Below, piece after piece: positions 1-64,000 of a stretch of DNA of 64,000 nt. Origin of the DNA: Escherichia phage SmurfNell. The position numbers and the translations under genes were made by a program. Under the pieces are notes generated by a model. It had not been told where the DNA came from, did no database searches, and saw only the letters and a list, made by a program, of their open reading frames with translations. Where the stretch lies: the sequence record OR896824.1. The stretch is one strand, 5' to 3'. How positions within the stretch are numbered: the first letter of the stretch is position 1; every line of letters begins with the position of its first letter.

Positions 1-181
1 AAACCATGAAGATACCCCAACAATCATTATTGGGGATGGCTTAAGAAAGTTCTGAAAAGCCTGGAGTAATGGCTTGTAAACCCAATCACCACCAAAGAAT
101 AGCTTCTCACTATCTGGAGCATGATGGTGAGAGATGCTCGAATTGAGCACCCCATCAATATCCAGGAAAATCACAGGAGTA

Positions 182-370
182 TTACTTATTTCCACCAGTA
201 GCATCCCACGTCCAGACTTTAACTTCATCAGTAAAAGGAACTGGAACCTTCAATTCACCTTTACCCCACATAACAGATAGGAACAGAGAATAAATGGTAA
301 TCATACCGATTAGGTTGACAAACCATACTAGACCTTTCCAGATACCCTTAAAAATCTTCTTCACCATATT
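182..370 (-). CDS. small membrane protein (hypothetical)
   Basis: ATG preceded by AGGAGG RBS on minus strand; hydrophobic core LVWFVNLIGMITIYSLFLSV; the longer track ORF 182..490 probably starts here. Confidence 0.45.
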   Translation of the reverse strand, partial: NMVKKIFKGIWKGLVWFVNLIGMITIYSLFLSVMWGKGELKVPVPFTDEVKVWTWDATGGNK

Positions 371-507
371 CTCCCTCCTTAATAAGGAACTCTTTCCATT
401 CTGCTGTATCCTCATAGATAACGCAGAAATCATCACTCTTCCATGAGAAGTCATCAGTAGCAAATTCGAAACGGTAGCACCAACTACCATCTGGCCATAC
501 TAAAAGA

Positions 508-1359
508 TCACACATGCTTTTCTGGGACATAAATATTTCCCTCCATAAAAGCTTCAACTTGATCAATAAAGTGTTTATTACCAAAAACTTCGGCAGCTCC
601 AGCACGCCATACAGTAACACCACGTTTCTCATACTCAAGCTGTTCGTCATAACGAACTTGTGGGTTAACAACCATCATCTTAGTTCCACGACATACAGCA
701 GGAAATAATTCCCAGTTGAAGTTGATAACTTGGTTACTACAACCCACCACAATAACCATGTCATTGCTAGTAAGAGTATCAAACAGGTTGATTTGACCCA
801 TGTACCACGGAGCTGTCTCACCAAAGAACACCACGTTTGGTTTTACCCATTCGTAATCTTCAGGGGCAATCGCAGTATACCCAACATCTTCGATGATTTG
901 ATTGCGACCCTGATGATAGATCACCTCTTTCAAGTACCCGTGAGCGTGAATGATTTCATCACGAGGGATACCAGCACGTTCCAGAAGGTCATCAACGTTA
1001 GTAGTGAAGTTCTTCACGCTACCCGCATCATAACGCTGGAACCATTCTGCAATTCGCAGATGGGCAATGTTAGGCTCAACAGTCTGTAGTTCCTGACGAC
1101 GCATGTTGTAGAACTCATGAGTCTTGAGATACAGATCGTTACCATCTTCATCAATGCCAGGGAAACGAGCGCTGAAGTAGTTAGGATCATCTTCACCACA
1201 GAAGCGACGGAAGCCAGCTTCAAAGTTAGGCAAGCTACATACTTCCTCTAGATCGTACTCATCCCACAAAGATTTTCCACTAGCAGTATCAGTACGGAAA
1301 GCACGAACACCACTATCTACACTCAAACCTGCACCACTAACAACAATTAGTCTACGCAT
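508..1359 (-). CDS. SIR2-family NAD-dependent deacylase-like protein
   Basis: 283 aa ORF; N-terminal GAGLSVDSGVRAFR resembles the Sir2 GAGIS..SGIP.FR motif; HG dipeptide in IIHAHGY. Confidence 0.55.
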   Translation of the reverse strand: MRRLIVVSGAGLSVDSGVRAFRTDTASGKSLWDEYDLEEVCSLPNFEAGFRRFCGEDDPNYFSARFPGIDEDGNDLYLKTHEFYNMRRQELQTVEPNIAHLRIAEWFQRYDAGSVKNFTTNVDDLLERAGIPRDEIIHAHGYLKEVIYHQGRNQIIEDVGYTAIAPEDYEWVKPNVVFFGETAPWYMGQINLFDTLTSNDMVIVVGCSNQVINFNWELFPAVCRGTKMMVVNPQVRYDEQLEYEKRGVTVWRAGAAEVFGNKHFIDQVEAFMEGNIYVPEKHV

Positions 1360-1553
1360 TATACGATTCCTTGCTTGAATCCTTCGATGATATTTTGGAG
1401 CAGAATTGCTTCTTCTGGGCGAACCTTCTCTTGCTTAATAAGCATATCCAAACCAGCAATACAGGTAGCTACTCCAGCATTATACCCAGCATTCCACTGC
1501 TCCATAAGCATATTTTCTAAATTACTTTTTAGATTCTGATTCAAGAAGTCCAT
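1359..1553 (-). CDS. hypothetical protein
   Basis: Internal Met of track ORF 1359..1637; its stop overlaps the SIR2-like start codon. Confidence 0.3.
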   Translation of the reverse strand: MDFLNQNLKSNLENMLMEQWNAGYNAGVATCIAGLDMLIKQEKVRPEEAILLQNIIEGFKQGIV

Positions 1554-1725
1554 AAAGTTTTTCCTCCAATTCCATAATACGATTTTCGTAAGAAGCACGC
1601 AGCTTCTCGATGGACAAAGCACGAACTGTAACTTCATCTGAATTGATCGCTAGCTGAGCTAGATCTTCTGTTTCCATACGTCCGTTGTAAATTAAGCGAT
1701 ATTTAAGATGTTTTACGTTTTTCAT
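1522..1725 (-). CDS. hypothetical protein
   Basis: 67 aa ORF downstream of the nrdD operon, charged and helical. Confidence 0.35.
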   Translation of the reverse strand: MKNVKHLKYRLIYNGRMETEDLAQLAINSDEVTVRALSIEKLRASYENRIMELEEKLYGLLESESKK

Positions 1726-1734
1726 TCTTGTTCC

Positions 1735-2016
1735 TTAGTTCTGTACTGTAAATTCATTCTTATCACAGTGAGCATAATAATATCCATACATACGATAAAT
1801 TTTCACAGCCTTAGTAGACCCCTTCGATTCTTCATAATCAATCCAGAGCCACTTGTCTTTACCTACATAATGTACCCGAAACTTCTTAACTTTCTTATCA
1901 TTCCATGTTGCAACAACACGACGATAATCAAATCCGCCCAACCAATCTAGAGCCTTACGTTCTTCACTAGGCTCTCCAAGATAGGAAACATCTACTTTCG
2001 GAAGCAATTCGCTCAT
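1735..2016 (-). CDS. hypothetical protein
   Basis: 93 aa ORF immediately downstream of nrdD on the same strand. Confidence 0.45.
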   Translation of the reverse strand: MSELLPKVDVSYLGEPSEERKALDWLGGFDYRRVVATWNDKKVKKFRVHYVGKDKWLWIDYEESKGSTKAVKIYRMYGYYYAHCDKNEFTVQN

Positions 2017-2114
2017 AGCTTTCTCCTCTCAAATTTATAAATCAATTATACATAAGTTTTAGCTCGAAAGCAAATAAAATAAAAGCCAGGTCGACTAGCA
2101 ACCTGGCTGATTCA

Positions 2115-3989
2115 TTATTTAGCGCGAATGTCCTGATGTTTCACTCGACCCATAACCTCATGTTGTTTACCTGGGTTAAATGGACGAGCACCTGGATTTC
2201 CGAGATATCCACAAACTCGACGAGTTACCTCAAGAGTCTCAGGATCATGGTTGCCACAAATTGGGCATTTGAAACCATCCTCAGAAGCTATAGTTTCACC
2301 CAAGAACCCACATTCCCCACAAGAGTCTACTGGAGTATTAATACCAAAGTAATGAACTTTACTTGCGGCATAGTTAATAACCCATTCCAGTGCATCTGGG
2401 AATCGTTTCATATCCGGCAATTCCACATAGGAAATGCATCCACCAGAAGCAATTGGAGTAAAGTTAGACTCATAATCGAACTTCACGTTTGGAGCAACCT
2501 TACGTTCTACATCAAGGTGATGGGAATTAGTGTAATATCCTTTAGCCAGAATATCTTCATGCTCTGGAAAATACTCACGGTCTAGGCGACAGAAGCGATC
2601 ACATAGAGATTCAGATGGTGTAGCATATAGACTATACCCTAATTGAGTCTCTTCCTTCTTCTGATCAGCACGATCACGCATGTATTGTAGCACACGTTGA
2701 ACGAACTTGACACAAGACTCAGACATTGTATCTACATCTTTACCAAACATGAACTGCAACATTTCGTGGCAGCCTATATATCCTAGAGATACAGAAGCAC
2801 GCTTGTAGAAATGATCAAACACATATTCATCTGGCCCCAGACGTAATCCAAAGGCTCCTGACATATAGAGGATGGGTGCAGCTTTAGCTTGGATGTATTT
2901 TAAGCGATCAACCCTCCACTCCAATGCTTTTAACGCGGTATCCACACGCAGCTCAAGTAGATCGAAGAATAGATCAATATTTCCTTCCGCTTCGATAGCG
3001 ATTCGAGGAAGGTTTACGGAAACAACACCTAAGTTATTACGGCCAGAAGTTTCACCATCTTCCGCAGCAGCTAGGAATGATCGACAGCCCATAGAGACTT
3101 TGTAGTCTCCCGTAACTTCTACAACCTTATCATAACTGATGTAGTCAGGATACATACGTTCAGCAGTACATTTCATAGCTAACTTCTTGATATCATAGTT
3201 AACATCACCAGGTTTCATATTTACGCCATCACGCAAAACAAATACCAGTTTAGGGAAGATAGCTGTACGTTTATTGATACCCAAACCATCCATACGCACT
3301 TCTAAGATTGCTTTCTGTACAAGACGTGCTTCCCAGGAAGTTCCTAGACCAAAACCAAAGGTAATAAATGGACTCTGACCATTAGAGTTGAACATCGTAT
3401 TGATTTCATACTCTAGACCTTGACAGGCATCGTAAACTTCTTTCTCAGTCATTTCCGTAGCCATTACAGATGCTTTGGCTTCATCCTTAGTCCAACGCTT
3501 TGCAAACGCATGATTCTTATCATAAGACTTACGAACATAAGGAGCCAGTACTTCATCTAATCGGTCTACAGAAGTACCACCATATTGATGGGAGCTAACC
3601 TGAGTAATAATCTGAGCTGTAATAGCAGCCGCAGTAGTAATGGAGTTTGGCGTACTGATTTCAGCATTACCAACCTTCATACCGTTTTTCAACATATCTT
3701 CCAAAGCAACCAGGCAACAGTTAGTCATACCTAACACAGCGTAATCAGCATCATGGAAGTGAATATCACCAATCATGTGAGCATTTCGAATCTGGATTGG
3801 CATTTCTTCCAGAATCAGATATTTACTCAATTCCCCTGCAAGCATGTCCCTTTGTGTAGGGAAACGTTCTGAGGGCTTATTGGCATTATTAAACAGCAGC
3901 TCTTCATCTGCTGACCCTTCGATAATCTCTTTGCAGTTTCTAATTAACGCCTGCATTTCTTTATACTTTAGTTCTTCATTGCGATTCAT
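2115..3989 (-). CDS. nrdD: anaerobic ribonucleoside-triphosphate reductase (class III RNR)
   Basis: 624 aa; C-terminal glycyl radical motif RVCGYLG preceded by a CGECGF...CPICG zinc ribbon. Confidence 0.85.
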   Translation of the reverse strand: MNRNEELKYKEMQALIRNCKEIIEGSADEELLFNNANKPSERFPTQRDMLAGELSKYLILEEMPIQIRNAHMIGDIHFHDADYAVLGMTNCCLVALEDMLKNGMKVGNAEISTPNSITTAAAITAQIITQVSSHQYGGTSVDRLDEVLAPYVRKSYDKNHAFAKRWTKDEAKASVMATEMTEKEVYDACQGLEYEINTMFNSNGQSPFITFGFGLGTSWEARLVQKAILEVRMDGLGINKRTAIFPKLVFVLRDGVNMKPGDVNYDIKKLAMKCTAERMYPDYISYDKVVEVTGDYKVSMGCRSFLAAAEDGETSGRNNLGVVSVNLPRIAIEAEGNIDLFFDLLELRVDTALKALEWRVDRLKYIQAKAAPILYMSGAFGLRLGPDEYVFDHFYKRASVSLGYIGCHEMLQFMFGKDVDTMSESCVKFVQRVLQYMRDRADQKKEETQLGYSLYATPSESLCDRFCRLDREYFPEHEDILAKGYYTNSHHLDVERKVAPNVKFDYESNFTPIASGGCISYVELPDMKRFPDALEWVINYAASKVHYFGINTPVDSCGECGFLGETIASEDGFKCPICGNHDPETLEVTRRVCGYLGNPGARPFNPGKQHEVMGRVKHQDIRAK

Positions 3990-4182
3990 TATACTCTCCT
4001 TCTCTAACTAAGACTACTATTATAACTCATTCGAGGGCGGATGTCAATATAATTTTTCTCTTAGACATTGTATTTTGATCTGTGCTAAGAAAATTGATCA
4101 GAATGTCAAAATTTTATTGACACCACCATAACTTTTGTATAAGATATACACATAACTTAAAAATTTTGACAAGGAAATAAAA

Positions 4183-4674
4183 ATGAATACTGAAATAACA
4201 CAAGACCTACTAAGAACCTACTTTGACTATAAAGATGGAGAATTGTTTTACAAACCAACCTATAAAACCCCTGCGGGAAGAATATCCAAAAAAGCAGGTA
4301 AATCTGCCAGACTAACTCCGTGTAACGGGTACTATCGTATAAATGTACCAAGAATAGGTGTACAGAAAGAACATAGGATGATTTTCCTATATCATGAAGG
4401 ATACCTACCAGAAGTAGTAGATCATATTGATAGGGATAAAGAAAATAATAGGATAGAGAACCTTAGGGCATCTAATCTTCAGGATAACGCTATTAATCGC
4501 TCCATAAGTAAGAGTAATACCTCTGGTATTGTGGGTGTACATTATGATGAATCATATGGTAAGTGGGTTGTAACGTATAGGGGTAAGTACTTTGGAAGAT
4601 TCGATACTAAAGAAGAAGCTGCCGAAGTTAATGCTAATGTTCGTGCCCTTGATCAAACCCGTATAAATAGTTGA
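4183..4674 (+). CDS. HNH homing endonuclease with AP2-like DNA-binding domain
   Basis: HRMIFLYHEGYLPEVVDHIDRDKENNRIENLR HNH motif; C-terminal GIVGVHYDESYGKWVVTYRGKYFGRF AP2-like repeat. Confidence 0.75.
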   Translation: MNTEITQDLLRTYFDYKDGELFYKPTYKTPAGRISKKAGKSARLTPCNGYYRINVPRIGVQKEHRMIFLYHEGYLPEVVDHIDRDKENNRIENLRASNLQDNAINRSISKSNTSGIVGVHYDESYGKWVVTYRGKYFGRFDTKEEAAEVNANVRALDQTRINS

Positions 4675-4757
4675 GTATCTAGTACCACACATCTCCCAAT
4701 AAAAGCAAGCAAATTTTTTATTTAAAAGCAATATCATAGGCTTATTTAAAATTGTAG

Positions 4758-4786
4758 TTGCTTTCTCCCGTATATATTGGTATAAT
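4758..4786 (+). promoter_or_regulatory. sigma70-type early promoter (TTGCTT-17-TATAAT)
   Basis: -35 TTGCTT and extended -10 TGGTATAAT with 17 bp spacer upstream of phoH. Confidence 0.6.
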
Positions 4787-4859
4787 ATATTTGTAAGTTG
4801 ATAAACAAGATCTTTTTGTTGATCCTCTGTTAGCGAAGTACACTATAGGAGTGTTATTT

Positions 4860-5612
4860 ATGGGAAAAGCACGTCAAAAAAGAGAGAACCGCAATGGTTC
4901 AAGAAAGCGTGGCAACAAGTACGAGAGCAACGTAATTCAAGCAGATTTCTCTGGTGATTACGCCAATCCAGTTGCTAAACCCCTAGTTGGTAAAAACCGT
5001 GAGCAAAAATCATATATCAATATGATCAAGAACAACACAGTGACTGTGGGTATTGGTGAACCAGGTACTGGTAAAACCTTTATTCCATCCGTTCTTGCAG
5101 CTCAGGAACTCGTAGACATTCACTCAGATATTGAGCAAGTGATCCTCGTGCGTCCGAACGAACCTCTAGGTAAATCTCTTGGTATGCTCCCAGGTGATCT
5201 GGCAGAAAAGCTAGAGCCTTGGTTAGAGCCAATAGCTGATGGCATGAAATGGGCAATCGGTGATCACGCCTACAAAGGATATGTCGAACGTCAGAAAATT
5301 AAATTCCTGGCTATCGAACATGCCCGTGGCCGAACTTTCAACAACTCCTATGTAATTGTCGATGAAGCTCAGAATATCTCCGTTGAAGCAATGATCTGTC
5401 TCCTGACTCGTGTAGGACAAGATTGTCGTTTAATTATCTGTGGGGATATAGCGCAGAAAGACATCAAGGGTGATTCAGGTCTAGCACTTCTTATGGAAGT
5501 CTATGAGAAGTATGAAAACTCTCCTTTCTCTATGATCGAACTGATCGACAACGTTCGCTCACCAGAGTCTAAAGCATTCTACGATATCTTTAAGGATATG
5601 GGGAAGGTGTAA
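4860..5612 (+). CDS. phoH: PhoH-like ATPase
   Basis: Walker A GIGEPGTGKTF; ATG at 4860 with AGGAG RBS (track start 4851 is GTG). Confidence 0.8.
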   Translation: MGKARQKRENRNGSRKRGNKYESNVIQADFSGDYANPVAKPLVGKNREQKSYINMIKNNTVTVGIGEPGTGKTFIPSVLAAQELVDIHSDIEQVILVRPNEPLGKSLGMLPGDLAEKLEPWLEPIADGMKWAIGDHAYKGYVERQKIKFLAIEHARGRTFNNSYVIVDEAQNISVEAMICLLTRVGQDCRLIICGDIAQKDIKGDSGLALLMEVYEKYENSPFSMIELIDNVRSPESKAFYDIFKDMGKV

Positions 5613-5613
5613 T

Positions 5614-5856
5614 ATGGGAAACGTCGTACATCTGCACCGCAAAACTAAGATCCACCGTACTTCACTGAGTGCTGCTAATATGATTACACGTAAGGAAGGG
5701 GAAGAAAGTCCTAAGACTACCCTAGCGTGGAAAATTGTAGCCTCTAATCCAAATCGGCCTTTTAATTATAATGAACTTTCAACATCAGTAGATATTCTTC
5801 TGAGGGCGAATGCGAAAGCAAAAGTAATTAATCAAGCCGAAAAACTAGACTGGTAA
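5614..5856 (+). CDS. hypothetical protein
   Basis: 80 aa ORF, start overlaps the phoH stop. Confidence 0.4.
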   Translation: MGNVVHLHRKTKIHRTSLSAANMITRKEGEESPKTTLAWKIVASNPNRPFNYNELSTSVDILLRANAKAKVINQAEKLDW

Positions 5857-5911
5857 TATAGAAGGCCTGGGTATGAAAATATCCGGGCTCTTTTTATCTG
5901 TAAAATTGTAC

Positions 5912-5940
5912 TTGCAAAATGACCCAAAACAAAGTAGAAT
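5912..5940 (+). promoter_or_regulatory. sigma70-type promoter (TTGCAA-17-TAGAAT)
   Basis: -35/-10 hexamers with 17 bp spacer upstream of nrdA; implies the real nrdA start is the ATG at 5979. Confidence 0.45.
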
Positions 5941-5978
5941 ATTTCCTAAATCCTGATAACTACAAAAAGGAAAGCCAA

Positions 5979-8309
5979 ATGAGCCATCGCATAGAAAAAG
6001 TAATTAAACGTGACGGTACTGTAGAAGACTTTGCTCCTGAAAAACTCAATGGTTGGGCAGTGTATGGCTGCAAAACAGTTGATGTAAGCTGGTCATCCAT
6101 CACTATGGCTGCTCAAAAAACTCTACCTAAAGGTGTTGTAGACTCCGACACCCTAATGGATGCGTTAATTAAAGCCGCTGAAGGTCTTATCAAAGATAAC
6201 CCAGCATATGACGTGCCGGCTAAGGAATTACGTCTTGCGCAGATGCGTAAACGTCTATATGATTCCTTCGAGCCTCCTTCTCTGCGTTTCTTCCACGATC
6301 ATATGGTTAGTGTTGGAGCTTGGGAAGACATGAGTGCATGGATTACTGATGAACAATTTGAAGCTCTGAATCAAGTTATCGACCATGATCGTGATCGTTT
6401 ATTCACCAGTGGTGGACTGAAACAGTTCTTCGACAAGTATTCCCGTCGTAATATTGCAACTGGTGAAATTTATGAAACTCCGCAGTTTGCCTACATGGGT
6501 ATGGCAATGGCGATGCTATCTCAACCTAACTGGACAATTCTAGATGCAATCGACCTCTACAATGCAATGTCGCTCCACAAAATCAACGTTCCTACGCCGC
6601 CACTGGTTGGCCTGCGCTCTAGTGACCGTGGATTTGCTAGTTGCTGCCTCGTGGATTCCACTGACACGCTGGATTCAATCGACACAGCCGAGCACATCGT
6701 CTTCAAAATGGTCGCAGCCAGAGCGGGAATCGGGTATCATCTTGAAAGCCGATCAATTGCTGATCCGGTGCGAAATGGGGCATTCCCGCATTCCGGAAAA
6801 CTGCCATATTATAGACACATTGACCGATCAGTAAAAGCTAACACTCAGCAAACCCGTGGTGGTTCTGCTACTGTGTCTTACCCATACTTCGATCCTGAAA
6901 TCATTCAGTTGATGCAGGTTAAACAGCAACGTGCTACAGACGAGAATAAAATCGATAAGATGGATTACTCTCTGAGCTTTAACAACCTTCTGTTAAAACG
7001 TTACCTGAAAAACGAAGATATTACGCTAATGTCCTACTTCTACGCACCAGAAGTTCATAAAGCGTTTTATGGTGAAGATGAGGCTAAGTTTGAAGAAATC
7101 TACGTGGCAGCGGAGAAACGTGTGGCATCTCTTACAAAGATCGACCACGAAGGAAAAACAATTCCAGCAGCTCCTAGAATCTCTGCAAAAGAAATCCTAG
7201 ATACTTGGTTACGTATCCGTATGGAAACAGGGCGTATGTATGCTCATCACATTGGTGAATCTAACCGTCATGGTAACTTCCTTGACCCGATTCGTATGAC
7301 CAACCTTTGTGTTGAAATTACTCAGCCAACCCGTCCATTCCATCACATTACGGAACTGTATAAGACCCAAGATCAGTTAGACGATATGCGTCCAGAAGAT
7401 ATTGGTGAAGTATCTTTGTGTAACTTAGGTGGTGTTGTACTAGGTCGCATGGAATCTCTAGCTGAATGGGAGAAAACTTGCTACATCCTTCTGAAATTCG
7501 TTGATACAATCATCGAGATTCAGGACTACCCATTCCCAACCATGGAATACACGGCTAAGAAACGTCGTAACGTTGGTATTGGTCTGATGAACGCGGCAGG
7601 TGCAATGGCAGCAGAAGGTTTGGCTTACGAAGGTGTTGAAGCCCGTAACTGGATTCACCGTGAAGCTGAAAAGCTGTCCTACTTCCTGCACAAAGCCTCT
7701 GTACGTCTGGCTAAAGAACAAGGTGCATGTGACTGGTTTAATCGTACTAAACCATCCAAAGGAACTCTGGTAATCGACACGTACAAGAAAACTGTTGATG
7801 AACTGGTAACTGTAGGTCTAGAAATGGATTGGGAATCTCTGCGTGCAGATATTCTGAAATATGGTATGCGCAACTCTGTTCTGACTGCTCAGATGCCGGG
7901 AGAAAGTTCCTCTGTACTGCTAGGTGTTACTAACTCTATCGAGCCGCCTCGTAAGATTGTATCTATCAAGGGTAGTGCAGTGAATAAAGTAATTGCAATT
8001 GCTCCAGGTGCAACCGATTGGGATACATTAATGAGTTATAAACTGGCTTATGATGTAGATCGTATCGAGTGGATCAAATGGGTAGCAACCATGCAGAAAT
8101 TCTTCAGTCAGTCTATCAGTACGAATATGTACTATGACTACACCAAGTTTGAGAATGAAATCATTCCTGGTCCAGTAGTAGTTCGTGATTTCATGACTGC
8201 TGTTAAGTACGGCTGGAAAACTTGGTACTACGCTAACTTCAACACTGAAAATGGTGGTGGAGCTGGTGAAGAAGCAGCAGGTTGTGCATCAGGTGGTTGT
8301 ACTATTTAA
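5979..8309 (+). CDS. nrdA: ribonucleoside-diphosphate reductase alpha subunit (class Ia)
   Basis: ATP-cone-like N-terminus VIKRDGTVEDF; active-site NLCVEI motif; start set at second ATG with AAAGGA RBS (track ORF begins 5919). Confidence 0.85.
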   Translation: MSHRIEKVIKRDGTVEDFAPEKLNGWAVYGCKTVDVSWSSITMAAQKTLPKGVVDSDTLMDALIKAAEGLIKDNPAYDVPAKELRLAQMRKRLYDSFEPPSLRFFHDHMVSVGAWEDMSAWITDEQFEALNQVIDHDRDRLFTSGGLKQFFDKYSRRNIATGEIYETPQFAYMGMAMAMLSQPNWTILDAIDLYNAMSLHKINVPTPPLVGLRSSDRGFASCCLVDSTDTLDSIDTAEHIVFKMVAARAGIGYHLESRSIADPVRNGAFPHSGKLPYYRHIDRSVKANTQQTRGGSATVSYPYFDPEIIQLMQVKQQRATDENKIDKMDYSLSFNNLLLKRYLKNEDITLMSYFYAPEVHKAFYGEDEAKFEEIYVAAEKRVASLTKIDHEGKTIPAAPRISAKEILDTWLRIRMETGRMYAHHIGESNRHGNFLDPIRMTNLCVEITQPTRPFHHITELYKTQDQLDDMRPEDIGEVSLCNLGGVVLGRMESLAEWEKTCYILLKFVDTIIEIQDYPFPTMEYTAKKRRNVGIGLMNAAGAMAAEGLAYEGVEARNWIHREAEKLSYFLHKASVRLAKEQGACDWFNRTKPSKGTLVIDTYKKTVDELVTVGLEMDWESLRADILKYGMRNSVLTAQMPGESSSVLLGVTNSIEPPRKIVSIKGSAVNKVIAIAPGATDWDTLMSYKLAYDVDRIEWIKWVATMQKFFSQSISTNMYYDYTKFENEIIPGPVVVRDFMTAVKYGWKTWYYANFNTENGGGAGEEAAGCASGGCTI

Positions 8310-8317
8310 TAAAAACA

Positions 8318-8345
8318 AGGAGATCTTCGGGTCTCCTTTTTCTTT
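8318..8345 (+). terminator. rho-independent terminator
   Basis: 8 bp stem AGGAGATC/GGTCTCCT with TTCG loop followed by a T-run. Confidence 0.6.
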
Positions 8346-8355
8346 GAAATTTTAC

Positions 8356-8385
8356 TTGCTAATCGCTACCAGATTTGCTATAATA
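8356..8385 (+). promoter_or_regulatory. sigma70-type promoter ending 5 nt before the HNH start codon
   Basis: TTGCTA-18-TATAAT; ATG at 8391 lies 5 nt downstream of the -10, implying a leaderless transcript. Confidence 0.45.
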
Positions 8386-8390
8386 TCTAT

Positions 8391-8888
8391 ATGAAATTAA
8401 CACAGAGTAGATTAAAAGAGCTAATCTCCTATGACCCTGAAACTGGCGAATTTACCTGGCTCCCAAGAAAAACTTTAGCAAAGCATTTATGGAACGCTAA
8501 AGCAGGAACCTATGATAAATTAGGGTATCTTCGTATAAAAGTTGAAGGAGTTCAATATTTAGCTCATCGCCTAGCCTTCTTGTATATGACTGGAGAAATA
8601 CCAGAAGGAAAAATTGACCATAAAGATACTAATCCGTCTAATTGCGCCTGGGATAATCTCCGTGAAGCCACGAGTTCTCAAAATTCTATGAACTCGTGTG
8701 CAAGATCGGATAACCAGCTTGGAATGAAAAATATTCGTGTAAAAGGCACTTCATTTCAGGTTAGGATAGGCAAAGACGGCAAATCTTATACAAAAACTTT
8801 TAAAACCCTAGAAGAAGCTATAGAATGGAGAGACACCAAACTACTAGAACTTCATGGGGACTTTGCAAACAACGGAGAAGCTAAATGA
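8391..8888 (+). CDS. HNH homing endonuclease (free-standing, between nrdA and nrdB)
   Basis: EGKIDHKDTNPSNCAWDNLREAT HNH motif; C-terminal AP2-like repeat; stop overlaps the nrdB start. Confidence 0.75.
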   Translation: MKLTQSRLKELISYDPETGEFTWLPRKTLAKHLWNAKAGTYDKLGYLRIKVEGVQYLAHRLAFLYMTGEIPEGKIDHKDTNPSNCAWDNLREATSSQNSMNSCARSDNQLGMKNIRVKGTSFQVRIGKDGKSYTKTFKTLEEAIEWRDTKLLELHGDFANNGEAK

Positions 8889-10030
8889 CTACTTTACTTA
8901 ACTTAGAATGGGAACATACTAACGCTGATCTTTTCCTCGGTGATTCTTTGGGTATCGCAGATTATGTGCGTGTGGCACACCCCGAACTAGAGCGATTAGC
9001 TCTGTTGCAGCGTTCCCAGTTCTGGACTGAAACTGAAATTAGTCTTGAAGCTGATAAAAAGCAGTGGGGTAATCTCCCGCGTGATATTCAGGAAATTACT
9101 CTCCTGAACTTAGCATGGCAAACCCAAACAGATTCTTTCATTAGTCGTGCTCCTGAAGCAGCTATTATGCCACTTGTAAGCCGTCCTGAACTGGAAGGTA
9201 TGCTCAAGCAGTGGAGCTACTTCGAAGATCTGCACAGCCGTGCGTATAGTAATATTATTCGTAACGTTCTGACTGATCCAGCAGAATTTATTGATTCTGT
9301 AACTAAAAACCAAGAAGCATTTGCACGTATCGCAGATTCTGTTGAACTGTTTGATGAATTGTATCTGTTAGGTCAGTATTTCCTTGCAGTACGTGATCAT
9401 CGTGGTGATAATACTTATCCAGAAACTGAGTTCCCTGAAGTTAAACGTGAAACTCAGGCTAAGCTGTTAGATGCTTACTTTGCAATCTACGGTCTGGAAG
9501 CAATGCAGTTCTACGCATCCTTTGCATGTACCTTTGCTCTAGCAGAGAACGATATTCTGCAAGGTATTGCCAAGAACCTGCAACTAATTGCTAAAGATGA
9601 AGCTCTGCACACTCAAATGTCTAAAGCTATCATCCAGATTATGTTTCAGCAATTTGATAAAGATCTGGTAGATGAAGCATTAGCTAAAGCACCAGCACAA
9701 CTCCTAAAAACTCTGAAAACTGAGATTGAATGGGGTCACTTTATCTTTAAAGGCCGTAGTCTGATTGGTTTGAACGCAGAACTGCTTGAAGAATATCTTT
9801 ACTTTGTAGGACGTAACGCATTTATGCACATTGGTGTAGAATGGCCAAGCCACTTACCTGTAATTACTAAGAACCCTATTCCGTGGATTATGAACTGGTT
9901 GGATACTACATCTTTACAACCTGCTCCGCAAGAGATTCAGATTGGTGCAGCATATCGTGTAGGTCAGGTAACTGAAACCTCTGCTGATACTCTGAAAGAT
10001 CTTGGCAACGAATTTGAGGGTATGTTCTAA
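8885..10030 (+). CDS. nrdB: ribonucleoside-diphosphate reductase beta subunit
   Basis: 381 aa, size and position typical of NrdB directly downstream of nrdA. Confidence 0.75.
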   Translation: MTTLLNLEWEHTNADLFLGDSLGIADYVRVAHPELERLALLQRSQFWTETEISLEADKKQWGNLPRDIQEITLLNLAWQTQTDSFISRAPEAAIMPLVSRPELEGMLKQWSYFEDLHSRAYSNIIRNVLTDPAEFIDSVTKNQEAFARIADSVELFDELYLLGQYFLAVRDHRGDNTYPETEFPEVKRETQAKLLDAYFAIYGLEAMQFYASFACTFALAENDILQGIAKNLQLIAKDEALHTQMSKAIIQIMFQQFDKDLVDEALAKAPAQLLKTLKTEIEWGHFIFKGRSLIGLNAELLEEYLYFVGRNAFMHIGVEWPSHLPVITKNPIPWIMNWLDTTSLQPAPQEIQIGAAYRVGQVTETSADTLKDLGNEFEGMF

Positions 10031-10560
10031 TGATAGCAGCAATCTATGCAACTGGGCCGAATGGGGAGTTCGGCCTCAATGGTAAACTCCCTTGGGGTTC
10101 TTTCAAAGAAGAACTAGATATCTTCTATGCTACTTTGGATTCTCTAGCACCTGACAATATTATTGTAGGAGCAGGAACTTGGTTAGCATTCCCTGAGACT
10201 CTGCAAAAAAGAATACTAGGAGATTCTGACCTATTTATTTATGCAAATAGACCACTACCTAACTCTGTAGGATCAGCCACACGCATAAGTAACATTGGAT
10301 ACAGTCTACCTGATTTCCTCAAGGAAGAAGTAACTGTAGTATTAGGGGGAGCAACTCTGCTTCTTGAAATGTATGTCAAAAATCATCTAGATATGGCGTA
10401 TATCTCTACTATTACTTCAGCTACACCATTATCTGCTGATGTACATCTGCATCATCACATTACTTTAACTAATTCAATGGCAACTAGAATGGACTATGTG
10501 GCAGGACAGAATGCAGATAAAACGCTTTCATTCTTACAAGAATTGGTGATATTTAAATGA
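10030..10560 (+). CDS. dihydrofolate reductase
   Basis: N-terminal [22 protein letters not shown] matches the DHFR signature; start overlaps nrdB stop. Confidence 0.75.
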
Positions 10561-11411
10561 AGCAATATATTGAAACTGGAAAACGTATTCTTGAAGAGGG
10601 TGTATGGGTAACGAATCCTAGAACAGGGGTTCGTTGCCTAACCATTATTGATGCAGACTTTACCTTTAACGTAGGAGCAGGAGAACTGCCGCTAGTAACT
10701 ACTCGTAAAGCATTTGCTAAACAAGCAATAATGGAAATGATCGGATATCTCCGTGGGTACGACTCAGCAGCACAATTCCGCGCTATTGGTGTTAATACAT
10801 GGAATGCTAATGCAAATGAAAATATTGCCTGGCTAGGTAATCCATTCCGTAAAGGCGAGGATGATATGGGACGAGTCTATGGTGTTCAAGGACGTCATTG
10901 GACTAATTCTGATGGTATGGTATTTGATCAGTTAGCCAAAGTCTATCATAATTTGAAAAGAGGGATTGACGATCGTGGAGAAATTTTAACTTTTTGGAAC
11001 CCTGGGGAATTTCGTAGAGGATGCCTACGTCCGTGTATGCATACCCATCAATTCTCTATTTTAGGTGATACACTATACCTAAACTCTTTCCAGAGGTCTA
11101 ATGATTTCTTGCTGGGCCAAGTATTTAATATGGTGCAATGCTATGCACTTCTAGCTATTATGGCACAGATTACAGGTCTTAAGCCAGGTATTGCTCGTCA
11201 AAAGATTATTAATCTTCATATCTATGAAGATCAGTATAATGTTCTGATGGAGCACAAGCAATTCGATCGTGAACCTTTTGCACCTCCTACTTTAGAAATC
11301 AATCCAAATATTAGAACTTTGGATGATGTATTAACGTGGGTAAGTAAGGATGATTTTACTGTTCGTGGCTATGAACACCATCCTGCTATTGCATACCCAT
11401 TCACAGTCTAA
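10557..11411 (+). CDS. thyA: thymidylate synthase
   Basis: 284 aa; RPCMHTHQF active-site Cys region and RSNDF...GQVFN motif; translationally coupled to the DHFR gene. Confidence 0.7.
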
Positions 11412-11415
11412 TTCA

Positions 11416-11441
11416 AATAGCCCTTCGGGGCTATTATATTT
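11416..11441 (+). terminator. rho-independent terminator
   Basis: TAGCCC-TTCG-GGGCTA hairpin followed by T-rich tract after thyA. Confidence 0.55.
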
Positions 11442-11450
11442 AAATTTCAT

Positions 11451-11479
11451 TTGCTTACTGAGTGAAATTCAAATATAAT
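11451..11479 (+). promoter_or_regulatory. early promoter (TTGCTT-17-TATAAT)
   Basis: consensus hexamers with 17 bp spacer. Confidence 0.6.
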
Positions 11480-11509
11480 ATACTTCTAATTTGACAGAAG
11501 GATTTAATA

Positions 11510-12088
11510 ATGACAGCCATAGTAGCATTTAAATATAAAGATAAAGTATACTTAGCTGGTGATCGTATGGGTTCTAATGGCTATACGAAACTGCTGGTTA
11601 AAAATCCGAAAGTATTCAAAATCTCTGATGATTTGTACTTCGGATACACTAGTTCCTTCTACATGGGACAATTACTAGAGCATAGCTTTACTGTACCACC
11701 ACGTTTAGCAGATATTTCCGATGATAAATATTTATATACGGAAATAGTACCTAAATTACGTGATATGTTTAACCAGAAAGACTTTGGCGAAAAGAAAAAT
11801 GAAAAATATGCTGAACCTAATCTGGGACAATTTATTATGCTCTACAAAGGAAGAATCTTTATTTTCCAATCTAATGCTTCTATTCTAGAAGTTGAATATG
11901 CCGGTGTAGGCTGTGGAGGAGAAGATGTACTTTCCAGTATTCGTACAGGTTTAGCTATTGCGGATTGTCGAGCCACAGATTTAGATGTAGATGATATATT
12001 TGAAATCATTGATCTGGCTTTTACGCATTGTGCAGATTATATGTGTGGTGTATCTTCCCAACATGATGTTTTAGTAATTGGAGAATAA
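11510..12088 (+). CDS. Ntn-hydrolase / HslV-like (proteasome beta-type) peptidase
   Basis: N-terminus MTAIVAFKYKDKVYLAGD parallels the HslV TTIV...AGD start with Thr2 as likely nucleophile. Confidence 0.5.
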   Translation: MTAIVAFKYKDKVYLAGDRMGSNGYTKLLVKNPKVFKISDDLYFGYTSSFYMGQLLEHSFTVPPRLADISDDKYLYTEIVPKLRDMFNQKDFGEKKNEKYAEPNLGQFIMLYKGRIFIFQSNASILEVEYAGVGCGGEDVLSSIRTGLAIADCRATDLDVDDIFEIIDLAFTHCADYMCGVSSQHDVLVIGE

Positions 12089-12090
12089 AT

Positions 12091-12360
12091 ATGTCTATTC
12101 TTTTATCTGCTTTAGAAGCAAAACAAAATACTATTGCTAGTATTAAAAAGGAAGTAATTGACTTAGAGTCACTTATTGCCGTAGAGATTGACAAAGCCAT
12201 CAAAGATAAAGAATTTAATTGCCACATCCAGGGACTGACTGAATACTCAGAAAACGCTAGAAATAGCGTTATGCAAAAACTTAGCAAACTAGGTTATGTT
12301 GTGGAAGCTAAGTATGAACAGCGTGAAGGTTTTTGGCTTGAAATTGATTGGAGCAAATAA
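12091..12360 (+). CDS. hypothetical protein
   Basis: 89 aa ORF, stop overlaps the RNase H start. Confidence 0.45.
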   Translation: MSILLSALEAKQNTIASIKKEVIDLESLIAVEIDKAIKDKEFNCHIQGLTEYSENARNSVMQKLSKLGYVVEAKYEQREGFWLEIDWSK

Positions 12361-12836
12361 TGTCGGTTTTCCACATATATACAGATGGTGCATGTAAAGG
12401 CAATCCTGGTTTAGGTGCGTGGGGATTCGTTGTCTATAATGATAATGATGATCGTATTGGCTCTAAATCTGGCTTCAGCCCTAAAACTACTAATAACGAA
12501 ATGGAACTTACTGCAATTGTAGAAGTTCTTCGTTGGTCTACTAAGAAAGATAATCGTCCAGTAATTATCTACACTGATTCTGCTTACTGCAAAAATGGTA
12601 TGGAAAGCTGGATGTGGTCTTGGCAGAAGAAAGGCTGGAAGAAGGGAGATGGTGAAACTCCTCTTAATCTAGAACTCTGGCAAGAAGCATTTAAACTAAC
12701 TCAACAGTATATTAACTTCCATGATACCAATCCAACCTTTGTTAAGGTTAAAGGTCACTCAGGTATTCGTGGTAATGAAGAAGTTGATGCTCTATGCAAT
12801 ACTGTAATTACTGAGCAAGAACTTGCTGAGATGTAA
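12360..12836 (+). CDS. ribonuclease H
   Basis: YTDGACKGNPGLGAWG matches the RNase HI DGSC.GNPG motif; ATG at 12360 (track start 12348 is TTG). Confidence 0.8.
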   Translation: MSVFHIYTDGACKGNPGLGAWGFVVYNDNDDRIGSKSGFSPKTTNNEMELTAIVEVLRWSTKKDNRPVIIYTDSAYCKNGMESWMWSWQKKGWKKGDGETPLNLELWQEAFKLTQQYINFHDTNPTFVKVKGHSGIRGNEEVDALCNTVITEQELAEM

Positions 12837-12856
12837 TAAATAATTTAAAAATTCAC

Positions 12857-12885
12857 TTACTTAAAGCCCTCGAATTTAGTATAAT
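12857..12885 (+). promoter_or_regulatory. early promoter with embedded inverted repeat
   Basis: TTACTT-17-TATAAT; AAAGCCCTC (12863-12871) in the spacer is complementary to GAGGGCTTT (12904-12912) covering the RBS. Confidence 0.5.
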
Positions 12886-12912
12886 ATTCGTATTGAAAGT
12901 GAGGAGGGCTTT

Positions 12913-13191
12913 ATGCGAATTTACAACTCAAATTCATTAGGATTTAAACCTTTGAGAAAACGCGCACAATCTCCGCGTCAGATCAGAAAGGCAAATATTG
13001 GTGAGCCAGAAACTAGGCTTCCACCACCTCCGGAGCAGCGTCTAGTTTATCTAGATGAAGAATTAGCCGAAAGGGAACGCAAAGCTCAAGAAGAAATTGA
13101 GCGTAAGAAACTGTGTACTGCTCCTGCATATAACAAGGGTGGTTATCAGTACGTTTCCAGTGAGGAACAAGCTAAGATGATCGGCAGATAA
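12913..13191 (+). CDS. hypothetical protein
   Basis: 92 aa ORF with GAGGAGG RBS. Confidence 0.5.
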   Translation: MRIYNSNSLGFKPLRKRAQSPRQIRKANIGEPETRLPPPPEQRLVYLDEELAERERKAQEEIERKKLCTAPAYNKGGYQYVSSEEQAKMIGR

Positions 13192-13207
13192 TTTTTAAAA
13201 AATTCAT

Positions 13208-13236
13208 TTGCTAAACGCTTCAAAATTTCGTATAAT
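13208..13236 (+). promoter_or_regulatory. early promoter (TTGCTA-17-TATAAT)
   Basis: consensus hexamers followed by conserved ATAAATTGA box. Confidence 0.6.
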
Positions 13237-13274
13237 ATATCTCATAAATTGATCAACAAAAAGGAAAACAAATA

Positions 13275-13790
13275 ATGGCTAAGCAGAAAAACGCAAAAAC
13301 TCAGGCAGCTCCGGCAGTTAAAACTTTCGCTCAGACCGAAGCCAATCGTAAGGCTCGTCTGGAACGTCATCTGCGTAAGCATCCTACTGATGCTCAGGCT
13401 CAGACTGCCCTGAAGTCTGCGGCTCCGGTTCGCCAGAAGCCGAAGGCCAAGAACTCTACTCGCGCAACTGCTAAGCAGGTTGTGTTCATCAAGGGTGAAG
13501 GTCATAAGTCTGTACCGGTAACTCTGAGCTTTAACGGCGGTGCTGAGATGTTCGCCCGCAACGGTATGGCTCTGAAAGACTACGAAAAAGCAGTCAATCA
13601 GAAGCGTAAGCCAATGGCTGACGTAATGCGTGAATCCCGTGGACAGTTTGGCTCCGTTAAACCGAATATTTTCGGTGTAGAGTATAGCCGTGACAACGTT
13701 CGCGCTCTGTGCTACGGTATCGGTATTAAGTTTACTGGTGCTTCTGATCGTAAATCCGCTAAACCTACTCGTAAGCGTAAAGCGAAGTAA
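13275..13790 (+). CDS. basic hypothetical protein
   Basis: 171 aa, K/R/A-rich, codon usage suggests high expression. Confidence 0.55.
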   Translation: MAKQKNAKTQAAPAVKTFAQTEANRKARLERHLRKHPTDAQAQTALKSAAPVRQKPKAKNSTRATAKQVVFIKGEGHKSVPVTLSFNGGAEMFARNGMALKDYEKAVNQKRKPMADVMRESRGQFGSVKPNIFGVEYSRDNVRALCYGIGIKFTGASDRKSAKPTRKRKAK

Positions 13791-13851
13791 TGATTGATGG
13801 GGCGAAAGCCCCATATACTAACTCTTTCTCTGACTAATTAAGGATATTTTT

Positions 13852-14067
13852 ATGTTCTCTAAGAAACCACGTTCCGTTACTGAAATCGTTGCTTCCTTTA
13901 CCACTATTACTGATGAACTTCAAGCTCGTATTGAAGCTGACCAGAAAACTGCTGCTGATATTCAGAAACAGCAGGAAGAACTCGCTCTGAAACTGGCTGA
14001 AACCAATAAGAGTGAAAAATCTGCTCAAACTATTAAGGAAAATATCCTTAAACTGCTGGGCAAGTAA
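13852..14067 (+). CDS. hypothetical protein
   Basis: 71 aa helical ORF with RBS. Confidence 0.45.
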   Translation: MFSKKPRSVTEIVASFTTITDELQARIEADQKTAADIQKQQEELALKLAETNKSEKSAQTIKENILKLLGK

Positions 14068-14073
14068 TTTAAA

Positions 14074-14099
14074 TCAGGGGGCGAAAGCCCCTCTTATTT
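14074..14099 (+). terminator. rho-independent terminator
   Basis: AGGGGC-GAAA-GCCCCT hairpin followed by T-rich tract. Confidence 0.5.
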
Positions 14100-14108
14100 G
14101 GAGAAACT

Positions 14109-14321
14109 ATGCGTAACTTCGTTGCAAAGAATGATTTTAACCGTGCTAGCACTCACAAGTCTGCTAGAGACTACACTCGTCTTTCTAAACATGAGCTTCT
14201 AGAAGAAATCATGGAAGAAAACTGGGATGTTAGTGAAAATGGAACAGACCTGTTTGAAGAAGAGGAACTTCCTCTGAAAGACCCCAAACAGTGGGAGTCT
14301 ATTAAAGAGACAGCTCTTTAA
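14109..14321 (+). CDS. acidic hypothetical protein
   Basis: 70 aa ORF. Confidence 0.4.
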   Translation: MRNFVAKNDFNRASTHKSARDYTRLSKHELLEEIMEENWDVSENGTDLFEEEELPLKDPKQWESIKETAL

Positions 14322-14351
14322 TAGTTTTCTACAACAATAAAGGACATAATT

Positions 14352-15053
14352 ATGAAATTCAAGCCCTTTGGTATGCTGGACATTGAATCTCTAGGTACTC
14401 CAGGAAATTGCGGTACTACTCATATTGCAATGCCTTCTTTCGCTTTTGTAGCGATGCACGGAATTGATAAAGATCCTGATCTGGTATTCGTTACTCTAGA
14501 CGTTCAAGATCAGCTTAATGCGGGTGCTAAGGTAACTGCCTCTACTATTGCATTCTGGATGGATCAAGCTAAAAACAGTCCATCTGCGCTCCATATTATG
14601 GAGGCTCTAAATGGTCGTAATCCTAAGCTGATTGCCTTCCGTGATGGTAAGCATCACTGCACTAATGACGTAGGCTCTAATTATGCTGCCTTCTCTATGG
14701 CTCAGAACATTATGGAATTGTCTCTAGGAGATAATGCTCTGTATTACGGCAATGGCCCAGAGTTTGATATGACAATCTACTCTGCAAATACGTTCCATGC
14801 CGGAACCCATGAAGAAATAGTTCCGTGGAAATTCTGGAACTTAGGTAACGTTCGATCTTTCCGTAATCAGTGGATGCAAGCTGGTTATAGCTATAAAGAT
14901 CTAGAAGCCGAAGGTGCTAGCTGGGCAAAAGCTAAAATGGAAAAGATGGACACCATTCGTTATGGAATCTATCCTGTGAAGCATGATCCAGCATTCGATG
15001 CTTTAGTTGAAAGTTATTGTGTAGCCGTCATGATCGAAAAAATCAAAATTTGA
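14352..15053 (+). CDS. DEDD-type 3'-5' exonuclease-like protein
   Basis: LDIESLG (Exo I-like), YGNGPEFDM (Exo II-like) and HDPAFDA (Exo III-like H-x4-D) motifs. Confidence 0.45.
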   Translation: MKFKPFGMLDIESLGTPGNCGTTHIAMPSFAFVAMHGIDKDPDLVFVTLDVQDQLNAGAKVTASTIAFWMDQAKNSPSALHIMEALNGRNPKLIAFRDGKHHCTNDVGSNYAAFSMAQNIMELSLGDNALYYGNGPEFDMTIYSANTFHAGTHEEIVPWKFWNLGNVRSFRNQWMQAGYSYKDLEAEGASWAKAKMEKMDTIRYGIYPVKHDPAFDALVESYCVAVMIEKIKI

Positions 15054-15054
15054 T

Positions 15055-15083
15055 TTGCTTTCAGCTCCAAAATTCTGTATAAT
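15055..15083 (+). promoter_or_regulatory. early promoter (TTGCTT-17-TATAAT)
   Basis: consensus hexamers plus ATAAATTTGAGAGAAC box. Confidence 0.6.
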
Positions 15084-15123
15084 ATATTCATAAATTTGAG
15101 AGAACAACAAAAGGAAAATAATT

Positions 15124-15306
15124 ATGCCAGTATCTAAAAACGTCCGTAAAAATGGTAAAGTAGCAAAACGTAACCTGGGTCTGCGTCGTATGGCTGAGCG
15201 TCAGTCCGGCATCCAGAAAATCTTTAATGTACTGAATCGCGCCAACCCGAATATTGATAACAGTTCTGATACTGTTCTGCGCACTCTGCTGGCAATCGGT
15301 CTGTAA
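15124..15306 (+). CDS. small basic protein
   Basis: 60 aa, K/R-rich. Confidence 0.4.
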   Translation: MPVSKNVRKNGKVAKRNLGLRRMAERQSGIQKIFNVLNRANPNIDNSSDTVLRTLLAIGL

Positions 15307-15360
15307 TAGGCCGTTTTTAAAACAAATTCAAATCTCAAACTTCATATAAGGAAGCAAATA

Positions 15361-15999
15361 ATGACTACTCGTATCTCTAAAACTCGTGCTCTGGCAACTA
15401 TCAAGTCTCTGGAAGCTAAAATCCGTAAAGCTACTGAACAACAGCTTTTGATCGCTGTTGGTGAAGGTAAGGACAAGAACCAAGTTGTCGTTGGCGCTGC
15501 AATCGAAGTAGATGCTCTGTCTACTCGTATTAAGACTGATTTCCAGTCTCTGCTGGATATGATGTCCCAGCGTGATCAGCTGAAAGCTGCGCTGATCAAG
15601 AGCAATGCTGAAACTGTTGTAGAGATCGGTTCTCGCTCTATGACTGTTGCGGAAGCAATCGAAGCTAAGCGTTCTATGGAACTCAAAGCTCAGTTGCTGG
15701 CTAACATGCGTAAGCAGTTCCATGCTGCTACTGTTAAGTTTAACACTCAGAAGGCTCAGTTTGACGCCAAGTATGAGCGTCTGCAGGATACCATGGCTAC
15801 CCGCGACAAGAAGACTTCCGAGGATGAAGTTAAGATGCAGCTTAACCTGCTGGAACTCAAGAACACTCCGTTCCTGATCGATCCGCTGGAGCTAGAAAAG
15901 CTGATCAAGCAACACGACGAAGAATACCAGGACTTTGCAACTAACGTTGACTTTGTTCTGTCTGAGTCCAACGCCTCTACTTTCATCGAAGTAGAGTAA
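15361..15999 (+). CDS. hypothetical protein
   Basis: 212 aa helical ORF with AAGGAAG RBS. Confidence 0.55.
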   Translation: MTTRISKTRALATIKSLEAKIRKATEQQLLIAVGEGKDKNQVVVGAAIEVDALSTRIKTDFQSLLDMMSQRDQLKAALIKSNAETVVEIGSRSMTVAEAIEAKRSMELKAQLLANMRKQFHAATVKFNTQKAQFDAKYERLQDTMATRDKKTSEDEVKMQLNLLELKNTPFLIDPLELEKLIKQHDEEYQDFATNVDFVLSESNASTFIEVE

Positions 16000-16378
16000 T
16001 AATTTAAAAGACTAGTAAATCGGTAGACGAAAGCCCAAGCATCTTACCTCGCAGCAGCGGTTGAAATACGAGGTTAAATAAGACCGCTGACCATACTATA
16101 AAGTATAATCTATTGGAGATTATGTTTATTACACCAGCCTCTTAAGCTGAACTGTAAAAACGGTCGTTGGTAGTACCAACACAACTTCAAAGATCAACGC
16201 TCAAGTATGAAAGCTGAAAAGTTAAAAGAACTCAAACTTCTAACCTTCTAAAGCTAAAAGATGCAAAGTATTCGTTGATGATTCAAACCCTAGATCAAAG
16301 GTACATGGCTCATAAGATATGGCCTGTGGCGCCTCTAGGCTGTTTATCGGTTCACTAGTCTCTCAATTTAAAAATGTA

Positions 16379-16408
16379 TTTGCTAATTAGTTTAGTTTTC
16401 TATATAAT
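16379..16408 (+). promoter_or_regulatory. early promoter (TTGCTA-18-TATAAT)
   Basis: consensus hexamers plus AAATTGATGAGACGAGG box. Confidence 0.55.
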
Positions 16409-16438
16409 ATATTTTTAAATTGATGAGACGAGGCTATT

Positions 16439-16756
16439 ATGATTTTTCATATTCTGATTGATGATGTTCGTGACCTGCATGGGATGGATATTATCATTCG
16501 AACCCCCGAAGCCGCTATTGAGTTTCTGAATACAACCGATACCACCGGACATTTCGTTTATATGGATAATGATCTGGCTGTAGATGGTATGGAAGGTTAT
16601 CAAATTCTTCGTTTACTCCTAGAATTTGGACAGAGACCCAAGAAAGTGGTACTAGTAACCTCGAACCCTGTAGCTAAGCAGAACATGCGTAATGATTTGC
16701 TTGACGAAGGGTATCAAGAAAGCCCTAATCGTATTGAGTACGATTGGCCGGAGTAA
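16439..16756 (+). CDS. hypothetical protein
   Basis: 105 aa ORF. Confidence 0.5.
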   Translation: MIFHILIDDVRDLHGMDIIIRTPEAAIEFLNTTDTTGHFVYMDNDLAVDGMEGYQILRLLLEFGQRPKKVVLVTSNPVAKQNMRNDLLDEGYQESPNRIEYDWPE

Positions 16757-16761
16757 ATAAA

Positions 16762-17211
16762 ATGAAGGCAGCTTTGCTTCTAATAGCTGCCCTAACCTAT
16801 AGCTTCAATAGTCATGCTACCTACGACTCAAAGCAGATTGATTGCATTGCAAAAAATATCTACTTCGAAGCACGAGGTGATGGCACAAAGGGAATGATTG
16901 CAGTTGCACAGGTTACTAAAAACCGTGTAAACTCCGGTAAATTCCCTGATTCTTACTGTAAAGTAGTATATCAGTCTAACCAATTCAGCTGGACAGCTAA
17001 AAAACCTAGGGTTGATAAAACAGATGAGACTTGGCAAGTTGCTAAGAACTTAGCTAGAGTGATATACTACGTTGATTTACCACAAGATCCAACACAGGGG
17101 GCGTTATACTTCCATAGCGGTAAAGATAAACCGTACTGGACAAAGAAGTTTAAGAAAACAACGAAGATTCAAGGCCATACGTTCTACAAGCCTGTGGTTA
17201 AGAAAACTTAA
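16762..17211 (+). CDS. secreted cell wall hydrolase (SleB-like)
   Basis: Signal peptide MKAALLLIAALTYSFNSHA; IAKNIYFEARGD...AVAQVTKNRV...QFSW pattern of the cell wall hydrolase family; ATG at 16762. Confidence 0.55.
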   Translation: MKAALLLIAALTYSFNSHATYDSKQIDCIAKNIYFEARGDGTKGMIAVAQVTKNRVNSGKFPDSYCKVVYQSNQFSWTAKKPRVDKTDETWQVAKNLARVIYYVDLPQDPTQGALYFHSGKDKPYWTKKFKKTTKIQGHTFYKPVVKKT

Positions 17212-17219
17212 AAATTCGA

Positions 17220-17248
17220 TTGCTTAAAGACTTAAATTTCTGTATAAT
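17220..17248 (+). promoter_or_regulatory. early promoter (TTGCTT-17-TATAAT)
   Basis: consensus hexamers plus ATAAATTAATGAGAGG box. Confidence 0.6.
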
Positions 17249-17279
17249 ACTTTCATAAATTAATGAGAGGAAGCGAAAT

Positions 17280-17450
17280 ATGAAATCAGTTGTAATTATT
17301 GGTGTTAATACCCGTGGTATCCGTACTACGAAAACAGTTAAAACTACTAACGTTGCTGAAATTACTACAAACCCTAAGAAGTTTGATTTCGCCAAAGTCT
17401 CGGCAGTTATGACAGAACAATCTTTTAACCAAGCACTGGGAATTAAATAA
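17280..17450 (+). CDS. small hypothetical protein (56 aa)
   Basis: ORF below the track cutoff, found by reading downstream of the promoter; stop overlaps the next start. Confidence 0.4.
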   Translation: MKSVVIIGVNTRGIRTTKTVKTTNVAEITTNPKKFDFAKVSAVMTEQSFNQALGIK

Positions 17451-17893
17451 TGGAAGAAAATATTCTAAATGTTTTGCGTAGGGCTTTGCAGGAATCTAAG
17501 ATTGATGGCTCTGATAAAGAGGTAGCTAAAAGCTACCAGACCATAATCGAAGATCTTCAGCGTGTTGATAAAGACTTCATTACTTCTGAACAGTTTGTGT
17601 CTTATCTCAAAGCTCAGCTGAAAAGCATTAATCAGACGAAAGCTAAACTTCATGGTCAAGACCTTGATAATTATAGCTTGCAGTCTGCTCAGTATGAATA
17701 TATACTGAACAAATGGCTACAACAGTATCTGCCGCCTCAGCTTTCTGATTCTGAGATTCGCAAATACTTTGCAGAATTAGTTAAGTTGAACCCTGGGATT
17801 ACGAAGAGTATGCTGATGAAAGCGATTAAGGAAGAATTCCCTGGTCGTTATGACGGTGGCATCGCTGCTCAGGTTGCTGGCGAATTTAACTAA
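17450..17893 (+). CDS. hypothetical protein
   Basis: 147 aa ORF. Confidence 0.5.
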   Translation: MEENILNVLRRALQESKIDGSDKEVAKSYQTIIEDLQRVDKDFITSEQFVSYLKAQLKSINQTKAKLHGQDLDNYSLQSAQYEYILNKWLQQYLPPQLSDSEIRKYFAELVKLNPGITKSMLMKAIKEEFPGRYDGGIAAQVAGEFN

Positions 17894-17901
17894 AAATTGA
17901 T

Positions 17902-17930
17902 TTGCTAAACGCTTCAAAATTCTGTATAAT
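17902..17930 (+). promoter_or_regulatory. early promoter driving a non-coding region
   Basis: TTGCTA-17-TATAAT; no ORF of 60 aa or more follows for about 850 nt. Confidence 0.6.
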
Positions 17931-17936
17931 AGATTC

Positions 17937-18789
17937 ATAAATTAGAGAACAGCGAGCCGATTACGCTGAGTGAGTTTAGTGATTCCTACTAGGATAGCTA
18001 CTCCACTGAATAGAGTCGGTGAGTTGGAGACTAGTAAGTACTCTGAGAGAGGCTACGAGCTAACGCTTATTGCTATTGATAGGGAACTGAAAATCTGCGG
18101 AAAACTCGGGAGCTGTCCCGAAATCTCGTAAACTCTTCTCTAGTTTATGTTAGTGGGGTGTCGAACTGACTTATGTGATAACACTGCCGTCCTAGTATAA
18201 ACGGTAATATCAAACCGTAACTGGTGGAAGATGCAGGTTCGAATCCTGCGGTCGGAAAGAATCAGATAACTCGGGCTTATACCGGATAAGCATTCGCTGC
18301 TGTAGTACATACTATGACGGTTCAGGAGGTACGCCTCCTGATCAGTATTAGGTTAGAATCGAAACAGCTAAACCACGAGGAAACCTGACGGCCTCAACCA
18401 AACTCGGAACTCGGGATCACTGCCTAGTGTGTACCCCGTTTAACCTGAGACTAGGCATCCAGCTTCGCATCGAAAATCGGAGGTGCGATTCTAACAGACC
18501 GCGTGAATATGAGAGTGGGAAACGCTGACATGAGAGATGTCACTAATGGTGCCCAATAGTACAGGTAATTCGCGATAATTCCTGTTGAGCGGCAGCAGTA
18601 GGCTGGGAGTCATGACCTAAGCCTAACCGAGTTCTTCACATACGGAGAACATAACCACAAAGTCACCCTGACTTAAACTGGAAGATATTGTCTGACGGAA
18701 GGGCTGCAGAGCTTAATCTGAGGGGGCTGACCCTACCTACCGTCGGGTATCTTTAAGAGCTTTTATAAGAGTTCTTAAAAATACCTAAA
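17937..18789 (+). ncRNA. promoter-driven structured non-coding region (candidate RNA gene or tRNA precursor leader)
   Basis: No ORF of 60 aa or more on either strand; many GC-rich hairpins; tRNA-like T-arm GCAGGTTCGAATCCTGC at 18233-18249 without a matching acceptor stem. Confidence 0.3.
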
Positions 18790-18864
18790 CGGGGTGTAGT
18801 CTAAGGGATAGGCAGGAGTCTTCTAAATTCCTTTATGCAGGTTCGAATCCTGTCACCTCGGCCA
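18790..18864 (+). tRNA. tRNA-Arg (anticodon UCU)
   Basis: Hand-folded cloverleaf: acceptor CGGGGTG/CACCTCG, anticodon loop CTTCTAA, T-loop TTCGAAT, encoded CCA. Confidence 0.65.
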
Positions 18865-18890
18865 ATTTTATTAACTGCTAGGAAAATAAA

Positions 18891-19091
18891 GTGAAAACAC
18901 GATATATAGTAAAAGTAGTAGGTGAACATTCACAAGTAAATACCACCGATGTTACAGCGCTAGCATTTGAAGTAGTCTCCGGTATAGTCATATTTCATAA
19001 CGGAGATATCAAAGCTCCTGAATTTGCTGTGGATGCTAGCCTGTTTATTTCTGCAACTAAAGTAACTGTAGTAGCTAACCCTTCTAAATAA
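18891..19091 (+). CDS. hypothetical protein
   Basis: 66 aa ORF with GTG start directly upstream of the SPFH gene. Confidence 0.3.
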   Translation: MKTRYIVKVVGEHSQVNTTDVTALAFEVVSGIVIFHNGDIKAPEFAVDASLFISATKVTVVANPSK

Positions 19092-19102
19092 TAAGGAAAT
19101 AT

Positions 19103-20047
19103 ATGTTTACTAAAAACACTAAAGAACTGACTTCCGATCAAAAAGTAATTCGTACTATTAAACGTTGGGGCGTTGGTGCTGTAGTTGGTCTTGGCGCTCT
19201 TATTCTGGCTCTCAATTCCTATACAGTTGTTCAGGACGGTACGGTTAAAACTCAGACTTTCCTGGGTAAAGTTAGTCCTAATCCTGTATTGCCGGGGTTC
19301 CATATTGTCAACCCATTCGCCTCTTTTGATACTTTTAGTACGAAAGATATTTCTATGAAACTGGATAAACTTCAGGTTCCTAGCCAGGATAAGTTTAAGT
19401 CCACTGTTGACATTACCGTTATGTTGCAGTTTGATGGTGCTAAAGCTCCTATGAACCGTGTTAACGCAGGTACTCAGGATCAAGCTCTGAACAAGTACGT
19501 TGAAGAGAAGATGCTATCTACGATTCGTGAGTTTGGTAAGTCTGTACCAAAAGCACAAGATCTGTTCGACGCTAAGATTCAGGCTCAACTGCAAACTGCT
19601 ATTCAGCAAGAAGTAGAAGAGTACGCGCGTCCTTATGGTTACACGGTTAAGCAAGTATTCCTTCAGGATATTACTCTGCCACCTGTAATCATGGAACAGG
19701 TACAAAACACAAAAGTTCGTGAAGAACAAGTTAACGCCGCTAAAGCTGAATTGGCTCGTGTTGAACAAGAAGCACAGCAGAAAGTTAAGCAAGCTGAAGC
19801 TGATCGTTCTGCTCGTGAAAACATGGCAGTAGCTAACGAACGTGACGCAGATGCTAAACTGTACGCAGCTAAGAAAGAAGCTGAAGCTAACGCCGCGCTG
19901 CAACGTACCATTACTCCTGAAATGATTCGTTGGAAGCAGCTGGAAGTTGAAATGCTTCGTGCTGAAAAATACCAAGGTGGTGTACCGCAGACTATTGTTG
20001 GTACTGGCTACGATGGTCAAATGATCATGGATATGCGTAACAAGTAA
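19103..20047 (+). CDS. SPFH/band-7 (prohibitin/HflK-like) membrane protein
   Basis: N-terminal TM helix WGVGAVVGLGALILAL, central SPFH-like region, C-terminal Ala/Glu/Lys-rich coiled coil. Confidence 0.55.
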   Translation: MFTKNTKELTSDQKVIRTIKRWGVGAVVGLGALILALNSYTVVQDGTVKTQTFLGKVSPNPVLPGFHIVNPFASFDTFSTKDISMKLDKLQVPSQDKFKSTVDITVMLQFDGAKAPMNRVNAGTQDQALNKYVEEKMLSTIREFGKSVPKAQDLFDAKIQAQLQTAIQQEVEEYARPYGYTVKQVFLQDITLPPVIMEQVQNTKVREEQVNAAKAELARVEQEAQQKVKQAEADRSARENMAVANERDADAKLYAAKKEAEANAALQRTITPEMIRWKQLEVEMLRAEKYQGGVPQTIVGTGYDGQMIMDMRNK

Positions 20048-20069
20048 TAGTTACACGTAATCTTCGAAC

Positions 20070-20106
20070 CAAGCCCGCGTTTCCTCCGAGAGCGCGGGCT
20101 TTTCTG
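20070..20106 (+). terminator. rho-independent terminator
   Basis: AAGCCCGCG...CGCGGGCTT hairpin followed by TTTCTG. Confidence 0.55.
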
Positions 20107-20259
20107 TATTTAAGGCAAAAGAAAAGCCCATAAGTTATTCAACTAAGGTCTTTAGTATTTAATTCTTTAATTCTTTAGAATCATATACTATTATTGTAGC
20201 AACAACGTGCTACCACTAAATGCCTTGAGATTTTTCCACTAAAAAGTTTAAAAATTCGA

Positions 20260-20288
20260 TTGCTTGAACGCTAAATTCTCTGTATAAT
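20260..20288 (+). promoter_or_regulatory. early promoter (TTGCTT-17-TATAAT)
   Basis: consensus hexamers plus ATAAATTTGAGAGAGG box. Confidence 0.6.
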
Positions 20289-20318
20289 ATATTTATAAAT
20301 TTGAGAGAGGAATCAAAT

Positions 20319-21374
20319 ATGATTAAGACTGGTCTAGTAATTGGTAAGTTCGCGCCATTAACGCGTGGTCATATTAACCTAATAAACACAGCAGCAACTA
20401 TGTGTGAACGAGTTATTGTTGTAGTTAGTCATGATAATCGTTGGCTGGATAAGCAGAACACACGTGATCAGGAAGTATTACAGTTAAAGAATCGACTTCG
20501 TTGGTTAGAACAAACTTACGCGGATATTGAGCACATTTCGGTAGAGTACATTATTGAAGATGATATTCCTGAATATCCGAATGGTTGGCCGGAATATGCT
20601 AGAATCCTTAATGAAAATTACGGACATTTGCCTGAGATCACCGTTTTCTCTAGCGAACTAGACTATGATGCAGAATATAAGAAATATCTGCCGAAGTTTG
20701 GTCATTATATTGTAGATTCTGATCGGACTCGTGTTCCAATCTCAGCTACAATGATTCGTAATGATCTTATGAAGTATTGGGAGTTTCTTCCTAGCGTAGT
20801 TCGTAAAGATTACGTGCGTAAGGTTGTAATCATTGGGACTGAAAGCTCGGGAAAGACTACTTTAACAAAATACCTTGCGAAGCTATACAACACTTCGTGG
20901 GTAGAAGAATATGGCCGAACGTATTGTGAAGTTGATCTAGTTGGTAACGAAAATCTACTTATCAGTGAAGATTACAGTAAAATTGCGTTCAGACACAAAG
21001 AGCTAGAGTTTGAGGCAGAACGTACTGCAAATAAGATCATGTTTGTAGACACAAATGCTTTTATTACTGAGTTCTACCACAGACTTTATGAACATCGTAA
21101 GAATCCTGTGGTTACAGCAATTGCAAAAGAAGAACATTACGATTTAGTAATTGTTCTAGCGCCTACTGTTAAGTGGGTAGATGATGGTTTACGTATTAAC
21201 TCCGATCGTTCAATTACTTCTGAACTGTTCGAGCAGATGAAGAAAGAATTTCCAAATCAGTTCCCTGAAGGGCGTACTGTTTACATCGACTCCCCGGACT
21301 ACAAAGTTCGTATGGACGAAGCAGTAAACGCAGTAGACTGGCTGATTCATCACTTTAACGTTGGAGAGTTTTAA
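20319..21374 (+). CDS. nadR: NadR-like bifunctional NMN adenylyltransferase / ribosylnicotinamide kinase
   Basis: N-terminal GKFAPLTRGHINLI (nucleotidyltransferase HxGH-type motif) and central Walker A IIGTESSGKTT; ATG at 20319. Confidence 0.65.
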   Translation: MIKTGLVIGKFAPLTRGHINLINTAATMCERVIVVVSHDNRWLDKQNTRDQEVLQLKNRLRWLEQTYADIEHISVEYIIEDDIPEYPNGWPEYARILNENYGHLPEITVFSSELDYDAEYKKYLPKFGHYIVDSDRTRVPISATMIRNDLMKYWEFLPSVVRKDYVRKVVIIGTESSGKTTLTKYLAKLYNTSWVEEYGRTYCEVDLVGNENLLISEDYSKIAFRHKELEFEAERTANKIMFVDTNAFITEFYHRLYEHRKNPVVTAIAKEEHYDLVIVLAPTVKWVDDGLRINSDRSITSELFEQMKKEFPNQFPEGRTVYIDSPDYKVRMDEAVNAVDWLIHHFNVGEF

Positions 21375-21375
21375 T

Positions 21376-22053
21376 ATGACTAACTATCTTGTAAATGACT
21401 TTAAAAACTGGAAACCTTTGGAATATCTGTGGCTGTTTATAGCAGTCGCCTTTATTAGTTTAGCAAACTATAATGGTACAGCTCTAGATTGGGCTACTGC
21501 AATAACCAATGTGGTTTGTGTTATTCTGGTTGCAAAAGGACGTGTTTCCAACTATATTTGGGGCTTAGTGGGTGTTCTTACATATGGTATTACAGCTTTA
21601 AACGCAGATCTTTATGGTAACGCTGCACTAAACCTGCTATACTACGTTCCTATGCAGTTTTATGGAATGTACTTATGGCATAAAAATAAGCCAAGTAATC
21701 TGCCAGATGTTCCAACTAAGTTTCTGACTAAAGCCCAAGCTCTGCTGACTCTAGGGATTCTAGCAGTAGCCACGTTAGGGTATGGTAGTTTCTTAGCTAC
21801 TACAGCTGATCCATTCCCAATGCTCGATGCATTTACTGCGGTTGGTAGTGTGATCGCTATGTGGCTTATGGTTAAGCAGTATGCCGAGCAGTGGCTGATC
21901 TGGATTGCTATTAACATTGGTACTGTGTACATTTGGCTTGTAACTGCTCAATCTACAGGTGCATCTTATGCAATCCTAGCAATGTGGCTAGTATTCTTAG
22001 GTAACTCTATTATGGGAGCCTATAAAGGATACTTTGTACGCGTTAACAAATAA
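21376..22053 (+). CDS. pnuC: nicotinamide riboside transporter PnuC-like
   Basis: About 225 aa polytopic membrane protein rich in Trp/Tyr, translationally coupled to the NadR-like gene. Confidence 0.55.
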   Translation: MTNYLVNDFKNWKPLEYLWLFIAVAFISLANYNGTALDWATAITNVVCVILVAKGRVSNYIWGLVGVLTYGITALNADLYGNAALNLLYYVPMQFYGMYLWHKNKPSNLPDVPTKFLTKAQALLTLGILAVATLGYGSFLATTADPFPMLDAFTAVGSVIAMWLMVKQYAEQWLIWIAINIGTVYIWLVTAQSTGASYAILAMWLVFLGNSIMGAYKGYFVRVNK

Positions 22054-22100
22054 AGTAGTTATAGCCCTCGCTTAGAGGGCTATTATACAGAAATTTTCAC

Positions 22101-22129
22101 TTGCTTAATATAGAAAATTTCTGTATAAT
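22101..22129 (+). promoter_or_regulatory. early promoter (TTGCTT-17-TATAAT)
   Basis: consensus hexamers plus ATAAATTCGAGAGAGG box. Confidence 0.6.
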
Positions 22130-22159
22130 ATATTTATAAATTCGAGAGAGGAATCAAAC

Positions 22160-22456
22160 ATGAAACGCATTGTACTTGCATTGACTCTAGTATCTACTTC
22201 TGTATTTGCTGCTCCGCAACAGGAACTTTGTCAAGTTCAGGTTTGTAATAAGCTAGAACGATTTACTCTAAACATTTGGTCCCATATTAAAGATAATATG
22301 GGTGAACAGTGTTTTGATATTGTTCTGCCAAAAGAACAGGCTATTCCTGGTGCTGTTCTTAGCTCAGAATCACGTTGGTGGCAGGGTTCTTCTATCAATC
22401 CAACTAAGAAGTCAGTGACACGTATCAAACAAGTATATCAGTGCAAGGTTCAGTAA
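22160..22456 (+). CDS. secreted/periplasmic hypothetical protein
   Basis: Signal peptide MKRIVLALTLVSTSVFA; several Cys. Confidence 0.5.
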   Translation: MKRIVLALTLVSTSVFAAPQQELCQVQVCNKLERFTLNIWSHIKDNMGEQCFDIVLPKEQAIPGAVLSSESRWWQGSSINPTKKSVTRIKQVYQCKVQ

Positions 22457-22464
22457 AATTTCAC

Positions 22465-22493
22465 TTGCTTAATGTCGAAATTTTCTGTATAAT
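22465..22493 (+). promoter_or_regulatory. early promoter driving a tRNA operon
   Basis: TTGCTT-17-TATAAT, 15 nt upstream of tRNA-Ser. Confidence 0.6.
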
Positions 22494-22507
22494 ATATTCA
22501 TAAATTC

Positions 22508-22601
22508 GGAAGATTAACCCTAATGGTAAGGGAGCTGTTTGCTAAACAGCCAGTAGCTGTGGAGACACGGTGTGCCAGTTCGAATCTGGCATCTTCCTCC
22601 A
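22508..22601 (+). tRNA. tRNA-Ser (anticodon GCU), class II
   Basis: Acceptor GGAAGAT/ATCTTCC, anticodon loop TTGCTAA, long variable arm, T-loop TTCGAAT, CCA. Confidence 0.7.
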
Positions 22602-22606
22602 GATTT

Positions 22607-22684
22607 GGTTCTCAAGCTCATTTGGTATGAGCCGTCGCCTCATAAGCGAAAGGTAGGTAGGTTCGAATCCTCCGGGAGCCACCA
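22607..22684 (+). tRNA. tRNA with CAU anticodon (Met, fMet or Ile2)
   Basis: Acceptor GGTTCTC/GGGAGCC, anticodon loop CTCATAA, T-loop TTCGAAT, CCA. Confidence 0.7.
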
Positions 22685-22701
22685 ATTAATTAGGAGACTA
22701 T

Positions 22702-22887
22702 ATGTCACGCTTTCGAGAAATTGCTCAAGAGCTAGAAGAATGTGCCTGCCCAAAATGCTTCGGAGCAGGTGAATGGAACGATGCTGAACCTGGTGATACA
22801 TGGTATAATACATACGTTTGTACACATTGTAATAGTTCTGGTATTAATCCTGAATGCGGTATTTCTCTAGATATTGAGCGAGGCTAA
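22702..22887 (+). CDS. zinc-ribbon small protein
   Basis: CACPKC...CTHCNSSG double Cys pairs. Confidence 0.45.
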   Translation: MSRFREIAQELEECACPKCFGAGEWNDAEPGDTWYNTYVCTHCNSSGINPECGISLDIERG

Positions 22888-23221
22888 GATGGATATCTAC
22901 ACTACACCAGCAGTAAACCTGATTGGCTCTTGCCTTGTGCATTTCCGCTTCTTCCAAACGGATGATAGCAAAGAGGAGTATACCTATCCTCTGATGGATT
23001 TTCAGATTGAGGACTTCTTCCGTGAAGTGCGTAATATCTCTGAGAACTTCTATTATGGCATGGATAAGGAAGACTTTGACATTAAGTTCCCTATAATCTC
23101 TCGTTATTTCCTAGAGCAGTCCGATGCTCGGTTTGAGAAGATTGAACACATGGAAGTAGCCTGGGCTATCCAGTTCGAAATTACTGGCTTTGCTCGATAC
23201 ATTCAAGGTTACGAACTATGA
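22874..23221 (+). CDS. hypothetical protein
   Basis: 115 aa ORF. Confidence 0.45.
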   Translation: MSEAKMDIYTTPAVNLIGSCLVHFRFFQTDDSKEEYTYPLMDFQIEDFFREVRNISENFYYGMDKEDFDIKFPIISRYFLEQSDARFEKIEHMEVAWAIQFEITGFARYIQGYEL

Positions 23222-23313
23222 AATTAAAAGATTATTATATTGGTTGGTTTGTAGGACTAATAGTAGGATTTTCACTGGGCTACAACTTGTATCAACTGAT
23301 AAACTGATTACAT

Positions 23314-23390
23314 GGGGGTGTAATCGAATTGGCATAGGTACTGGACTTAAAATTCAGGTTTTGTGGGTTCGAATCCCACCACCCCTACCA
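23314..23390 (+). tRNA. tRNA with UAA anticodon (Leu-type), class I architecture
   Basis: Acceptor GGGGGTG/CACCCCT (G1-U72), anticodon loop CTTAAAA, 5 nt variable loop, T-loop TTCGAAT, A73, CCA. Confidence 0.55.
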
Positions 23391-23542
23391 AATTAAGGAA
23401 ATAAAAATGAAAGCTATTAAGAAAGCACTACGTAAATTTATGTACTGTCGTTTTCATAGCATCAAGTCTTCGACTAATGGTACGACTTATGATCGCTATG
23501 ATCCTAAGTTTGGCTTACATTCTAAATAACTGGAGAAAACAA

Positions 23543-23749
23543 ATGGCTAATCCTGAAATTACAGCACAACGCTTTATGCTGAAAGGAATTATTGCTGAAG
23601 CAGGCATGACAGAAGAAGTTGCAGATTTTCAAAAGCAATTCCTCAATATTCTCACTCAAGCCAAAGAGCTAGGAGAGAAAGAACATGACGCAGCTGTTAT
23701 GGCAATCACGTTGGTTGGGCTTGATCTGGCAGAAGAATCAGGAGTTTAA
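23543..23749 (+). CDS. hypothetical protein
   Basis: ATG at 23543 with GGAGAAAA RBS, inside track ORF 23477..23749. Confidence 0.45.
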   Translation: MANPEITAQRFMLKGIIAEAGMTEEVADFQKQFLNILTQAKELGEKEHDAAVMAITLVGLDLAEESGV

Positions 23750-23779
23750 CTCCTCCAAGCAGAAATTTTAAAAATGTAC

Positions 23780-23809
23780 TTGCTTTTTACTTAAGATTTC
23801 TGCTATAAT
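23780..23809 (+). promoter_or_regulatory. early promoter (TTGCTT-18-TATAAT)
   Basis: consensus hexamers plus ATAAATTGATGAAGGAG box. Confidence 0.55.
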
Positions 23810-23839
23810 AGTTATATAAATTGATGAAGGAGTTAACGA

Positions 23840-24115
23840 ATGTCAAAACGTGTTACTGCAACTGGTGTTGAAAGTGCTGTTTGTAAATCCTGGGGTGGCT
23901 GGGAAGGTGAGATTGAATGGCTTTATTTCTACGACGTAGAACTTCTGCCGGAAGTCAAAGCTAAATGTGTGGAAGCCGGTATGGCTCCTGATGCAAAGGC
24001 TGATATCGAAATCACCATGCCTAAGCTAGAAGGTCGTGTAATTACGCTCAATGATGATTATGAAGAAGTGTTCGAGCTTCCCTTCAAACTGAGTGTCACT
24101 CCTAGCTTCGAGTAA
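23840..24115 (+). CDS. hypothetical protein
   Basis: 91 aa ORF. Confidence 0.5.
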   Translation: MSKRVTATGVESAVCKSWGGWEGEIEWLYFYDVELLPEVKAKCVEAGMAPDAKADIEITMPKLEGRVITLNDDYEEVFELPFKLSVTPSFE

Positions 24116-24151
24116 CTGATATAGCACTGAGCAAGTTCTTTAAAATTTGAC

Positions 24152-24180
24152 TTGCTCAGTCCTTCAAATCTTGATATAAT
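24152..24180 (+). promoter_or_regulatory. early promoter driving a tRNA operon
   Basis: TTGCTC-17-TATAAT upstream of tRNA-Tyr. Confidence 0.55.
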
Positions 24181-24243
24181 AGTTATCTAATTTGGAAACA
24201 TATTTAAAAGTGTTTAAACTAGTATTTGAATATTTCTAAATAT

Positions 24244-24334
24244 GTTGGATTAGTATCGTAGAGGTAGCGAAGCAGACTGTAAATCTGCCGACTCGGAAGG
24301 GTCTCGGGTGGTTCGACTCCATCATCCAACACCA
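24244..24334 (+). tRNA. tRNA-Tyr (anticodon GUA), class II
   Basis: Acceptor GTTGGAT/ATCCAAC, anticodon loop CTGTAAA, long variable arm, T-loop TTCGACT, CCA. Confidence 0.7.
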
Positions 24335-24341
24335 AATTTAA

Positions 24342-24418
24342 GTCCTGTTAGACAAACTGGTAAAGTCACTACCCTTTCAAGGTAGGATTTGCGGGTTCGA
24401 TCCCCGCACAGGACGCCA
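24342..24418 (+). tRNA. tRNA-Glu (anticodon UUC)
   Basis: Acceptor GTCCTGT/ACAGGAC, anticodon loop CTTTCAA, T-loop TTCGATC, CCA. Confidence 0.75.
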
Positions 24419-24425
24419 ATTTCTG

Positions 24426-24503
24426 CATTCCTAGAGTGTTACTGGACAGCATGTCGGTCTCCAAAACCGTACGGTCTAGGTTCGAGTCCTAGTAGGTTTG
24501 CCA
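24426..24503 (+). tRNA. tRNA-like element, possible tRNA-Trp (anticodon CCA); acceptor stem unresolved
   Basis: T-arm CTAGG-TTCGAGT-CCTAG and encoded CCA at 24501-24503; candidate anticodon loop CTCCAAA; no canonical 5' acceptor strand found by eye. Confidence 0.3.
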
Positions 24504-24509
24504 ATATTT

Positions 24510-24584
24510 GCGACTTTAGCTGAGATGGATTAGCGTCTCCCTGAAAAGGAGAAGAGGTACGATCGTTACGTACAGGTTGCACCA
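24510..24584 (+). tRNA. tRNA-Phe (anticodon GAA) with atypical T-loop
   Basis: Acceptor GCGACTT/AGGTTGC, anticodon loop CTGAAAA, T-arm GTACG-ATCGTTA-CGTAC, CCA. Confidence 0.6.
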
Positions 24585-24595
24585 ATTTGAAGGAG

Positions 24596-24874
24596 ATGCT
24601 GATGCATCCTGAAAACTTCTTTATTTACTGTGCGGATAAGTCATTAAAACGCAGAATTAACAAAGTCTACCATTATCGTGCTAGTCAACAGCCTTATGTT
24701 TATGCTTTTGATGGAGAAACCATTCCACTAAAGCAGTTGGCATGTGATTACATGGTCTTGAAGAACTTTGATGAGACAAAGATCTCAAGCGTTCATAATC
24801 GACAGAATCCATTAACGTGGAAGTATAAGAAGAAAAAGAAAGGCATCAAATTTCTGAAAAATGTAGTTGCTTAA
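24596..24874 (+). CDS. hypothetical protein
   Basis: ATG at 24596 after GAAGGAG RBS, 12 nt after the tRNA-Phe CCA. Confidence 0.5.
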   Translation: MLMHPENFFIYCADKSLKRRINKVYHYRASQQPYVYAFDGETIPLKQLACDYMVLKNFDETKISSVHNRQNPLTWKYKKKKKGIKFLKNVVA

Positions 24875-24895
24875 ATCCTTAAAGTTCTGTATAAT
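24867..24895 (+). promoter_or_regulatory. early promoter (TTGCTT-17-TATAAT)
   Basis: consensus hexamers plus ATAAATTGAACTGGAGAAG box. Confidence 0.55.
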
Positions 24896-24924
24896 TATTA
24901 CATAAATTGAACTGGAGAAGCAAC

Positions 24925-25149
24925 ATGACAGAACAAGAATTAAAAGAACGTAAGCTGGTAATGCTTCGCTTACTAAACATTTTCTCTGGTATGGATGGTG
25001 GTATTGACTTCGTTCAACTACGCACTTTTGTAGAAGAAGCTGAAGGCGAATCTATTACTAAAATCCTTAAACATATGGGTTTATTACTAGACGCTGCTAA
25101 TGTAGCTACTGAATATAAATTAGAAGATCTACCGGAGCGTGTTTCATGA
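24925..25149 (+). CDS. hypothetical protein
   Basis: ATG at 24925 (track start 24907 is TTG). Confidence 0.45.
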   Translation: MTEQELKERKLVMLRLLNIFSGMDGGIDFVQLRTFVEEAEGESITKILKHMGLLLDAANVATEYKLEDLPERVS

Positions 25150-25337
25150 AAATGTTAGTTAAATTTAAGTGTTGTGGTTCTGAACATATTTTCACTCGTT
25201 ATAGAGAGTTTAAGATGTGTGAGTGTGGTAAGTCAGGCTATGATGCTGGAGATGGCTATTATGCTAGATCTATAGGACATTCTAAAGATCTAGAGTTTAC
25301 TAATCTCGAAAAGCAAGATAAATCGACCGTTGGCTGA
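25146..25337 (+). CDS. zinc-ribbon small protein
   Basis: CCGSEH...CECGKSGYD Cys pairs; 3' end overlaps the tRNA-Cys 5' end. Confidence 0.4.
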   Translation: MKMLVKFKCCGSEHIFTRYREFKMCECGKSGYDAGDGYYARSIGHSKDLEFTNLEKQDKSTVG

Positions 25338-25399
25338 ATGGCTTAGGCGGAGGCCTGCAAAACCTCCTTATGTGAGTTCGAATCTCATGCGGTCGTCCA
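25324..25399 (+). tRNA. tRNA-Cys (anticodon GCA)
   Basis: Acceptor CGACCGT/GCGGTCG, anticodon loop CTGCAAA, U73, T-loop TTCGAAT, CCA. Confidence 0.6.
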
Positions 25400-25406
25400 A
25401 ATTTTA

Positions 25407-25489
25407 GGGTCGTTAGCCAAGCGGTTTGGCGGTGGACTGTTAATCCATGTCGAAAGACAACGTAGGTTCGAATCCTACACGGCCCGCCA
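25407..25489 (+). tRNA. class II-type tRNA carrying a GUU (Asn-type) anticodon
   Basis: Acceptor GGGTCGT/ACGGCCC, anticodon arm GTGGA-CTGTTAA-TCCAT, 13 nt variable arm, G73, T-loop TTCGAAT, CCA. Confidence 0.55.
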
Positions 25490-25591
25490 TATTCTGTGTA
25501 GAGTTAAGTAAACCGGTAGCCAACCAGCTATCATTACTGATATTGAATTCAGTCACAGATACCATTTTCATTAATAACTGAGGAAATAGAT

Positions 25592-25777
25592 ATGACAACT
25601 CGTGCAATTGCTCGACTAGAAGCTGATCGTGATAGTCTGATTAATAATATTAAGGTTTGGGATCAAGAAATTGAAAACCAAAAACTGACATTAATTCAAG
25701 ATATGCAGCAACAGAATGCCCGTCGTGAAGCTCTAAAAGAGGTTGAGGAAGCTATCGAAAAACTCAAAACTGAGTAA
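25592..25777 (+). CDS. hypothetical coiled-coil protein
   Basis: 61 aa ORF with GAGGAAA RBS. Confidence 0.45.
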   Translation: MTTRAIARLEADRDSLINNIKVWDQEIENQKLTLIQDMQQQNARREALKEVEEAIEKLKTE

Positions 25778-25786
25778 ATAAATTAT

Positions 25787-25863
25787 GCGATCGGGGCTGG
25801 CTTGGTAATGGTACTCCCCTGTCACGGGAGAAAATGTGGGTTCGAATCCCATCGGTCGCGCCA
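25787..25863 (+). tRNA. tRNA-Asp (anticodon GUC)
   Basis: Acceptor GCGATCG/CGGTCGC, anticodon loop CTGTCAC, T-loop TTCGAAT, CCA. Confidence 0.75.
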
Positions 25864-25939
25864 ATTTTTGCAGGACGCTGGTATAGATAACCACCGCGTG
25901 GGAAGTGTCTATATTTAGAGCACTGCAAAACATAATAAT

Positions 25940-26015
25940 ACATCCATAGCTCAATGGTTAGAGCTACCGCCTCTTAAGCGGAGGGTTCTAGGTTCAAGTC
26001 CTAGTGGGTGTACCA
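25940..26015 (+). tRNA. tRNA-Lys (anticodon CUU)
   Basis: Acceptor ACATCCA/TGGGTGT, D-arm GCTC..GAGC, anticodon loop CTCTTAA, T-loop TTCAAGT, CCA. Confidence 0.6.
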
Positions 26016-26228
26016 AACATCAGAGTAGCGTGATGTACTGCAAAGACCCAAAGTCCGGGGTGGACTTCTTGATTCAAAGGAGCAGGCATTAATTATCATT
26101 CTAGCGTGGTGGAGAGGGGACACCAGCTTGCCGAGGGTAGAAGCTCGTTCGATTCGAGTGAAAGAATGGTTCTCGTAAATCCGCACAAGTGATAGCAGGT
26201 TCAAGTCCTGCCTAGATTGACTTATTAT

Positions 26229-26302
26229 GCGTTCGTAGTTAAAAGGTATAATTTTTGGTTGCCAACCAGAAGTTGAGGGTTCGATTCCCTCCGACCGCAC
26301 CA
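26229..26302 (+). tRNA. tRNA-Gly (anticodon GCC)
   Basis: Acceptor GCGTTCG/CGACCGC (one mismatch), anticodon loop TTGCCAA, T-loop TTCGATT, CCA. Confidence 0.65.
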
Positions 26303-26550
26303 AATTTAGGTTTCTGCTTCCTAGAGAACTGACGCCTAGATAAACAAGGCGATGAGTTTCCGGCCGGTTCTAGTCGCTGAAAATCCTCCCGACCAGGTAG
26401 GTGTAAGTAAACGAAAGTTTACTTATTAAGTAAGTCCGACACATCGGCGGGTGTGTTCTAGTACTTAAAGAAGGTCTCGCAAACTTTCTCGCTAGCATGA
26501 GTTGATAGCTCGGTGACTTACCTAATAAGTAAATTTATTAAAAAATGTAG

Positions 26551-26579
26551 TTGCTATTTAGCTTAATTCTCTGTATAAT
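26551..26579 (+). promoter_or_regulatory. early promoter driving a tRNA operon
   Basis: TTGCTA-17-TATAAT upstream of tRNA-Pro. Confidence 0.55.
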
Positions 26580-26611
26580 ATATTTTATAAAGTGAGTTAA
26601 CAAAGAATATT

Positions 26612-26689
26612 CTCCGTGTAGCTCAGTTTGGCCAGAGCGTTTCGTTTGGGGCGATAGGGTCGGGGGTTCAAATCCTCCCACGGAGACCA
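26612..26689 (+). tRNA. tRNA-Pro (anticodon UGG)
   Basis: Acceptor CTCCGTG/CACGGAG, D-arm GCTC..GAGC, anticodon loop TTTGGGG, T-loop TTCAAAT, CCA. Confidence 0.75.
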
Positions 26690-26695
26690 AACAAT

Positions 26696-26773
26696 TGCGG
26701 GTTAGATCTCTGGTAGAGATCGCTAGTCTCATAAGCTAGAAAGAGGTAGGTTCGATTCCTGCACCCGCTTCCA
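26696..26773 (+). tRNA. tRNA with CAU anticodon (second copy; initiator-like 1-72 mismatch)
   Basis: Acceptor TGCGGGT/ACCCGCT with U1xU72 mismatch, anticodon loop CTCATAA, T-loop TTCGATT, CCA. Confidence 0.65.
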
Positions 26774-26794
26774 ATTTAATAGAAGGATTTCTAA

Positions 26795-26959
26795 ATGAAA
26801 TTGTTTCGTTTAAAAGTAAGTGATATACGTTCTAGTAAAGATCGTAAGAAGTATCCACTAGCTCACTACGGTAAAGATGAAAACGAAGTGATGGCGGAAT
26901 TTGGTATTAATCATCCTTACTTGAAAATATACTCTATCAAAGAAGTATACATGTATTAA
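26795..26959 (+). CDS. small hypothetical protein (54 aa)
   Basis: ORF with AAGGA RBS between two tRNAs, below the track cutoff. Confidence 0.35.
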   Translation: MKLFRLKVSDIRSSKDRKKYPLAHYGKDENEVMAEFGINHPYLKIYSIKEVYMY

Positions 26960-26961
26960 AT

Positions 26962-27040
26962 AGATCGCTAGCTCAATTGGTTTAGCAGCACCCGGCTTTT
27001 AACCGGAAGGTTCTGGGTTCGAGTCCCAGGCGGTCTACCA
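26962..27040 (+). tRNA. tRNA-Lys (anticodon UUU)
   Basis: Acceptor AGATCGC/GCGGTCT, anticodon arm CCGG-CTTTTAA-CCGG, T-loop TTCGAGT, CCA. Confidence 0.75.
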
Positions 27041-27057
27041 ATTTAAAGGAATTTGTT

Positions 27058-27375
27058 ATGAATATTAACAAAGTTCTAGAAACAATATCAGAAATGTCTG
27101 GTAGAGCTGGAAAACGCTTTACTGAACTATGTATTAAAAATCAAAAAATACCAGAACATCAATGTCATTATTGTCGAGACTGTGAACAATACCATGAAAT
27201 GTGTGTGGTTGAAGATTGGATCTGGGATCAGATAAGAAAAGAACAATCCAAAGATATTGTTCTATGTTTTACTTGTATGGAACGACGTTTAGGACGTAAA
27301 ATTACTCTTAAAGATCTTAAACATGTTCCCTGTAACGCTCCTTACTTCATTGGTTTTAGAATGGAGAGATTTTGA
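27058..27375 (+). CDS. Cys-rich zinc-binding protein
   Basis: CHYCRDCEQYHEMC and CFTC motifs. Confidence 0.5.
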   Translation: MNINKVLETISEMSGRAGKRFTELCIKNQKIPEHQCHYCRDCEQYHEMCVVEDWIWDQIRKEQSKDIVLCFTCMERRLGRKITLKDLKHVPCNAPYFIGFRMERF

Positions 27376-27518
27376 TGATAATCTGGTTTTACTTAATGAA
27401 ACAAAAAGTCAAGCAGTACAACGTATTTTCTGCTGATTTTACTATTGGAATGTTCTTAGCAGGATTATGTGAGTTTCTGTTTGAAGCATTCTTAATCGGA
27501 AGTCTTTTGCTCGGTTAG
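27375..27518 (+). CDS. small membrane peptide (47 aa)
   Basis: Hydrophobic ORF overlapping the previous stop, below the track cutoff. Confidence 0.3.
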   Translation: MIIWFYLMKQKVKQYNVFSADFTIGMFLAGLCEFLFEAFLIGSLLLG

Positions 27519-27582
27519 TTTAATGGGAGAACCCCGTCTTTACACGGCGGTTGCGATAGTTCGATTCTATCACCGAGTACCA
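27509..27582 (+). tRNA. tRNA-Val (anticodon UAC)
   Basis: Acceptor GCTCGGT/ACCGAGT, anticodon arm CCGTC-TTTACAC-GGCGG, T-loop TTCGATT, CCA. Confidence 0.65.
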
Positions 27583-27601
27583 ATTAACTCAAAATAAGGA
27601 A

Positions 27602-27961
27602 TTGCAAATGCAATTATCAAGCAAGGTTCAAGGCTACTTCGGTCATGTAACAATGGAGTTCGCTATCTCTAAAGGTTGGGACTTCGAACAAGATTTAGCT
27701 GAGTTCTACAAAGATATTGATCTGAACGTACCGTACATGGGACTCTCTACTGGTCAGGAAATCACAGAAGCCGATGTATTCAAGGCAAGTCAAGGTGAGA
27801 TAACACCTAGTTTTGCCGAGTTCTGGTTAGGAATTACTCTGAAAGATGATGCACCGGATGGTGGTGTGGTTATGCAGAGTATGCACTCTGGAAGCTCTGA
27901 TTACCTTTTCGTTAGCGACGTTAAGGAAATACAAGAAATCTGCAAAAATGTACTTGCTTGA
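27602..27961 (+). CDS. hypothetical protein
   Basis: 119 aa acidic ORF. Confidence 0.5.
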   Translation: MQMQLSSKVQGYFGHVTMEFAISKGWDFEQDLAEFYKDIDLNVPYMGLSTGQEITEADVFKASQGEITPSFAEFWLGITLKDDAPDGGVVMQSMHSGSSDYLFVSDVKEIQEICKNVLA

Positions 27962-27982
27962 TACTTAATTTCTTGTTATAAT
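27954..27982 (+). promoter_or_regulatory. early promoter driving a structured leader and tRNA operon
   Basis: TTGCTT-17-TATAAT; transcript would start with the TTGATGAGGAGAAATCCTCATCAA hairpin. Confidence 0.55.
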
Positions 27983-28018
27983 ATTTATATAAATTGATGA
28001 GGAGAAATCCTCATCAAA

Positions 28019-28244
28019 GTTCACTAAGGTATTAGCTCGACCTAGGACTGGCTGCCAAAAAGCACGGTTGCAATTAGACCCCTAATGGCGGGGGATACTT
28101 TGCAAGAAGTTCTAGATTAGTCCACTAGATTCAGCGGCAACTGAATAGTGTATCGGGTTTGTGAAGAGCGGTTATCCTCTACTGGCTAATGTCTGAGGGT
28201 AATACGCACGCCGAGCTAATAGCCTTAGTAAACTTAAAGATTTT
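28019..28244 (+). other. non-coding leader between promoter and tRNA-Ala (possible small RNA)
   Basis: About 225 nt without an ORF, GC-balanced unlike the AT-rich spacers. Confidence 0.25.
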
Positions 28245-28318
28245 GGGGATATAGTTTAATGGTAGAACATCTGCTTTGCACGCAGAAGACGAGGGTTCAA
28301 CTCCCCCTTTCTCCACCA
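28245..28318 (+). tRNA. tRNA-Ala (anticodon UGC)
   Basis: Acceptor GGGGATA/TTTCTCC with G3-U70, anticodon arm TCTGC-TTTGCAC-GCAGA, T-loop TTCAACT, CCA. Confidence 0.6.
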
Positions 28319-28324
28319 AAATTT

Positions 28325-28400
28325 GGGGTCATAGGTTATTTGGTTAAACTTACTGCCTTGCAAGCAGTGGAACTCAGTTCAATTCTGAGTGACTCCACCA
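28325..28400 (+). tRNA. tRNA-Ala-like second copy (anticodon UGC)
   Basis: Acceptor GGGGTCA/TGACTCC with G3-U70, anticodon arm ACTGC-CTTGCAA-GCAGT, T-loop TTCAATT, CCA. Confidence 0.5.
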
Positions 28401-28413
28401 AATTAGAGGAAGC

Positions 28414-28875
28414 ATGGCTAGAACAGATATATTGGAAAGAAAGGATGAAATTCTTCTCTGGATAGAAGAAAATCAACCCAAAGCTGAAATTGCTAGAAGA
28501 TTACGCTGCAAAGTTGATACACTGAATACTTATCTGAAAAAGATGGGAATACAATATTCAGGTAACTCTGCTAGAAAAGGTTTTATACGTTCTGAGATAC
28601 AGGATGGGTATATTCCGGCAGTGAATTACTTTTACAAAAATAGCCCAATATCTTCTAGTCAGCTTAGAATAAAGATACTACGTGATGGCTTAAAACCTCA
28701 CAAATGTGAAAATTGTAATTTATCTGAATGGATGGGAGTTCCAATCCCCTTAGAGTTAGAGCATAAAGATGGTGATCATTATAATAATGAGTGGGATAAT
28801 TTAGCTTTATTATGTCCCAACTGTCATACACTAACAGATACACATTCAGGTAAGAATAAAGGAACATACGCGTGA
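28414..28875 (+). CDS. HNH endonuclease with N-terminal HTH, inserted in the tRNA island
   Basis: C-terminal HKCENCN...EHKDGDHYNNEWDNLALLCPNCH HNH motif. Confidence 0.75.
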   Translation: MARTDILERKDEILLWIEENQPKAEIARRLRCKVDTLNTYLKKMGIQYSGNSARKGFIRSEIQDGYIPAVNYFYKNSPISSSQLRIKILRDGLKPHKCENCNLSEWMGVPIPLELEHKDGDHYNNEWDNLALLCPNCHTLTDTHSGKNKGTYA

Positions 28876-28946
28876 TTGATGGAATTGGCATACATACCGT
28901 CCTTAGAAGTCGGGTTTTGAGGGTTCGAATCCCTTGTCACGCACCA
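28870..28946 (+). tRNA. tRNA with UAG anticodon (Leu-type), class I architecture
   Basis: Acceptor GCGTGAT/GTCACGC, anticodon loop CTTAGAA, 5 nt variable loop, A73, CCA; scaffold resembles the tRNA at 23314; 5' end overlaps the HNH stop. Confidence 0.5.
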
Positions 28947-28963
28947 ATTTTGTAGTAAACAAC

Positions 28964-29063
28964 GGAAGAGCAAATCGATAGGTGACGAAAACCGCTTGGA
29001 AAGTGGCTGACTTGTGAAAGCAGGCTTGAGAGTTCGAATCTCTCTTCTTCCGCCAAACAATAG
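28964..29063 (+). tRNA. tRNA-like element, about 100 nt, fold unresolved
   Basis: Complementary termini GGAAGAG/TTCTTCC, T-arm GAGAG-TTCGAAT-CTCTC, G73, CCA; too long for a standard tRNA. Confidence 0.3.
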
Positions 29064-29069
29064 AAGATA

Positions 29070-29151
29070 GGACGTAGTGGTACGTAACCGGTCTTGAAAA
29101 CCGGCCCGCTGTAGTGATACGGTGATGGTTCGACTCCATTATCTTCTGCCA
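29070..29151 (+). tRNA. tRNA-Ser (anticodon UGA), class II
   Basis: Acceptor AGAAGAT/ATCTTCT, anticodon arm CCGGT-CTTGAAA-ACCGG, long variable arm, G73, CCA. Confidence 0.7.
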
Positions 29152-29466
29152 AATCTTGAAGTATGCCGGAATCGGTAGACGGGGCTTCCTAAAGGGCGTA
29201 AGAGGAACATCCACTCCTCATAAGATACCCGAAAACGAGGCTGAGATAAATGGTCTATCTCGTGAAGGTTCAAGTCCTTCTGCTTCTTGATATTCAATGG
29301 CTCAAAGAGTAACGGTGCACCTTTCTAGAGAATTTTCTGGGCGAGAATCCAGAAGTAATCAACTAGTTGTTAGTGTGATGAGTTTCGGAGAGCCGCCACA
29401 ATTGAAGTCTTTAGAATGGGTATCGCCCTTTAGCCCCTCCGAAAGGGATAACTAGAGATTTCAATT

Positions 29467-29543
29467 GTGGCTATATCATAATTGGTTAATGATCCTGATT
29501 GTGAATCAGGCCTATGTGGATTCGAATTCCACTAGCCACCCCA
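29467..29543 (+). tRNA. tRNA-His (anticodon GUG)
   Basis: Acceptor GTGGCTA/TAGCCAC, anticodon arm CCTGA-TTGTGAA-TCAGG, C73, CCA. Confidence 0.75.
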
Positions 29544-29549
29544 AATATT

Positions 29550-29624
29550 GCGTCCTTATTTCAATGGAAAGAATGTAAAGCTACGAACTTTACGATCGGG
29601 GTTCGATTCCCTGAGGATGCACCA
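29550..29624 (+). tRNA. tRNA-Arg (anticodon ACG)
   Basis: Acceptor GCGTCCT/AGGATGC, anticodon arm GTAAAG-CTACGAA-CTTTAC, A73, CCA. Confidence 0.75.
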
Positions 29625-29648
29625 ATTAACTTATATAGGAAATAAAAT

Positions 29649-29849
29649 ATGGCTGATTTCTGCAAAGAATGCTCTATCGATATGTGGGGCAAAGATACTG
29701 GTGATCTTTCTGGTCTGATTACAGAAGCCGAAGTTAAAGAAGGCTATGGTGCTGTTGTAATCTGTGAAGGTTGTGGTATTATTCGTGTTGATCATAATGG
29801 TAAACGTCTAGAAGAACCAGATCCAATTGCCACGGTTCCTGTAGAATAA
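29649..29849 (+). CDS. zinc-ribbon small protein
   Basis: CKEC...CEGCG motifs. Confidence 0.45.
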   Translation: MADFCKECSIDMWGKDTGDLSGLITEAEVKEGYGAVVICEGCGIIRVDHNGKRLEEPDPIATVPVE

Positions 29850-29856
29850 AAATTAT

Positions 29857-29932
29857 TGGGATGTAGATCAATTGGCAGATCGTCGGCCTCTGACTCCGAA
29901 GGTTCCACGTTCGATCCGTGGCATCCCAGCCA
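29857..29932 (+). tRNA. tRNA-Gln (anticodon CUG)
   Basis: Acceptor TGGGATG/CATCCCA with U1-A72 and G73, anticodon loop CTCTGAC, CCA. Confidence 0.65.
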
Positions 29933-29938
29933 AATACT

Positions 29939-30014
29939 TGGAGAGTAGTGTAACGGTTAGCACAACGGCCTTTGACTCCGTTAATGGTAGGTTCGATTCC
30001 TCCTTCTCCAGCCA
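29939..30014 (+). tRNA. tRNA-Gln (anticodon UUG)
   Basis: Acceptor TGGAGAG/TTCTCCA with U1-A72 and G73, anticodon loop CTTTGAC, CCA. Confidence 0.65.
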
Positions 30015-30020
30015 ATTTAT

Positions 30021-30095
30021 GCGTGATTAGTTCAGTGGCTAGAATAACTGGCTTCCAACCAGTAGACACGAGTTCGACTCTCGTATCCCGCACCA
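30021..30095 (+). tRNA. tRNA-Gly (anticodon UCC)
   Basis: Acceptor GCGTGAT/ATCCCGC, anticodon arm CTGG-CTTCCAA-CCAG, T-loop TTCGACT, CCA. Confidence 0.7.
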
Positions 30096-30111
30096 AATAT
30101 AAGAAAACGTT

Positions 30112-30333
30112 ATGGACGTTTTTGAGTTTCGTAATAAAAACCCTAGTAGACGAGTTTTAATTATTGGTGAAACATATCGAGCTTATGAGCAAGAAGATGG
30201 TTCGGTTTTATTAAATGATGAAAAGCAAGGCTATAGTTTTCATCCAGAAGAAACATATGAGGAATTTCGTACTAAGTTTCTTTTACCAGACTGGCTAGCA
30301 ATAGCTGAGCAAAGAGAACCCGAAGATGGCTGA
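30112..30333 (+). CDS. hypothetical protein
   Basis: 73 aa ORF. Confidence 0.45.
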   Translation: MDVFEFRNKNPSRRVLIIGETYRAYEQEDGSVLLNDEKQGYSFHPEETYEEFRTKFLLPDWLAIAEQREPEDG

Positions 30334-30488
30334 TAATCTAAAGCTAAAGGTAGATAAACAAATGAAGTGCGTTGAGGTTGAGTTGGGTGAAGAACGTTTA
30401 AAACTCTCCTTCGAATTCTTACAACAGTTGGCTATGACAGTAATGTCTGATAAGTCTCCTGTATTTGAAAAAGAAATTCCGTTGAAAT
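30321..30488 (+). CDS. small hypothetical protein (55 aa)
   Basis: ORF overlapping the previous stop, below the track cutoff. Confidence 0.3.
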
Positions 30489-30500
30489 AACGGGTTTATT

Positions 30501-30575
30501 GCTCCTAAAGCATTGCTGGCGATGCAGTTGCCTTGTAAGCATCTGAACCGGGTTCGATTCCTGGTGGGAGCACCA
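30501..30575 (+). tRNA. tRNA-Thr (anticodon UGU)
   Basis: Acceptor GCTCCTA/TGGGAGC, D-arm GCAT..ATGC, anticodon loop CTTGTAA, T-loop TTCGATT, CCA. Confidence 0.7.
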
Positions 30576-30590
30576 AATTTAAAAATTCAT

Positions 30591-30620
30591 TTGCCTTCTC
30601 TCTTATTTCTTGTTATAATA
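30591..30620 (+). promoter_or_regulatory. early promoter (TTGCCT-18-TATAAT)
   Basis: consensus hexamers plus ATAAATTAATGAGAGGG box. Confidence 0.55.
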
Positions 30621-30649
30621 TTTATATAAATTAATGAGAGGGAAACCAA

Positions 30650-30943
30650 ATGAAACGTTATCTTTCTGTCGTGTTCCAAACTGGTGGTCAACGCTACACT
30701 TATGAATTTCCTGAGTCCTGGAAAATTAAAGAAGGTGATCAAGTTGTTGTATTAACACCTCGTGAAGGCTTCAAAGTAGTAACGGTTAAACAAGTATTTC
30801 CAAAAGATCACGAACCATCTAAGTCTATTCAGTACAAGATGATTCATGGTCTAGTTCGTAAAGTACCACGAACTGAGGTAGAAGTAGATAAGACTGGTGA
30901 AGCTAAATACCAGTATACTTCTTACTTAGATGAAATGATGTAA
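30650..30943 (+). CDS. hypothetical protein
   Basis: 97 aa ORF. Confidence 0.5.
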   Translation: MKRYLSVVFQTGGQRYTYEFPESWKIKEGDQVVVLTPREGFKVVTVKQVFPKDHEPSKSIQYKMIHGLVRKVPRTEVEVDKTGEAKYQYTSYLDEMM

Positions 30944-30944
30944 T

Positions 30945-31020
30945 GCTCTGATAGTTCAACAGGTTAGAACAGGCGACCGATAATCGTCAAATCTTGGTTC
31001 GATCCCAAGTCGGAGTACCA
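30945..31020 (+). tRNA. tRNA-Ile (anticodon GAU)
   Basis: Acceptor GCTCTGA/TCGGAGT, D-arm GTTC..GAAC, anticodon arm GGCGA-CCGATAA-TCGTC, T-loop TTCGATC, CCA. Confidence 0.65.
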
Positions 31021-31026
31021 AATTAT

Positions 31027-31099
31027 AGTTAGTTGGCAGAGCGGTTATGCACCTCCTTCATACGGAGCGACTACAGTGGTTCAAATCCACTACTAACTA
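31027..31099 (+). tRNA. tRNA with CAU anticodon (third copy), no encoded CCA
   Basis: Perfect acceptor AGTTAGT/ACTAACT, anticodon loop TTCATAC, T-arm AGTGG-TTCAAAT-CCACT; followed by ACTA rather than CCA. Confidence 0.45.
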
Positions 31100-31470
31100 C
31101 TAAACAGAGGATCAGGTAATTGTACCAGATCCTGCTGAGAAGAGAGTCCACATTCTATAAATGGCCGGGCGTGACAGCAGGAAGTAGACTGCAACTCCAT
31201 GCTATCCAGGAGTATAAATGTAGAAGCTAAGACTTTAGATAGCCATTGTCTTAGCGTGAGCAATCACGTAGTTGCAACAGACCTGGAAGATCGCAACGTT
31301 AAAATCAAAGTTCCAGTGCTTATTTATCTAATCGAGACCATCAATCTCACCGGAATGCTAGCACCCCAACAGTAGCTAGTGATTAGATAATAAGCAAGCC
31401 TGCCTTCCAGTTTTTATCTTGCTTCTGGGTTAACAAAAAGCTGAGCCAAATTCTAACATCAGGGAGATCT
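31100..31470 (+). other. structured non-coding region downstream of the tRNA island
   Basis: 370 nt without an ORF of 60 aa or more; higher GC than flanks; hairpins such as GGATCAGG...CCAGATCC. Confidence 0.25.
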
Positions 31471-31471
31471 A

Positions 31472-31840
31472 ATGAAAGCATATCAAAGTCTTAAGTCTGG
31501 CGTAATTAACATTGTTCATAACAATCAGATCATTCAACTATACTCTAAAGATGGTGAACTTAAACAGAAAGTTCTAGTTGAAGATCTAGAAGGTATCACA
31601 CCTCACTTTGACCCTGAGGCCTTTCGCATTGTAGATGTGGAAGTGGTTCCCCAAGTCGAGGGTGGTCAGCACCTAAATGTCAATGTGTTAAGCCGTGATC
31701 AGCTTTTGGATGCGCAGAAACATCCTGAAAAATATCCTCAGTTGACCATCCGTGTCTCTGGCTATGCTGTTCGATTTAACGCATTGACGCGTGAACAACA
31801 GAACGACGTTATTAGTCGTACATTTACTCAGGCGATATAA
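31472..31840 (+). CDS. grcA: autonomous glycyl radical cofactor (GrcA/YfiD-like)
   Basis: C-terminal [12 protein letters not shown]...[21 protein letters not shown] is nearly identical in pattern to the E. coli GrcA glycyl-radical domain (from memory). Confidence 0.8.
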
Positions 31841-31921
31841 TGGGGTTTGGATACGATTTCTCCCAGCTACGCAAGGTAGTCGAGCAAACTCCATTTATCT
31901 CCCAAGTTTTAGGAGAAATGT

Positions 31922-32215
31922 GTGGATCGAGCATTAAGACGCCATCACTGGCAACGTGTGAAAAACAACCGAAAGAAGTATTGGACAGTATTCCCTCATG
32001 AAGAAAGTCCTAAGCGGTTAGGCATTATTACTACCACGCCTTGCATCTGTTCTTGTTGGATGTGTGGGAATCCTCGCAAATACTATAAGAATAGTAAAGC
32101 AGGTATGAAAATCTCGGAGATTAAAAAGATGGATGCAATGATCTTAGGTATCGGATACGGCGAAGGTATTTCAAATGATGAATTTGATGGCTTCGTAGGT
32201 TTCGGTGAAGGTTAA
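31922..32215 (+). CDS. hypothetical protein
   Basis: 97 aa ORF, basic N-terminus, Cys cluster CICSCWMC. Confidence 0.4.
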   Translation: MDRALRRHHWQRVKNNRKKYWTVFPHEESPKRLGIITTTPCICSCWMCGNPRKYYKNSKAGMKISEIKKMDAMILGIGYGEGISNDEFDGFVGFGEG

Positions 32216-32223
32216 TTAATAAT

Positions 32224-32262
32224 AAACCCCGGCTATTGAATAAGTAGTCTGGGGTTTTCTTG
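32224..32262 (+). terminator. rho-independent terminator
   Basis: AACCCCGG...CTGGGGTT hairpin followed by TTCTT. Confidence 0.55.
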
Positions 32263-32279
32263 TATATAGGATTTTCGAA

Positions 32280-32465
32280 ATGAAAATTTTTAAAGTGAAC
32301 TATAGCGGCCTGTGGTTAGGTGGTACAGCTATTGTTGTTGCGGAAACTGCAGAAGAAGCAATCGAACTGGCTAGAAATCATAGAAGTTCTATAGAATTCG
32401 AGAATGTGACAGTAGAAGAACTCCCTAGCAGTGGGGTAGTATACAACGACAACGGAGATTACTAA
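32280..32465 (+). CDS. hypothetical protein
   Basis: 61 aa ORF. Confidence 0.4.
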   Translation: MKIFKVNYSGLWLGGTAIVVAETAEEAIELARNHRSSIEFENVTVEELPSSGVVYNDNGDY

Positions 32466-32523
32466 TGTTATATTTTGAAGTTCGTCCACATTAAGTTAAT
32501 TTAAAAGACTTAATGGAGGTAAT

Positions 32524-32919
32524 ATGAGCCGTACATATCGTAAACAATCTGGTGATCGTCACTGGCGTGATGCACATCGTTCTACTTATAATTTTCATAG
32601 CACTAATATCCGTATTCCGTATATCTACACGGATAGGGATGGTAAGCAGTGGAAATATTATCAAGTTCGATCCAATGAAGCATGGGCTAAAACTTGGGAT
32701 GAAATTGAGAAGGAGATTCAGGAAAATATCATTCGTAACGAGAAGAAAGATGGGCACTGGTGGGATTCTATTAGTAGAAGTGTTAAGTGGCATTCTAACA
32801 AAATGGTTCGTCAGGGAAACCGTCGTGAACTTCACCGTGTGATGAAAGATCCAGAAAATTACGACTATAATCGTGATCATGACCTGCGTAAGCGTGGGTT
32901 ATGGTGGGTTTACGACTAA
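32524..32919 (+). CDS. hypothetical protein (Trp/His/Arg-rich)
   Basis: 131 aa ORF with GGAGG RBS. Confidence 0.5.
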   Translation: MSRTYRKQSGDRHWRDAHRSTYNFHSTNIRIPYIYTDRDGKQWKYYQVRSNEAWAKTWDEIEKEIQENIIRNEKKDGHWWDSISRSVKWHSNKMVRQGNRRELHRVMKDPENYDYNRDHDLRKRGLWWVYD

Positions 32920-32936
32920 TTTCATAAATAATTCAT

Positions 32937-32965
32937 TTGCTAAAACCCTCTCCTTTTGATATAAT
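32937..32965 (+). promoter_or_regulatory. early promoter with embedded inverted repeat
   Basis: TTGCTA-17-TATAAT; CCCTCTCC in the spacer is complementary to GAGAGGG at the RBS. Confidence 0.5.
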
Positions 32966-32995
32966 ATTTATATAAATTGATGAGAGGGCTTTGAA

Positions 32996-33268
32996 ATGAA
33001 AGAAGCAGAAATTAATGAAATGGCTAGAATATTCATCGTTTCCTATATGCAAGGCAGTTGCAATAGTTTATTCGAGTCTGCTATAGTATTTCAGGAAATG
33101 TTAGCCGAGAAAGGCGTACATATGGAAGATACTGAAATTGAAGATCTTCTAATGGAAACTTGTAGTAGTGCTGAAGTCTTCCAGTGTGGTAACTGTAATT
33201 GGTGGTGTCCAGAGCATGATCGTTCTGAAGAAGGTTCCTACTGTTCCGATTGTGAAGGAGAAGAATAA
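32996..33268 (+). CDS. acidic Cys-rich protein
   Basis: CGNCNWWC...CSDC motifs. Confidence 0.45.
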   Translation: MKEAEINEMARIFIVSYMQGSCNSLFESAIVFQEMLAEKGVHMEDTEIEDLLMETCSSAEVFQCGNCNWWCPEHDRSEEGSYCSDCEGEE

Positions 33269-33567
33269 TGAATAAGTTTATTATTGCTCTAGTAATTTCA
33301 GCAGTTAGTTTCGGTTCTCTGGCATCTACCAAAGTTTCTATGAAAAATGGTAATGTTAAAGTTCAGCAGAATGGCATTACCACCGAATATGGTAAAGTAC
33401 GTGATGTAAAAGAACGTAATGGCAAAGTAGAAATATATACTAATAAAAACTTCTCTACTCCGGCTGTTACTGTTAGTAAACGTGGTGAAATCACTACTCA
33501 ACGTACTAATAGTTCTGATTCTTTTACTTGCCGTTATGACTGCGGCTTTGAAGGTGAAGATGAGTAA
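33268..33567 (+). CDS. secreted hypothetical protein
   Basis: Signal peptide MNKFIIALVISAVSFGSLAS. Confidence 0.5.
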   Translation: MNKFIIALVISAVSFGSLASTKVSMKNGNVKVQQNGITTEYGKVRDVKERNGKVEIYTNKNFSTPAVTVSKRGEITTQRTNSSDSFTCRYDCGFEGEDE

Positions 33568-33979
33568 TTTAGACCCTAGAATTAAACATGCAGTTGAAGA
33601 AATCCAAGATCAAATCGATGAGGATTTCACTGTTTGGTCAAGATTTGGTAATGGTGAAGGTTGTCAGCTTTATAGCATGAAAATGGGTATCTCGATTGAA
33701 CTTAGTATCAATCCCGAGGGTAACGTAGAAGCCCAACCCATGTTCAGTGTTCCAGGCTTCTCTGGATTTGTTATGGGCATGAAACTATGTCTACCAAATA
33801 AACATCTTTACCGTGTTATCTGTCAGCTAGAAACAATTAAACATTTCTTGCCAGAAGATAACATTAATGACTACTATCATGAAGTTGTAGCAGCTTACAT
33901 GATGAAAGAACGCAAACGTCGGAGAGCAGAACGTGAAAGAGCTAAATCTCAACAGTCTAGTACAGATTCCAGCAACTGA
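33566..33979 (+). CDS. hypothetical protein
   Basis: Internal ATG at 33566 of track ORF 33482..33979, chosen to avoid long overlap with the previous gene. Confidence 0.4.
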   Translation, partial: NLDPRIKHAVEEIQDQIDEDFTVWSRFGNGEGCQLYSMKMGISIELSINPEGNVEAQPMFSVPGFSGFVMGMKLCLPNKHLYRVICQLETIKHFLPEDNINDYYHEVVAAYMMKERKRRRAERERAKSQQSSTDSSN

Positions 33980-34229
33980 TGCTGTACTAGACTTCCTCAA
34001 GCAGGAACATATTAAGTTCTGGACTAACTATGCAGAACAGTACGAAGAAACTTCTAGTGCAATAACATTCGCGGATAAACGAATAGCTGAGTATACAGAT
34101 CCTAGAGTTAAAAATGGTATGATTACCTTACCACTTTGGGATGTAATGGAAAAGTTTGGTAAAGATTTGTGCCCAGGTTGTATACCATTGTTTGTTACTA
34201 TTCTAATTGACGAAAAGGATCTTAAATGA
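33933..34229 (+). CDS. hypothetical protein
   Basis: 98 aa ORF. Confidence 0.4.
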   Translation: MKELNLNSLVQIPATDAVLDFLKQEHIKFWTNYAEQYEETSSAITFADKRIAEYTDPRVKNGMITLPLWDVMEKFGKDLCPGCIPLFVTILIDEKDLK

Positions 34230-34510
34230 TTATCTCTCCATTTGCTTTGTGGTTTGTTATTGGTGCAGTTGTCGCGATTTACAGTCTGATTGATGATCTG
34301 TATATCTCTAAAAATAAAGATGTTATTCTTTATGTTATAAACAAATATCGTCCGCCAGAATTAGCAGAATTTGACGATGAAAAGATGTTCAAATTCATTA
34401 TGTCAGGTATGCTTATTATGGACACCTTGTTCGGGCCAGTAGCTACTTACTTCTTCTTCCGTAAAACTCGTAAGATGAAAAAGTTTCGCGCTGAAATGCA
34501 GAGCAAGTAA
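34226..34510 (+). CDS. small membrane protein
   Basis: Two predicted TM helices. Confidence 0.45.
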   Translation: MIISPFALWFVIGAVVAIYSLIDDLYISKNKDVILYVINKYRPPELAEFDDEKMFKFIMSGMLIMDTLFGPVATYFFFRKTRKMKKFRAEMQSK

Positions 34511-34626
34511 AGAACTCGCGTAGGACCGAGTTGCGTCACCTGCAACTGTTACGGATAAGGGAGTCGTGCCCCTTAGTGCGGTAAGTGGTGAGTTGGTCGC
34601 TGACCTCAACTTTAACTGGAGATATC

Positions 34627-34977
34627 ATGAGCTTTATTTTATTCATTGTAGCAGCATGGTTTATTATTGGTTTAGGCTATGCTATTGCAGTTATTCGTCA
34701 TCTGGATGAATATTCTGCTGAATGGTTTATTAAGTACCTACGTTTAGACGATCAAGAACACGAGTTCGACAGTGCTGAGGAAAGACAGGCTGTCCAGTCA
34801 ATGACTCCCAAAGAATGCTTGCTATACATGCGTGTTATTGGCTTCTTTGGTTTACTGGTTCTAGGGCCGATCGGTTCCACCATCGCCCCATACAAAGAAA
34901 CAGTTGCCGACATTAAATTATGGAGAACTGCCGGGTCGCTACGTCGTGCTAGAGAATTGAGTACCAAAGAAGATTGA
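34627..34977 (+). CDS. small membrane protein
   Basis: ATG at 34627; TM helices FILFIVAAWFIIGLGYAIAVI and GFFGLLVLGPIG. Confidence 0.45.
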   Translation: MSFILFIVAAWFIIGLGYAIAVIRHLDEYSAEWFIKYLRLDDQEHEFDSAEERQAVQSMTPKECLLYMRVIGFFGLLVLGPIGSTIAPYKETVADIKLWRTAGSLRRARELSTKED

Positions 34978-35063
34978 CATCAAGTCAACTTACTAGCAAA
35001 ATAATAATGACAAAGCCCAGCCTGCACTTTTGCGACTGGGCTATTTTTGTAATAAAATTTTAG

Positions 35064-35092
35064 TTGCATAGATGCCCAAACTTTTGTATAAT
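35064..35092 (+). promoter_or_regulatory. early promoter (TTGCAT-17-TATAAT)
   Basis: consensus-like hexamers. Confidence 0.5.
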
Positions 35093-35123
35093 ATGTTTAT
35101 AGATTGAGGCAAGAGGATTAAAT

Positions 35124-35822
35124 ATGAGAATCATTTCTAAATTCGCCGATGTGTATGACTTGCAGAACAGTTTATTCGACCCCGATCGTGTGTGGGAGCG
35201 TAAAACTGAAGAGTTACTGGTAAAAGTAACTGATGATGCAGAAAAGAACATTGTGCATAATCGCCAAGTATTTCGTGATGGTTCACTATCTTTCCGTGGC
35301 GACTTCGAATACTTTGTAAACCCACTGTTTGTTGCAGGTGAAGTTTACTGGTTACATGAGCTATACTGCTGGCATCCAGCATTTAGTTTCAAAACGTTCA
35401 ACCTCGACGCTATGTTCGATAAAATGGAAGAGATGGGATTACATGCTCGCTCTTACCTACTGGATAAGAGTCGTGTGGATGTTCGTGAAACAATGCGTGA
35501 TTTGCTTGTTGAAGCAAAACCTAAAGCAGAACGTATCTTGTCCGAGCTGCGTGTACCGATTGCATATGTGAAAGGTATTAAGAAGAACGATAACGACGAT
35601 GTTCGTAACTTCGTGATTCAGACTAACATTCGTTTCCATCAGTCCGGTATTCCGTGGCAGGAAATTGAAAGTAACTTATACCGTTTACACCAAGTTCTCG
35701 AACAGTATATCTTCGGTGTACTAGGAACTGGTGAGCCTGATATGATTAAAGTATCAGATAAAGACAGGTTAGCAGCACATGGATTTGATACAAAAACTTC
35801 TTTCAGGAATATGGCAAGGTAA
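35124..35822 (+). CDS. hypothetical protein
   Basis: 232 aa ORF. Confidence 0.55.
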   Translation: MRIISKFADVYDLQNSLFDPDRVWERKTEELLVKVTDDAEKNIVHNRQVFRDGSLSFRGDFEYFVNPLFVAGEVYWLHELYCWHPAFSFKTFNLDAMFDKMEEMGLHARSYLLDKSRVDVRETMRDLLVEAKPKAERILSELRVPIAYVKGIKKNDNDDVRNFVIQTNIRFHQSGIPWQEIESNLYRLHQVLEQYIFGVLGTGEPDMIKVSDKDRLAAHGFDTKTSFRNMAR

Positions 35823-36228
35823 GTGGTATATCCTGGGAGCAGGTATAGCGATAGGCATCGGATTCGGTGCTTATCACTTAGTAAATAAGGTAGAAACTCT
35901 AGCAGGTGATCTTGCAGTAGCTACTAAAAAGATCTCTTCTCTAGAGACTTCTCTTAATAATGTGAAAGCTGAGAGCGAACTTCGTGAGACTCGTATGAAT
36001 CAGTATTTCACAATGAATAATGTTTCCCAAGCAGATCTAGACAAGAAAATTAGTCAGCTTGATAAAGCGCTTAGTCGTCAAGACATTATAGCTGCAAAGC
36101 CTGGATTGGTTACATTAATTGCTAAAAAGCAGAGTAAGGAGTTCGAGGAAAGATTAGCATGTTTAACTGGAAACTTGGAGTACTGCTCGCAGCCGCAATC
36201 ACAATCACAGGCTGTGCAGAAGAAATAA
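35779..36228 (+). CDS. i-spanin-like (Rz-like) membrane protein
   Basis: N-terminal TM helix WYILGAGIAIGIGFGAY followed by a coiled-coil periplasmic domain; 3' end overlaps the lipoprotein gene in another frame. Confidence 0.45.
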   Translation: MDLIQKLLSGIWQGKWYILGAGIAIGIGFGAYHLVNKVETLAGDLAVATKKISSLETSLNNVKAESELRETRMNQYFTMNNVSQADLDKKISQLDKALSRQDIIAAKPGLVTLIAKKQSKEFEERLACLTGNLEYCSQPQSQSQAVQKK

Positions 36229-36512
36229 AACCAGAGCCTTCACATGAGTTAAAGCAAGCTCATGTTGACTGGCCCAAAGGACTTCAGCCGTGTAGCTTTG
36301 ATTTCAAATTCGAAAAGAAATTAGCTACAAATGGTGAAGATGGCGTAGTAGTTGTTGTACCATACAAAGATTGGAATGCAAAAGCAAAATGCGAGGAAGC
36401 AGTTTACTCTTACATTTCACGGCTGACTAGTATGGTTTGCTTCTACCGCCAAGATTTACAAGAAAAACGTTGCTTAGTTTACTATCCACCCATTACAAAT
36501 AGGAAAGATTAA
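36159..36512 (+). CDS. o-spanin-like (Rz1-like) lipoprotein
   Basis: Signal peptide with lipobox LLAAAITITGC; start embedded in the preceding gene. Confidence 0.45.
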   Translation: MFNWKLGVLLAAAITITGCAEEIKPEPSHELKQAHVDWPKGLQPCSFDFKFEKKLATNGEDGVVVVVPYKDWNAKAKCEEAVYSYISRLTSMVCFYRQDLQEKRCLVYYPPITNRKD

Positions 36513-37261
36513 TGTCAGTATTAGTCGGTTTACATGGTGAGGCTGGTGCAGGGAAAGATACCGTTGCAAAATTAATGATTGACTGGTGCAATGACACGTA
36601 TCCAACGTGTTTATCCCGTCGTTACAGTTTTGCTAAACCCGTTTACGAACTTGCATCCGTAATCCTCGGGGTAACTCCAGAGTTTCTGGGAGAGCGCAGG
36701 GGAAAAGAGATTAGTCAATGGTTTACAGTGACTCAATCTCAATTGGAGCGAGCTAGAGACGTATGGTTTAAGTACGGTATTGATAAGTTTGAGGACTTCT
36801 CGTACATTTGGCCGATTTTTGAAGGAAAATACCTTGATCCTCAGCAATTGATTGGACAAGAAGATGATGCACTCTATAGTGTGTTTATCTCCCCAAGAAA
36901 GATGCTACAGCTTGTAGGTACTGAGTTAGGAAGGCAGCTGGTGCATGAACGCATTTGGCTCATAATTCTGGAGCAATCCATCGCTAAAGACGACCCAGAC
37001 GTCGCAATAGTTACAGATGTGAGATTCCCTAATGAAGGAGAGTTAATCCGAGAAACCAATCATCTAGATATGGATTCTTTGTTGATAAATGTAGTACCAG
37101 CAGAGCAGGAATACACTATTAAGACAGATCATCCGTCTGAAAAAGGTATCCCAGCTAAATACATAATCCATGAACTGGTGAATCCGTTCATCGGTATGGA
37201 TAACCTTAAACTAGAAGTGTATAACTTCTGTGACTTAGAGCTAGAACCACTAGTTGGATAA
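36512..37261 (+). CDS. deoxynucleoside monophosphate kinase
   Basis: N-terminal P-loop VGLHGEAGAGKDT resembling the T4 gp1-type dNMP kinase motif. Confidence 0.55.
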   Translation: MSVLVGLHGEAGAGKDTVAKLMIDWCNDTYPTCLSRRYSFAKPVYELASVILGVTPEFLGERRGKEISQWFTVTQSQLERARDVWFKYGIDKFEDFSYIWPIFEGKYLDPQQLIGQEDDALYSVFISPRKMLQLVGTELGRQLVHERIWLIILEQSIAKDDPDVAIVTDVRFPNEGELIRETNHLDMDSLLINVVPAEQEYTIKTDHPSEKGIPAKYIIHELVNPFIGMDNLKLEVYNFCDLELEPLVG

Positions 37262-37273
37262 TTAAGGATCACT

Positions 37274-37873
37274 ATGACTAATAAGAAAGAAGAAAAGACT
37301 AACCTGTTCCACTCCGTTCACCAATCTAACGAGTATACTTTTTTCTTTGACGAGGAACTCGGGCCAGCAGATGAGTATCGTGACTTATCTATGATCCTGG
37401 TGCAGGCTAATGAAGGAGATGTCATTAATCTGATGATTAATGGGCCTGGTGGTTATGTTGATACTGCTGCACAGCTATCTAACCTGATCGCTAACTGTCG
37501 TGGAACGGTTATTGGACACCTGCTCGGTCCTAGTGCTTCTGCTTACTGCACAATCTTCCTGTCTTGCCACGGTTGGGTTGTTCATCCACACTCTACGCTT
37601 ATGGGACATACGTTCTCTGGCGGATTCTGTGAGAAGGGTCAAGAAATCAAGAAAGCCTATGAATCTTACAATCAGTTTGTAGAAGATATGATGCTCGATA
37701 TCTACTTCCCGTTCTTCTCCATCGAAGAAATTGAGGATATGGTAAAAGAGAACAAGAATATCTATCTCAACAGCAAGGAAATCAATAAGCGTATTGAGAA
37801 ATTGGCAGCATACCGCGAGGAGCAATTCAGCAAAGCTCAATGTCCTCACCCTGAGGAACATGGAGAAGTGTAA
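37274..37873 (+). CDS. ClpP-like serine protease
   Basis: INGPGG, GPSASAYC (Ser) and MGHTFSGG (His) align with the ClpP INSPGG...QAASMG...MIHQPLGG pattern. Confidence 0.55.
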   Translation: MTNKKEEKTNLFHSVHQSNEYTFFFDEELGPADEYRDLSMILVQANEGDVINLMINGPGGYVDTAAQLSNLIANCRGTVIGHLLGPSASAYCTIFLSCHGWVVHPHSTLMGHTFSGGFCEKGQEIKKAYESYNQFVEDMMLDIYFPFFSIEEIEDMVKENKNIYLNSKEINKRIEKLAAYREEQFSKAQCPHPEEHGEV

Positions 37874-37881
37874 GTAGTTTT

Positions 37882-37912
37882 AAGCCAGAGTTTAACGACT
37901 CTGGCTTTTCTT
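37882..37912 (+). terminator. rho-independent terminator
   Basis: AAGCCAGAG...CTCTGGCTT hairpin followed by TTCTTTTG. Confidence 0.6.
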
Positions 37913-37976
37913 TTGCCTAAAATTCTTCTTGACAACGACAAAATTTTGTGCTCCAGAAGTGATCTTTAAAAACACG

Positions 37977-38005
37977 TTGTAATTTTCCTCTAGAATTAGT
38001 ATAAT
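37977..38005 (+). promoter_or_regulatory. promoter with embedded inverted repeat
   Basis: TTGTAA-17-TATAAT; CCTCTAGA in the spacer is complementary to TTAGAGGAGG at the RBS of the holin gene. Confidence 0.45.
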
Positions 38006-38029
38006 GGTAATGGTTAGAGGAGGTTACAA

Positions 38030-38686
38030 GTGGAAAAGTTTCTACAACTATTAACGGTACTGCTCCAAGAAGCGAAAGATCCAGCATCGCTTCTTAAACG
38101 TCTGCTAACTATCTTAGTTGCTGTCATTATTTTCTTATTTGTTAGTAATACTAGCGAGGTGATGTCGTTCTTAAAGACTTTCTCCACGTCTGCGGTTTTA
38201 CAGGATGTTCAAACCCAAAGGATAGATAACTTTCCTAATATAGCGAGAGAAAAGAGCATGGTTCTTTTCTCCCAGACGGGTGCGGATGCTGTTTTTGTAG
38301 TCAAGTATAAACCCGATGCTATCAATGATTATTCCAACATTATTGCATGGGAAAGCAATGCGCAATTAGATAGGGCTGACTTGGCCGATAAAGCAGTAAA
38401 TAAGACGTCTGAGATGTATAGACGTCACCTAGAAGGTTTTAACTACGCTTCGGATTTAACTGTAAAGATTAATAAATACATGGGGGCAAATATCCCTTCG
38501 TTTAAAAACGTAACATTTAATTATATTTACACGTGTCCGTACTTCAACCTAAACAACATCTATGCTGGATATATTGGTGTTGCTTGGAAGGATAAACCCG
38601 TAGATAATGCCGACTCGGAACAATTTAACGAGTACTTAACAAAGCTCTGTTCACCACAGCAGAGATCATTAGGTAGATCAATATGA
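38030..38686 (+). CDS. holin-like membrane protein
   Basis: GTG start after GAGGAGG RBS; N-terminal TM helix LLTILVAVIIFLFV; stop overlaps the endolysin start. Confidence 0.45.
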   Translation: MEKFLQLLTVLLQEAKDPASLLKRLLTILVAVIIFLFVSNTSEVMSFLKTFSTSAVLQDVQTQRIDNFPNIAREKSMVLFSQTGADAVFVVKYKPDAINDYSNIIAWESNAQLDRADLADKAVNKTSEMYRRHLEGFNYASDLTVKINKYMGANIPSFKNVTFNYIYTCPYFNLNNIYAGYIGVAWKDKPVDNADSEQFNEYLTKLCSPQQRSLGRSI

Positions 38687-39096
38687 GTTTTAAATTTGGT
38701 AAAAATAGTGAAAAACAATTAGCTACTGTTAAGCCTGAGCTACAAAAAGTAGCTCGTAGGGCTTTAGAACTATCTCCGTATGACTTCACAATCGTACAAG
38801 GTATTCGTACAGTAGCACAAAGTGCCCAAAACATTGCTAACGGTACTTCATTCTTGAAAGACCCTAGCAAGAGTAAGCATGTGACTGGAAATGCCCTCGA
38901 TTTCGCACCATATATTAATGGTAAGATTGACTGGAAAGATCTAGAAGCATTTTGGGCAGTTAAGAAGGCTTTTGAACAAGCTGGAAAAGAACTTGGTATC
39001 AAACTTCGTTTTGGTGCTGACTGGAATGCCTCAGGGGATTATCATGACGAAATCGATCGTGGTACCTATGACGGCGGTCATGTAGAATTGGTTTAA
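38683..39096 (+). CDS. endolysin, L-alanyl-D-glutamate peptidase (M15-like)
   Basis: 137 aa; zinc-ligand pattern HVTGNALDF...DGGH typical of M15C peptidases. Confidence 0.75.
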   Translation: MSFKFGKNSEKQLATVKPELQKVARRALELSPYDFTIVQGIRTVAQSAQNIANGTSFLKDPSKSKHVTGNALDFAPYINGKIDWKDLEAFWAVKKAFEQAGKELGIKLRFGADWNASGDYHDEIDRGTYDGGHVELV

Positions 39097-39107
39097 ATAG
39101 TAAGTTA

Positions 39108-39135
39108 AGGCGGGCTTGTCCCGCCTTTTAAAGCA
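39108..39135 (+). terminator. rho-independent terminator
   Basis: AGGCGGG-CTTGT-CCCGCCT hairpin followed by TTTTAAAG. Confidence 0.6.
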
Positions 39136-39171
39136 AAGGGGGCTTTAAAAACTTAATGATAGGAGAAAGCC

Positions 39172-39588
39172 ATGTTTGCAGAACTATTCACCATGATATT
39201 ACTAGGAGTATGGAAAATAAGCCTAGTAGTTTTCATCTTAATGATAATTCTCACTGTTGTCGCACTAGTTACCCAAAATGATACATTAAAGAAAGTCGTT
39301 CATGGGCTAGAGTATATAATTATGGGCACATTCGGCGTTTGCAAATGCAACTGCCAGAGGAATACGAAATATTGTTGGCTTTGGATGGAGTTAGAGAACT
39401 GCATCACAGTAGCCCTGGCTGTCTCATTCGGTATGATTCTTATGGCCCTTACTCTAGCATTGATACCACTAATGTTAGCTGGGGGAGTCACGGCTTATTT
39501 CACCCTTTTCTCCCCTATACTTATGTATTCAATATATCCAATAACTATGTACTTAGTTAGGAAGAGATTCCCACATCAAGCACACTAA
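39172..39588 (+). CDS. polytopic membrane protein
   Basis: 138 aa with three to four predicted TM helices. Confidence 0.5.
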   Translation: MFAELFTMILLGVWKISLVVFILMIILTVVALVTQNDTLKKVVHGLEYIIMGTFGVCKCNCQRNTKYCWLWMELENCITVALAVSFGMILMALTLALIPLMLAGGVTAYFTLFSPILMYSIYPITMYLVRKRFPHQAH

Positions 39589-39602
39589 TATAAAAAAGTA
39601 GT

Positions 39603-39631
39603 TGACTTTCCACTGAAATTTTTATATAATA
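39603..39631 (+). promoter_or_regulatory. early promoter (TTGACT-17-TATAAT)
   Basis: near-consensus sigma70 hexamers. Confidence 0.6.
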
Positions 39632-39663
39632 TTTGTATAAATTGAATCAGAGGAGTTTCACAA

Positions 39664-40074
39664 ATGTCAGATCGTTACTATACTCAGATGGCTAACCATT
39701 ACAATATGGCTCCGTATGAATTGAACATCGCATTACGTGACCTCGATTCACCAGAGCGTGCAAAACTTGAGAAAAAGGCGGGAATTCGTATGTCTAGCAA
39801 GGGCAAGAAACTTACTCGTATTGACTTAAATACCATGCTAATGGAAGAGCTTGGCGTGAATATTGAAGGTCAGAAGTTGCCTCTCAATGTTCTTGAAACG
39901 ATGCTGGATAAAGTCAAAAAGAAAACCTATAAGAAAGTACAAGTACCGGAAGGCAGGCTAAAAGCCCCTTATCAGGCTGCTGTATCTGAGTGCTTAGGTG
40001 CTACCTTAGATCTTAGCACTGCAACTGTTAAAGTGATGAAGGCATTTTTGGAGGCCATTAATAAACATGAGTAA
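39664..40074 (+). CDS. hypothetical protein
   Basis: 136 aa ORF with GAGGAG RBS. Confidence 0.5.
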   Translation: MSDRYYTQMANHYNMAPYELNIALRDLDSPERAKLEKKAGIRMSSKGKKLTRIDLNTMLMEELGVNIEGQKLPLNVLETMLDKVKKKTYKKVQVPEGRLKAPYQAAVSECLGATLDLSTATVKVMKAFLEAINKHE

Positions 40075-40357
40075 ATTAGTATATCTACTGAAGGGATCTA
40101 CCTGCAATCCTTGTAAACTTTTCGAGCCTGTATTCGATAAAGTAGTACAGGACTACAGTCTAGAAGTTCATAAAGAGACTGATAACACAGAACTTATGCA
40201 GAAATTTGGCGTTCGTCAGGTTCCTGTAGTAGTTCTAGCAGATCGTCTCCCTAATGGTCGTGTGGAAGCCAACCACATTCTGATTGGTCGTCAACTTCGT
40301 AAAGAAACTATGCATGACGCAATAAAAAACTTCCTGGAAGATAATCCAGAAGATTAA
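40067..40357 (+). CDS. thioredoxin/glutaredoxin-like protein
   Basis: CNPC redox motif near the N-terminus and VPVVVL beta-strand. Confidence 0.55.
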   Translation: MSKLVYLLKGSTCNPCKLFEPVFDKVVQDYSLEVHKETDNTELMQKFGVRQVPVVVLADRLPNGRVEANHILIGRQLRKETMHDAIKNFLEDNPED

Positions 40358-40364
40358 TAAATCT

Positions 40365-40397
40365 AACCCAGATCTTAGCTGATCTGGGTTTTTTATT
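40365..40397 (+). terminator. rho-independent terminator
   Basis: ACCCAGATC...GATCTGGGT hairpin followed by TTTTTATT. Confidence 0.65.
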
Positions 40398-40399
40398 AC

Positions 40400-40428
40400 T
40401 TGCTTTCTGCTAAAAATTTTGATATAAT
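40400..40428 (+). promoter_or_regulatory. early promoter (TTGCTT-17-TATAAT)
   Basis: consensus hexamers plus ATAAATTGATGAGAGGAG box. Confidence 0.6.
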
Positions 40429-40459
40429 ATATGTATAAATTGATGAGAGGAGTATCACA

Positions 40460-40840
40460 TTGAATTACGCATATCTTATAATACATAACAACGTGGTCTG
40501 TGGTACTCGTGCTGTAGAGATGGGAATCACAGAAGAAAAGTATAACTCTTTGTCTAAATCGGAGCAAGAATACTATGTTGAACAGGCTGCTTGGGAATAT
40601 GCTGAGGCTTATCCCGAAGAACGTGAAGGCCGTGTTACTATTGTTGTTACTTTGGGGCTGGTGGGCTGTGATACCGAAGTTGATACAGATCTAGAAACAC
40701 TTGAAGAATGGGAAGAATTGGATATTGCAGAACAAAATGCTATCATCCGTCAATCTTTCTGGGAAGCAGTAGACTGTCACGTTGTCTTTGAGCCAAATGA
40801 TACAGAAGCTGAAAAACACACTAATTGGATGACTCGATAA
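40460..40840 (+). CDS. acidic hypothetical protein
   Basis: 126 aa ORF with probable TTG start. Confidence 0.4.
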   Translation: MNYAYLIIHNNVVCGTRAVEMGITEEKYNSLSKSEQEYYVEQAAWEYAEAYPEEREGRVTIVVTLGLVGCDTEVDTDLETLEEWEELDIAEQNAIIRQSFWEAVDCHVVFEPNDTEAEKHTNWMTR

Positions 40841-41703
40841 TGAAAAAAGAATTTAACCTGCACGAAATGTTAGTAGTACCAGACGATGTTAACCTGTTCT
40901 TCGTAGGAGATATTCACGGCTGTAATGATATGCTGGAAGATGCTCTTAAACTAGCAGGATATAAAGAAAAGCGTGACTATGTTGTCTGTGTTGGCGACTT
41001 AATTGACCGTGGCCCGCAGAACTTACAGGTTCTAGCCAAATTCTTATATAACCCACGCTTCCGCAGCGTTCGTGGCAACCATGATCAGTTTATGATTGCT
41101 GGTGACTACGCCAACTGGATGTATAATGGTGGAATGTGGGCAATGAATGATCTGGATACCGATACAATTAAAGGTATCGCAGAAGATATGGCAGTTAAAA
41201 TGCCAGTATTCATGACTGTACTCCATCGTGGCAAGAAATACGGTGTTGTTCATGGTGGAATACCATTCCAATATAAAGATGCGGGATTCGATGTACATAC
41301 ACCTAATTGGGACGATATTATTGATCATATCGCTGCAAGTGAAAATGATCATAATGATCATCCTAGTTATTACATTGAGCCATATCTATGGGATCGTGAT
41401 GTAATTCAGGAAATTGGTTTTCATCTGTCTAAGCAAGGTGCAGAGCACCCCTATTTCCAGCGTTATGCAGGATTTAAAGATGAACTGACTGTGGAAGTGC
41501 CAGAAGTTGAAAGTGTAGATTTCGTATTCCATGGTCACACTGGTGTTCCTTACCCAATTCTGTACAAGAACCGTGTTTATCTCGATACTGGCGGTGTTTT
41601 CAACGGGCAGTTGACGGTTGCGCAAGTTAATGATGAAGCCGGTAAAATCATGACATTTACCACAGATAAAAATGATAGCTGTGGTGTACAGAGGATTCTA
41701 TAA
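40840..41703 (+). CDS. serine/threonine protein phosphatase (metallophosphoesterase)
   Basis: GDIHGC, GDLIDRG and GNHD motifs. Confidence 0.8.
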   Translation: MKKEFNLHEMLVVPDDVNLFFVGDIHGCNDMLEDALKLAGYKEKRDYVVCVGDLIDRGPQNLQVLAKFLYNPRFRSVRGNHDQFMIAGDYANWMYNGGMWAMNDLDTDTIKGIAEDMAVKMPVFMTVLHRGKKYGVVHGGIPFQYKDAGFDVHTPNWDDIIDHIAASENDHNDHPSYYIEPYLWDRDVIQEIGFHLSKQGAEHPYFQRYAGFKDELTVEVPEVESVDFVFHGHTGVPYPILYKNRVYLDTGGVFNGQLTVAQVNDEAGKIMTFTTDKNDSCGVQRIL

Positions 41704-42071
41704 TGGAACGTGAAGAACGTTATGTAGTTATAAAGCTATCTGATATTGAGAAAGCCATAGAATTAGGGCATATCACTCAAAGTAACTTTACTACTTTGGA
41801 GCATATCTTGTCCAAACTATGGTATAGTCGAGCACAACGTGGTAAAGAGGATCTTAAAACAGTCGTAGTAGAGCATGATTGGCCAGAGTACGAAGAAGTC
41901 TGGAAGATGCTAGAGAATCGTGTTGAATTTGAACAAGCACGACAGGAAGAGGTTGACAAAGGCTACCAAGAAGCGAAAGAGCACCATGAGGTTTATGATG
42001 AAATATTCAAACTTCGTGGTATTAGTAGTTATTGTCAGGGTTGGAATAAATATGCGGAGGAAGTTCTGTAA
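41703..42071 (+). CDS. hypothetical protein
   Basis: 122 aa ORF. Confidence 0.45.
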   Translation: MEREERYVVIKLSDIEKAIELGHITQSNFTTLEHILSKLWYSRAQRGKEDLKTVVVEHDWPEYEEVWKMLENRVEFEQARQEEVDKGYQEAKEHHEVYDEIFKLRGISSYCQGWNKYAEEVL

Positions 42072-42277
42072 TGAAGAGATTACTACTATTATCAGTACTA
42101 ATACTAGCTGGATGTGATTCCTACGACGATAATATGAGATTTACTGCAGAAGATACAAAACACTTATGTGATGTAGCTGGAGGTGAGCTAGATTATTCCA
42201 GTATTCAAATTGGACTCACAAAAGGTATATTCTACGATAGTTATACTATTACATCCACATGTGTAAGGAATAAATAA
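42071..42277 (+). CDS. small lipoprotein
   Basis: Signal peptide with lipobox LILAGC. Confidence 0.5.
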   Translation: MKRLLLLSVLILAGCDSYDDNMRFTAEDTKHLCDVAGGELDYSSIQIGLTKGIFYDSYTITSTCVRNK

Positions 42278-42861
42278 TGAAAGTTAAATTCTGGAGTGAA
42301 CTCCACTTAGACCACCCAGGGATTCTTCGTTTTCGCCCCTGGTTTAAGAACATGAAAGAGCACGATGAGTATATCCTAGATACTTTGTCCAAGCACATTG
42401 GCAAGCGTACAAAACTTGTGCTGCTAGGAGATAGTGCCGTGGGGCGAGAAGGGTTGGCCAAGTTGAAGTCGGTTATCCACAACGTGCCTAACCAACTAAT
42501 TATGGGAAACCACGATGCTGAGCGTCAGGGTCTGCATATTAAAGATCTTGTAGACGTTTATGATGATATTCAGGCTCTAGGTAAGCAAACAGGTGGTGGC
42601 AAGAAGTTTTGGCTGTCACATTGTCCATTGCACGAAGCAGAACTTCGTGGTAGGCTAAACATTCACGGACATGTGCACACCAATTCTGTACGTGACCAAC
42701 GCTATATCAACGTCTCCTTTGAAATGAGTAAGACACCTATTTCCTTGGAAGATATCGTATCTGGCAAGTTTCAGACGTGGAACAAGATTGTTGATCCAGT
42801 AACTGGTGTTGTATCTGAAATTGATGCTGGCGATTTGGCGATGGGAGTATACGATGTTTGA
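42277..42861 (+). CDS. calcineurin-like metallophosphoesterase
   Basis: LVLLGDS, MGNHD and GHVH motifs. Confidence 0.55.
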   Translation: MKVKFWSELHLDHPGILRFRPWFKNMKEHDEYILDTLSKHIGKRTKLVLLGDSAVGREGLAKLKSVIHNVPNQLIMGNHDAERQGLHIKDLVDVYDDIQALGKQTGGGKKFWLSHCPLHEAELRGRLNIHGHVHTNSVRDQRYINVSFEMSKTPISLEDIVSGKFQTWNKIVDPVTGVVSEIDAGDLAMGVYDV

Positions 42862-42963
42862 TTTTGATGGAATGACTCGTGATATAGTTGTAGCAGCAGC
42901 AATAATTGTTGTTGTTTCTTTCTTACTTGGCGTAGGAATAGGTATTTTATTATAAAAATTCAG

Positions 42964-42992
42964 TTGCTAAAATACCTTAATTTCTGTATAAT
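42964..42992 (+). promoter_or_regulatory. early promoter (TTGCTA-17-TATAAT)
   Basis: consensus hexamers plus ATAAATTGATGAGAAGGAA box. Confidence 0.6.
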
Positions 42993-43022
42993 TACTTTAT
43001 AAATTGATGAGAAGGAATCAAA

Positions 43023-43454
43023 ATGCAAAAGATTGATAAAGCACTTTTAATCGCAACAGCAGATAAGTTTGAGCAAGTTAAAGCTACTTTTAAGGCAGTC
43101 TTTCAGTCCTATGTTCAAGACAAATCTAACCCTATTTCTGAGCGTTTGATGATGTGGGAATGTTTTGCTTGCAATGCTCTGCTAATTTCCGATTATAATG
43201 GAGAAGTATCTGAGGAATTGCATGAGATCTTTATTAATGAGGATACTCCACGCTATCAGTTAGTGAACTTCCAAGATCTAGCTGAGCAAGTTATTCCTGA
43301 TGATCTTTGGGACAAGTATTACGGTGATCCTGAAGAAGATGGTATGGAACCTGAGAAGTGCATCGAACTGATCTGTAAGGATCACATTGAAATTGCTGAG
43401 AAATTTGAGCTAGTATTTGCTTCTGAGTTCTCAGGTTTCGTTAACGATTGGTAA
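43023..43454 (+). CDS. hypothetical protein
   Basis: 143 aa ORF. Confidence 0.5.
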   Translation: MQKIDKALLIATADKFEQVKATFKAVFQSYVQDKSNPISERLMMWECFACNALLISDYNGEVSEELHEIFINEDTPRYQLVNFQDLAEQVIPDDLWDKYYGDPEEDGMEPEKCIELICKDHIEIAEKFELVFASEFSGFVNDW

Positions 43455-43471
43455 GTAAATAAAAAATTCAG

Positions 43472-43500
43472 TTGCTTCTAGCTTTAAAATTCTGTATAAT
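43472..43500 (+). promoter_or_regulatory. early promoter (TTGCTT-17-TATAAT)
   Basis: consensus hexamers plus ATAAATTAATGAGAGAGG box. Confidence 0.6.
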
Positions 43501-43532
43501 AAGTTCATAAATTAATGAGAGAGGAAATTCTA

Positions 43533-43784
43533 ATGGAAAACATGACTAAAACTGAAATGGCTAACGTTCTGGCAATTCTCCTCGATATGCAGGGTTTTGA
43601 AGGTCAGCTCATGAAGATGTCTATTCCGGCAATGAAAAAGATGTATGATTCTCTGAACAAGAATGCTATGGCATTCAACCTTGCGAAACAAGAAGCACGT
43701 TTTGCGAAAGAGCATCAGGCAACTGCCGAACGTCGTGCAGCATCTTTTGAGCGTGAAGTTAAGCAACTGAAAGGTAAGAAATAA
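43533..43784 (+). CDS. hypothetical protein
   Basis: ATG at 43533 (track ORF begins 43515). Confidence 0.45.
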   Translation: MENMTKTEMANVLAILLDMQGFEGQLMKMSIPAMKKMYDSLNKNAMAFNLAKQEARFAKEHQATAERRAASFEREVKQLKGKK

Positions 43785-44182
43785 TGACTAACGGAAAATT
43801 CTTACTTGTACTAGGGCTGAATGCCCTAGTCTCCCTAGCTATCACACTCGGTGTTAGTGACTTTATGCTTAATCAGCATGAGAAGAAAGAAGCTCTTGAA
43901 CAAGTATACATTAGCCCGGAAGTCAAAGAACAAGCAAAACGTAATAAAATGCTCGCAGAAGCAAACCTTGTGCTTAATCAAGCAGAGTTTGATATAGCTC
44001 TCTCAAAATATTCCGGTGCTAAAGTAAAAGATGCACACGTTATGAAAGACTTGGAAGAAATAAAGCATCAAATTGAAGAGGCCAAAAGATTTTGTAAATC
44101 AATTGACCAATCTTTAGAAAAAATCACGTTTTATAGAACTATAAGCCCATATATTGAATGTGGCAACGGAGTATTTAAATGA
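43784..44182 (+). CDS. membrane-anchored hypothetical protein
   Basis: N-terminal TM helix FLLVLGLNALVSLAITLGV. Confidence 0.45.
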   Translation: MTNGKFLLVLGLNALVSLAITLGVSDFMLNQHEKKEALEQVYISPEVKEQAKRNKMLAEANLVLNQAEFDIALSKYSGAKVKDAHVMKDLEEIKHQIEEAKRFCKSIDQSLEKITFYRTISPYIECGNGVFK

Positions 44183-44460
44183 TTACAGAAATTTTAATTG
44201 GATTGCTGGTTCTCACGACTTTAGCAGCAATTGGTGGAATCATTGGCATTCTTAATGCTAATAAAAATATGGAGAGGATGCGCCTCACCAATGATGGGCT
44301 AGTTAAACGCCTTGTCGAACAGGAAGAAGATATCGAATTAGCCCAAAGACGTTCAGATCTCCTTAAAGAAAAGCTAATGAATATTGAAACTCTTGTTGGT
44401 AACACTAAACTTCCTATTAAAGTCCTGCGCGCTCAGGTAATCACGGAGATTAAGAAATGA
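44179..44460 (+). CDS. membrane-anchored hypothetical protein
   Basis: N-terminal TM helix followed by coiled coil. Confidence 0.45.
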   Translation: MITEILIGLLVLTTLAAIGGIIGILNANKNMERMRLTNDGLVKRLVEQEEDIELAQRRSDLLKEKLMNIETLVGNTKLPIKVLRAQVITEIKK

Positions 44461-44702
44461 TGTTAATTATCTTAGCTTTTTATCTGGTTATTGTTGGTGT
44501 TCTGGTTACTAAGTATCATACCTGGACCCCGAAGAACGTTGGTAAAGTAGCACTGTTTGTTCTGCCAGTTCCTATCATCATCGTTGCAATGCTGTTCACG
44601 ATGTTGGCTGGTAAAGTGACAAAAACTGACGTTAAACGCATTGTAGACGAACTACAGCAATCTTCTGACATGATCGAGGATATTCTGAAAGATGAAGCTT
44701 AA
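44457..44702 (+). CDS. small membrane protein
   Basis: Two TM helices. Confidence 0.45.
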   Translation: MMLIILAFYLVIVGVLVTKYHTWTPKNVGKVALFVLPVPIIIVAMLFTMLAGKVTKTDVKRIVDELQQSSDMIEDILKDEA

Positions 44703-45024
44703 TTTTAGTGAATTAACCCTGCTGGACGAGTTTCTAGGTTTTGTTACTGAACGTGGGTTTATTAATGTAGATCCTCAGACACTAGAAGTCTTGCAATCCA
44801 TCCAGAATAAAACTAAAACAGATCTGGAAGACTTATGGCGACCACTTTCTGAGCTAACTCCTCTTAATATGAAAGTGATTGTTAAAAATATTGAAACTGG
44901 TGAAGAACGTGAGATGGTTCGTAAAGAACTGGCTAATAGTTATTCTCCAGAGTCCCTAGTGATGCATCATGACGATGAACCAGAAACACTTTGGACAGCC
45001 CATTATATGTGGCGTCTGCCTTGA
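44692..45024 (+). CDS. hypothetical protein
   Basis: 110 aa ORF. Confidence 0.45.
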   Translation: MKLNFSELTLLDEFLGFVTERGFINVDPQTLEVLQSIQNKTKTDLEDLWRPLSELTPLNMKVIVKNIETGEEREMVRKELANSYSPESLVMHHDDEPETLWTAHYMWRLP

Positions 45025-45124
45025 TTGATTTAACAACTGTTACGGCAATCCTAATCTTCGGTTTAGTGGTTGCCGTTTTCATAATCGTTGAGCAGGCCAA
45101 AGTAATACGGAGACTTAAAAATAG

Positions 45125-45325
45125 ATGATTAATTTTTATAACCCTAACTTGCAGAAAGCAACGTGGGATTACTTTATAATTCTACCAGCTTTTATGTTAA
45201 GTTGTGCAATCATTAACATTATGTATCAAGAAGCTGGTTGGACAGTCCAAGATTTCCACATTTCACAAGTTCTTCCTTTCATGTATGAAGGCGTTATCGC
45301 AGCAATAAATGGAGTTCGTAAATGA
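45125..45325 (+). CDS. small membrane protein
   Basis: 66 aa with central hydrophobic segment. Confidence 0.35.
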   Translation: MINFYNPNLQKATWDYFIILPAFMLSCAIINIMYQEAGWTVQDFHISQVLPFMYEGVIAAINGVRK

Positions 45326-45789
45326 CAGCACTGCAAAGATTACAGAATTACTGGTTTGATGGCCAATTTAATGATTTATTCATCCAGTTGTTTGTCGAAA
45401 CGAACGGACGTTTTAATTACCGCTTCTTTAATACTTTCCATGAAACGAAGTTCTCGCATACAGAGATTAACGCAGCGATTCAAGATCTCACTGGTTCTAA
45501 GGTAATTCCTTATCGTGATGTAGATTTTGCACCTGACTGTTTTGGTTTTGAACTGTTTAAGAAAGCATATAAGTTCGGTAAGTTCGAAGATGCACGACAT
45601 TGGGTTCATGACTTCTGGTATAATACCGATATCGTCCCTAGCCGTGTACTGATCCTCAACTGGATTGCTAAACAACATCCGCCGAAGGCACAATCGGCAT
45701 TCCTTCCAACTGATACAGGAAATCTTTACCATGACACAAAAGAAAAATCCAGTGCTAGAGCAGATGAAGCAGTTGGAGAAGCAGATTGA
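45322..45789 (+). CDS. hypothetical protein
   Basis: 155 aa ORF. Confidence 0.45.
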   Translation: MTALQRLQNYWFDGQFNDLFIQLFVETNGRFNYRFFNTFHETKFSHTEINAAIQDLTGSKVIPYRDVDFAPDCFGFELFKKAYKFGKFEDARHWVHDFWYNTDIVPSRVLILNWIAKQHPPKAQSAFLPTDTGNLYHDTKEKSSARADEAVGEAD

Positions 45790-46114
45790 GGAAGGAAGCG
45801 TTGATGGACAGTCAATTGTCAATCATGCTTTTGATCTTACAGTAGGATGTGCTAATCCGCTGGTGGCAGGTGAAACAGCAGATATTCTTGGGCTTTTAAT
45901 GGCAGTTGGCCAGTTAATCGAGATTACCCAAGAAGAGCTAGACAATGATGAAGAAGTAACTGTTCATGATGTTCTTGGTGCTCTAGATCTGATTGTTAAT
46001 GCTTATGCCTATAAACGCCGCCACTCAATTGATGAATATCTAGTTTCTCGTGAGATTACCGAATCTCTTCTGGAAACTGCTGATATGGCCTTAAACGGCA
46101 AGCAACTTCACTAA
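45731..46114 (+). CDS. acidic hypothetical protein
   Basis: Internal ATG of track ORF 45665..46114. Confidence 0.35.
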   Translation: MTQKKNPVLEQMKQLEKQIEEGSVDGQSIVNHAFDLTVGCANPLVAGETADILGLLMAVGQLIEITQEELDNDEEVTVHDVLGALDLIVNAYAYKRRHSIDEYLVSREITESLLETADMALNGKQLH

Positions 46115-46158
46115 TCCTAGAGGCCAGGACTTAATTGTTCTGGCCTTTCGTGTATACT

Positions 46159-46677
46159 ATGAGAGATAAAATAAACGAATTACTTTATGAGGAAGCATTA
46201 CAGTTTCCCATAAATAGATTCACTAAATCAGATGGATCTATTAATAGAATTAAACTCAAACAACTTCATCCAGACTTCCAGCAAGATGCACTTAATCTAA
46301 TCTTTATCAGGAGAGCTGTAGAAGCACATGGTAAGTTCTTTGGATATGAAAGAGTTAAGTATAGAACTATGCAACAGCAGGTTGAGATCTATTGCCCAGA
46401 TCACGATGGTTACTTCTTACAAACTGCACGGTCTCACTTAGAAGGACATGGTTGCCGATTATGTGCTCATAAAGTTGTAACACGCTTAACAGAATATGGA
46501 GTGTATACCGTACCAGCACCTTTCCACAAATTTGTAGTTGACGGTGAGCACATAATTTGGTATAATAAAGATCAAAAGTTAAAACAGGAGTTAAAGAAAG
46601 ATGGAGTACGTAGTCTGGTCAAACCCCTTAGCTCTACTCTCCCACAAACTGTTCAAGACGACGTGGGGAAGGAATGA
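46159..46677 (+). CDS. hypothetical protein with Cys/His cluster
   Basis: CPDHDGYF...HGCRLCAH; ATG at 46159. Confidence 0.4.
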   Translation: MRDKINELLYEEALQFPINRFTKSDGSINRIKLKQLHPDFQQDALNLIFIRRAVEAHGKFFGYERVKYRTMQQQVEIYCPDHDGYFLQTARSHLEGHGCRLCAHKVVTRLTEYGVYTVPAPFHKFVVDGEHIIWYNKDQKLKQELKKDGVRSLVKPLSSTLPQTVQDDVGKE

Positions 46678-46887
46678 GATAATTGTTAACGAGAGTCCTC
46701 TTAATCATCAACATCCTTTAGTTCCAGCTCTCTACAAGATTATTATAAATGGTACAGGATACCTAGTAGATGATTTCGGTAAAGAGTTTGTACAAAAAGC
46801 CATAGACAACAATAACATTTCTATGGGCGAATTAATTAATAGAGCATCTAACTTTGATAAGAGTTGGATGTTAATTTGGAGTAACTA

Positions 46888-47121
46888 ATGGAATATGTAT
46901 TAATTATCTTAGCAATTGCATTAGTATTTGCTATTAACACTGCTGTGCATAAGACTCGTGAAGCCAATCAGGTTATTGACGATAACGTGAAGTTGCGTAG
47001 CAAAGTTACTAATCTCAAACAACAGCGTGAAGCTCTGAAGTTATTCGTGGCTCAAGGTAGCCTAGAGCATGCACCGGAAGACTTCATTGTTTATCTTAAA
47101 CGTTACATGGGAATCAAATAA
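46888..47121 (+). CDS. membrane-anchored hypothetical protein
   Basis: N-terminal TM helix VLIILAIALVFAI. Confidence 0.4.
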   Translation: MEYVLIILAIALVFAINTAVHKTREANQVIDDNVKLRSKVTNLKQQREALKLFVAQGSLEHAPEDFIVYLKRYMGIK

Positions 47122-47306
47122 TGGAAACATTACTTCTTATATTACTGGGCGGTTCACTCTTAACCATTCTAGGCTTGATAATTGTATGTAGTCGCCTCAA
47201 TGTTAAGAATCTAGAATTAGATAGTGAGAATCAGATTCTTAACCGAGAAATTAAACAACATAATATCGCAGCTCGTAAGCTGTTAGATAAACTGGAGAAT
47301 AGATAA
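47121..47306 (+). CDS. membrane-anchored hypothetical protein
   Basis: N-terminal TM helix LLLILLGGSLLTILGLIIV. Confidence 0.4.
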   Translation: METLLLILLGGSLLTILGLIIVCSRLNVKNLELDSENQILNREIKQHNIAARKLLDKLENR

Positions 47307-47917
47307 TGTTTACACAACAAACCATTAAAGTAGTTGCAGATCATGAACTCGACACATGGGATTACAGCTTTAAAGATCTGACTGCTACAGTACAGTTTAA
47401 ATCTATGCAACTGTCGTTTTTGCACATTGATCTTCAGGCTTGCAAAGAGTTTCAGGCTAAGCTCATGAATGCTCGTAAGATCTTTGGCACGGCTCGCATC
47501 CCGGCTGATAATCTGATTAATGCACTAATCGATGCTGGATACAAACTCGTGAAGACTGAGGTGAACCGCCCGAGTACTCCAGTAACTATTCGAGATCCGT
47601 GGCAGTCAGGGCCAATCGCAATGCTGAATAATTCTGATAAAAGATTAATGTCGGATTTGCACAATGTTCCGTGTGGTGGCGTGGTAAGTAATACGCAATC
47701 ATATAAGTTTGGGGAAGCATCTAGTGTAGACGAGTGGAATAAAGCTGGAGTTGCAATGATGAGTTTCGCAAAGGATCGCGGAGCACAGGAAGACTCCGGA
47801 GTTTCTAGGAATTCGTACACAATTCGTTTAAGCAATCCTAGCAAAGAAGGTGAGCTTGAAGAAATGTTAACGAAAGTATTCGAAGCTATTGATGCAGATA
47901 AGGCTAGAGGTCGTTAA
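47306..47917 (+). CDS. hypothetical protein
   Basis: 203 aa ORF. Confidence 0.5.
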   Translation: MFTQQTIKVVADHELDTWDYSFKDLTATVQFKSMQLSFLHIDLQACKEFQAKLMNARKIFGTARIPADNLINALIDAGYKLVKTEVNRPSTPVTIRDPWQSGPIAMLNNSDKRLMSDLHNVPCGGVVSNTQSYKFGEASSVDEWNKAGVAMMSFAKDRGAQEDSGVSRNSYTIRLSNPSKEGELEEMLTKVFEAIDADKARGR

Positions 47918-48648
47918 TGAAAGATTTGGCAGTAAAATTTAAGAATATTCTAGCCCTCGCTAAGGGGGCTGATCATCGCTGTTTCTCTGATCTAACCGCT
48001 GGGGAGAAACATGCAGTAATGTTTGTTTGTGAGATGTTCCCTGCTAGATGGGAAGGTGGTAAGATTAAGTATGATAACAAAGCTGCAAAAGCTGACCTTG
48101 CTTACTCTTACGTTGATATGAATAAACTTCTCAAGTCTTTAGACCCAACTGCTAAAGGCCACATGGGAAACTATATTCACGTTATTATTGATGAACCTCT
48201 CCCAGCTTATAGAGAAACATCCGCTAGAGAAGCATTAGAAGCATATCCAGAACAATTATACATTCCACCTAAGAAATGTAAGTTCGATCATCTTCCAACA
48301 TTAGCATTTGAAACTAGCATCACATTTGAAGATATTTATAGAACGATTGGAGCTGTAGTAGCACGGATTGCAGTGGCACATTATCGTGATATAGAACTTA
48401 CTACAGCGGAAGATTATATTCTATATGCTATTCATGATGAAAAGGATTCTTTCAAACGTTTAATGGATGCCCTAGGATTAGGTAGTCTCACTGCGCTTGT
48501 GCTTAACCAGGCTCCTAGAACCAAGCGTTATGCAAAAGGATCTATTACTCTCGAAGAAACAGGATCTACATCTTCATTCCTTGCTACATATATTTATCTA
48601 GCATCTAAAGGAATCTATCTAAAGGCTAGAAAGAATGTCACTATATAA
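47917..48648 (+). CDS. hypothetical protein
   Basis: 243 aa ORF. Confidence 0.5.
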   Translation: MKDLAVKFKNILALAKGADHRCFSDLTAGEKHAVMFVCEMFPARWEGGKIKYDNKAAKADLAYSYVDMNKLLKSLDPTAKGHMGNYIHVIIDEPLPAYRETSAREALEAYPEQLYIPPKKCKFDHLPTLAFETSITFEDIYRTIGAVVARIAVAHYRDIELTTAEDYILYAIHDEKDSFKRLMDALGLGSLTALVLNQAPRTKRYAKGSITLEETGSTSSFLATYIYLASKGIYLKARKNVTI

Positions 48649-48991
48649 AGTATATATTCTTGCAAATAGGGATCTGACGAAGATCCCTAAGAGAACAAAG
48701 ATCGGTATTAGTATGAATCCACATAATAGGATTCAAACACTAAACTTAGATAAGATAGTTTATCGAGGTTTTGACGATCTATATGTGTATGGAATCTATG
48801 AAACCCACAATCCTAGAGATCTAGAAGCCGCTGCACATATCTACTTTAAGAAATACCGCTGTAACTTAAAAGGATTCGAAGGATGCACAGAGTTCTTTGA
48901 TATTCACCCACAACTTGCAGAACGATTCCTATTAAATACAGGAGCCAAGAAGATTTACGAACCCAATATCAATCTCGAAGAGGATGTATAA
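48635..48991 (+). CDS. GIY-YIG-related (T5orf172-type) domain protein
   Basis: N-terminal YKVYILAN...KIGISMNPHNR resembles the GIY-YIG-like T5orf172 signature. Confidence 0.35.
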   Translation: MSLYKVYILANRDLTKIPKRTKIGISMNPHNRIQTLNLDKIVYRGFDDLYVYGIYETHNPRDLEAAAHIYFKKYRCNLKGFEGCTEFFDIHPQLAERFLLNTGAKKIYEPNINLEEDV

Positions 48992-49008
48992 ACGTTAACA
49001 AAATCTTC

Positions 49009-49038
49009 TTGACAACTCATTGTGGCACATGTTATAAT
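49009..49038 (+). promoter_or_regulatory. sigma70-type promoter (TTGACA-18-TATAAT) facing the repeat region
   Basis: Perfect hexamers; no ORF follows. Confidence 0.5.
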
Positions 49039-49078
49039 AATCTCATAGATTAAAAACAACTCTTGTTTTGAACTCTAG

Positions 49079-49190
49079 GGGCGATGATTATTACACTTAG
49101 TATTACGTCTATACGTTGCGACAGCACGAGTATAGATCTAATTACTAAGTCTTCCGTAATACTCACGCGCCCCACGGGTAAGCTCTCATG
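49079..49190 (+). other. large imperfect hairpin, candidate small RNA or processing/terminator structure
   Basis: Nested inverted repeats GGGGCG...AGTATTACG / CGTAATACT...CGCCCC and CTATAC/GTATAG, followed by T-rich tract. Confidence 0.3.
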
Positions 49191-49316
49191 AAATGGGGGC
49201 TACTTTACTTTTTATTTATATGAATATATTTAAAGGCAATATTAACGTTCAAGATGATACACCTGTTGCCGCTCATCTGCTAGGATGGCTCAACACTTTC
49301 TTCTAGACTCCTAAGT

Positions 49317-49420
49317 TTCTAGGAAAACTCTCGCCAACTCAGGCGGTTTTCATGTTCCTAGAAACTCCAGCAATAGGTGGTTTAATACAGGGCGGTTATA
49401 GGGAGGGCGGTTATTTCTAG
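49317..49420. repeat. short direct repeats (GGCGGTT-type and TTCTAGRAA-type)
   Basis: GGCGGTT at about 49333, 49390 and 49405; TTCTAGGA/TTCTAGAA at about 49317, 49356, 49415 and 49477. Confidence 0.45.
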
Positions 49421-49456
49421 GAGACATTTTTTGAAAACACATTTCTGGAAATTACT

Positions 49457-50059
49457 GTCGGATTTGCACACTGTGTTTCTAGAAATTTATGGTCGGATTT
49501 GCACATTGATAGGAGTCTCCAAAGTTTTTAGGAACACTGAAAATAGCAGCATTATTTCGGGCCGAAGGCCCATGTTTGCCTGAGTTTTTTAGAGTCCCAG
49601 GAATTTTCACTTGTCAAGCTATTTTGCCCCATTTTGCTAATAAAATTTCGCAGAATCTCCACTTATCTCAATTCTATCCAAAACATCCCACATTATCCCC
49701 AAAAACGCAGCAAACCGGTGCTGAAGCACCACTACAGCTGCACCCTCCATAGTTCCTCCCAAAAACCTCGTCGGATTCGCACTTCTCCCCAAACCCACAC
49801 AATCACACACCCTCTCATCGAAGTCACAAAAATATTCCTGAAACCATAAATCTGTCTCCTAGCAAACTCATGTCGTATTTGCACATATACGGCTGGATTT
49901 GTGCGCAGCACGAGTCTGCCCGAGTTTTTAGGAAAATTCATTGTCGGATTCGCACACTATAAAAATATTTGCCATCGGATTTGCACACTACCAAAAATTG
50001 TCGGATTCGCACATACACGCTGGCACGTAATCCGTGGGGGCAAATGTCGGATTTGCACA
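49457..50059 (+). repeat. iteron-like array: nine direct copies of 14 bp motif GTCGGATT(T/C)GCACA
   Basis: Copies near 49457, 49492, 49770, 49872, 49893 (degenerate), 49943, 49974, 50000 and 50046, all in the same orientation. Confidence 0.7.
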
Positions 50060-50095
50060 AAAGCGCAGGGCAAATAGAAAATGCCCTGCCTGCCG

Positions 50096-50258
50096 AAATG
50101 CAAATGATAATGAGATTGATTCGCATTTGAGAAGTTGAATGCGAATGCGAATGAGAATAGTTATCATTTGACTACCGGAATACGAATGAGAATGATTCGC
50201 ATTTAGGAAGGGAAACGCGAATGATAATGAGAATGATTCGCATTTAGGAAGCGAAGTG
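50096..50258 (+). repeat. three direct repeats of about 27 bp, GA(A/T)TGAGAATGATTCGCATTTAGGAAG-like
   Basis: Copies near 50108, 50184 and 50228; each contains inverted GCGAAT/ATTCGC arms. Confidence 0.6.
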
Positions 50259-50277
50259 AGAAACACTGTTATTTAAG

Positions 50278-50286
50278 TTATCCACA
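50278..50286 (+). promoter_or_regulatory. DnaA box (TTATCCACA)
   Basis: Exact match to the consensus DnaA box. Confidence 0.5.
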
Positions 50287-50368
50287 GGTTTATTAACAGC
50301 ACGATTTGACTTGACAAAATCCTAGCGATTTTGAGGCGTTTTCAACAGACTTATCAACAGGTTATTCT

Positions 50369-50386
50369 ACTGTATATTTATACAGT
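50369..50386. repeat. 18 bp palindrome ACTGTATATTTATACAGT (copy 1)
   Basis: Perfect dyad symmetry; core repeated at 54387. Confidence 0.6.
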
Positions 50387-50418
50387 ATTTCTGTGTAGTG
50401 AATAACTCTAATATAGCT

Positions 50419-50448
50419 CTAAAACGCTCTGTAACGCATTCTAACGCG
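50419..50448 (+). repeat. 30 bp direct repeat CTAAAACGCTCTGTAACGCATTCTAACGCG (copy 1)
   Basis: Near-identical copy at 54811-54842. Confidence 0.6.
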
Positions 50449-50533
50449 TTTATTTTTGGAGGAGGTATTTTAATAAGGGGAAATTTGTTTGCAGGCAGAA
50501 AAGGCGGGGCCAGATAGTTGCGCCCCGTTATTA

Positions 50534-50728
50534 TTAGTCTGGTAGTCGATGTGTGATCTTTTCGCTTTCGCCGTAGGAGTCTACCAAATGTTGATAGTAA
50601 CCATCGTTATCATAAATCACTTTATCATAATCGCCACGCTCCACCACTTGCCGATTTTCCCGCGTATCAGGCACAAAGAAAGTATCAACGGTAACAGTAG
50701 TTTTAGTTACAACAATTTTATCACTCAT
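50534..50728 (-). CDS. hypothetical protein
   Basis: 64 aa ORF, first gene of the minus-strand cassette. Confidence 0.4.
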   Translation of the reverse strand: MSDKIVVTKTTVTVDTFFVPDTRENRQVVERGDYDKVIYDNDGYYQHLVDSYGESEKITHRLPD

Positions 50729-50858
50729 AACGCCATCGCTCCTAGAATGAGAATGATTATCAATATCATTGTAAAGCCATTACCAAATCGTAAACGCTGG
50801 GAATGTTTCCCAGCGGTATTATTAGATTTATGGCTTTGTGTTTTTCGCCACCAGCTAT

Positions 50859-51071
50859 TCACGGTTTTAAATTCTCTATAGTTAATTTTGCGCGGATAGT
50901 AATTCCGTATAATTCGCCTCCCTTGTTTCTTACATCAGGTAGCCAGTCCCACAATTCAGGGTATCCGCTTAAAATTCCTAGCGATGCAAGATTAGCAATA
51001 AAACCGGCTATAGTAACCGCTTCCAGTGAAATAGTTACACGATTATTAATAACTAAAGTAAACTTTTTCAT
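50859..51071 (-). CDS. hypothetical protein
   Basis: 70 aa ORF. Confidence 0.4.
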   Translation of the reverse strand: MKKFTLVINNRVTISLEAVTIAGFIANLASLGILSGYPELWDWLPDVRNKGGELYGITIRAKLTIENLKP

Positions 51072-51412
51072 TGCGCCACCTTTCGAAACGCTGTTTCGAT
51101 ACTTTCAGCGGTTGATTGAATATACGCGCCTTTCATAATCAGGCGCTCCGTACATACTTTGCGGAAAATGTCAATAAATTCATTTTCATTTTCCGCTATT
51201 AACGCTTCCCCCATAACCTGAATATCGCATGAGTTAAAAGTAAGAAACTGAAAGGCAAGCTCGCGAGCGACAACGGCAGAAACTTTATAATGTGCTTTGC
51301 CTTCATAGATATTAACCACGCCTTTATAAACTGGTGAAAGCTGATTTAAATAGTTTGCTAACAATGCCGGACGGCAATTAGCAACAAAACGATTGCCCTC
51401 ATAAATAACCAT
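51068..51412 (-). CDS. hypothetical protein
   Basis: 114 aa ORF, translationally coupled to the downstream gene. Confidence 0.5.
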   Translation of the reverse strand: MVIYEGNRFVANCRPALLANYLNQLSPVYKGVVNIYEGKAHYKVSAVVARELAFQFLTFNSCDIQVMGEALIAENENEFIDIFRKVCTERLIMKGAYIQSTAESIETAFRKVAQ

Positions 51413-51521
51413 TTGTCAACCTCCTAAAGCTGGGAAAATATCATGTACATTTTTAAAACAAATGCGGCGACGGAACATACAACGCCAACGGTAGCAAACG
51501 CTAGAGCAATATATAAGGATC

Positions 51522-51734
51522 TCATAATACCCCACGAAACGCAGCGTAAAAAGTAGCAAAGTGTTTAACCGTTTCGGCTATCAAATTGCCACGCTTGTCA
51601 AATTTCTTTTCTGTAACACGGAAAGCGTTTTTGTTGCGTGCTACATATTCGATTTTACAATCTGGACGCTCGAACGTGTTAACATCCACCAGCTTAAAAC
51701 CTTTGTAACGGGCAAGGGAAACATTCTTTAACAT
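51522..51734 (-). CDS. hypothetical protein
   Basis: 70 aa basic ORF. Confidence 0.45.
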   Translation of the reverse strand: MLKNVSLARYKGFKLVDVNTFERPDCKIEYVARNKNAFRVTEKKFDKRGNLIAETVKHFATFYAAFRGVL

Positions 51735-51736
51735 TT

Positions 51737-51886
51737 TTATTCCCCTTTACCAGTCATACAGCCTAACAAGTAAGAAAACCCCGCGATACCTGCTCCAATA
51801 ATAACCACGTTAACGCCGAAAGCTATTACAAACAGTGATAAAATAGCGCCCAAGATACTAGCTAGAATAGATCGAAAAATAACCAT
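51737..51886 (-). CDS. small membrane peptide
   Basis: Hydrophobic ORF below the track cutoff, read from the minus strand. Confidence 0.3.
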   Translation of the reverse strand: MVIFRSILASILGAILSLFVIAFGVNVVIIGAGIAGFSYLLGCMTGKGE

Positions 51887-51932
51887 TTTATTAGCTCCTA
51901 GAAATTAGGGGATAATATACCCCCTTTATTAA

Positions 51933-52160
51933 TTACATTAAAACAATTTTTGCCGCTTGCTTTTTAGTGCAATGGTTAGCTTTCAATTCATCCAGCAAAA
52001 ATCCGGCGGTTTGCTGGTCAATCTTGTCATTGTCGTAAAGCCCCTGAATGGTAACATAAGTTTTACCTATGCCGAACTCAGAAACCATAACGCTGACAAT
52101 AGCGGGAACGGATACCCATTCCATACCGTTAAAAATTGCAGAAGATGATGAATGTACCAT
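51933..52160 (-). CDS. hypothetical protein
   Basis: 75 aa ORF. Confidence 0.4.
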   Translation of the reverse strand: MVHSSSSAIFNGMEWVSVPAIVSVMVSEFGIGKTYVTIQGLYDNDKIDQQTAGFLLDELKANHCTKKQAAKIVLM

Positions 52161-52209
52161 TTTAACGCCTCCTAGAAATCAGGGAAAATTTTCAACCCAC
52201 CGTTTCGGT

Positions 52210-52245
52210 GTAAAGGCATTATAACAAAAAAGGTCGCCATAATAG
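52210..52245 (-). terminator. rho-independent terminator (minus strand)
   Basis: AGGTCGCC...GGCGACCT hairpin with a T-run on the minus strand. Confidence 0.5.
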
Positions 52246-52267
52246 GCGACCTTTACAAAACTTTACA

Positions 52268-52762
52268 TTAGACTATTTCTAATGCTTCAACATTAAAACA
52301 GCGTTTTAGTTCTTTCTGTAAAACGGCATATTCATCCCAACGGGAATTATCAGGAATATAAACAAGCTGTTTTAATCGGTTTGCGTATAATAACGCCTTG
52401 TTACCAATTATTTCCGCGCCACCGTGTTTAATAATTAGTTTCATAACGGTATTAATAGGATCGCCACCATTTACATAAGTACCGGACTTACTCAATTGAT
52501 AATGATAAAGACTCGCATATACATTATCATTTTCAATCCATTCCCCTGTTTCTTCATCTTCTTCCCCATCGCTACCGAAACGAGAAGCATTATCATATGC
52601 GTGTTCGTTCGCGAAAGCGTCCAGATCACAGCCAGTGGGAACAAAATGTTCCTCCGTCCAGCCTTCCCCACAATAGCCAGTGTGACAATCAACTAAAACG
52701 ATCATATCGTGTTTAGCTTCACTCACACTTTCTAGCGAAAAGCCATATTTTTCTTCTGACAT
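52268..52762 (-). CDS. acidic hypothetical protein
   Basis: 164 aa, Asp/Glu-rich. Confidence 0.5.
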   Translation of the reverse strand: MSEEKYGFSLESVSEAKHDMIVLVDCHTGYCGEGWTEEHFVPTGCDLDAFANEHAYDNASRFGSDGEEDEETGEWIENDNVYASLYHYQLSKSGTYVNGGDPINTVMKLIIKHGGAEIIGNKALLYANRLKQLVYIPDNSRWDEYAVLQKELKRCFNVEALEIV

Positions 52763-52775
52763 AATTAGTCTCCTA

Positions 52776-53084
52776 TTAATTAGCAGGGAAATAAAGAGAA
52801 TTTGCTACACCGTAAAACCCTTTATTCAAGAAAATTACGTCATCACGGACTATTTCATCCACTCCATAATCCAGCAAAGTTTCACCTGCAAAAATACATA
52901 GCCAGCCATAACCACGATCAAAGAAAGCATGATAATTATTAGCGCTTTCTACATGTTCCCATAAAAAGGGACGCCCTTGCTTTTCCCATACAGGAATATT
53001 GATTTTATCATCTGAATAATTAACGTGGGGGCTATTCGGCATTTTTTCGGCTAATTGCGTCAACATGATTTGATTCAGTTGCAT
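52776..53084 (-). CDS. hypothetical protein
   Basis: 102 aa ORF. Confidence 0.5.
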   Translation of the reverse strand: MQLNQIMLTQLAEKMPNSPHVNYSDDKINIPVWEKQGRPFLWEHVESANNYHAFFDRGYGWLCIFAGETLLDYGVDEIVRDDVIFLNKGFYGVANSLYFPAN

Positions 53085-53135
53085 AATAAGTAGTCTCCTA
53101 ACAATTAACAGGGAAATAATCCCCGCTAGTAATTA

Positions 53136-54137
53136 TTATTCTGTTTCGGTGTTAGTGGTAAAGGTAGAAATATCGATACCTTTTACCATTTCGTCGATCA
53201 TTTCCGCAATATTGAAACTCTGTACCATTTCCAACATTGCCGCTTCCATTGCCGCGCCTGCTACCGCTTTCGCTTTCTGATTAGTCGGGGCGTACTGGTC
53301 AACCGCTACGCTTAACAGGTTAGTGATCACTACGCGACCAATCGGAGTATCAATATAACCTTTAATCATAAACGGCGCTTTTTTAGCCGCTACTTTTGTG
53401 ATTTGAGTCAATGCAATTTTACCCGCTTCCAGTTTAGCAGCGTTTACAACGGCAGATTTGTTAGCAGCAACGATAGAAGATACTTTAGACATAATATTTC
53501 CTTTATTTTCAGTAGTTTGCGCATTTGCGCTTGAAGTTTGAGAGTTTACAGCCTGTTTTGCTACGTTGTCAAGCGGTAAAAGTGTAAATCCAGCATTTGC
53601 AACGTTTGATTCATTCCCATACTCTAAATAATCGTTAGGGATCAACATGTTACCGCTAGCGCGTTCAAAGCACAATACGCCAGTTGTTTCGATTGCGTCA
53701 CTATCAGCACCTTTATAACTGGATGATAATTCACGCCAGATACTATTTAATAACGATCCGACACTATCCAATCTGATATTATTTATTTTTGTTGCTGTTA
53801 CCTGCTCCTTTTCTTGCACGTTATATAATCGCGCAATGTAACCACTATGAGACTCACTATAACCAACAATGATAAAATCAATATCAGTTCCCCGACTATT
53901 ACGGAAAATGTGATAATCACGGTTGAAAATTACTAGCGCCCTTGTCTGGTCTAGTAATAGCGTGAAATCATCGACTGAATAATGAGTATCATTATTATCT
54001 AAAATATCCTCGTGAATTTTTTCAACCATTGCGGCGGTGTGCTGAATACTTGCCGCACTACTACCATCTAGCAGGTTGCGCAAACTACCTTTAACAATAG
54101 TTGCGTTTGCTGGTACTGCAATTCTTACAGTAGACAT
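53136..54137 (-). CDS. hypothetical protein
   Basis: 333 aa ORF, first gene of the leftward unit. Confidence 0.55.
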   Translation of the reverse strand: MSTVRIAVPANATIVKGSLRNLLDGSSAASIQHTAAMVEKIHEDILDNNDTHYSVDDFTLLLDQTRALVIFNRDYHIFRNSRGTDIDFIIVGYSESHSGYIARLYNVQEKEQVTATKINNIRLDSVGSLLNSIWRELSSSYKGADSDAIETTGVLCFERASGNMLIPNDYLEYGNESNVANAGFTLLPLDNVAKQAVNSQTSSANAQTTENKGNIMSKVSSIVAANKSAVVNAAKLEAGKIALTQITKVAAKKAPFMIKGYIDTPIGRVVITNLLSVAVDQYAPTNQKAKAVAGAAMEAAMLEMVQSFNIAEMIDEMVKGIDISTFTTNTETE

Positions 54138-54386
54138 TTCTTTGTCTCCATCATTAATCGGTGAGTGAATGATATAGATAATTGTTCGCTAGGGGCAAGA
54201 AAAAAGAAAAGGTTTTTTATTCCTTGCCTAACGCTTGTTTTTATGCTAATCGCGCGTTTTCTATTTCTAGCTATCTGTAAGCGTACACAAGGCTTTATTA
54301 TAATAAGGGTAGCAGTGAGAAAACGCCGTGTAGCGTGTTCTAGGCCGCTTAAATTTGATTGCGGTTGTTACTGCTACCATTCTACC

Positions 54387-54402
54387 CTGTATATTTATAC
54401 AG
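54387..54402. repeat. palindrome CTGTATATTTATACAG (copy 2)
   Basis: Same dyad core as 50369-50386. Confidence 0.6.
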
Positions 54403-54424
54403 TAGGATAACCTGTATATAAGTC

Positions 54425-54433
54425 TGTGGATAA
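54425..54433 (-). promoter_or_regulatory. DnaA box (TGTGGATAA)
   Basis: Exact reverse complement of TTATCCACA. Confidence 0.5.
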
Positions 54434-54473
54434 GTCGCCAAATCGTCGCCTATTGCGTCAAGTTATTTTGTGC

Positions 54474-54482
54474 TGTGGATAA
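54474..54482 (-). promoter_or_regulatory. DnaA box (TGTGGATAA)
   Basis: Second exact copy 49 bp from the first; one-mismatch copy AGTGGATAA near 54758. Confidence 0.5.
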
Positions 54483-54810
54483 CTTTGTGAATAACCTAAA
54501 TGATAGTGGTTCTCACTTAGCCGATAGTTTCTTATAGTTATTATTTCTCTTTAATTTATATGTATATTATATAATATAAAATAGTTAGTTGGCTAATAGG
54601 TTTTTAGAGTATTAATAGTCTGCTAACTGTTTCGGCTGTTACAATCCACCAGCGTGATCATCATCCTAGCGATTATTAGTCTGCTAATGATCTGATACAC
54701 GTCCAGACTTATTTGTCAATGCAAAATAATAGCAGAAAATACTTTTTTGAAAAATCAAGTGGATAACTCATTAAATTTCATTTTTGCTTTTTGTATAAGT
54801 TATTAACAGC

Positions 54811-54842
54811 CCCTAAAACGCTCTGTAAGCGATTCTAAGCGC
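54811..54842 (+). repeat. 30 bp direct repeat (copy 2)
   Basis: CCTAAAACGCTCTGTAAGCGATTCTAAGCGCC, near-identical to 50419-50448. Confidence 0.6.
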
Positions 54843-55244
54843 CTCAAAGGAAAAGATAAGCAATCATAAGGGGTACACCGAGAAAACCTCACCACGAGGA
54901 TTTTAGATTTTGTCAAGTAGGCAAGAGCAGATATAAATGAAAAAATTACTTGCTAAAATGGTTGTTTTAGTGTTATTCGCGCGCTCGTTTCATTAAATTT
55001 AGTGCGCCGCTGGATGTTTGCGGAGACTGGTTTTCTTTACGTTTCTTTACAAAAATAAGGTTGCGCCCTTCTCGGTATTCTCCTATTATTTATCACGTAG
55101 GGCGGCAATGACGAACTACACGGCGGGGATAACAGCGATTGACAGTCTGTTTGACCTTTCAAAACCCTGCCATGCTCTTTAAAAATTAGGGAACATCTTA
55201 AAGCCTATCGGCGGTAAACTTAGATATTATAAGGAATCGACGAT

Positions 55245-55454
55245 ATGAAACAAACGCTTTTGATCACTGGCAAGCCTATCAAGTCACTTGATAGCAGAAC
55301 AAAAAATTTGTTGACAGTAGCGCAAAGATCGGTAAAATACCGATTCAAGCAATACAAGAAAGGTAAGCAGCAAGGTCTGGAAATGGTGTGGCGTAATATA
55401 ATGATTGATTTATATAACTCACATCAAATCGAAAAAAGTTTAAAAAACGCTTGA
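55245..55454 (+). CDS. hypothetical protein
   Basis: 69 aa basic ORF with AAGGAA RBS. Confidence 0.4.
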   Translation: MKQTLLITGKPIKSLDSRTKNLLTVAQRSVKYRFKQYKKGKQQGLEMVWRNIMIDLYNSHQIEKSLKNA

Positions 55455-55620
55455 CACGCTAGCCGATAGGTTTTAAGATGTTCCCCGTAGTAACTGCTCT
55501 TTAACAATTTGGAAAAACGGTAATGTTTAGGCTAACTCCTAGCGGATTATAATCTAATAGCGTTTCAAAGTATCGAGGCGCTATTGTGGAATAATCCCCC
55601 AATAAACCGGAGTATTAAAA

Positions 55621-55872
55621 ATGCAAAACGTTATTACCGCGCCGAAAGTAGGTCAATCTGTATTCATTCCTTTTGTTACTAAAACGGATGAATTAACCGG
55701 AAAAGTCGAACGTATTAAAGGTGCGGCGCTTGATCCTTTCGATAAAATCGAAGCGGTCTACGCGGAAACGGAACGTAGCAACAACGGCAAGCCTATTTAT
55801 AATGTTCGCGTTAAATCTGGCGACGTTGTAAAGATCATTCAGAAGGATGATAAATGGCAAGCCATAGCATAA
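55621..55872 (+). CDS. hypothetical protein
   Basis: 83 aa ORF. Confidence 0.45.
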   Translation: MQNVITAPKVGQSVFIPFVTKTDELTGKVERIKGAALDPFDKIEAVYAETERSNNGKPIYNVRVKSGDVVKIIQKDDKWQAIA

Positions 55873-55972
55873 ATTAGTGTTACTTTTATATTCCCCTGAA
55901 ATATGGGGAATATATGGATTAACATTAGTTAATCATAATCCCTTAATTAATAATTGAATGGAGTATTAAATT

Positions 55973-56389
55973 ATGTCTAACGTTAAAACCGAAAAAACCG
56001 CAAAATTCTCTTGGAGCGAAGAAAACACCGAAAAAGCTGTTTCTATGTATTCTGAAATGGTTGCTAAAAGCGGCATTGAATTTGCTAACAGTGACGGCCT
56101 AAAAGAAATTGCCGCCGCCGTTGGCGCTGCTAGTCCGGTGTCTGTACGTTCTAAACTGACAAGCGCAAAAGCGTACCAGAAAAGTGATAAACCGCGTAAA
56201 GTTGGCGGCGGGTCTAGTGTCCGTAAAGCTCACTATGTGCGCGTCATTGCTAAACATGCCATTGATAGCGGCATTGTAAAAGACGCTGACGATCTGGCAA
56301 GTCTTGAAAGTGCAAAACTGGAAACGCTGGACGCCGTAGCGCAATTGTTAGGCGTAGCGGAGGAAGTAAAACAGGCCGCAGGTGAATAA
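55973..56389 (+). CDS. hypothetical protein
   Basis: 138 aa ORF. Confidence 0.5.
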   Translation: MSNVKTEKTAKFSWSEENTEKAVSMYSEMVAKSGIEFANSDGLKEIAAAVGAASPVSVRSKLTSAKAYQKSDKPRKVGGGSSVRKAHYVRVIAKHAIDSGIVKDADDLASLESAKLETLDAVAQLLGVAEEVKQAAGE

Positions 56390-56429
56390 ATTTTAATTAG
56401 CGGGGAATATTCCCCGCTATAATTTCCCT

Positions 56430-56675
56430 TTGACCGGAGTTATTAAAATGATTTTCTTTCCTAGTGAAGCGTTTATTTTAGGTTTATTTATAGTTGCCGC
56501 TATATTTATATTTAATTACGGCAAATATATAATCTCTATTATCGGCATTAATTCAGCTTATGCCGCTGATATGTTTAAACGTCAAGCTAATAAACAAAAA
56601 TATCTGGCGATTATATTTTTAACGCTGGCTATTAGTTGCGGGTTTAGTTCTAGTCTTATGCCAATTCTAGAATAA
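56430..56675 (+). CDS. small membrane protein
   Basis: Two TM helices. Confidence 0.45.
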   Translation: MTGVIKMIFFPSEAFILGLFIVAAIFIFNYGKYIISIIGINSAYAADMFKRQANKQKYLAIIFLTLAISCGFSSSLMPILE

Positions 56676-56783
56676 TATTGCAAATTATAACGCCTTTTAA
56701 ATTGTCCTCACTTCAGGCAAGGCGTTATATTTGGCAATATTGCCAGTATTAATATTTATCCCTTTATAGGAGTTGATTTAGTT

Positions 56784-58448
56784 ATGAATATTTCCGCAGA
56801 AAAACAAGCTCAAATTCTGAAAATGGCCGCAGATTTTAACTTCTACGGTAAGCGTTTACGCGCTACTAAATTGGAAGTTTGCGACGATATTTCAAAAGCT
56901 GTTTATGATACGCCGAAACATTCGACCGCAATTTGTGACTGGCTGGAAGCAAATAAGCCAGCGAAACCTAAAGCGGCAAAAGCTGAAAAGGCGATTAAAA
57001 ATGATGATCGCCCCGAAGCGGCGGGAATTGTTTCTAGTACCGTTGAACAATGGGAAGTTAAATCCGGTCGCCGTTTTATTCTAACGTCGATTCAAAATAA
57101 TACTTTCCCGCATAAAAACTTTTTAGCAAGTCTGGAAAAATTCGCTGAATATTGCGGCGCTGAATTGCTGATTAGTAAATTCATTTATAATAAAAATGGA
57201 TTCCAGAACGGGGAAGGGGCAAACGGTATTAAATACGATCCCGCATTTGATAAATATGTTTGTGATAAAAACGTATTTTTAAATAACCGCCGCTTTGCTT
57301 TCATGGCTGAAATTAACGTTTTACCAACGGCAGATTATCCGCTTTCAGGATTCGCAGAAACCGCCACGGCTTTAAATATCGAAGGTCTGGCAATTGGTCA
57401 CGCAAAAATTACCGCTGAAAGTGTTCCCGCGCTTAAAGGTGAAGTAGTGCGCCGTATGTATTCAACCGGAACGGCTACGCTTAAAAACTACATTCAGCAG
57501 AAAGCAGGTCAAAAAGCTGAGGCTTTACATAATTACGGCGCTTTGCTGGTGGAGTTCGACGACGACGGAGAATTTTATTGCCGCCAGCTTGAAACAATGG
57601 ATGAAAGCGGAATGTTCTATGATTTGAATGTTTGCGCTATGCCTACCGGATGTTTTGAAACGTCCGATCATGTTCTAGGCTTGCAATATGGCGATATTCA
57701 CGCCGAAAAACTAGATGATGATTGCGCCGTCGCTTCATGGGCTAGTGAAAACAGCTTGCTTGATATTCTTAAACCGAAATATCAATTTATTCATGATGTG
57801 CATGATTTTACATCGCGTAACCATCACAACCGCGCTAGTGGTGTATTCCTTGCGAAACAATACGCCGCCGGACGTGATAAAGTTATTGATGATCTTATTG
57901 ATACGGGTCGCGTATTAGAGTCTATGGAGCGTGATTTCTCTCAAACAATCATTGTGGAATCTAACCATGATTTAGCTCTTTCACGCTGGCTTGATGATCG
58001 TAACGCTAACATTAAAGATGATCCCGCAAACGCGGAATTGTATCACCGTCTAAACGCTGCGATTTACGCCGCTATTGCTGAAAAAGATGATACCTTTAAC
58101 GTGCTAGATTACGCCTTGCGTAGTGTCGCAGGTTGCGAATTTAACGCTATTTTCCTGACTACTGACCAGTCATTTAAAATCGCTGGCATTGAATGCGGCG
58201 TACACGGTCACAATGGCATTAACGGCAGTCGGGGCAATCCTAAGCAGTTTAAAAAGTTGGGACGCCTTAACACTGGTCACACTCACACGGCTAGCATTTA
58301 CGGCGGCGTTTATACCGCTGGCGTGGCGGGGTCGCTTGATATGGGCTACAACGTGGGCGCGTCAAGCTGGACGCAAACGCATTTAATTACCTATGCAAAC
58401 GGGCAACGTACTTTGATTGATTTCAAAAACGGTAAATTCTTTGCATAA
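56784..58448 (+). CDS. A1-like pre-early protein with metallophosphoesterase motifs
   Basis: 554 aa; GDIH, SNHD and GHTH motifs; size and context resemble T5 A1 (recalled as about 556 aa). Confidence 0.5.
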   Translation: MNISAEKQAQILKMAADFNFYGKRLRATKLEVCDDISKAVYDTPKHSTAICDWLEANKPAKPKAAKAEKAIKNDDRPEAAGIVSSTVEQWEVKSGRRFILTSIQNNTFPHKNFLASLEKFAEYCGAELLISKFIYNKNGFQNGEGANGIKYDPAFDKYVCDKNVFLNNRRFAFMAEINVLPTADYPLSGFAETATALNIEGLAIGHAKITAESVPALKGEVVRRMYSTGTATLKNYIQQKAGQKAEALHNYGALLVEFDDDGEFYCRQLETMDESGMFYDLNVCAMPTGCFETSDHVLGLQYGDIHAEKLDDDCAVASWASENSLLDILKPKYQFIHDVHDFTSRNHHNRASGVFLAKQYAAGRDKVIDDLIDTGRVLESMERDFSQTIIVESNHDLALSRWLDDRNANIKDDPANAELYHRLNAAIYAAIAEKDDTFNVLDYALRSVAGCEFNAIFLTTDQSFKIAGIECGVHGHNGINGSRGNPKQFKKLGRLNTGHTHTASIYGGVYTAGVAGSLDMGYNVGASSWTQTHLITYANGQRTLIDFKNGKFFA

Positions 58449-58500
58449 TTAAATTTAATCGGCGGTTGAAATATACCGCCATTAATAAAAGGTTTATTAA

Positions 58501-58758
58501 ATGAATATTGTATTACCTAAAACACTGGATAAAAAGCAGTATATAACGCCGGATGATATGGAATGCGGCAAGGTATACCAATTCGATTATATGTTGGCTA
58601 GTCCGACGAATACAGGTTGTATTATTGCAGTTGATACCCGTGATAATGACGTATTAACGTTTAATGATTATTCTGACTTTATGGAATGGTTAGATGATCA
58701 AAGTATTACTAATAACGGCGAATTAACGCCGTATCAATTAACAATTGCAATTAAATAA
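58501..58758 (+). CDS. hypothetical protein
   Basis: 85 aa ORF. Confidence 0.45.
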   Translation: MNIVLPKTLDKKQYITPDDMECGKVYQFDYMLASPTNTGCIIAVDTRDNDVLTFNDYSDFMEWLDDQSITNNGELTPYQLTIAIK

Positions 58759-58794
58759 GTTAATCCCGTAATTAAATAATCTGGAGTCATAAAC

Positions 58795-59187
58795 ATGAAA
58801 AACCAAAACATTCCTTTTGATCGTGCTACTTCTTCCATCGTTCTAGTTTATTCTAATGGCGAACGTTATCACGTCGAGGCGGGGCAAGTTAATTTCGATT
58901 TGCTGAATTATAACGACGCTTTGCAGGTTACTACCTTTGCTTATGATACCGGCAAAGTGGCAAGCCATACAAAAGCAAAAGGCGTTTACGCTGATACTTT
59001 GACAGTGCAAACAATTATTATTGATGCGCTTAAATCCGGTCTAGCGTTTGCAGTTGTTAAGCCGTGTCCGGTCTGCAATCCCGAAGCTAGCGCGATGGTT
59101 TACACTTGCGCGGGGATTCGCTCTAGCGTACATGGTGAAGATCTTAGCTTTATCGCCGATGCTCTCGCTTTTGGTCTGGCGTTCTAA
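58795..59187 (+). CDS. hypothetical pre-early protein
   Basis: 130 aa ORF between the A1-like and HAD phosphatase genes. Confidence 0.45.
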   Translation: MKNQNIPFDRATSSIVLVYSNGERYHVEAGQVNFDLLNYNDALQVTTFAYDTGKVASHTKAKGVYADTLTVQTIIIDALKSGLAFAVVKPCPVCNPEASAMVYTCAGIRSSVHGEDLSFIADALAFGLAF

Positions 59188-59274
59188 TAGTTAATTGAAC
59201 ATTGCCAGCTAATCTAATATAATTAGCTGGCAAGATTGAATTAACCTAAATCCCTTAAATGGAGAATGTAACAA

Positions 59275-60009
59275 ATGAATCAAGTCAATATGAATATTAC
59301 CCGCACTTTCCCGCATATTTCCCGCGTTATGATTTGGGATTTAGACGGTACAATCATTAACTCAATGCACCGTGTCGGGCCTTGTTTTGATGATAATGGG
59401 AATTTAGATTTAAATAAATATTCCCGCGAAGCCTGCAAGCATGATTTAATTATGCAGGATTCTTTATTGCCATTGGTTGAATATATGCGCCAATGTATGA
59501 ATGATCCCAATACCTTAAACCTTATTTGTACCGCTCGCTTAATGGGTAAATCTGATTATTATTTCTTGCGTAAACAAAGTCTAAGAGGGCGCGGAAATAG
59601 TAATATTCGCGTATTTTCCCGCGATACATTACATAAATACTTTGAAGCTGGTAAGGTTAGCGAAATATATCACAGCAAAGACGCTGTATATAAGTCTTAT
59701 TACTTTGAACTGTTTAAACAGCTATATCCTAACGCTGATTTTACGATGATTGATGATCATAAAGGTGTATTATCAGCGGCGGCAAGTGCTGGATTTAAAA
59801 CGCTGGACGCTCAAGCCGTTAACGATATCCTATCAATCGGCGTAACATTGATCGGTGAAACCTTTATTGATGAATCGCTTGATGATGATAACGATTATCA
59901 ATTCCTAGCCGAACGTTTAAAAATGTGTTGGGAAGGTATGACCGAGGAAGAACGCGAGGAATATAGTACCACACCTCAACAATTCATTGATAAATTAAAA
60001 GTTGCCTAA
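59275..60009 (+). CDS. HAD-superfamily 5'-deoxynucleotidase-like (Dmp-like)
   Basis: HAD motif I IWDLDGTII near the N-terminus; 244 aa. Confidence 0.5.
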   Translation: MNQVNMNITRTFPHISRVMIWDLDGTIINSMHRVGPCFDDNGNLDLNKYSREACKHDLIMQDSLLPLVEYMRQCMNDPNTLNLICTARLMGKSDYYFLRKQSLRGRGNSNIRVFSRDTLHKYFEAGKVSEIYHSKDAVYKSYYFELFKQLYPNADFTMIDDHKGVLSAAASAGFKTLDAQAVNDILSIGVTLIGETFIDESLDDDNDYQFLAERLKMCWEGMTEEEREEYSTTPQQFIDKLKVA

Positions 60010-60166
60010 CAATTAAAAATAAAATAGTCACACTGTGTAATGATAACATGGTGTGACTATTAGCTTGCTAAGTAAGGGGCGGTAATGAGACTCATTCTCA
60101 TCTAGGGAACCTCTGGGCACACCTTCATGTGTAATCTTATGAGATTTGGCAAAAGTCAAATTAGCG

Positions 60167-60463
60167 CTATTTACGGACTGACTGCTTGAGAATAGACTGC
60201 CATAGAGGGTCAGTCTTAACAAGATTATTGATGTACTCAATAGCTTCATCAAATCTCATAAATCCTTCTGGAATTTCCGAAGACTTAGGAAAAACTTGTA
60301 ACATCTCTTGGGTGATACCCATCTTTTCAAGTTCTTCTTGAGTTATCTCAAACTTACCGAAAAACCGCCCGAATTCTTTCATGAGCTTCTCCTGTCTACC
60401 GGCTTGTCTCCTGATTCTGACATACGAAATCTCCTCCGCGATGCCCGAGATCCATCCGACCAC
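60167..60463 (-). CDS. hypothetical protein
   Basis: 98 aa ORF in a GC-rich patch. Confidence 0.35.
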   Translation of the reverse strand: MVGWISGIAEEISYVRIRRQAGRQEKLMKEFGRFFGKFEITQEELEKMGITQEMLQVFPKSSEIPEGFMRFDEAIEYINNLVKTDPLWQSILKQSVRK

Positions 60464-60616
60464 TCTCGCTCAAACTCCTCCCGTTTCTCCGCAAACCTCC
60501 GCTCCCTTTCCGAAAGCTCCCGCGATACTCCCGCAACATATTCACGATGCTTGTTAATAGCCCCGAGTGTTCCGAAGATTCCCGCAAGTACCCCGATAAT
60601 GAAGATAGCTACAAAG

Positions 60617-60811
60617 CTAAACATCTAATTCCCTCTCAAGTTGGTGAATACGTGCCCGATCATTACATTGGGAGTCCAGTAACTTATCCATATTAATATT
60701 AAGCTGGGTGACTTTATCCTCTAGCCGCTGTATACGGTTGCGATGTGAAGTCATATATCCAACAATCCAGACAAGCCATACTACAAGTGTAATAAATCCT
60801 AACCAATCCAT
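60617..60811 (-). CDS. small membrane protein
   Basis: N-terminal TM helix WLGFITLVVWLVWIVGY. Confidence 0.4.
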   Translation of the reverse strand: MDWLGFITLVVWLVWIVGYMTSHRNRIQRLEDKVTQLNINMDKLLDSQCNDRARIHQLERELDV

Positions 60812-60987
60812 TATTTGTCTCCCCGCAGCTTACGTTCTATACGGGCTAAGTGGTTATCTAGAATGCACTGCCCGATAATTACCACAACTAGTAAAGCAAT
60901 AATCACTACTTCCATTATAACCACCCCGCCATAGCTGCTAACCAAAAGAGTACAAAGATAAAGAATAACACAGTCCCGAATCCGAAA

Positions 60988-61302
60988 CTATTTATCCAAC
61001 TTTCGTACACTTCCCCGCGTCTGTTCTTTCTTCTGTTGTCGTCTGACATCTCTTTGCTTCTCCTGTAGTCCTGGTATTTGGAATATCCTAGCAATTGCAC
61101 GAACCATTATGACCGTCCCGATAAGATCCATTACTTCATCGAAGCCGGATTCTTCTAGTAAGAAGGATGTTCCCATCACATCTTCCATTGTATCTTCTAT
61201 GACGTCTTGAATGATTTCGTTAATTGCATCATGTATTGCTTTAGTCCTGGGATCTATTTCAAAGTTAACAGGTTCCTGAAAGGACTTTTCTTCATCTTGC
61301 AT
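60988..61302 (-). CDS. acidic hypothetical protein
   Basis: 104 aa ORF. Confidence 0.4.
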   Translation of the reverse strand: MQDEEKSFQEPVNFEIDPRTKAIHDAINEIIQDVIEDTMEDVMGTSFLLEESGFDEVMDLIGTVIMVRAIARIFQIPGLQEKQRDVRRQQKKEQTRGSVRKLDK

Positions 61303-61376
61303 TGTGTTTGCTACCTGTACCTCATCCCAGAAATAAAAATTTTTGTTTACTTCGAGATCTTTTTACTTTATACTAA

Positions 61377-61643
61377 TTACAAGTGACCAGATTGTTCTAG
61401 TTTAAATTTGCAATCGCCATATTTGAGATCAAACTGTGACAAATCCCACCACCCAAACTTAGTGCGTAACTGAGTTTTAGGGAATCGGTAGCCCACAGTA
61501 CGTGCTTCTCGAATATCTAAAGCATAGTGTTCTTCACCAACATGACCATAAGACTTCACATATGCCTTACAAAATGGCTCGGGAGCTGGCACACAACCCG
61601 TCAACACTACTGCTGCAACTACGATGGCTAGTAACTTTTTCAT
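61377..61643 (-). CDS. Llp-like lipoprotein (candidate receptor-blocking superinfection-exclusion protein)
   Basis: Signal peptide with lipobox AVVLTGC; divergently transcribed from the adjacent large tail-protein gene. Confidence 0.5.
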   Translation of the reverse strand: MKKLLAIVVAAVVLTGCVPAPEPFCKAYVKSYGHVGEEHYALDIREARTVGYRFPKTQLRTKFGWWDLSQFDLKYGDCKFKLEQSGHL

Positions 61644-61726
61644 AATCGTTCCTCTGTTTAATTTATAAATATATTATAGCAAAATAGAGGGATCTAAGCA
61701 AATACATTTTTAAAGAAGGAGATTGT

Positions 61727-63508
61727 ATGAGTTTTTTCGCAGGAAAATTTAGTGATGGTAAAACTGTATTATCTCTAAACGCTGCTAATGGTGGTGATAT
61801 AAATCAGCACTACTCTCCAAATACTAATAGTATCTTCCACTCAGATATGCCATTTGTCCTAGTTGATGGGACTTACGAGGCTGCTCTAGGTGATGCAGGT
61901 AATGGGTATTTTGTTACTCAGATGCCTTGGGATATTATAAACATTAAATCCAATGATCCTGGTAGAGTTATACTAACTGCTATTGAGATAAACGGTACTC
62001 ATAGAGGATTCCTCAATGGTACTCAATCTCAGGTTGGCCAGATGCTAAACTTTTTTGAAGATCAACCACGTGCTGGCGCTGAGTTAGCTCTAACTTCTGC
62101 TTTTGCAATCGGTGATAGTCTAGCTCATGGTACTTATACGTATAATGGTAGTCTTGGTCATGAGGAATCTATTGCTCGGCAAGGAACTGGAGGTACTTTA
62201 CTACAGTCTTCCGGTTTCCAGATCTATAGACCTGGTGGTGTTTCTGCTGGTGAAGCCATTGCCAGAGCCTGGGCTCTTATTGGGTTTCCTTCAGGAGTTT
62301 CAGTACCTCCACTAGATGCAGCAAATACAGATTATTGGGATCCTAACTGGCAGGCGCCTATTGGATCTGCTGGCAGAGGGCATGATCATTTTTATGTATG
62401 TAACTCTAATATACGTGGATTTGTAGGTAAAAAAGGGGAGATACCTTCTAATGTAAACATTAACTACCAATCCCCCTCCTTTCCTACTAAAGTATATGTT
62501 TGTAGGGGTTCTACGACTAATATGGCTGCGCAAGCCACTAGAAAGGTATATGTACAGGACTGGTATAACGTTACTCCTACTAAGGTTATTTGGTATGTGC
62601 TAAATCTGCGCTATTCTAATGGTAATATGGGAGTTTCTGGTAATCCATTTACTGGTTCTGATATCCTTATTTCTCCCTCTAATTTTACTATTAAAGGGGT
62701 TAGTTTACCAAATACAGGATATAAATTCATTAACCAGAATGCCTTTGGAAACTTAGGCTATCGCCCTGATATGGAGTATGTTGGTAATAATGCTGCATAT
62801 ACTGGAGTTTTTGGTGATAATACTGCACGATGTGAATTTATAGGCTCCAGTAATGGTGGATTGTGGTCACCCATTAACTATGGAGGTGCAGCTTCCCAAA
62901 TTAGCCTTTATAAATTTGGTGTAGGTAAACAATGGTATGTAGATACTAATACTAACTCCATTGGTAATGAACATGGACCTGTATGGAGTCCTAGTACAGT
63001 ACCTTTAAGGTTATTCCCTAGCAATGTTGTCAGTACTTATGTTGGGGATGACCTCAATCCATCTTATCCTGCAGCAGGTGATTACTACCAGCCTTTAGCA
63101 ACAGTCTGGTTAGGACTGCCTAACACCAACTCTACTATCATATTAACTACCGAAGTTATTATGGGCAACATTAACACTGCGGGACAACGTGTTAGTACAT
63201 ACAGTGGGCAGGCCTGGCGTGTACAAGGTAGACGCCAACAGAGTTACACTGCGGGGGATGGTATATTTCACCAAATCCTTACCCTACCACCTGGCTATCT
63301 AGTACCATATCACAGTACAACTTCCTATAGTTACACACAAACTTGGGCTAGTAGACCTAATGAGATGGCTTTTCGTAGAAATGGGTATATTTATACAGTA
63401 AAAAACCTTGGTAACGGTAACGTTGAATTAGGAGTTATTATCCATGCTGCCGAAGCAGCTGCTATCTTCTTACCAAGACTACGTGTAACAGTTCAACGCC
63501 TAACCTAA
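61727..63508 (+). CDS. putative receptor-binding tail protein (pb5/Oad-like by position)
   Basis: 593 aa Gly/Asn/Ser/Thr/Tyr-rich protein; assignment rests on synteny with the lipoprotein gene. Confidence 0.4.
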
Positions 63509-63519
63509 AGGAGGATATA

Positions 63520-64000
63520 TGGCAAATGATGTATTAGTTCCCGATCTCATGTCTCCCGAAGGCATGGATGTTATTGAAGCCTACTTACAGTGTGGTAGTG
63601 ATATTCCTGCCGCTGCTCGTAGTCTTGGGATGTCCGAGATTGCATTTCGTGATATAATGAATCGTGGAGAAGTTAAAAACTATCTCAACGATATATTTAT
63701 GGAAAGTGGCTTCCGTAATCGTGACCGTTTATTCGGAGTTCTTGACGAAGTTATCAAGCGTAAGCTGGAAGAACTTGAAGAAACTGGCATGGGTTCTGAC
63801 CAGGATATCATGGATATTCTCTGGAAGGCGCACAAGATGAAGATGGAAGAAATGAAAATGATGGTAGAACTGGAGAAAGTGAAGGCAGCAGCCCGTACTC
63901 CGGCTAACCAGACTAATATTCAGAATAATATTATTGCTGGAAGTGGTGACGAAAACTATATGAATCTTATTACCGCTCTAGCAGGAGGAGGTAAGAGATA
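63520..64000 (+). CDS. hypothetical protein, 3' partial (possible HTH DNA-binding or small terminase-like)
   Basis: Strong AAGGAGG RBS; runs off the window end. Confidence 0.3.

What the first reader, a model, noticed from the sequence alone, without database searches (positions are those of the whole stretch)
25407..25489. Class II (long variable arm) tRNA carrying an Asn-type GUU anticodon
The fold gives a 13 nt variable arm, a 3 bp D-stem and G73, which are Ser/Tyr-like class II features, but the anticodon loop reads CTGTTAA. Because seryl-tRNA synthetase identity depends on the long arm and acceptor rather than the anticodon, such a tRNA could in principle decode AAY codons with a non-Asn amino acid, or be a phage-specific Asn tRNA with an atypical body.
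Basis: partly seen in the sequence, partly recalled or inferred. Interest (0 to 1): 0.55.

Follow-up and report, generated by a model that had tools for sequence, protein, structure and literature searches.

The report
Phage asparagine tRNA with extra arm
This T5-like phage carries a real asparagine tRNA with an extra hairpin arm that asparagine tRNAs are not supposed to have; the same oddity recurs in many unrelated phages, is almost absent from cells, and may help phage tRNAs survive bacterial tRNA-cutting defences.

Summary
ARAGORN, Rfam and MFE folding all give an 83-nt tRNA at 25407-25489 with anticodon GUU, G73, an encoded CCA and a 13-nt variable hairpin (GUC-GAAA-GAC-AAC).

The arm is selected. 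In 13 distinct relatives from T5-like and T4-like phages, 3 of its 4 base pairs change compensatorily and all stay paired.

It belongs to a large class. 68 distinct long-armed tRNA-Asn(GUU) sequences turned up, making roughly a fifth of pattern-matched viral tRNA-Asn. Only 7 occur among 185,579 species genomes, six of them inside dense tRNA arrays.

Identity marks are Asn-type: G73 in 63/68 and U1-A72 in 37/68. The arm geometry is Tyr-type (3-4 bp, three 3' unpaired nucleotides), not Ser-type. I therefore read it as an Asn-charged decoder, not a mistranslator.

T5 itself has a class I tRNA-Asn in the same slot, with an altered anticodon stem. The long-armed alleles keep a host-like stem. A sister long-armed tRNA-Thr(UGU) from phage Bas33 is reported to counter the OLD tRNase. 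An arm acting as a nuclease shield is plausible but untested.

The gene is already annotated as tRNA-Asn. I found no description of the class II architecture or its spread.

The parts
25407..25489 (+). Complete tRNA-Asn(GUU) gene, 83 nt, with encoded CCA
   Evidence: ARAGORN; Rfam tRNA 59 bits; cloverleaf MFE fold; identical in Bas26 GreteKellenberger and about 200 phage records
25407..25413 (+). Acceptor stem 5' strand GGGUCGU. It pairs with 25479-25485 (ACGGCCC), giving G1-C72, G2-C71, G3-C70
   Evidence: Sequence; 3 of 7 pairs covary in relatives and 100% are paired
25416..25430 (+). D arm: GCCA / AGCGGUU / UGGC. Three constant pairs plus a possible A13-U22 pair; relatives have G13.A22
   Evidence: class-wide, only 14/68 long-armed Asn tRNAs pair 13-22 versus 100/116 short ones
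25432..25448 (+). Anticodon arm GUGGA-CUGUUAA-UCCAU. The anticodon GUU lies at 25439-25441. Positions 36-41 read UAAUCC, as in E. coli tRNA-Asn
   Evidence: the AriB cleavage site 40|41 is described in PMC12409363
25449..25461 (+). Extra (variable) arm: stem GUC/GAC (25449-25451 with 25456-25458), GAAA tetraloop (25452-25455), and unpaired AAC (25459-25461)
   Evidence: Compensatory variants in relatives: GUCA-GAAA-UGAC, GUUC-GAAA-GAAC, AUCC-GCAA-GGAU, GUCG-GUAA-CGAC
25462..25478 (+). T arm GUAGG-UUCGAAU-CCUAC
25486..25486 (+). Discriminator G73, an Asn identity element
   Evidence: Sequence; G73 in 63/68 long-armed Asn tRNAs although the search pattern did not specify it; PMC9976931
25324..25399 (+). 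Upstream neighbour tRNA-Cys(GCA), 7 nt away. It defines the syntenic slot in which T5 carries a class I tRNA-Asn instead

Best explanation
This is a functional phage tRNA that decodes AAC/AAU as asparagine. It is built on a class II-like body with a short tRNA-Tyr-type extra arm. Host AsnRS most likely charges it through the two known E. coli Asn identity elements, anticodon GUU and G73. The arm is tolerated by AsnRS, EF-Tu and the ribosome, as the arms of tRNA-Tyr, Leu and Ser are. It is one allele of a polymorphic tRNA-Asn slot in T5-like phages. It belongs to a broad lineage of long-armed tRNA-Asn genes that circulates in phage and mobile tRNA arrays and is almost absent from cellular tRNA sets.

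Shown: the fold; purifying selection on the arm; the Asn-type marks; the Tyr-type arm geometry; the viral distribution.

Inferred (about 0.75): charging with Asn.

Inferred more weakly (about 0.3): why the arm is kept. My preferred reading is that it hinders host tRNA-cutting defence nucleases that grip the anticodon stem and tRNA core, such as the PARIS AriB and OLD-type TOPRIM tRNases. The arm leaves the core 3 nt from the 40|41 scissile bond. That would let the phage tRNA keep a host-like anticodon stem, whereas the class I alleles escape by stem substitutions.
For: Fold and anticodon.

Selection on the arm: 13 distinct relatives, 99.7% of cells paired, arm helix with 3 of 4 pairs changed on both sides, slid controls 31-48% paired. 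Class-wide, 58/64 arms have a stem of at least 3 bp (shuffles 36.7 +/- 3.6), 35/64 have at least 4 bp (9.9 +/- 2.6), and 40/64 are GNRA-capped (0.4 +/- 0.7).

Asn identity: GUU plus G73 is the E. coli Asn identity set and is transplantable into tRNA-Lys (PMC9976931). G73 occurs in 63/68 and U1-A72 in 37/68 long-armed Asn tRNAs. For comparison, viral tRNA-Tyr has A73 in 59/62 and viral tRNA-Ser has G2-C71 in 91/99.

Arm geometry: Asn-long has a median 15 nt, a 3-4 bp stem, 0-1 unpaired 5' and 3 unpaired 3', which matches Tyr (14 nt, 3 bp, 0-1 and 3). Ser has 18 nt, 5-6 bp, and about 1 and 1. E. coli tyrV's arm C-GUC-AUC-GAC-UUC resembles the window's GUC-GAAA-GAC-AAC.

Distribution: about 284 phage records at 90% identity or more, plus homologues in T4-like Klebsiella, Serratia and Enterobacter phages. 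94 long-armed copies in IMG/VR, about 16 of the first 76 pattern-matched tRNAs. Only 7 in 185,579 species genomes, six of them in arrays of 10-26 tRNAs per 8 kb.

Slot polymorphism: T5 has a 78-nt class I tRNA-Asn at the same position, with anticodon stem UAAGUU.

Functional analogy: Bas33 HildyBeyeler carries a long-armed Asn and an 87-nt long-armed Thr(UGU) with a host-like UAAUCA stem. Plasmid-borne Bas33 Thr(UGU) 'provided strong counter-defense' against the OLD tRNase (10.64898/2026.07.10.737580). Bas33 escapes PARIS when given only T5 tRNA-Lys (PMC12409363). Bas34, which needed T5 tRNA-Asn, turns out to carry a decayed long-armed copy with a broken acceptor stem.
Against: No aminoacylation, expression or cleavage data exist for this tRNA. 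The window copy has the acceptor and D-stem marks of E. coli tRNA-Ser (G1-C72, G2-C71, C11-G24, G73), so some serylation cannot be excluded. AsnRS is a class IIb enzyme of the kind that approaches tRNA from the variable-region side (my own knowledge), so an extra arm could hinder it.

For the shield idea: Asn is only a secondary AriB target. The Bas33 phenotypes are confounded by other differences between the tRNAs. The dichotomy of host-like stem plus arm versus altered stem without arm rests on two isotypes in one phage family. Long arms also occur sporadically on Glu, Cys, Met, Trp and Ile(UAU) tRNAs. My pattern search fixed the anticodon stem, so the dichotomy could not be tested broadly.
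Confidence: 0.62

Rival explanations
1. Neutral legacy. The gene descends from a class II tRNA, most plausibly tRNA-Tyr(GUA), by A36U and A73G. It now serves as an ordinary Asn tRNA. The arm has no role of its own and is conserved only because the class II core needs it to fold.
For: GUA and GUU differ by one base. The arm geometry and length equal those of tRNA-Tyr. The GUC/GAC stem and 13-nt length are the same as in E. coli tyrV. The D arm is class II-like across the class. Identity is 60% to tyrV versus 55% to asnT.
Against: More than half of the class has the Asn-typical U1-A72, which is rare in Tyr (3/62). Similarity of acceptor stem, D arm and T loop is slightly higher to class I Asn than to Tyr (0.705 versus 0.682). 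The arm persists across 68 very different bodies and about a fifth of pattern-matched viral tRNA-Asn, yet is nearly absent from cells, which argues for a virus-specific advantage. 12 of 104 loci keep a class I and a long-armed Asn tRNA together, often adjacent.
Confidence: 0.25
2. Mistranslating tRNA. SerRS, or another enzyme for class II tRNAs, charges it through the arm, G73 and G1-C72/G2-C71, so AAY codons are partly read as Ser during infection.
For: SerRS ignores the anticodon and relies on the long arm, G73 and the acceptor pairs (PMC9976931). The window copy has G1-C72, G2-C71, C11-G24 and G73. Natural precedents exist: allo-tRNAs (PMC7609411) and nematode nev-tRNAs (my own knowledge).
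Against: The arm is Tyr-type, not Ser-type. As I recall Himeno et al. 1990 (NAR 18:6815; the paper could not be opened), tRNA-Tyr needed nucleotides inserted into its arm as well as G73 to become a good Ser acceptor. 34/68 class members carry C2-G71, a SerRS antideterminant, and 41/68 lack G1-C72. The complete Asn identity set is conserved. This is the only Asn tRNA among the 30 tRNAs ARAGORN finds in the window, and Asn is about 5.5% of codons. G73 blocks LeuRS and TyrRS (PMC9976931).
Confidence: 0.07
3. Mainly a non-translational decoy. The molecule acts chiefly as a competitive inhibitor of tRNA-targeting nucleases, for example a tRNA-Tyr look-alike for Septu/retron PtuAB-type enzymes, or an AriB sponge, rather than as a decoder.
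For: PMC12409363 raises the possibility that overexpressed viral tRNAs inhibit AriB by competition. Septu is reported to cleave the variable loop of tRNA-Tyr (PMC13096335 abstract). This tRNA is Tyr-shaped.
Against: All translation-relevant features are conserved: a 7-nt anticodon loop with U33 and A37, the T loop, G18G19, CCA and G73. The OLD study found that Bas32 tRNA-Thr supplements rather than inhibits. No data exist for this tRNA.
Confidence: 0.05
4. Pseudogene or prediction artefact.
For: T5-like tRNA regions do contain decayed tRNAs. The Bas34 copy of this very gene has a broken acceptor stem. The rna3 tRNA-like element lies immediately 3' of the gene.
Against: All five helices are perfectly paired. 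Covariation is seen in every helix. The sequence is 100% identical in about 200 independent phage genomes.
Confidence: 0.01

Closest known systems
E. coli tRNA-Asn(GUU) (asnT/U/V/W)
   Same: Anticodon GUU. Loop CUGUUAA. G73. Positions 36-41 read UAAUCC. The U33-G34-U35 and U36-A37 contexts that (my own knowledge) direct queuosine-34 and t6A-37 modification are present.
   Different: asnT is class I: 76 nt, a 5-nt variable loop, U1-A72/C2-G71/C3-G70, and a 4-bp D stem GUUC/GAAC. Overall identity is only 55%.
Bacterial tRNA-Tyr(GUA), a class II tRNA
   Same: 13-nt variable arm with a 3-bp GUC/GAC stem and three 3' unpaired nucleotides. AGCGG-type D loop. G1-C72. G34-U35 in the anticodon.
   Different: Position 36 is U, not A. 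The discriminator is G73, not A73, and both A73 and U35/A36 matter for TyrRS, while G73 is an antideterminant (PMC9976931). The tetraloop here is GAAA.
Phage T5 tRNA-Asn(GUU), T5t17, one of the three T5 tRNAs that neutralise PARIS
   Same: Same syntenic slot between tRNA-Cys and rna3/T5.068/tRNA-Asp. Same anticodon, G73 and encoded CCA.
   Different: The T5 gene is class I (78 nt), 48% identical, and has an altered anticodon stem (UAAGUU, with a U.U mismatch) at the AriB site. The window gene keeps the host-like stem and has the extra arm. The experiments in PMC12409363 used the T5 version, not this one.
Long-armed tRNA-Thr(UGU) of T5-like phages (Bas33 HildyBeyeler and about 99 other records)
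   Same: A class I isotype carrying a short GNRA-capped extra arm (GGA-GUAA-UCC) with 1 unpaired nucleotide 5' and 4 unpaired 3'. Host-like anticodon stem. Same phage family. It alternates with a class I allele that has stem substitutions.
   Different: Different isotype and body. It has indirect functional evidence, being counter-defence against OLD, which the Asn tRNA lacks.
Class II tRNAs with non-Leu/Ser/Tyr anticodons: allo-tRNAs, nematode nev-tRNAs, tRNA-Ser anticodon mutants
   Same: A long variable arm combined with an anticodon of a class I amino-acid family.
   Different: Those tRNAs are charged according to the body (Ser, Ala or Leu) and mistranslate or recode (PMC7609411; nev-tRNAs from my own knowledge). 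Here the body also carries the identity marks of the anticodon's own amino acid, and the arm is not Ser-type.

Membership tests
tRNA (Rfam RF00005) | Cloverleaf with 7-bp acceptor stem, D arm with G18G19, 5-bp anticodon stem with 7-nt loop and U33, and a T arm with a UUCGAAU-type loop | tested here: met
   59 bits versus the gathering score of 29; ARAGORN; covariation in all helices
tRNA-Asn (substrate of bacterial AsnRS) | Anticodon G34 U35 U36 | tested here: met
   GUU at 25439-25441; invariant in relatives
tRNA-Asn (substrate of bacterial AsnRS) | Discriminator G73 | tested here: met
   G at 25486; 63/68 across the long-armed class; identity role per PMC9976931
tRNA-Asn (substrate of bacterial AsnRS) | Actual aminoacylation with asparagine | not testable with these tools
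   Needs in vitro charging or acyl-tRNA mass spectrometry
tRNA-Asn (canonical bacterial body) | Class I body with a 4-5 nt variable loop; U1-A72 | tested here: not met
   13-nt variable hairpin and G1-C72; contrast with asnT
Class II tRNA architecture | Variable region of at least 10 nt forming a stem-loop | tested here: met
   13 nt, GUC-GAAA-GAC, with covarying pairs
Class II tRNA architecture | 3-bp D stem with unpaired 13:22 | tested here: inconclusive
   The window copy can pair A13-U22. Relatives have G13.A22. Class-wide, 13-22 is paired in only 14/68, by a simple positional parse.
tRNA-Ser (substrate of bacterial SerRS) | Ser-type long arm: a stem of about 5-7 bp with about 1 unpaired nucleotide on each side | tested here: not met
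   3-bp stem with 0 unpaired 5' and 3 unpaired 3'. Viral Ser median is 18 nt with 5-6 bp.
tRNA-Ser (substrate of bacterial SerRS) | G1-C72, G2-C71, C11-G24, G73 | tested here: met
   All are present in the window copy, but 34/68 of the class have C2-G71.
tRNA-Tyr (substrate of bacterial TyrRS) | A73 and anticodon GUA (U35, A36) | tested here: not met
   G73 and U36; viral Tyr has A73 in 59/62
Nuclease-evading phage tRNAs (PARIS / OLD / retron counter-defence tRNAs) | Substitutions at or next to the nuclease cleavage site relative to the host tRNA | tested here: not met
   Positions 36-41 read UAAUCC, identical to E. coli asnT. Only 28:42 differs, U-A versus C-G.
Nuclease-evading phage tRNAs (PARIS / OLD / retron counter-defence tRNAs) | Demonstrated resistance to cleavage, or rescue of infection | not testable with these tools
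   Only indirect evidence: the Bas33 and Bas34 phenotypes in PMC12409363 and 10.64898/2026.07.10.737580, combined

The most novel reading that the evidence does not exclude
Adding a short Tyr-type extra arm is a second, structural route by which phage tRNAs escape host tRNA-cutting immunity, alongside the known anticodon loop and stem substitutions. The arm sits at the junction of the anticodon stem and the tRNA core. It blocks TOPRIM-type and possibly other tRNases while leaving aminoacylation identity intact. That would explain why class II-shaped tRNA-Asn, and sporadically Thr(UGU), Lys(UUU) and others, are common in phage tRNA arrays and almost absent from cells.
Probability: 0.3. Interest if true: 0.8.

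Novelty: new variant of a known kind. Interest (0 to 1): 0.62.

Why it matters
Textbook tRNA biology restricts long variable arms in bacteria to Leu, Ser, Tyr and Sec. A conserved, covarying class II-shaped tRNA-Asn is present in hundreds of T5-like and T4-like phage genomes and in dozens of unrelated viral lineages. That shows the class I / class II divide is not fixed by isotype, and that AsnRS (and by analogy ThrRS) systems presumably tolerate an extra arm. The strong bias towards viruses, together with recent work showing that phage tRNAs exist largely to outlast tRNA-cleaving defences, makes a concrete hypothesis directly testable with simple arm-swap constructs. It would also matter for annotation, since these genes are listed as plain tRNA-Asn or missed, and for engineering orthogonal or nuclease-proof tRNAs.

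Tried and rejected
1. Recent remoulding from the phage's own class II tRNAs was rejected. The window's Tyr, Ser and Leu tRNAs are no closer to the Asn tRNA (0.45-0.62) than its class I tRNAs are.

2. A nearest-neighbour analysis of acceptor stem, D arm and T loop against 1,668 distinct tRNAs gave only a weak preference for class I Asn over Tyr, Ser or Leu (0.705 versus about 0.68). It does not settle the origin.

3. Identity to E. coli tyrV (60%) versus asnT (55%) is too close to call.

4. I first took Bas34 to be GreteKellenberger. Locus tags show that phage is Bas26. Bas34 is SelmaRatti, found through the alphabetical accession order.

5. A link between the arm and the phage's YqeY/GatB-tail-like protein (17450-17893) was dropped. 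The Pfam match is below threshold, and T5, which has a class I tRNA-Asn, carries a gene annotated 'tRNA amidotransferase' (T5.081) at the corresponding position; I did not align the two proteins.

6. The promoter and terminator scan around the gene found nothing above shuffles.

7. Literature searches for a described long-armed tRNA-Asn found none. The held library lacks most subscription journals, so prior description cannot be excluded. Himeno 1990 could not be opened, and the PARIS paper's supplements are not held.

8. The denominator of class I tRNA-Asn in cellular genomes could not be measured, because only one genome scan is allowed.

Full report
**What is there**

The window is a T5-like (Epseptimavirus) phage genome segment. 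It is 99.8% identical to Salmonella phage S116 around the finding.

Three independent methods agree on the fold.
- Rfam's tRNA model scores 59 bits against a gathering score of 29. It aligns the whole cloverleaf and places a 10-nt insertion in the variable region.
- The thermodynamic MFE structure is a cloverleaf plus one extra hairpin.
- Read directly: acceptor GGGUCGU/ACGGCCC; D arm GCCA-AGCGGUU-UGGC; anticodon arm GUGGA-CUGUUAA-UCCAU; variable arm GUC-GAAA-GAC-AAC; T arm GUAGG-UUCGAAU-CCUAC; G73; encoded CCA.

- The D stem can be 4 bp in this copy (A13-U22).
- G73 is the Asn (and Ser) discriminator, not a Tyr feature.

**The arm is under selection**

Homologues of full length occur in about 284 phage records at 90% identity or more. 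More distant copies (77-88% identical) occur in T4-like Straboviridae of Klebsiella, Serratia, Enterobacter and Cronobacter, and in Proteus phage PM135.

The arm changes by compensatory substitutions: GUC-GAAA-GAC, GUCA-GAAA-UGAC, GUUC-GAAA-GAAC, AUCC-GCAA-GGAU, GUCG-GUAA-CGAC and GUC-UUAG-GAC.

On 13 distinct sequences:
- 99.7% of cells are paired, against 31-48% when partners are slid.
- Every helix has at least one pair changed on both sides.
- The arm helix has 3 of 4 such pairs and is 100% paired.

**It is one member of a large, mostly viral class**

I scanned IMG/VR with a pattern that fixes only part of the anticodon arm and of the T arm and requires a long spacer. It returned 119 stretches. 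ARAGORN finds 94 long (81-92 nt) tRNA-Asn(GUU) copies in them. Together with the other sources this gives 68 distinct sequences with very different bodies.

- Arms across the class: 58/64 form a stem of at least 3 bp, 35/64 a stem of at least 4 bp, and 40/64 are GNRA-capped. Shuffled arms give 36.7, 9.9 and 0.4 respectively.
- Share of viral tRNA-Asn: a scan that accepts both short and long spacers returned, in scan order, 60 short and 20 long hits among the first 80 listed. Sixteen of the long hits are tRNAs. So roughly a fifth of viral tRNA-Asn with this motif are long-armed.
- Cellular genomes: the long-spacer pattern found 36 stretches in one genome for each of 185,579 species. Only 7 are long-armed tRNA-Asn. 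Six of the seven sit in arrays of 10-26 tRNAs within 8 kb, which is the signature of phage or mobile tRNA arrays.
- Coexistence: in 12 of 104 loci a class I and a long-armed tRNA-Asn(GUU) occur together, often adjacent, with unrelated bodies.

**Which amino acid?**

The E. coli Asn identity set is the three anticodon bases plus G73. It can be transplanted into tRNA-Lys. G73 is an antideterminant for LeuRS and TyrRS (PMC9976931).

The window tRNA has the full Asn set. Across the long-armed class, compared with other viral tRNAs in the same loci:

| Feature | Long-armed Asn | Comparison |
|---|---|---|
| G73 (not specified by the search pattern) | 63/68 | Tyr has A73 in 59/62 |
| U1-A72 (Asn-typical) | 37/68 | about 10% of other tRNAs |
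| C2-G71 (SerRS antideterminant in E. coli tRNA-Leu) | 34/68 | Ser has G2-C71 in 91/99 |

The arm geometry separates the classes cleanly:

| Class | Median arm length | Stem | Unpaired 5' | Unpaired 3' |
|---|---|---|---|---|
| Long-armed Asn | 15 nt | 3-4 bp | 0-1 | 3 |
| Viral Tyr | 14 nt | 3 bp | 0-1 | 3 |
| Viral Ser | 18 nt | 5-6 bp | about 1 | about 1 |
| Viral Leu | 13 nt | 4 bp | 0 | about 1 |

E. coli tyrV's arm (C-GUC-AUC-GAC-UUC) even shares the stem of the window's arm.

The number of paired and unpaired arm nucleotides is what class II synthetases are thought to read (PMC9976931). Asn codons are about 5.5% of the window's long ORFs. I therefore conclude the tRNA is charged with Asn. 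Because the window copy also has G1-C72, G2-C71 and C11-G24, I leave about 7% for significant serylation.

**Origin**

Origin is unresolved. The body is Tyr-shaped, and GUA to GUU is a single change. However, sequence similarity does not discriminate, and half of the class has Asn-type acceptor ends.

**Why keep the arm?**

T5 itself has a different tRNA-Asn in the same slot, between tRNA-Cys and rna3/T5.068/tRNA-Asp. It is a 78-nt class I gene whose anticodon stem is altered (UAAGUU). That type occurs in 146 phage records.

The T5 tRNA is one of three (Lys UUU, Thr UGU, Asn GUU) shown to neutralise the PARIS nuclease AriB. AriB cuts the host tRNAs between positions 40 and 41 at UAAUC|N (PMC12409363).

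The long-armed Asn alleles keep the host-like UAAUCC. The same dichotomy holds for Thr(UGU):
- T5, Bas32 and the window have a class I gene with UAAGCA.
- About 99 T5-like records, including Bas33 HildyBeyeler, have an 87-nt gene with host-like UAAUCA and a GGA-GUAA-UCC extra arm.

Published phenotypes fit an arm that does not impair function and may protect.
- Bas33 has long-armed Asn and Thr tRNAs and no Lys(UUU). It escapes PARIS when given only T5 tRNA-Lys.
- Bas33 Thr(UGU) expressed from a plasmid gave strong counter-defence against the OLD tRNase, better than T5's Thr.
- Bas34 needed T5 tRNA-Asn. It carries a decayed long-armed copy with a broken acceptor strand, which ARAGORN no longer calls.

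None of these papers mentions the arm. 'Variable' does not occur in PMC12409363.

[quoted passage not shown] OLD excises the whole anticodon arm. The extra arm emerges at exactly that junction. This mechanism is an inference, and I give it about 0.3.

**Comparison and novelty**

The gene is annotated as tRNA-Asn in many GenBank records, so its existence is known. I did not find described, in eight literature searches including two reviews of non-canonical tRNAs:
- that it is a class II-shaped Asn tRNA;
- that the arm covaries;
- that such tRNAs make up a sizeable share of phage tRNA-Asn yet are nearly absent from cells;
- that a sister long-armed Thr(UGU) exists.

It is a new structural variant of a known kind, not a new kind of molecule.

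Noticed in passing
window 23314-23390 and 28870-28946: Both phage tRNA-Leu genes (UAA and UAG anticodons, A73) are 77 nt with a 5-nt variable loop, so they are class I-shaped leucine tRNAs, the mirror image of the finding. 59 of 154 distinct tRNA-Leu in the viral and mobile loci I collected are also short.
   Followed up: partly
L286 6001-6087 (Bas33 HildyBeyeler); also L015 and L067: An 87-nt tRNA-Thr(UGU) with a GNRA-capped extra arm (GGA-GUAA-UCC) and a host-like anticodon stem occurs in about 99 T5-like phage records. It alternates with the class I T5-type allele that this window carries at 30501-30575. The Bas33 version is reported to counter the OLD tRNase, but the arm is not mentioned.
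   Followed up: partly
L289 4598-4680 (Bas34 SelmaRatti): The gene annotated tRNA-Asn is a decayed copy of the long-armed type. Its acceptor 3' strand is broken and C32 is changed to U, and ARAGORN does not call it. This offers an explanation for why Bas34 needed T5 tRNA-Asn to escape PARIS.
   Followed up: yes
window 25490-25566: This is the homologue of T5 'rna3, putative tRNA-like RNA', directly 3' of the tRNA-Asn and conserved between T5 and this phage although the tRNA-Asn gene itself has been swapped. It folds into an acceptor-like stem plus two hairpins, z = -2.6.
   Followed up: partly
window 17450-17893 (+): A 147-aa ORF with a weak YqeY/GatB-tail-like match (PF09424, 23.8 bits, below the cut-off of 27). 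By position upstream of tRNA-Arg it appears to correspond to T5.081, annotated 'tRNA amidotransferase'; I did not align the two. Its role alongside the tRNA cluster is unknown.
   Followed up: partly
viral loci L018, L020, L022, L023, L024, L041, L138, L167, L246: 9 of 24 distinct viral tRNA-Ile(UAU) are 91-96 nt long. They have a long variable-region hairpin whose loop repeatedly reads CAGAUUAG or CAGAUAAU. This is a second recurrent long-armed class I isotype in phage tRNA arrays.
   Followed up: no
L057, L061, L073, L100, L106, L119, L123 and others: Class I and long-armed tRNA-Asn(GUU) genes sit side by side, 5-30 nt apart, in the same viral contig with unrelated bodies. This suggests the two forms are not redundant.
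   Followed up: partly
window 16439-16756 (+): A 105-aa ORF matching Pfam cREC_REC, 'cyclic-phosphate processing receiver domain' (58.6 bits), lies just upstream of a cell-wall hydrolase ORF.
   Followed up: no

What the first reader, a model, noticed from the sequence alone, without database searches (positions are those of the whole stretch)
26016..29466. tRNA-like remnants and an over-long tRNA-like element inside the tRNA island
Canonical T-arms without resolvable acceptor stems occur at 26194-26212 (GCAGG-TTCAAGT-CCTGC), 26143-26158 and 29248-29264, and a 76 nt gap (25864-25939) has complementary ends but no T-loop. The element at 28964-29063 has perfect acceptor pairing, T-arm and CCA but is about 100 nt. 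These may be pseudo-tRNAs, tRNA-derived regulatory RNAs or tRNAs with insertions.
Basis: seen in the sequence. Interest (0 to 1): 0.45.

Follow-up and report, generated by a model that had tools for sequence, protein, structure and literature searches.

The report
Non-decoding tRNA-shaped RNAs in phage tRNA island
The supposed tRNA remnants are two conserved genes for tRNA-shaped RNAs whose anticodon loop is replaced by a structured insert; they match RNA2 and RNA1 of phage T5, whose functions are unknown, and the "over-long" element is an ordinary serine tRNA.

Summary
The window is a T5-like phage (Demerecviridae) with 30 tRNA genes. The "over-long element" is an ordinary type-II tRNA-Ser(GGA), 28964-29055, followed by tRNA-Ser(UGA). 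This was a mis-parse.

The T-arms at 26143-26159 and 26195-26211 both belong to one 122-nt RNA (26098-26219). It is homologous to T5 RNA2. The third T-arm lies at 29264-29280, not 29248-29264, and belongs to a ~130-nt homologue of T5 RNA1 (29158-29286). The T5 RefSeq record annotates both as "tRNA-like stable RNA with unknown functions".

Each has an acceptor stem, D-arm, T-arm and an anticodon-stem analogue. That stem encloses a 48-55 nt structured insert instead of a 7-nt anticodon loop.

Covariation supports every helix: RNA2, 23 of 30 pairs with compensatory changes across 16 sequences; RNA1, 12 of 34 across 10. They are therefore not decaying pseudogenes.

RNA2 relatives also occur in T4-like Acinetobacter phages. 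The insert is the most conserved part, and five homologues encode a CCA end. Rfam has no family for either RNA.

The 76-nt gap is a lineage-restricted hairpin and is not tRNA-like.

Most likely these RNAs are excised and stabilised like tRNAs, while the insert binds an unknown partner.

The parts
26098..26219 (+). RNA2-type tRNA-shaped RNA, a homologue of T5 RNA2 (T5s06). Layout: acceptor 26098-26104 / 26212-26218; D-arm 26107-26125; anticodon-stem analogue 26126-26130 / 26186-26190; insert 26131-26185; T-arm 26195-26211; discriminator G 26219. No CCA is encoded (GACT).
   Evidence: 89.6% identical to T5 RNA2. Covariance model R1 scores it 142.9 bits, against at most 46 bits for ordinary tRNAs. 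Covariation over 16 sequences: 91.6% of cells paired and 23 of 30 pairs with changes on both sides.
26131..26185 (+). Insert ('payload') of the RNA2-type RNA.
   Evidence: 23 of 61 insert columns are invariant across 16 sequences from two phage families. None of the acceptor or anticodon-stem columns is invariant. The hairpin shows compensatory changes in 4 of 5 pairs. The pair 26138.26179 switches from U.A to C.G in 6 sequences.
26195..26211 (+). True T-arm of the RNA2-type RNA (GCAGG TTCAAGT CCTGC).
   Evidence: Read from the sequence. 100% of cells are paired and 3 of 5 pairs show compensatory changes.
29158..29286 (+). RNA1-type tRNA-Leu-like RNA, a homologue of T5 RNA1 (T5s03; the extent equivalent to the T5 annotation is 29155-29298). 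Layout: acceptor 29158-63 / 29281-86; D-arm 29166-29182; anticodon-stem analogue 29184-88 / 29237-41; insert 29189-29236; long variable arm 29243-29261; T-arm 29264-29280. No CCA is encoded.
   Evidence: 82% identical to T5 RNA1. Model R2 scores it 173.9 bits, and the next-best hits are tRNA-Leu genes at 46 bits or less. Covariation: 97.3% paired and 12 of 34 pairs with changes on both sides. ARAGORN in intron mode calls it a tRNA with a 41-nt intron.
29189..29236 (+). Insert of the RNA1-type RNA. It has a middle stem GGG/CCC and an inner hairpin GAGGA-ACATCCAC-TCCTC whose loop is nearly invariant.
   Evidence: The middle stem shows compensatory changes in 2 of 4 pairs and the inner hairpin in 3 of 5. 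23 of 48 columns are invariant.
28964..29055 (+). Ordinary type-II tRNA-Ser(GGA).
   Evidence: Called by ARAGORN. The minimum-energy fold is a cloverleaf with a long variable arm and a GCCA end. The T5 record annotates tRNAS2(GGA) at the same place.
29062..29151 (+). Ordinary type-II tRNA-Ser(UGA).
   Evidence: ARAGORN; T5 tRNAS1(UGA).
25866..25930 (+). Long imperfect hairpin filling the 76-nt gap between tRNA-Asp and tRNA-Lys(CUU). It is not tRNA-like.
   Evidence: dG -23.3 kcal/mol, z = -4.0. It is present in only 29 phage records, all at least 97% identical, so covariation cannot be tested.
26016..26097 (+). Spacer between tRNA-Lys(CUU) and the RNA2-type RNA. Its nature is unknown.
   Evidence: 95-96% identical over 80 nt to Klebsiella Sugarlandvirus phages. 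It is absent from phage smaug. The fold is not better than shuffled sequence (z = -0.7).
25492..25564 (+). A third tRNA-like RNA, a homologue of T5 RNA3 ('putative tRNA-like RNA').
   Evidence: 94.5% identical to T5 RNA3. The T-like stem changes from G.C to G.U to A.U among four phages. ARAGORN and Rfam do not call it.

Best explanation
The 'remnants' are two intact genes for non-decoding, tRNA-shaped RNAs. They belong to the families annotated in phage T5 as RNA2 (window 26098-26219) and RNA1 (window 29158-29286).

Shown here:
- Each keeps the tRNA scaffold: acceptor stem, D-arm, T-arm and an anticodon-stem analogue. RNA1 also has a tRNA-Leu-like D-arm and a long variable arm.
- In each, the 7-nt anticodon loop is replaced by a conserved 48-55 nt structured domain.

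Inferred:
- They are transcribed with the neighbouring tRNAs from the island's sigma-70 promoters.
- RNase P and the 3' tRNA-trimming enzymes cut them out, because their acceptor/T-arm half looks like a tRNA.
- The tRNA fold makes them metabolically stable.
- RNA2-type molecules end in a CCA tail, encoded in some phages and probably added in others.
- They cannot decode. The scaffold works as a natural 'tRNA scaffold' that displays the insert, and the insert is the functional part.

My best guess is that the insert, together with the tRNA elbow, binds and titrates or redirects a conserved host factor that normally handles tRNA. Candidates are a tRNA-directed nuclease or defence effector, a modification or processing enzyme, or the ribosome. 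The partner is unknown.
For: Homology:
- blastn against T5 RNA2 and RNA1 gives 89.6% and 82% identity over full length.
- The T5 RefSeq record annotates them as 'tRNA-like stable RNA with unknown functions'.
- BF23 and a second T5 record also annotate rna2.

Structure:
- RNA2: 16 sequences, 91.6% of cells paired, 23 of 30 pairs compensatory, 0 of 500 shuffles as good, slid controls 28-45%.
- RNA1: 10 sequences, 97.3% paired, 12 of 34 pairs compensatory, slid controls 43-52%.

tRNA scaffold:
- Ordinary tRNAs align end to end to model R1 with the insert deleted (30-46 bits).
- The next-best hits of R2 are tRNA-Leu genes.
- The RNA1 D-arm matches that of T5 tRNA-Leu(UAG).
- ARAGORN in intron mode calls RNA1 a tRNA with an intron.

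The insert is the constrained part:
- 23 of 61 RNA2 insert columns are invariant between T5-like and T4-like Acinetobacter phages, against 0 of 24 acceptor and anticodon-stem columns.

tRNA-like ends:
- N-CCA is encoded right after the acceptor stem in KpGranit, AAS21, KEY, INF11 and probably PSTCR5.
- Spacing to the next tRNA is 9 nt, as between tRNAs.

Conservation:
- About 500 phage records hold each element.

Other:
- No Pfam match for the overlapping ORFs.
- No Rfam family.
Against: No expression, processing or binding data for this phage could be examined. 'Stable RNA' rests on the T5 record's wording.

The window's RNA2 copy has a U.U mismatch in the acceptor stem and no encoded CCA.

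The RNA1 acceptor helix may continue through two U.U mismatches into conserved flanks (TCTTG / CTTGA). RNA1 also lacks a discriminator and CCA, so it may not have a free tRNA-like 3' end.

Single-sequence folding energies are not better than shuffled sequence (z = 0.05 and -1.0).

No binding partner, host homologue or conserved neighbouring gene was found. The decoy or titration role is therefore a guess.
Confidence: 0.6

Rival explanations
1. They are decaying tRNA pseudogenes: remnants of duplicated tRNA genes disrupted by insertions, with no function of their own.
For: ARAGORN at default settings and the Rfam tRNA model do not call them. The RNA1 scaffold clearly derives from a tRNA-Leu. 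The window's RNA2 copy has an acceptor mismatch and no CCA.
Against: About 500 genomes retain each element. Compensatory changes occur in all helices, including those inside the inserts. Insert sequences are nearly invariant between Demerecviridae and T4-like Acinetobacter phages. The T5 record annotates them as stable RNAs.
Confidence: 0.03
2. They are intron-containing tRNA genes. The insert is spliced out to give a decoding tRNA, for example a tRNA with loop CUAAAAC from RNA1.
For: ARAGORN in intron mode parses RNA1 as tRNA(aaa) with a 41-nt intron, leaving a well-formed 7-nt loop. At a relaxed threshold it parses RNA2 as tRNA-Pro(agg).
Against: The putative spliced loop and anticodon are not conserved. 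T5 has C-G...AAAA and DU_PP_V has ...ACGG in the aligned positions. The inserts are far too short for bacterial group I tRNA introns, and Rfam finds no intron family. The T5 record gives the mature stable RNAs as 125 and 144 nt, which includes the insert. No enzyme for protein-mediated tRNA splicing is known in these hosts (general knowledge).
Confidence: 0.04
3. They act only in cis. On this reading they are tRNA-like 'punctuation' that directs RNase P or RNase E cutting of the polycistronic transcripts and protects neighbouring RNAs, and they have no role as free molecules.
For: They lie within tRNA operons at tRNA-like spacing. In T5, RNA1 abuts RNA I, whose 5' end is annotated at the base after RNA1. 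A small hairpin and conserved flanks surround RNA1.
Against: Punctuation needs only the acceptor/T-arm half. It does not explain near-invariant insert sequences across phage families. RNA2 and RNA1 also occupy different neighbourhoods in different phages: after tRNA-Leu in KpGranit, before tRNA-Thr in AAS21, after tRNA-Gly in Acinetobacter phages, and away from any ARAGORN-called tRNA in the metagenomic contig L006.
Confidence: 0.15
4. RNA2-type molecules are aminoacylated tRNA mimics that act on or near the ribosome, or donate an amino acid outside decoding, in the manner of tmRNA or viral tRNA-like structures.
For: They have a full 7-bp acceptor stem plus a discriminator, and five homologues encode CCA. 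The D- and T-arms that form the elbow are retained.
Against: The discriminator (G, A or U) and the acceptor pairs vary freely, with no conserved identity set such as G3.U70. ARAGORN finds no tmRNA. BLAST against all complete E. coli genomes, which include ssrA, finds nothing. Most copies, including this window's, lack an encoded CCA. The RF-1-domain ORF next to the element in phage ZZ1 is not conserved in Acj9 or Acj133.
Confidence: 0.1

Closest known systems
Phage T5 RNA2 (T5s06) and RNA1 (T5s03), 'tRNA-like stable RNA with unknown functions' in NC_005859; also annotated in BF23
   Same: These are direct homologues: 89.6% and 82% identity, the same order within the tRNA island, the same strand and the same secondary structure.
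   Different: The window copies differ by compensatory substitutions. The neighbours also differ: the window has tRNA-Lys(CUU) and tRNA-Gly(GCC) around RNA2, where T5 has an ORF and RNA IV. Function is unknown in both phages.
Phage T4 species 1 and species 2 RNAs (rnaC, rnaD)
   Same: They are small stable RNAs of unknown function encoded inside a phage tRNA cluster. rnaC ends with a canonical T-arm followed by an acceptor-like strand.
   Different: No sequence homology was detected; model R1 gives only 18 bits on the rnaC 3' end. The interior architecture is different. The T4-like Acinetobacter phages, in contrast, carry true RNA2-type homologues.
Engineered 'tRNA scaffold' RNAs (foreign RNA inserted in place of the anticodon loop to gain processing and stability in E. 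coli; recalled from memory)
   Same: The topology is the same: an intact acceptor, D-arm and T-arm, with a structured insert carried on the anticodon stem.
   Different: These are natural and evolutionarily conserved. Whether the scaffold confers stability and processing here was not tested.
tmRNA
   Same: It is a tRNA-like acceptor/T-arm module fused to a large non-tRNA domain, and it is non-decoding.
   Different: There is no tag reading frame, no G3.U70, no ARAGORN tmRNA call and no sequence match. A real D-arm and an anticodon-stem analogue are present, and the RNA is only about 120 nt.
Bacterial and phage Y-RNA-like RNAs (YrlA) and viral 3' tRNA-like structures
   Same: They are non-coding RNAs that mimic the tRNA elbow and are handled by tRNA enzymes.
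   Different: The topology is different. In YrlA the RNA ends form the stem on the anticodon side, whereas here the ends form the acceptor stem. There was no Rfam hit to any such family.

Membership tests
T5 RNA2 family (tRNA-like stable RNA) | Sequence homology to T5 RNA2 over its full length | tested here: met
   89.6% identity over 125 nt. Model R1 gives 142.9 bits, against at most 46 bits for tRNAs.
T5 RNA2 family (tRNA-like stable RNA) | Shared secondary structure: acceptor, D-arm, anticodon-stem analogue enclosing an insert with a T-loop hairpin, and T-arm | tested here: met
   All six helices are supported, with 23 of 30 pairs compensatory.
T5 RNA2 / RNA1 families | Accumulates as a discrete stable RNA in infected cells | not testable with these tools
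   Only the wording of the T5 record is available. No expression data for this phage could be examined.
T5 RNA1 family (tRNA-like stable RNA) | Sequence homology and shared structure: tRNA-Leu-like D-arm, long variable arm, insert in the anticodon loop | tested here: met
   82% identity over 144 nt. Model R2 gives 173.9 bits. 97.3% of cells are paired and 12 of 34 pairs are compensatory.
Canonical decoding tRNA | A 7-nt anticodon loop on a 5-bp stem, at tRNA distance from the acceptor end | tested here: not met
   The anticodon-stem analogue encloses 55 nt (RNA2) or 48 nt (RNA1). Neither is called by ARAGORN at default settings or reaches the Rfam tRNA threshold: 12.5 bits against a cut-off of 29.
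Canonical decoding tRNA | Acceptor stem, D-arm and T-arm with a T-loop | tested here: met
   All are present and covary.
Canonical decoding tRNA (element 28964-29055) | Cloverleaf with anticodon, here type II with a long variable arm and a CCA end | tested here: met
   ARAGORN calls tRNA-Ser(GGA). The fold is a cloverleaf. T5 has the homologue tRNAS2(GGA).
tRNA pseudogene / remnant | No selection on structure: substitutions break pairs and the sequence is not retained across lineages | tested here: not met
   92-97% of cells are paired with many compensatory changes. The elements are retained in about 500 genomes.
Intron-containing tRNA | Removing the insert leaves a conserved canonical anticodon loop; the insert has features of a known intron class | tested here: not met
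   The ARAGORN parse exists for the window copy only in form. The loop is not conserved in T5 or DU_PP_V. There is no intron family in Rfam.
tmRNA | tRNA-Ala-like end with G3.U70, a tag reading frame, and pseudoknots | tested here: not met
   ARAGORN finds no tmRNA. The acceptor pairs vary. No E. coli match, ssrA included.

The most novel reading that the evidence does not exclude
RNA2-type RNAs, and by analogy RNA1-type RNAs, are a class of natural 'tRNA-scaffolded' effector RNAs shared by unrelated virulent phages: T5-like siphoviruses and T4-like Acinetobacter myoviruses. On this reading the tRNA body hijacks the host tRNA-maturation pathway for excision, CCA addition and stability. The nearly invariant insert (a T-loop hairpin plus GAAUGGUUCNCGUAAAUCC) is an aptamer or decoy that neutralises a tRNA-targeting host defence or captures another conserved tRNA-binding factor.
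Probability: 0.25. Interest if true: 0.75.

Novelty: new member of a known kind. Interest (0 to 1): 0.4.

Why it matters
T5-type tRNA islands are now viewed as counter-measures against defences that cut tRNAs; the papers seen here cover PARIS and Septu. The islands also carry several conserved RNAs that are not tRNAs, which most genome records leave blank or annotate as 'hypothetical protein'.

Three results make these RNAs concrete candidates for experiment. Two of them are tRNA bodies that display a conserved insert. One family crosses phage families. Neither is in Rfam. They could be a missing RNA component of phage takeover or anti-defence. The result also gives annotators models that would prevent spurious ORF calls. 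If they turn out to be only processing by-products, the matter is ordinary.

Tried and rejected
- **Rfam.** I scanned 18000-32000 at E <= 1, and the two gaps alone at E <= 10. Only tRNAs and noise came back.
- **tmRNA resemblance.** From memory I noticed a likeness between the RNA2 insert (UGCCGAGGG...CUCGUAAAUCCGCA) and pseudoknot 1 of E. coli tmRNA. BLAST of RNA2 against all complete E. coli genomes at E <= 1 found nothing, and ARAGORN finds no tmRNA. I dropped the idea.
- **Bacterial homologues.** A motif scan of 185,579 genomes gave 99 stretches, roughly as many as chance would give for a pattern this short (my rough estimate). None of the 80 loci returned passes model R1.
- **IMG/VR motif scans.** These gave few contigs: three T5-like (L009, L010, L012), four T4-like (L006, L008, L123, L124) and two chance hits in coding sequence, L007 and L011.
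- **Pseudoknot inside RNA2.** A CGAG/CUCG pairing within the insert is not supported by covariation, judged by eye on alignment A4.
- **Link to ribosome rescue.** The RF-1-domain ORF next to the element in phage ZZ1 is not conserved in Acj9 or Acj133.
- **Coding rivals.** Window ORFs 26001-26303(-), 29156-29290(+) and 29297-29455(+) have no Pfam match.
- **Single-sequence folding.** It does not distinguish these RNAs from shuffled sequence.
- **Literature.** Six full-text searches found no paper in the held library on T5 tRNA-like or stable RNAs. Only reference-list entries to Hunt et al. 1980 and Kryukov et al. 1983 turned up. The T4 genome review is not held. One search was wasted on ambiguous terms.
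- **Tool limitation.** Several loci were never copied to the Python sandbox, so T5 sequences were pasted in by hand.

Full report
**What the window is.** ARAGORN finds 30 tRNA genes between 18790 and 31100, all on the + strand. A megablast of 25700-29600 matches 590 phage records, and the best are Epseptimavirus/Tequintavirus phages of Salmonella and E. coli. The window is therefore the tRNA island of a T5-like phage (Demerecviridae).

**Checking the observation.**
- The third hairpin (GAAGG TTCAAGT CCTTC) is at 29264-29280, 16 nt downstream of the stated position.
- The T-loop word GTTCRANTC occurs 31 times in the window, against 4.0 +/- 2.0 in shuffles. Apart from the ARAGORN tRNAs, the island holds only four copies, at 18237, 26147, 26199 and 29268. 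These motifs are not chance.
- The 'over-long' element is a mis-parse. ARAGORN calls tRNA-Ser(GGA) at 28964-29055 (92 nt) and tRNA-Ser(UGA) at 29062-29151. The first folds as a type-II cloverleaf with a long variable arm and a GCCA end. T5 carries the same annotated pair.
- The 76-nt gap has complementary ends and folds as one long hairpin (dG -23.3 kcal/mol, z = -4.0). It occurs in only 29 phage records, all at least 97% identical. It is lineage-restricted, cannot be tested by covariation, and has nothing tRNA-like about it.

**Identity of the two real elements.** A BLAST of 29152-29466 hit T5 under features named RNA1 and RNAI. The T5 RefSeq record NC_005859 annotates seven misc_RNAs inside its tRNA region:

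| T5 RNA | Annotation in the record |
|---|---|
| RNA3 | putative tRNA-like RNA |
| RNA2 | tRNA-like stable RNA with unknown functions |
| RNA1 | tRNA-like stable RNA with unknown functions |
| RNA IV, RNA2H, RNA I, RNA III | stable RNAs with unknown functions |

blastn of these features against the window places them as follows:

| T5 RNA | Window position | Identity |
|---|---|---|
| RNA2 | 26097-26221 | 89.6% |
| RNA1 | 29155-29298 | 82% |
| RNA3 | 25492-25564 | 94.5% |
| RNA2H | 28029-28164 | 79% |
| RNA IV | 26435-26486 (part) | 81% |
| RNA I | 29377-29399 (last 23 nt only) | 91% |
| RNA III | none | - |

The third belongs to the RNA1 homologue. Rfam has no family for either.

**Anatomy of the RNA2-type RNA (26098-26219).**

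| Feature | Sequence | Coordinates |
|---|---|---|
| Acceptor stem | ATTCTAG / CTAGATT (one U.U mismatch here; fully paired, with one G.U, in T5) | 26098-26104 / 26212-26218 |
| D-arm | TGGTG-GAGAGGGGA-CACCA | 26107-26125 |
| Anticodon-stem analogue | GCTTG / CAAGT | 26126-26130 / 26186-26190 |
| Insert (55 nt) | see below | 26131-26185 |
| Variable region | GATA | 26191-26194 |
| T-arm | GCAGG TTCAAGT CCTGC | 26195-26211 |
| Discriminator | G, then ACT (no CCA) | 26219 |

The insert consists of CCGA, a 4-bp stem GGGT/ATCC, a hairpin with a perfect T-loop (GCTCG TTCGATT CGAGT) and the stretch GAAAGAATGGTTCTCGTAA.

**Testing the RNA2 structure.**
- I built covariance model R1 from 13 sequences with this structure.
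- R1 finds exactly one copy at 92-150 bits in the window and in 18 other phage loci. Ordinary tRNAs score 46 bits or less, and they align end to end with the insert deleted. That result is itself a formal statement of the scaffold-plus-insert design.
- On the 16-sequence model alignment, 91.6% of cells are paired and 23 of 30 pairs have changes on both sides. No shuffle out of 500 reaches this, and slid registers give 28-45%.
- Pairs with compensatory changes, by helix: acceptor 7 of 7, D-stem 3 of 4, anticodon-stem analogue 5 of 5, insert hairpin 4 of 5, T-stem 3 of 5.
- The small inner stem is mostly invariant, but one pair switches from U.A to C.G in six sequences.
- Caveat: the alignment was fitted to the model, which favours the structure. 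The MAFFT-only alignment already showed the same helices.

**Distribution of the RNA2 type.**
- Demerecviridae: T5 and Epseptimavirus phages; Pantoea AAS21 and Erwinia KEY; Pectobacterium My1; Klebsiella KpGranit (found only by the model); Providencia PSTCR5.
- Unexpectedly, T4-like Acinetobacter phages: 133, Acj9, ZZ1 and AB1I1M-1.
- A 164-kb metagenomic contig, L006.
- Sources.
- BLAST counts 503 records with region B.
- The insert is the most conserved part: 23 of 61 columns are invariant, against 0 of 24 acceptor and anticodon-stem columns.
- Five homologues encode N-CCA immediately after the acceptor stem: KpGranit TCCCGTA-T-CCA, AAS21 and KEY ATTGTCT-A-CCA, INF11 CTAGAAC-G-CCA, and PSTCR5 probably GTGACT-A-CCA. 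The others have GACT, GACA or AACA.
- The discriminator and the acceptor pairs are not conserved. That argues against a fixed aminoacylation identity.

**Anatomy of the RNA1-type RNA (29158-29286).**

| Feature | Sequence | Coordinates |
|---|---|---|
| Acceptor stem | GAAGTA / TGCTTC | 29158-63 / 29281-86 |
| Positions 8-9 | T, G | 29164-65 |
| D-arm (type II, tRNA-Leu-like) | CCG-GAATCGGTAGA-CGG | 29166-29182 |
| Anticodon-stem analogue | GCTTC / GAGGC | 29184-88 / 29237-41 |
| Insert (48 nt) | middle stem plus hairpin GAGGA-ACATCCAC-TCCTC | 29189-29236 |
| Long variable arm | GAGATA-AATGGTC-TATCTC | 29243-29261 |
| T-arm | GAAGG TTCAAGT CCTTC | 29264-29280 |

**Testing the RNA1 structure.**
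- Model R2 was built from the window, T5 and DU_PP_V.
- It finds one copy at 119-181 bits in 10 loci. The next-best hits are tRNA-Leu genes at 46 bits or less.
- The 5' half aligns best with T5 tRNA-Leu(UAG).
- Covariation: 97.3% of cells paired, 12 of 34 pairs with changes on both sides, 0 of 500 shuffles as good on four of the five measures (the count of further pair types was reached by 109 of 500), slid controls 43-52%.
- The D-arm, variable arm and T-arm are 94-98% conserved per column, while the acceptor and anticodon stems covary.
- No CCA or obvious discriminator is encoded.
- The conserved flanks TCTTG and CTTGA could extend the acceptor helix through two U.U mismatches. I could not test this, because those positions do not vary.
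- ARAGORN in intron mode calls the window copy 'tRNA-Phe(aaa) with a 41-nt intron'. At a relaxed threshold it forces RNA2 into 'tRNA-Pro(agg)'. The spliced loop is not conserved in T5 or DU_PP_V. I read this as a trace of origin, an insertion into the anticodon loop of a tRNA-Leu, and not as evidence of splicing.

**How it most likely works.**
- Shown: both are conserved, structurally constrained tRNA bodies carrying a conserved non-anticodon domain. They lie in tRNA transcription units on the tRNA strand, at tRNA-like spacing. Consensus promoters sit at 26551-26579 and 27958-27985.
- Inferred: RNase P and the 3' trimming enzymes excise them as they excise tRNAs, and the tRNA fold stabilises them. 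RNA2 carries or receives CCA. They cannot decode. The insert is the functional payload, most likely a binding surface for a conserved tRNA-handling factor.
- I found no clue to the partner. There is no E. coli homologue, no bacterial copy and no conserved neighbouring gene.
- Papers seen here establish that T5 tRNAs counter tRNA-cleaving defences: PMC11464382 (title and abstract as listed) and PMC13096335 (passage read). That makes a decoy role plausible but untested.

**Comparison and novelty.** The window elements are members of families already annotated in T5 and BF23. Their existence is therefore known and their function is not. Beyond the database record, this analysis adds four things:
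- an explicit covariation-supported structure, a tRNA scaffold with an insert in the anticodon loop;
- the link of two 'separate' T-arms to one RNA;
- the extension of the RNA2 family to T4-like Acinetobacter phages;
- the observation that some members encode CCA.

Many genome records leave these loci blank or annotate them as 'hypothetical protein'. I rate the finding as a new member of a known kind, of moderate interest.

Noticed in passing
It is a homologue of T5 RNA3 (94.5%), 73 nt long, and lies directly after tRNA-Asn. Features: acceptor TTCTGTG/CACAGAT, a 6-bp stem with the 6-nt loop CAACCA, a T-like stem with an 8-nt loop, and an encoded A-CCA end. The T-like stem goes from G.C to G.U to A.U among four phages. 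ARAGORN and Rfam do not call it.
   Followed up: partly
window 18186-18257 (+): A degenerate tRNA-like element with a perfect T-loop (GTTCGAATC at 18237). Rfam tRNA gives 29.3 bits, right at the threshold, and ARAGORN does not call it. The equivalent in phage smaug is annotated tRNA-OTHER.
   Followed up: partly
window ~28026-28226 (+): A ~200-nt structured RNA homologous to T5 RNA2H. It lies just downstream of a consensus promoter (27958-27985) and upstream of tRNA-Ala. It is closed by a 14-bp stem, AAGGTATTAGCTCG / CGAGCTAATAGCCTT. It has no Rfam family.
   Followed up: partly
window 29397-29412 and 29455-29471 (+): GCCACAATTGAAGTCT pairs with AGATTTCAATTGTGGC, and the second arm overlaps the first bases of tRNA-His (29467-). 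In T5 the same inverted repeat brackets RNA III between RNA I and tRNA-His. This may be a double-strand processing site, for example for RNase III.
   Followed up: no
window 29299-29405 (+): The stretch after RNA1 differs from T5 RNA I except for its last 23 nt. It is 83-87% identical to Klebsiella Sugarlandvirus-type phages and to the 288-kb Klebsiella phage vB_Kpn_AM_K4. In phage KpGranit the homologous stretch directly follows tRNA-Ser.
   Followed up: partly
window 26416-26540 (+) and 26303-26415 (+): An RNA IV-like segment precedes the promoter at 26551. A further ~110 nt of non-coding sequence after tRNA-Gly(GCC) has no T5 counterpart.
   Followed up: no
window 28870-28946 and 23314-23390 (+): Both tRNA-Leu genes of this phage are 77 nt with a short variable loop. 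T5 tRNA-Leu(UAG) is 85 nt with the usual long arm. The long-armed tRNA-Leu-like body survives here only in RNA1.
   Followed up: no
L004 ~5225-5300 (My1) and L017 ~7911-7999 (KpGranit): Another unusual tRNA-like RNA shared by these two phages. It has a canonical acceptor, a D-arm and an ACCA end, but carries GCAGGTTGAATCCCTGC followed by GGAGTAACACGTAGTCTCC. It is absent from the window.
   Followed up: partly
L006 8967-9098 and ~9107-9230 (164-kb metagenomic contig): Two more long tRNA-like RNAs with large inserts. The first ends in ACCA and contains CTCGTAAATCG and CCGTAAAAC, which echo the CNCGTAAATCC motif of the RNA2 insert. ARAGORN finds no canonical tRNA in this 10-kb locus.
   Followed up: no
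L020 528-758 (Acinetobacter phage ZZ1): A 76-aa ORF with an RF-1 (peptide release factor, GGQ-type) domain lies immediately downstream of the RNA2-type element. It is not conserved in Acj9 or Acj133.
   Followed up: yes

What the first reader, a model, noticed from the sequence alone, without database searches (positions are those of the whole stretch)
31472..31840. Phage copy of the autonomous glycyl-radical cofactor GrcA
The C-terminal 60 residues are almost motif-for-motif the E. coli GrcA glycyl-radical domain ([32 protein letters not shown], from memory), while the N-terminus is divergent. The phage also encodes a glycyl-radical class III RNR (nrdD, 2115..3989) but I find no adjacent NrdG activase. 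GrcA might rescue oxygen-damaged glycyl-radical enzymes during infection.
Basis: partly seen in the sequence, partly recalled or inferred. Interest (0 to 1): 0.55.

Follow-up and report, generated by a model that had tools for sequence, protein, structure and literature searches.

The report
T5-like phage GrcA spare-part protein
This is an intact, conserved phage gene for a small "spare part" protein that most likely lets the host's oxygen-damaged pyruvate formate-lyase work again; the T4 homologue was tested in 2001 and T5 and hundreds of relatives already carry an annotated copy, so it is real but ordinary.

Summary
The ORF at 31472..31840 (+, 122 aa) is real. It is a full-length member of the phage GrcA/Y06I family.

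- **Similarity.** Its C-terminal 60 residues carry the glycyl-radical domain, with RVSG97Y. They are 74% identical to E. coli GrcA and 77% to the C-terminus of PflB. The whole protein is 51% identical to T4 vs.6 (Y06I). Wagner et al. 2001 showed that Y06I is activated by PFL-activating enzyme and restores oxygen-cleaved pyruvate formate-lyase.
- **Source.** The window comes from an Epseptimavirus, a T5-like Demerecviridae phage.
- **Prior annotation.** T5 has the ortholog T5.056 and BF23 has ORF trn 2.21. A tblastn search finds the gene in 1583 phage records, many already named "autonomous glycyl radical cofactor".
- **Function.** The gene is under strong purifying selection (dN/dS 0.02-0.19). 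It has a good ribosome-binding site and lies between homologs of a T5-annotated promoter and terminator.
- **N-terminal half.** It is diverged but still homologous to the GrcA N-terminus, through T4-type intermediates.
nrdD at 2115..3989 (-) is intact, and no NrdG or other radical-SAM gene exists in the window or in a closely related complete genome.
- **Rescue of NrdD.** This is not supported: the two proteins show no sequence similarity.

Verdict: already known, low interest.

The parts
31472..31840 (+). grcA-like CDS (122 aa plus stop). Ortholog of T5.056 and BF23 ORF trn 2.21; homolog of T4 vs.6 (Y06I).
31472..31651 (+). N-terminal half (residues 1-60). A diverged version of the GrcA N-terminal region, which in E. 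coli YfiD promotes binding to cleaved PFL and radical installation.
   Evidence: hhalign on N-terminal halves only: T5-type against T4/jumbo-phage type, 91.6% probability, E=8e-7; T4/jumbo type against bacterial GrcA, 96.8%, E=2.6e-10; direct T5-type against bacterial, only 30%. dN/dS 0.05-0.22. Role of the N-half in YfiD from PMC8683613.
31652..31837 (+). C-terminal glycyl-radical domain (residues 61-122), which mimics PflB residues 698-759.
   Evidence: Pfam PF01228. PDB 6owr and PFL structures matched by sequence and by fold: Foldseek to 6owr E=1.8e-5 with TM 0.75 on the target. 36 columns are invariant across 21 phage and bacterial homologs. dN/dS 0-0.09.
31760..31762 (+). Codon of Gly97 in RVSGY, the predicted glycyl-radical site. 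It is equivalent to G734 of PflB and G102 of E. coli GrcA.
31461..31466 (+). Shine-Dalgarno sequence AGGGAG, 5 nt upstream of the ATG.
   Evidence: read directly from the sequence; identical in PECP14 and gmork
30591..30619 (+). Homolog of the T5/BF23 early promoter P11 (-35 TTGCCT, 17-nt spacer, -10 TATAAT). It probably drives the unit ORF 30650..30943, tRNA-Ile, tRNA-Met, grcA, ORF 31922..32215.
   Evidence: Near-identical alignment to the annotated P11 of BF23 and T5. That this promoter drives grcA is inferred.
30945..31100 (+). tRNA-Ile (GAU) and tRNA-Met (CAU), just upstream in the same inferred transcription unit.
31922..32215 (+). Downstream 97-aa Cys-rich ORF (= T5.055 / BF23 trn 2.22), probably co-transcribed. 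Function unknown.
32226..32258 (+). Rho-independent terminator hairpin (AAACCCCGGCTA...TAGTCTGGGGTTTT), homologous to the annotated T5 terminator and BF23 ter2.
   Evidence: with annotations
2115..3989 (-). Context only: nrdD, class III (glycyl-radical) ribonucleotide reductase. It is intact, and the phage has no nrdG.

Best explanation
The gene encodes a phage version of the autonomous glycyl-radical cofactor (the GrcA/YfiD and T4 Y06I family).

Proposed mechanism:
1. The gene is expressed early in infection from a T5-type early promoter.
2. The 14-kDa protein is a substrate of the host's pyruvate formate-lyase activating enzyme (PflA). PflA uses S-adenosylmethionine to abstract a hydrogen from Gly97 and leaves a glycyl radical.
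3. Oxygen can cut host pyruvate formate-lyase (PflB) at its own radical glycine, G734. The phage protein's C-terminal domain, 77% identical to PflB 698-758, then docks into the damaged enzyme in place of the lost piece and restores catalysis.
4. The N-terminal half helps binding and radical installation, as it does in YfiD.
5. The result is that host fermentative production of acetyl-CoA, ATP and formate continues during infection in microaerobic, gut-like conditions.

What is shown here: family membership, an intact radical motif, purifying selection, and homologs of T5's annotated expression signals.

What is inferred by homology: activation by PflA, rescue of PFL, and the benefit to the phage.
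For: - Family: Pfam Gly_radical E=4e-18. PHROG 1209 is matched over the full length at E=7e-47, the same family as T4 vs.6. Identity to T4 vs.6/Y06I is 51% over the whole length.
- Similarity to the known proteins: 74% identity to E. coli GrcA and 47/61 to the PflB C-terminus. The AF2 model's C-terminal half superposes on the YfiD NMR structure and on PFL crystal structures.
- Precedent: T4 Y06I and E. coli YfiD are activated by PFL-AE and reconstitute oxygen-cleaved PFL (Wagner et al. 2001, as summarised in PMC8683613, and PMC13450708).
- Conserved residues: RVSGY and 36 other columns are invariant across phage and bacterial homologs.
- Selection: dN/dS is 0.02-0.19 among T5-like orthologs, and low in both halves.
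- Expression signals: a Shine-Dalgarno sequence and homologs of T5's annotated promoter P11 and terminator.
- Host range: the gene occurs in 1583 phage records, almost all from phages of Enterobacteriaceae, Aeromonas and Vibrio, hosts that use PFL (that these hosts use PFL is established knowledge).
Against: - No experiment exists for any T5-type copy.
- The N-terminal half, which YfiD needs for efficient binding and activation, is much diverged. It aligns with bacterial GrcA only through T4-type intermediates.
- The protein scores 118 bits on the NCBIfam GrcA equivalog model, below the 170-bit cutoff. The experimentally validated T4 Y06I also falls below it at 151 bits.
- A fitness benefit to a fast lytic phage has never been measured, even for T4.
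Confidence: 0.8

Rival explanations
1. The protein rescues host PFL, but its selected purpose is to supply nucleotide synthesis. By keeping PFL active it keeps up the supply of formate, the reductant that T4-type and E. coli-type class III ribonucleotide reductases use. The phage's own NrdD can then make dNTPs under low oxygen. This refines the best explanation rather than excluding it.
For: The phage carries an intact NrdD, 51% identical in global alignment to a T4-type NrdD, with the catalytic Cys, Asn and Gly residues conserved. The phage groups found to carry grcA-like genes (T5-like, T4-like, about 350-kb jumbo phages, Vibrio KVP40-like phages) also appear among the NrdD hits. Counts of near-identical T5-type copies are similar: 423 records for GrcA at 90% identity or more, 387 for NrdD. 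Formate as the NrdD reductant is established biochemistry (Mulliez et al. 1995, from my own knowledge, not checked here).
Against: Co-occurrence was not tested record by record. These are large phages that carry many nucleotide-metabolism genes anyway. NrdD is in 2923 records and GrcA in only 1583, so many NrdD phages do without it. I found no literature support in the searches made.
Confidence: 0.2
2. It is a spare part for the phage's own NrdD, or for some glycyl-radical enzyme other than PFL.
For: The phage has two glycyl-radical proteins and no activase. Reviewers of the field note that spare parts for glycyl-radical enzymes other than PFL have not been excluded (PMC8683613; PMC13450708).
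Against: BLASTP of the protein against the window's NrdD finds nothing (E=17). The NrdD radical site is RRVCGYLG, preceded by a four-cysteine zinc site, which is a different architecture. By contrast the match to the PflB C-terminus is 47/61. Scores against other glycyl-radical enzymes are far lower, E from 1e-12 to 1e-5 against 1e-26 for PFL. TdcE, a close PflB paralog, cannot be excluded as a second client.
Confidence: 0.03
3. It is a decoy or competitor. It soaks up host PflA or binds PFL without restoring activity, and so redirects host pyruvate metabolism.
For: YfiD binds cleaved PFL and competes for PFL-AE (PMC8683613). The N-terminal half has diverged.
Against: Every residue invariant across GrcA homologs, including the radical glycine and its flanks, is retained under very strong constraint (C-half dN/dS 0-0.09). 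A pure binder would not be expected to keep all of them. The T4 homolog restores activity.
Confidence: 0.05
4. It is a non-functional fragment of a host pflB or grcA gene picked up by the phage.
For: Many records annotate it as 'pyruvate formate-lyase' or 'acetyltransferase-related'.
Against: The full-length ORF is conserved in more than 400 T5-like records at 90% amino-acid identity or more. Synonymous divergence is high (dS up to 0.55) while dN stays at 0.06 or less. It has its own ribosome-binding site and a conserved operon position. Nucleotide and protein sequence differ from the host genes (74-77% amino-acid identity only).
Confidence: 0.01

Closest known systems
Bacteriophage T4 Y06I (gene vs.6), autonomous glycyl radical cofactor
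   Same: Stand-alone phage protein of about 120 aa. Both match PHROG 1209 over their full length. Identity is 51% end to end, with the same MKAYQ start and the same RVSGY radical motif. Both are carried by a virulent enterobacterial phage that also encodes NrdD.
   Different: The T5-type N-terminal half carries an insertion of about 7 residues and few identities. The T4-type C-terminal 52 residues are identical or nearly identical to E. coli GrcA, whereas the T5-type differs at about 10 positions. T4 also encodes its own NrdG; this phage has no activase. The genomic context differs: a tRNA cluster here, the vs-regB region in T4. The T5-type protein has not been tested experimentally.
E. coli GrcA (YfiD), PDB 6OWR, NCBIfam TIGR04365
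   Same: Same size class. Identity is 74% over the C-terminal 72 residues. The fold of the glycyl-radical domain is the same. The N-terminal halves are homologous through intermediates.
   Different: The score is below the TIGR04365 trusted cutoff (118 against 170 bits), and only residues 54-121 align. The gene is phage-encoded and sits under a phage early promoter. (The FNR/ArcA-regulated host promoter of bacterial grcA is background knowledge, not checked here.)
C-terminal glycyl-radical domain of pyruvate formate-lyase PflB (and TdcE)
   Same: 47/61 identical to PflB 698-758, including the radical glycine loop.
   Different: It lacks the roughly 700-residue barrel with the catalytic Cys418/Cys419. 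It therefore cannot be a formate acetyltransferase on its own, and the 'pyruvate formate-lyase' label in many phage records is a misnomer.
T5.056 and BF23 ORF trn 2.21 (orthologs in the type phages of the family)
   Same: About 91-92% amino-acid identity (BF23 91.8%). Same position after tRNA-Ile and tRNA-Met and before a small Cys-rich ORF and a terminator.
   Different: In T5 and BF23 the gene starts 13 nt after tRNA-Met. Here a 371-nt spacer intervenes.

Membership tests
Autonomous glycyl radical cofactor, phage type (T4 Y06I/vs.6; PHROG 1209) | Full-length sequence match to the family profile and to the characterised member | tested here: met
   phrog_1209 E=7.2e-47, residues 1-122 on profile positions 1-121. 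T4 vs.6 hits the same PHROG at E=6e-62. BLASTP to T4 vs.6 gives 51% identity over the full length, E=5e-38.
Autonomous glycyl radical cofactor, phage type (T4 Y06I/vs.6; PHROG 1209) | Small stand-alone protein (about 14 kDa) that is not part of a larger glycyl-radical enzyme ORF | tested here: met
   122 aa, 13.9 kDa, with its own start, Shine-Dalgarno sequence and stop. The flanking ORFs are unrelated.
Autonomous glycyl radical cofactor, phage type (T4 Y06I/vs.6; PHROG 1209) | Glycyl-radical fingerprint RVSGY with PFL-type flanks | tested here: met
   PQLTIRVSG97YAVRFN is invariant in all 21 aligned homologs. Pfam PF01228 scores above its gathering cutoff.
Autonomous glycyl radical cofactor, phage type (T4 Y06I/vs.6; PHROG 1209) | Radical installation by PFL-activating enzyme and reconstitution of oxygen-cleaved PFL | not testable with these tools
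   Shown for T4 Y06I and E. coli YfiD only (Wagner 2001, via PMC8683613). For this protein it is inferred by homology.
Bacterial GrcA (NCBIfam TIGR04365 equivalog) | Score at or above the curated cutoff (170 bits) over the full-length model | tested here: not met
   118.3 bits, with only residues 54-121 aligned. T4 Y06I (151 bits) and jumbo-phage and Vibrio-phage copies (135-137 bits) also fail, while E. coli GrcA scores 234. The cutoff therefore separates bacterial from phage copies, not functional from non-functional ones.
Bacterial GrcA (NCBIfam TIGR04365 equivalog) | Homologous N-terminal region (residues 1-60 of YfiD) | tested here: inconclusive
   Direct hhalign of T5-type against bacterial N-halves: probability 30%, E=5.5e-4. 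Transitive support comes from T5-type against T4/jumbo type (91.6%) and T4/jumbo type against bacterial (96.8%).
Pyruvate formate-lyase / 2-ketobutyrate formate-lyase (full enzyme, TIGR01255) | A barrel of about 750 aa with the catalytic Cys-Cys pair | tested here: not met
   Only profile positions 683-743 of 744 are matched, at 84 bits against a cutoff of 994.
Spare part for class III ribonucleotide reductase (hypothetical) | Sequence mimicry of the NrdD C-terminal glycyl-radical region | tested here: not met
   BLASTP against the window's own NrdD gives E=17. NrdD carries RRVCGYLG after a four-cysteine zinc site.

The most novel reading that the evidence does not exclude
Enterobacterial T5-like phages carry two glycyl-radical proteins (NrdD and the GrcA-like protein) but no radical-SAM activase, so both would depend on host activases (NrdG and PflA). 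On the most novel reading, the GrcA-like protein is kept mainly to hold host PFL active and so supply formate, the reductant of the phage's NrdD. This would be a two-gene phage strategy for dNTP synthesis at fluctuating oxygen. The diverged N-terminal half would be tuned to that task or to a different client, such as TdcE.
Probability: 0.15. Interest if true: 0.4.

Novelty: already known. Interest (0 to 1): 0.12.

Why it matters
It matters little as a discovery. A phage GrcA was demonstrated biochemically for T4 in 2001, and the T5-family copy is already in the T5 and BF23 reference annotations and in hundreds of newer records.

Three modest points of value remain:
- Many records mislabel the gene as 'pyruvate formate-lyase', 'acetyltransferase-related protein' or even 'ribonucleotide reductase subunit'. 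The correct name is autonomous glycyl radical cofactor.
- The T5-type protein is a natural variant with a strongly diverged N-terminal half. It could help to work out what that still poorly understood region of YfiD does.
- The pairing of NrdD and GrcA without any activase in enterobacterial T5-like phages is a neat, testable case of a phage depending on host radical-SAM activases.

Tried and rejected
- **NrdG or any radical-SAM activase.** I ran tblastn with a T4-type NrdG and a CxxxCxxC scan over all six frames, in the window and in the complete gmork genome. Only chance hits appeared (E of 0.6 or more). The two Cys-motif ORFs found (31922..32215, and an antisense ORF at 45379..45822) are not credible radical-SAM proteins.
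- **Rescue of NrdD.** Rejected: no similarity.
- **Host gene fragment or pseudogene.** Rejected by dN/dS and by conservation across records.
- **A new folded N-terminal domain.** AF2 predicts beta strands at residues 2-36 with pLDDT 82-89. A control run on a bacterial GrcA, whose E. coli ortholog is disordered by NMR, gave an equally confident beta-rich N-terminal half. The prediction therefore does not distinguish the phage protein. Foldseek found no credible match for the N-terminal half.
- **A known RNA in the 371-nt upstream spacer.** Rfam found only the two tRNAs.
- **Literature.** Searches for T5 combined with nrdG, and for phage spare-part proteins beyond T4, found nothing specific. Two searches failed on term length.

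Full report
**Observation**

An AGGGAG Shine-Dalgarno sequence lies 5 nt upstream.

- Pfam's Gly_radical model matches residues 62-103 well above its gathering score (E=4e-18).
- The best solved-structure match by sequence is E. coli GrcA/YfiD (6owr, E=2e-29), followed by the C-terminus of pyruvate formate-lyase (E=1.6e-26).
- Identity is 74% to E. coli GrcA over residues 51-122 and 47/61 to PflB 698-758.
- The radical glycine is G97 in RVSGY.
- The N-terminal 50 residues do not align with bacterial GrcA by BLAST or by the NCBIfam model.

**Where the window comes from**

Megablast and tblastn place the window in the T5-like phages (Demerecviridae, Markadamsvirinae), genus Epseptimavirus. It is 93-99% identical in long blocks to Salmonella phage gmork, Escherichia phage PECP14 and many others.

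The gene lies at the end of a cluster of 30 tRNA genes.

**What the gene is**

A tblastn search of 50,697 phage records finds the protein in 1583 of them.
- About 420 are T5-like copies at 90% identity or more.
- Most of the rest are T4-like phages (about 50% identity over 100% of the length), where the gene is vs.6.
- Jumbo enterobacterial phages and Vibrio phages also carry it.
- Many records already name it 'autonomous glycyl radical cofactor (GrcA)'. Others carry misnomers such as 'pyruvate formate-lyase', '2-ketobutyrate formate-lyase', 'acetyltransferase-related protein' or 'ribonucleotide reductase subunit'.

The type phages carry annotated orthologs. T5 has T5.056, 'putative acetyltransferase-related protein, IPR001150'. 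BF23 has ORF trn 2.21, 'putative formate acetyltransferase'.

The window protein and genuine T4 vs.6 both match PHROG 1209 over their full length. They are 51% identical end to end.

T4 vs.6 is Y06I, one of only two experimentally validated 'spare part' proteins. According to PMC8683613 and the 2026 review PMC13450708, Wagner et al. (BBRC 2001) showed two things for E. coli YfiD and T4 Y06I. Both receive a glycyl radical from the PFL-activating enzyme. Both then reconstitute the catalytic centre of oxygen-cleaved pyruvate formate-lyase.

**Is it functional?**

I compared seven T5-like orthologs by the Nei-Gojobori method.
- dS reaches up to 0.55 while dN stays at 0.06 or less.
- Overall dN/dS is 0.02-0.19.
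- The N-terminal half gives 0.05-0.22 and the C-terminal half 0-0.09.

Both halves are therefore constrained, which rules out a decaying host fragment.

In T5 and BF23 the annotated transcription unit runs in this order:
1. promoter P11
2. a small ORF
3. tRNA-Ile
4. tRNA-Met
5. this gene
6. a small Cys-rich ORF
7. a rho-independent terminator

The window has near-identical homologs of both signals. The promoter has -35 TTGCCT at 30591-30596 and -10 TATAAT at 30614-30619. The terminator hairpin lies at about 32226-32258. That these signals actually work here is inferred.

**The divergent N-terminus**

I compared profiles built from the N-terminal halves alone.
- T4/jumbo-phage type against bacterial GrcA: 96.8% probability, E=2.6e-10.
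- T5-type against T4/jumbo type: 91.6%, E=8e-7.
- T5-type against bacterial GrcA directly: only 30%.

The N-half is therefore a strongly diverged GrcA N-terminal region with an insertion of about 7 residues. It is not a foreign domain.

In YfiD this half is disordered, yet it is needed for efficient binding to cleaved PFL and for radical installation (PMC8683613).

AlphaFold predicts a beta-rich N-half for the phage protein. A control on a bacterial GrcA gives the same result, so I draw no conclusion from it. The modelled C-half superposes on the YfiD NMR structure and on PFL.

**Membership caveat**

The protein scores 118 bits on the NCBIfam GrcA equivalog model, below the 170-bit cutoff. The validated T4 Y06I also falls short at 151 bits, while E. 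coli GrcA scores 234. The cutoff separates bacterial from phage copies, not function from non-function. I file the protein under the phage Y06I-type branch of the GrcA family.

**The nrdD and nrdG remark**

nrdD is at 2115..3989 on the minus strand. It is intact, with all T4-defined catalytic, zinc-site and radical residues conserved.

No NrdG-like gene is present in the window or in the whole 113-kb gmork genome, and the only CxxxCxxC-containing ORFs found are not credible radical-SAM genes.

Across the phage collection, NrdD is found in 2923 records and NrdG in 2278. For Salmonella phages the counts are 399 against 126, a gap that matches the number of Salmonella T5-like records. Vibrio T5-like phages of about 128 kb do encode NrdG.

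Enterobacterial T5-like phages therefore appear to rely on host activases for both of their glycyl-radical proteins. This is an inference.

The GrcA-like protein shows no similarity to NrdD (E=17), so it is not a spare part for NrdD.

An indirect link remains possible. PFL makes formate, and formate is the reductant of T4-type and E. coli-type class III reductases (established biochemistry, from my own knowledge, not checked here). I could not test this link.

**Verdict**

It is a T5-family ortholog of a protein family characterised in T4 and E. coli in 2001, and it is widely annotated.

The most likely mechanism is activation by host PflA and repair of oxygen-cleaved host PFL during infection. 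My confidence is about 0.8. Family membership is essentially certain; the biochemical steps are inferred by homology.

Interest is low.

Noticed in passing
window 31101-31471: A 371-nt non-coding spacer separates tRNA-Met from the grcA-like gene. It is 13 nt in T5 and BF23 and 183 nt in gmork. About 150 Epseptimavirus-type records carry it, mostly unannotated. The predicted RNA fold is more stable than shuffled controls (z=-2.95). There is no Rfam match. It contains a 58-aa ORF (31199..31375) with no Pfam hit. T5 has several unexplained 'stable RNAs' in its tRNA region, so a small RNA is conceivable.
   Followed up: partly
window 2115-3989 (-) and the whole genome of the relative MT074463 (L005-L007): Enterobacterial T5-like phages encode an intact class III reductase NrdD but no NrdG activase. 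T4-like phages and Vibrio T5-like phages encode both. Collection-wide counts are NrdD 2923 records against NrdG 2278. This implies dependence on host NrdG.
   Followed up: partly
window 31922-32215 (+): A 97-aa ORF with a CICSCWMC cysteine cluster lies directly downstream of grcA and before the terminator (= T5.055 / BF23 trn 2.22). It has no Pfam family and its function is unknown. Because it is co-transcribed with grcA, it could be functionally linked.
   Followed up: partly
L002:4001-4360 and L013:4561-4920 (T4-type vs.6): The C-terminal 52 residues of T4-type vs.6 are identical to E. coli GrcA in phage AR1 and differ by one residue in T4. The T5-type copy differs at about 10 of these positions. 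This suggests a more recent host-phage exchange, or stronger convergence, in the T4 lineage.
   Followed up: no
window 4183-4674 (+) and 8391-8888 (+): Two ORFs flank or interrupt the nucleotide-reductase cluster, one between nrdD and phoH and one between nrdA and nrdB. The first is an HNH_3/AP2-type homing-endonuclease ORF by Pfam. The second was not scanned; its counterpart in gmork shares a VOG with annotated homing endonucleases.
   Followed up: no
models m512d7d114e89 (window protein) and me8a9257bbf7a (bacterial GrcA P0098): AlphaFold2 predicts a confident beta-sheet N-terminal half (pLDDT 82-90) for both phage and bacterial GrcA. NMR shows that this half of E. coli YfiD is disordered in solution. 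The predicted fold may be the conformation adopted when bound to PFL.
   Followed up: partly
window 32524-32919 (+): A 131-aa ORF matches Pfam DUF7295 over its full length (E=6e-59). It is a conserved phage protein of unknown function two genes downstream of grcA.
   Followed up: no
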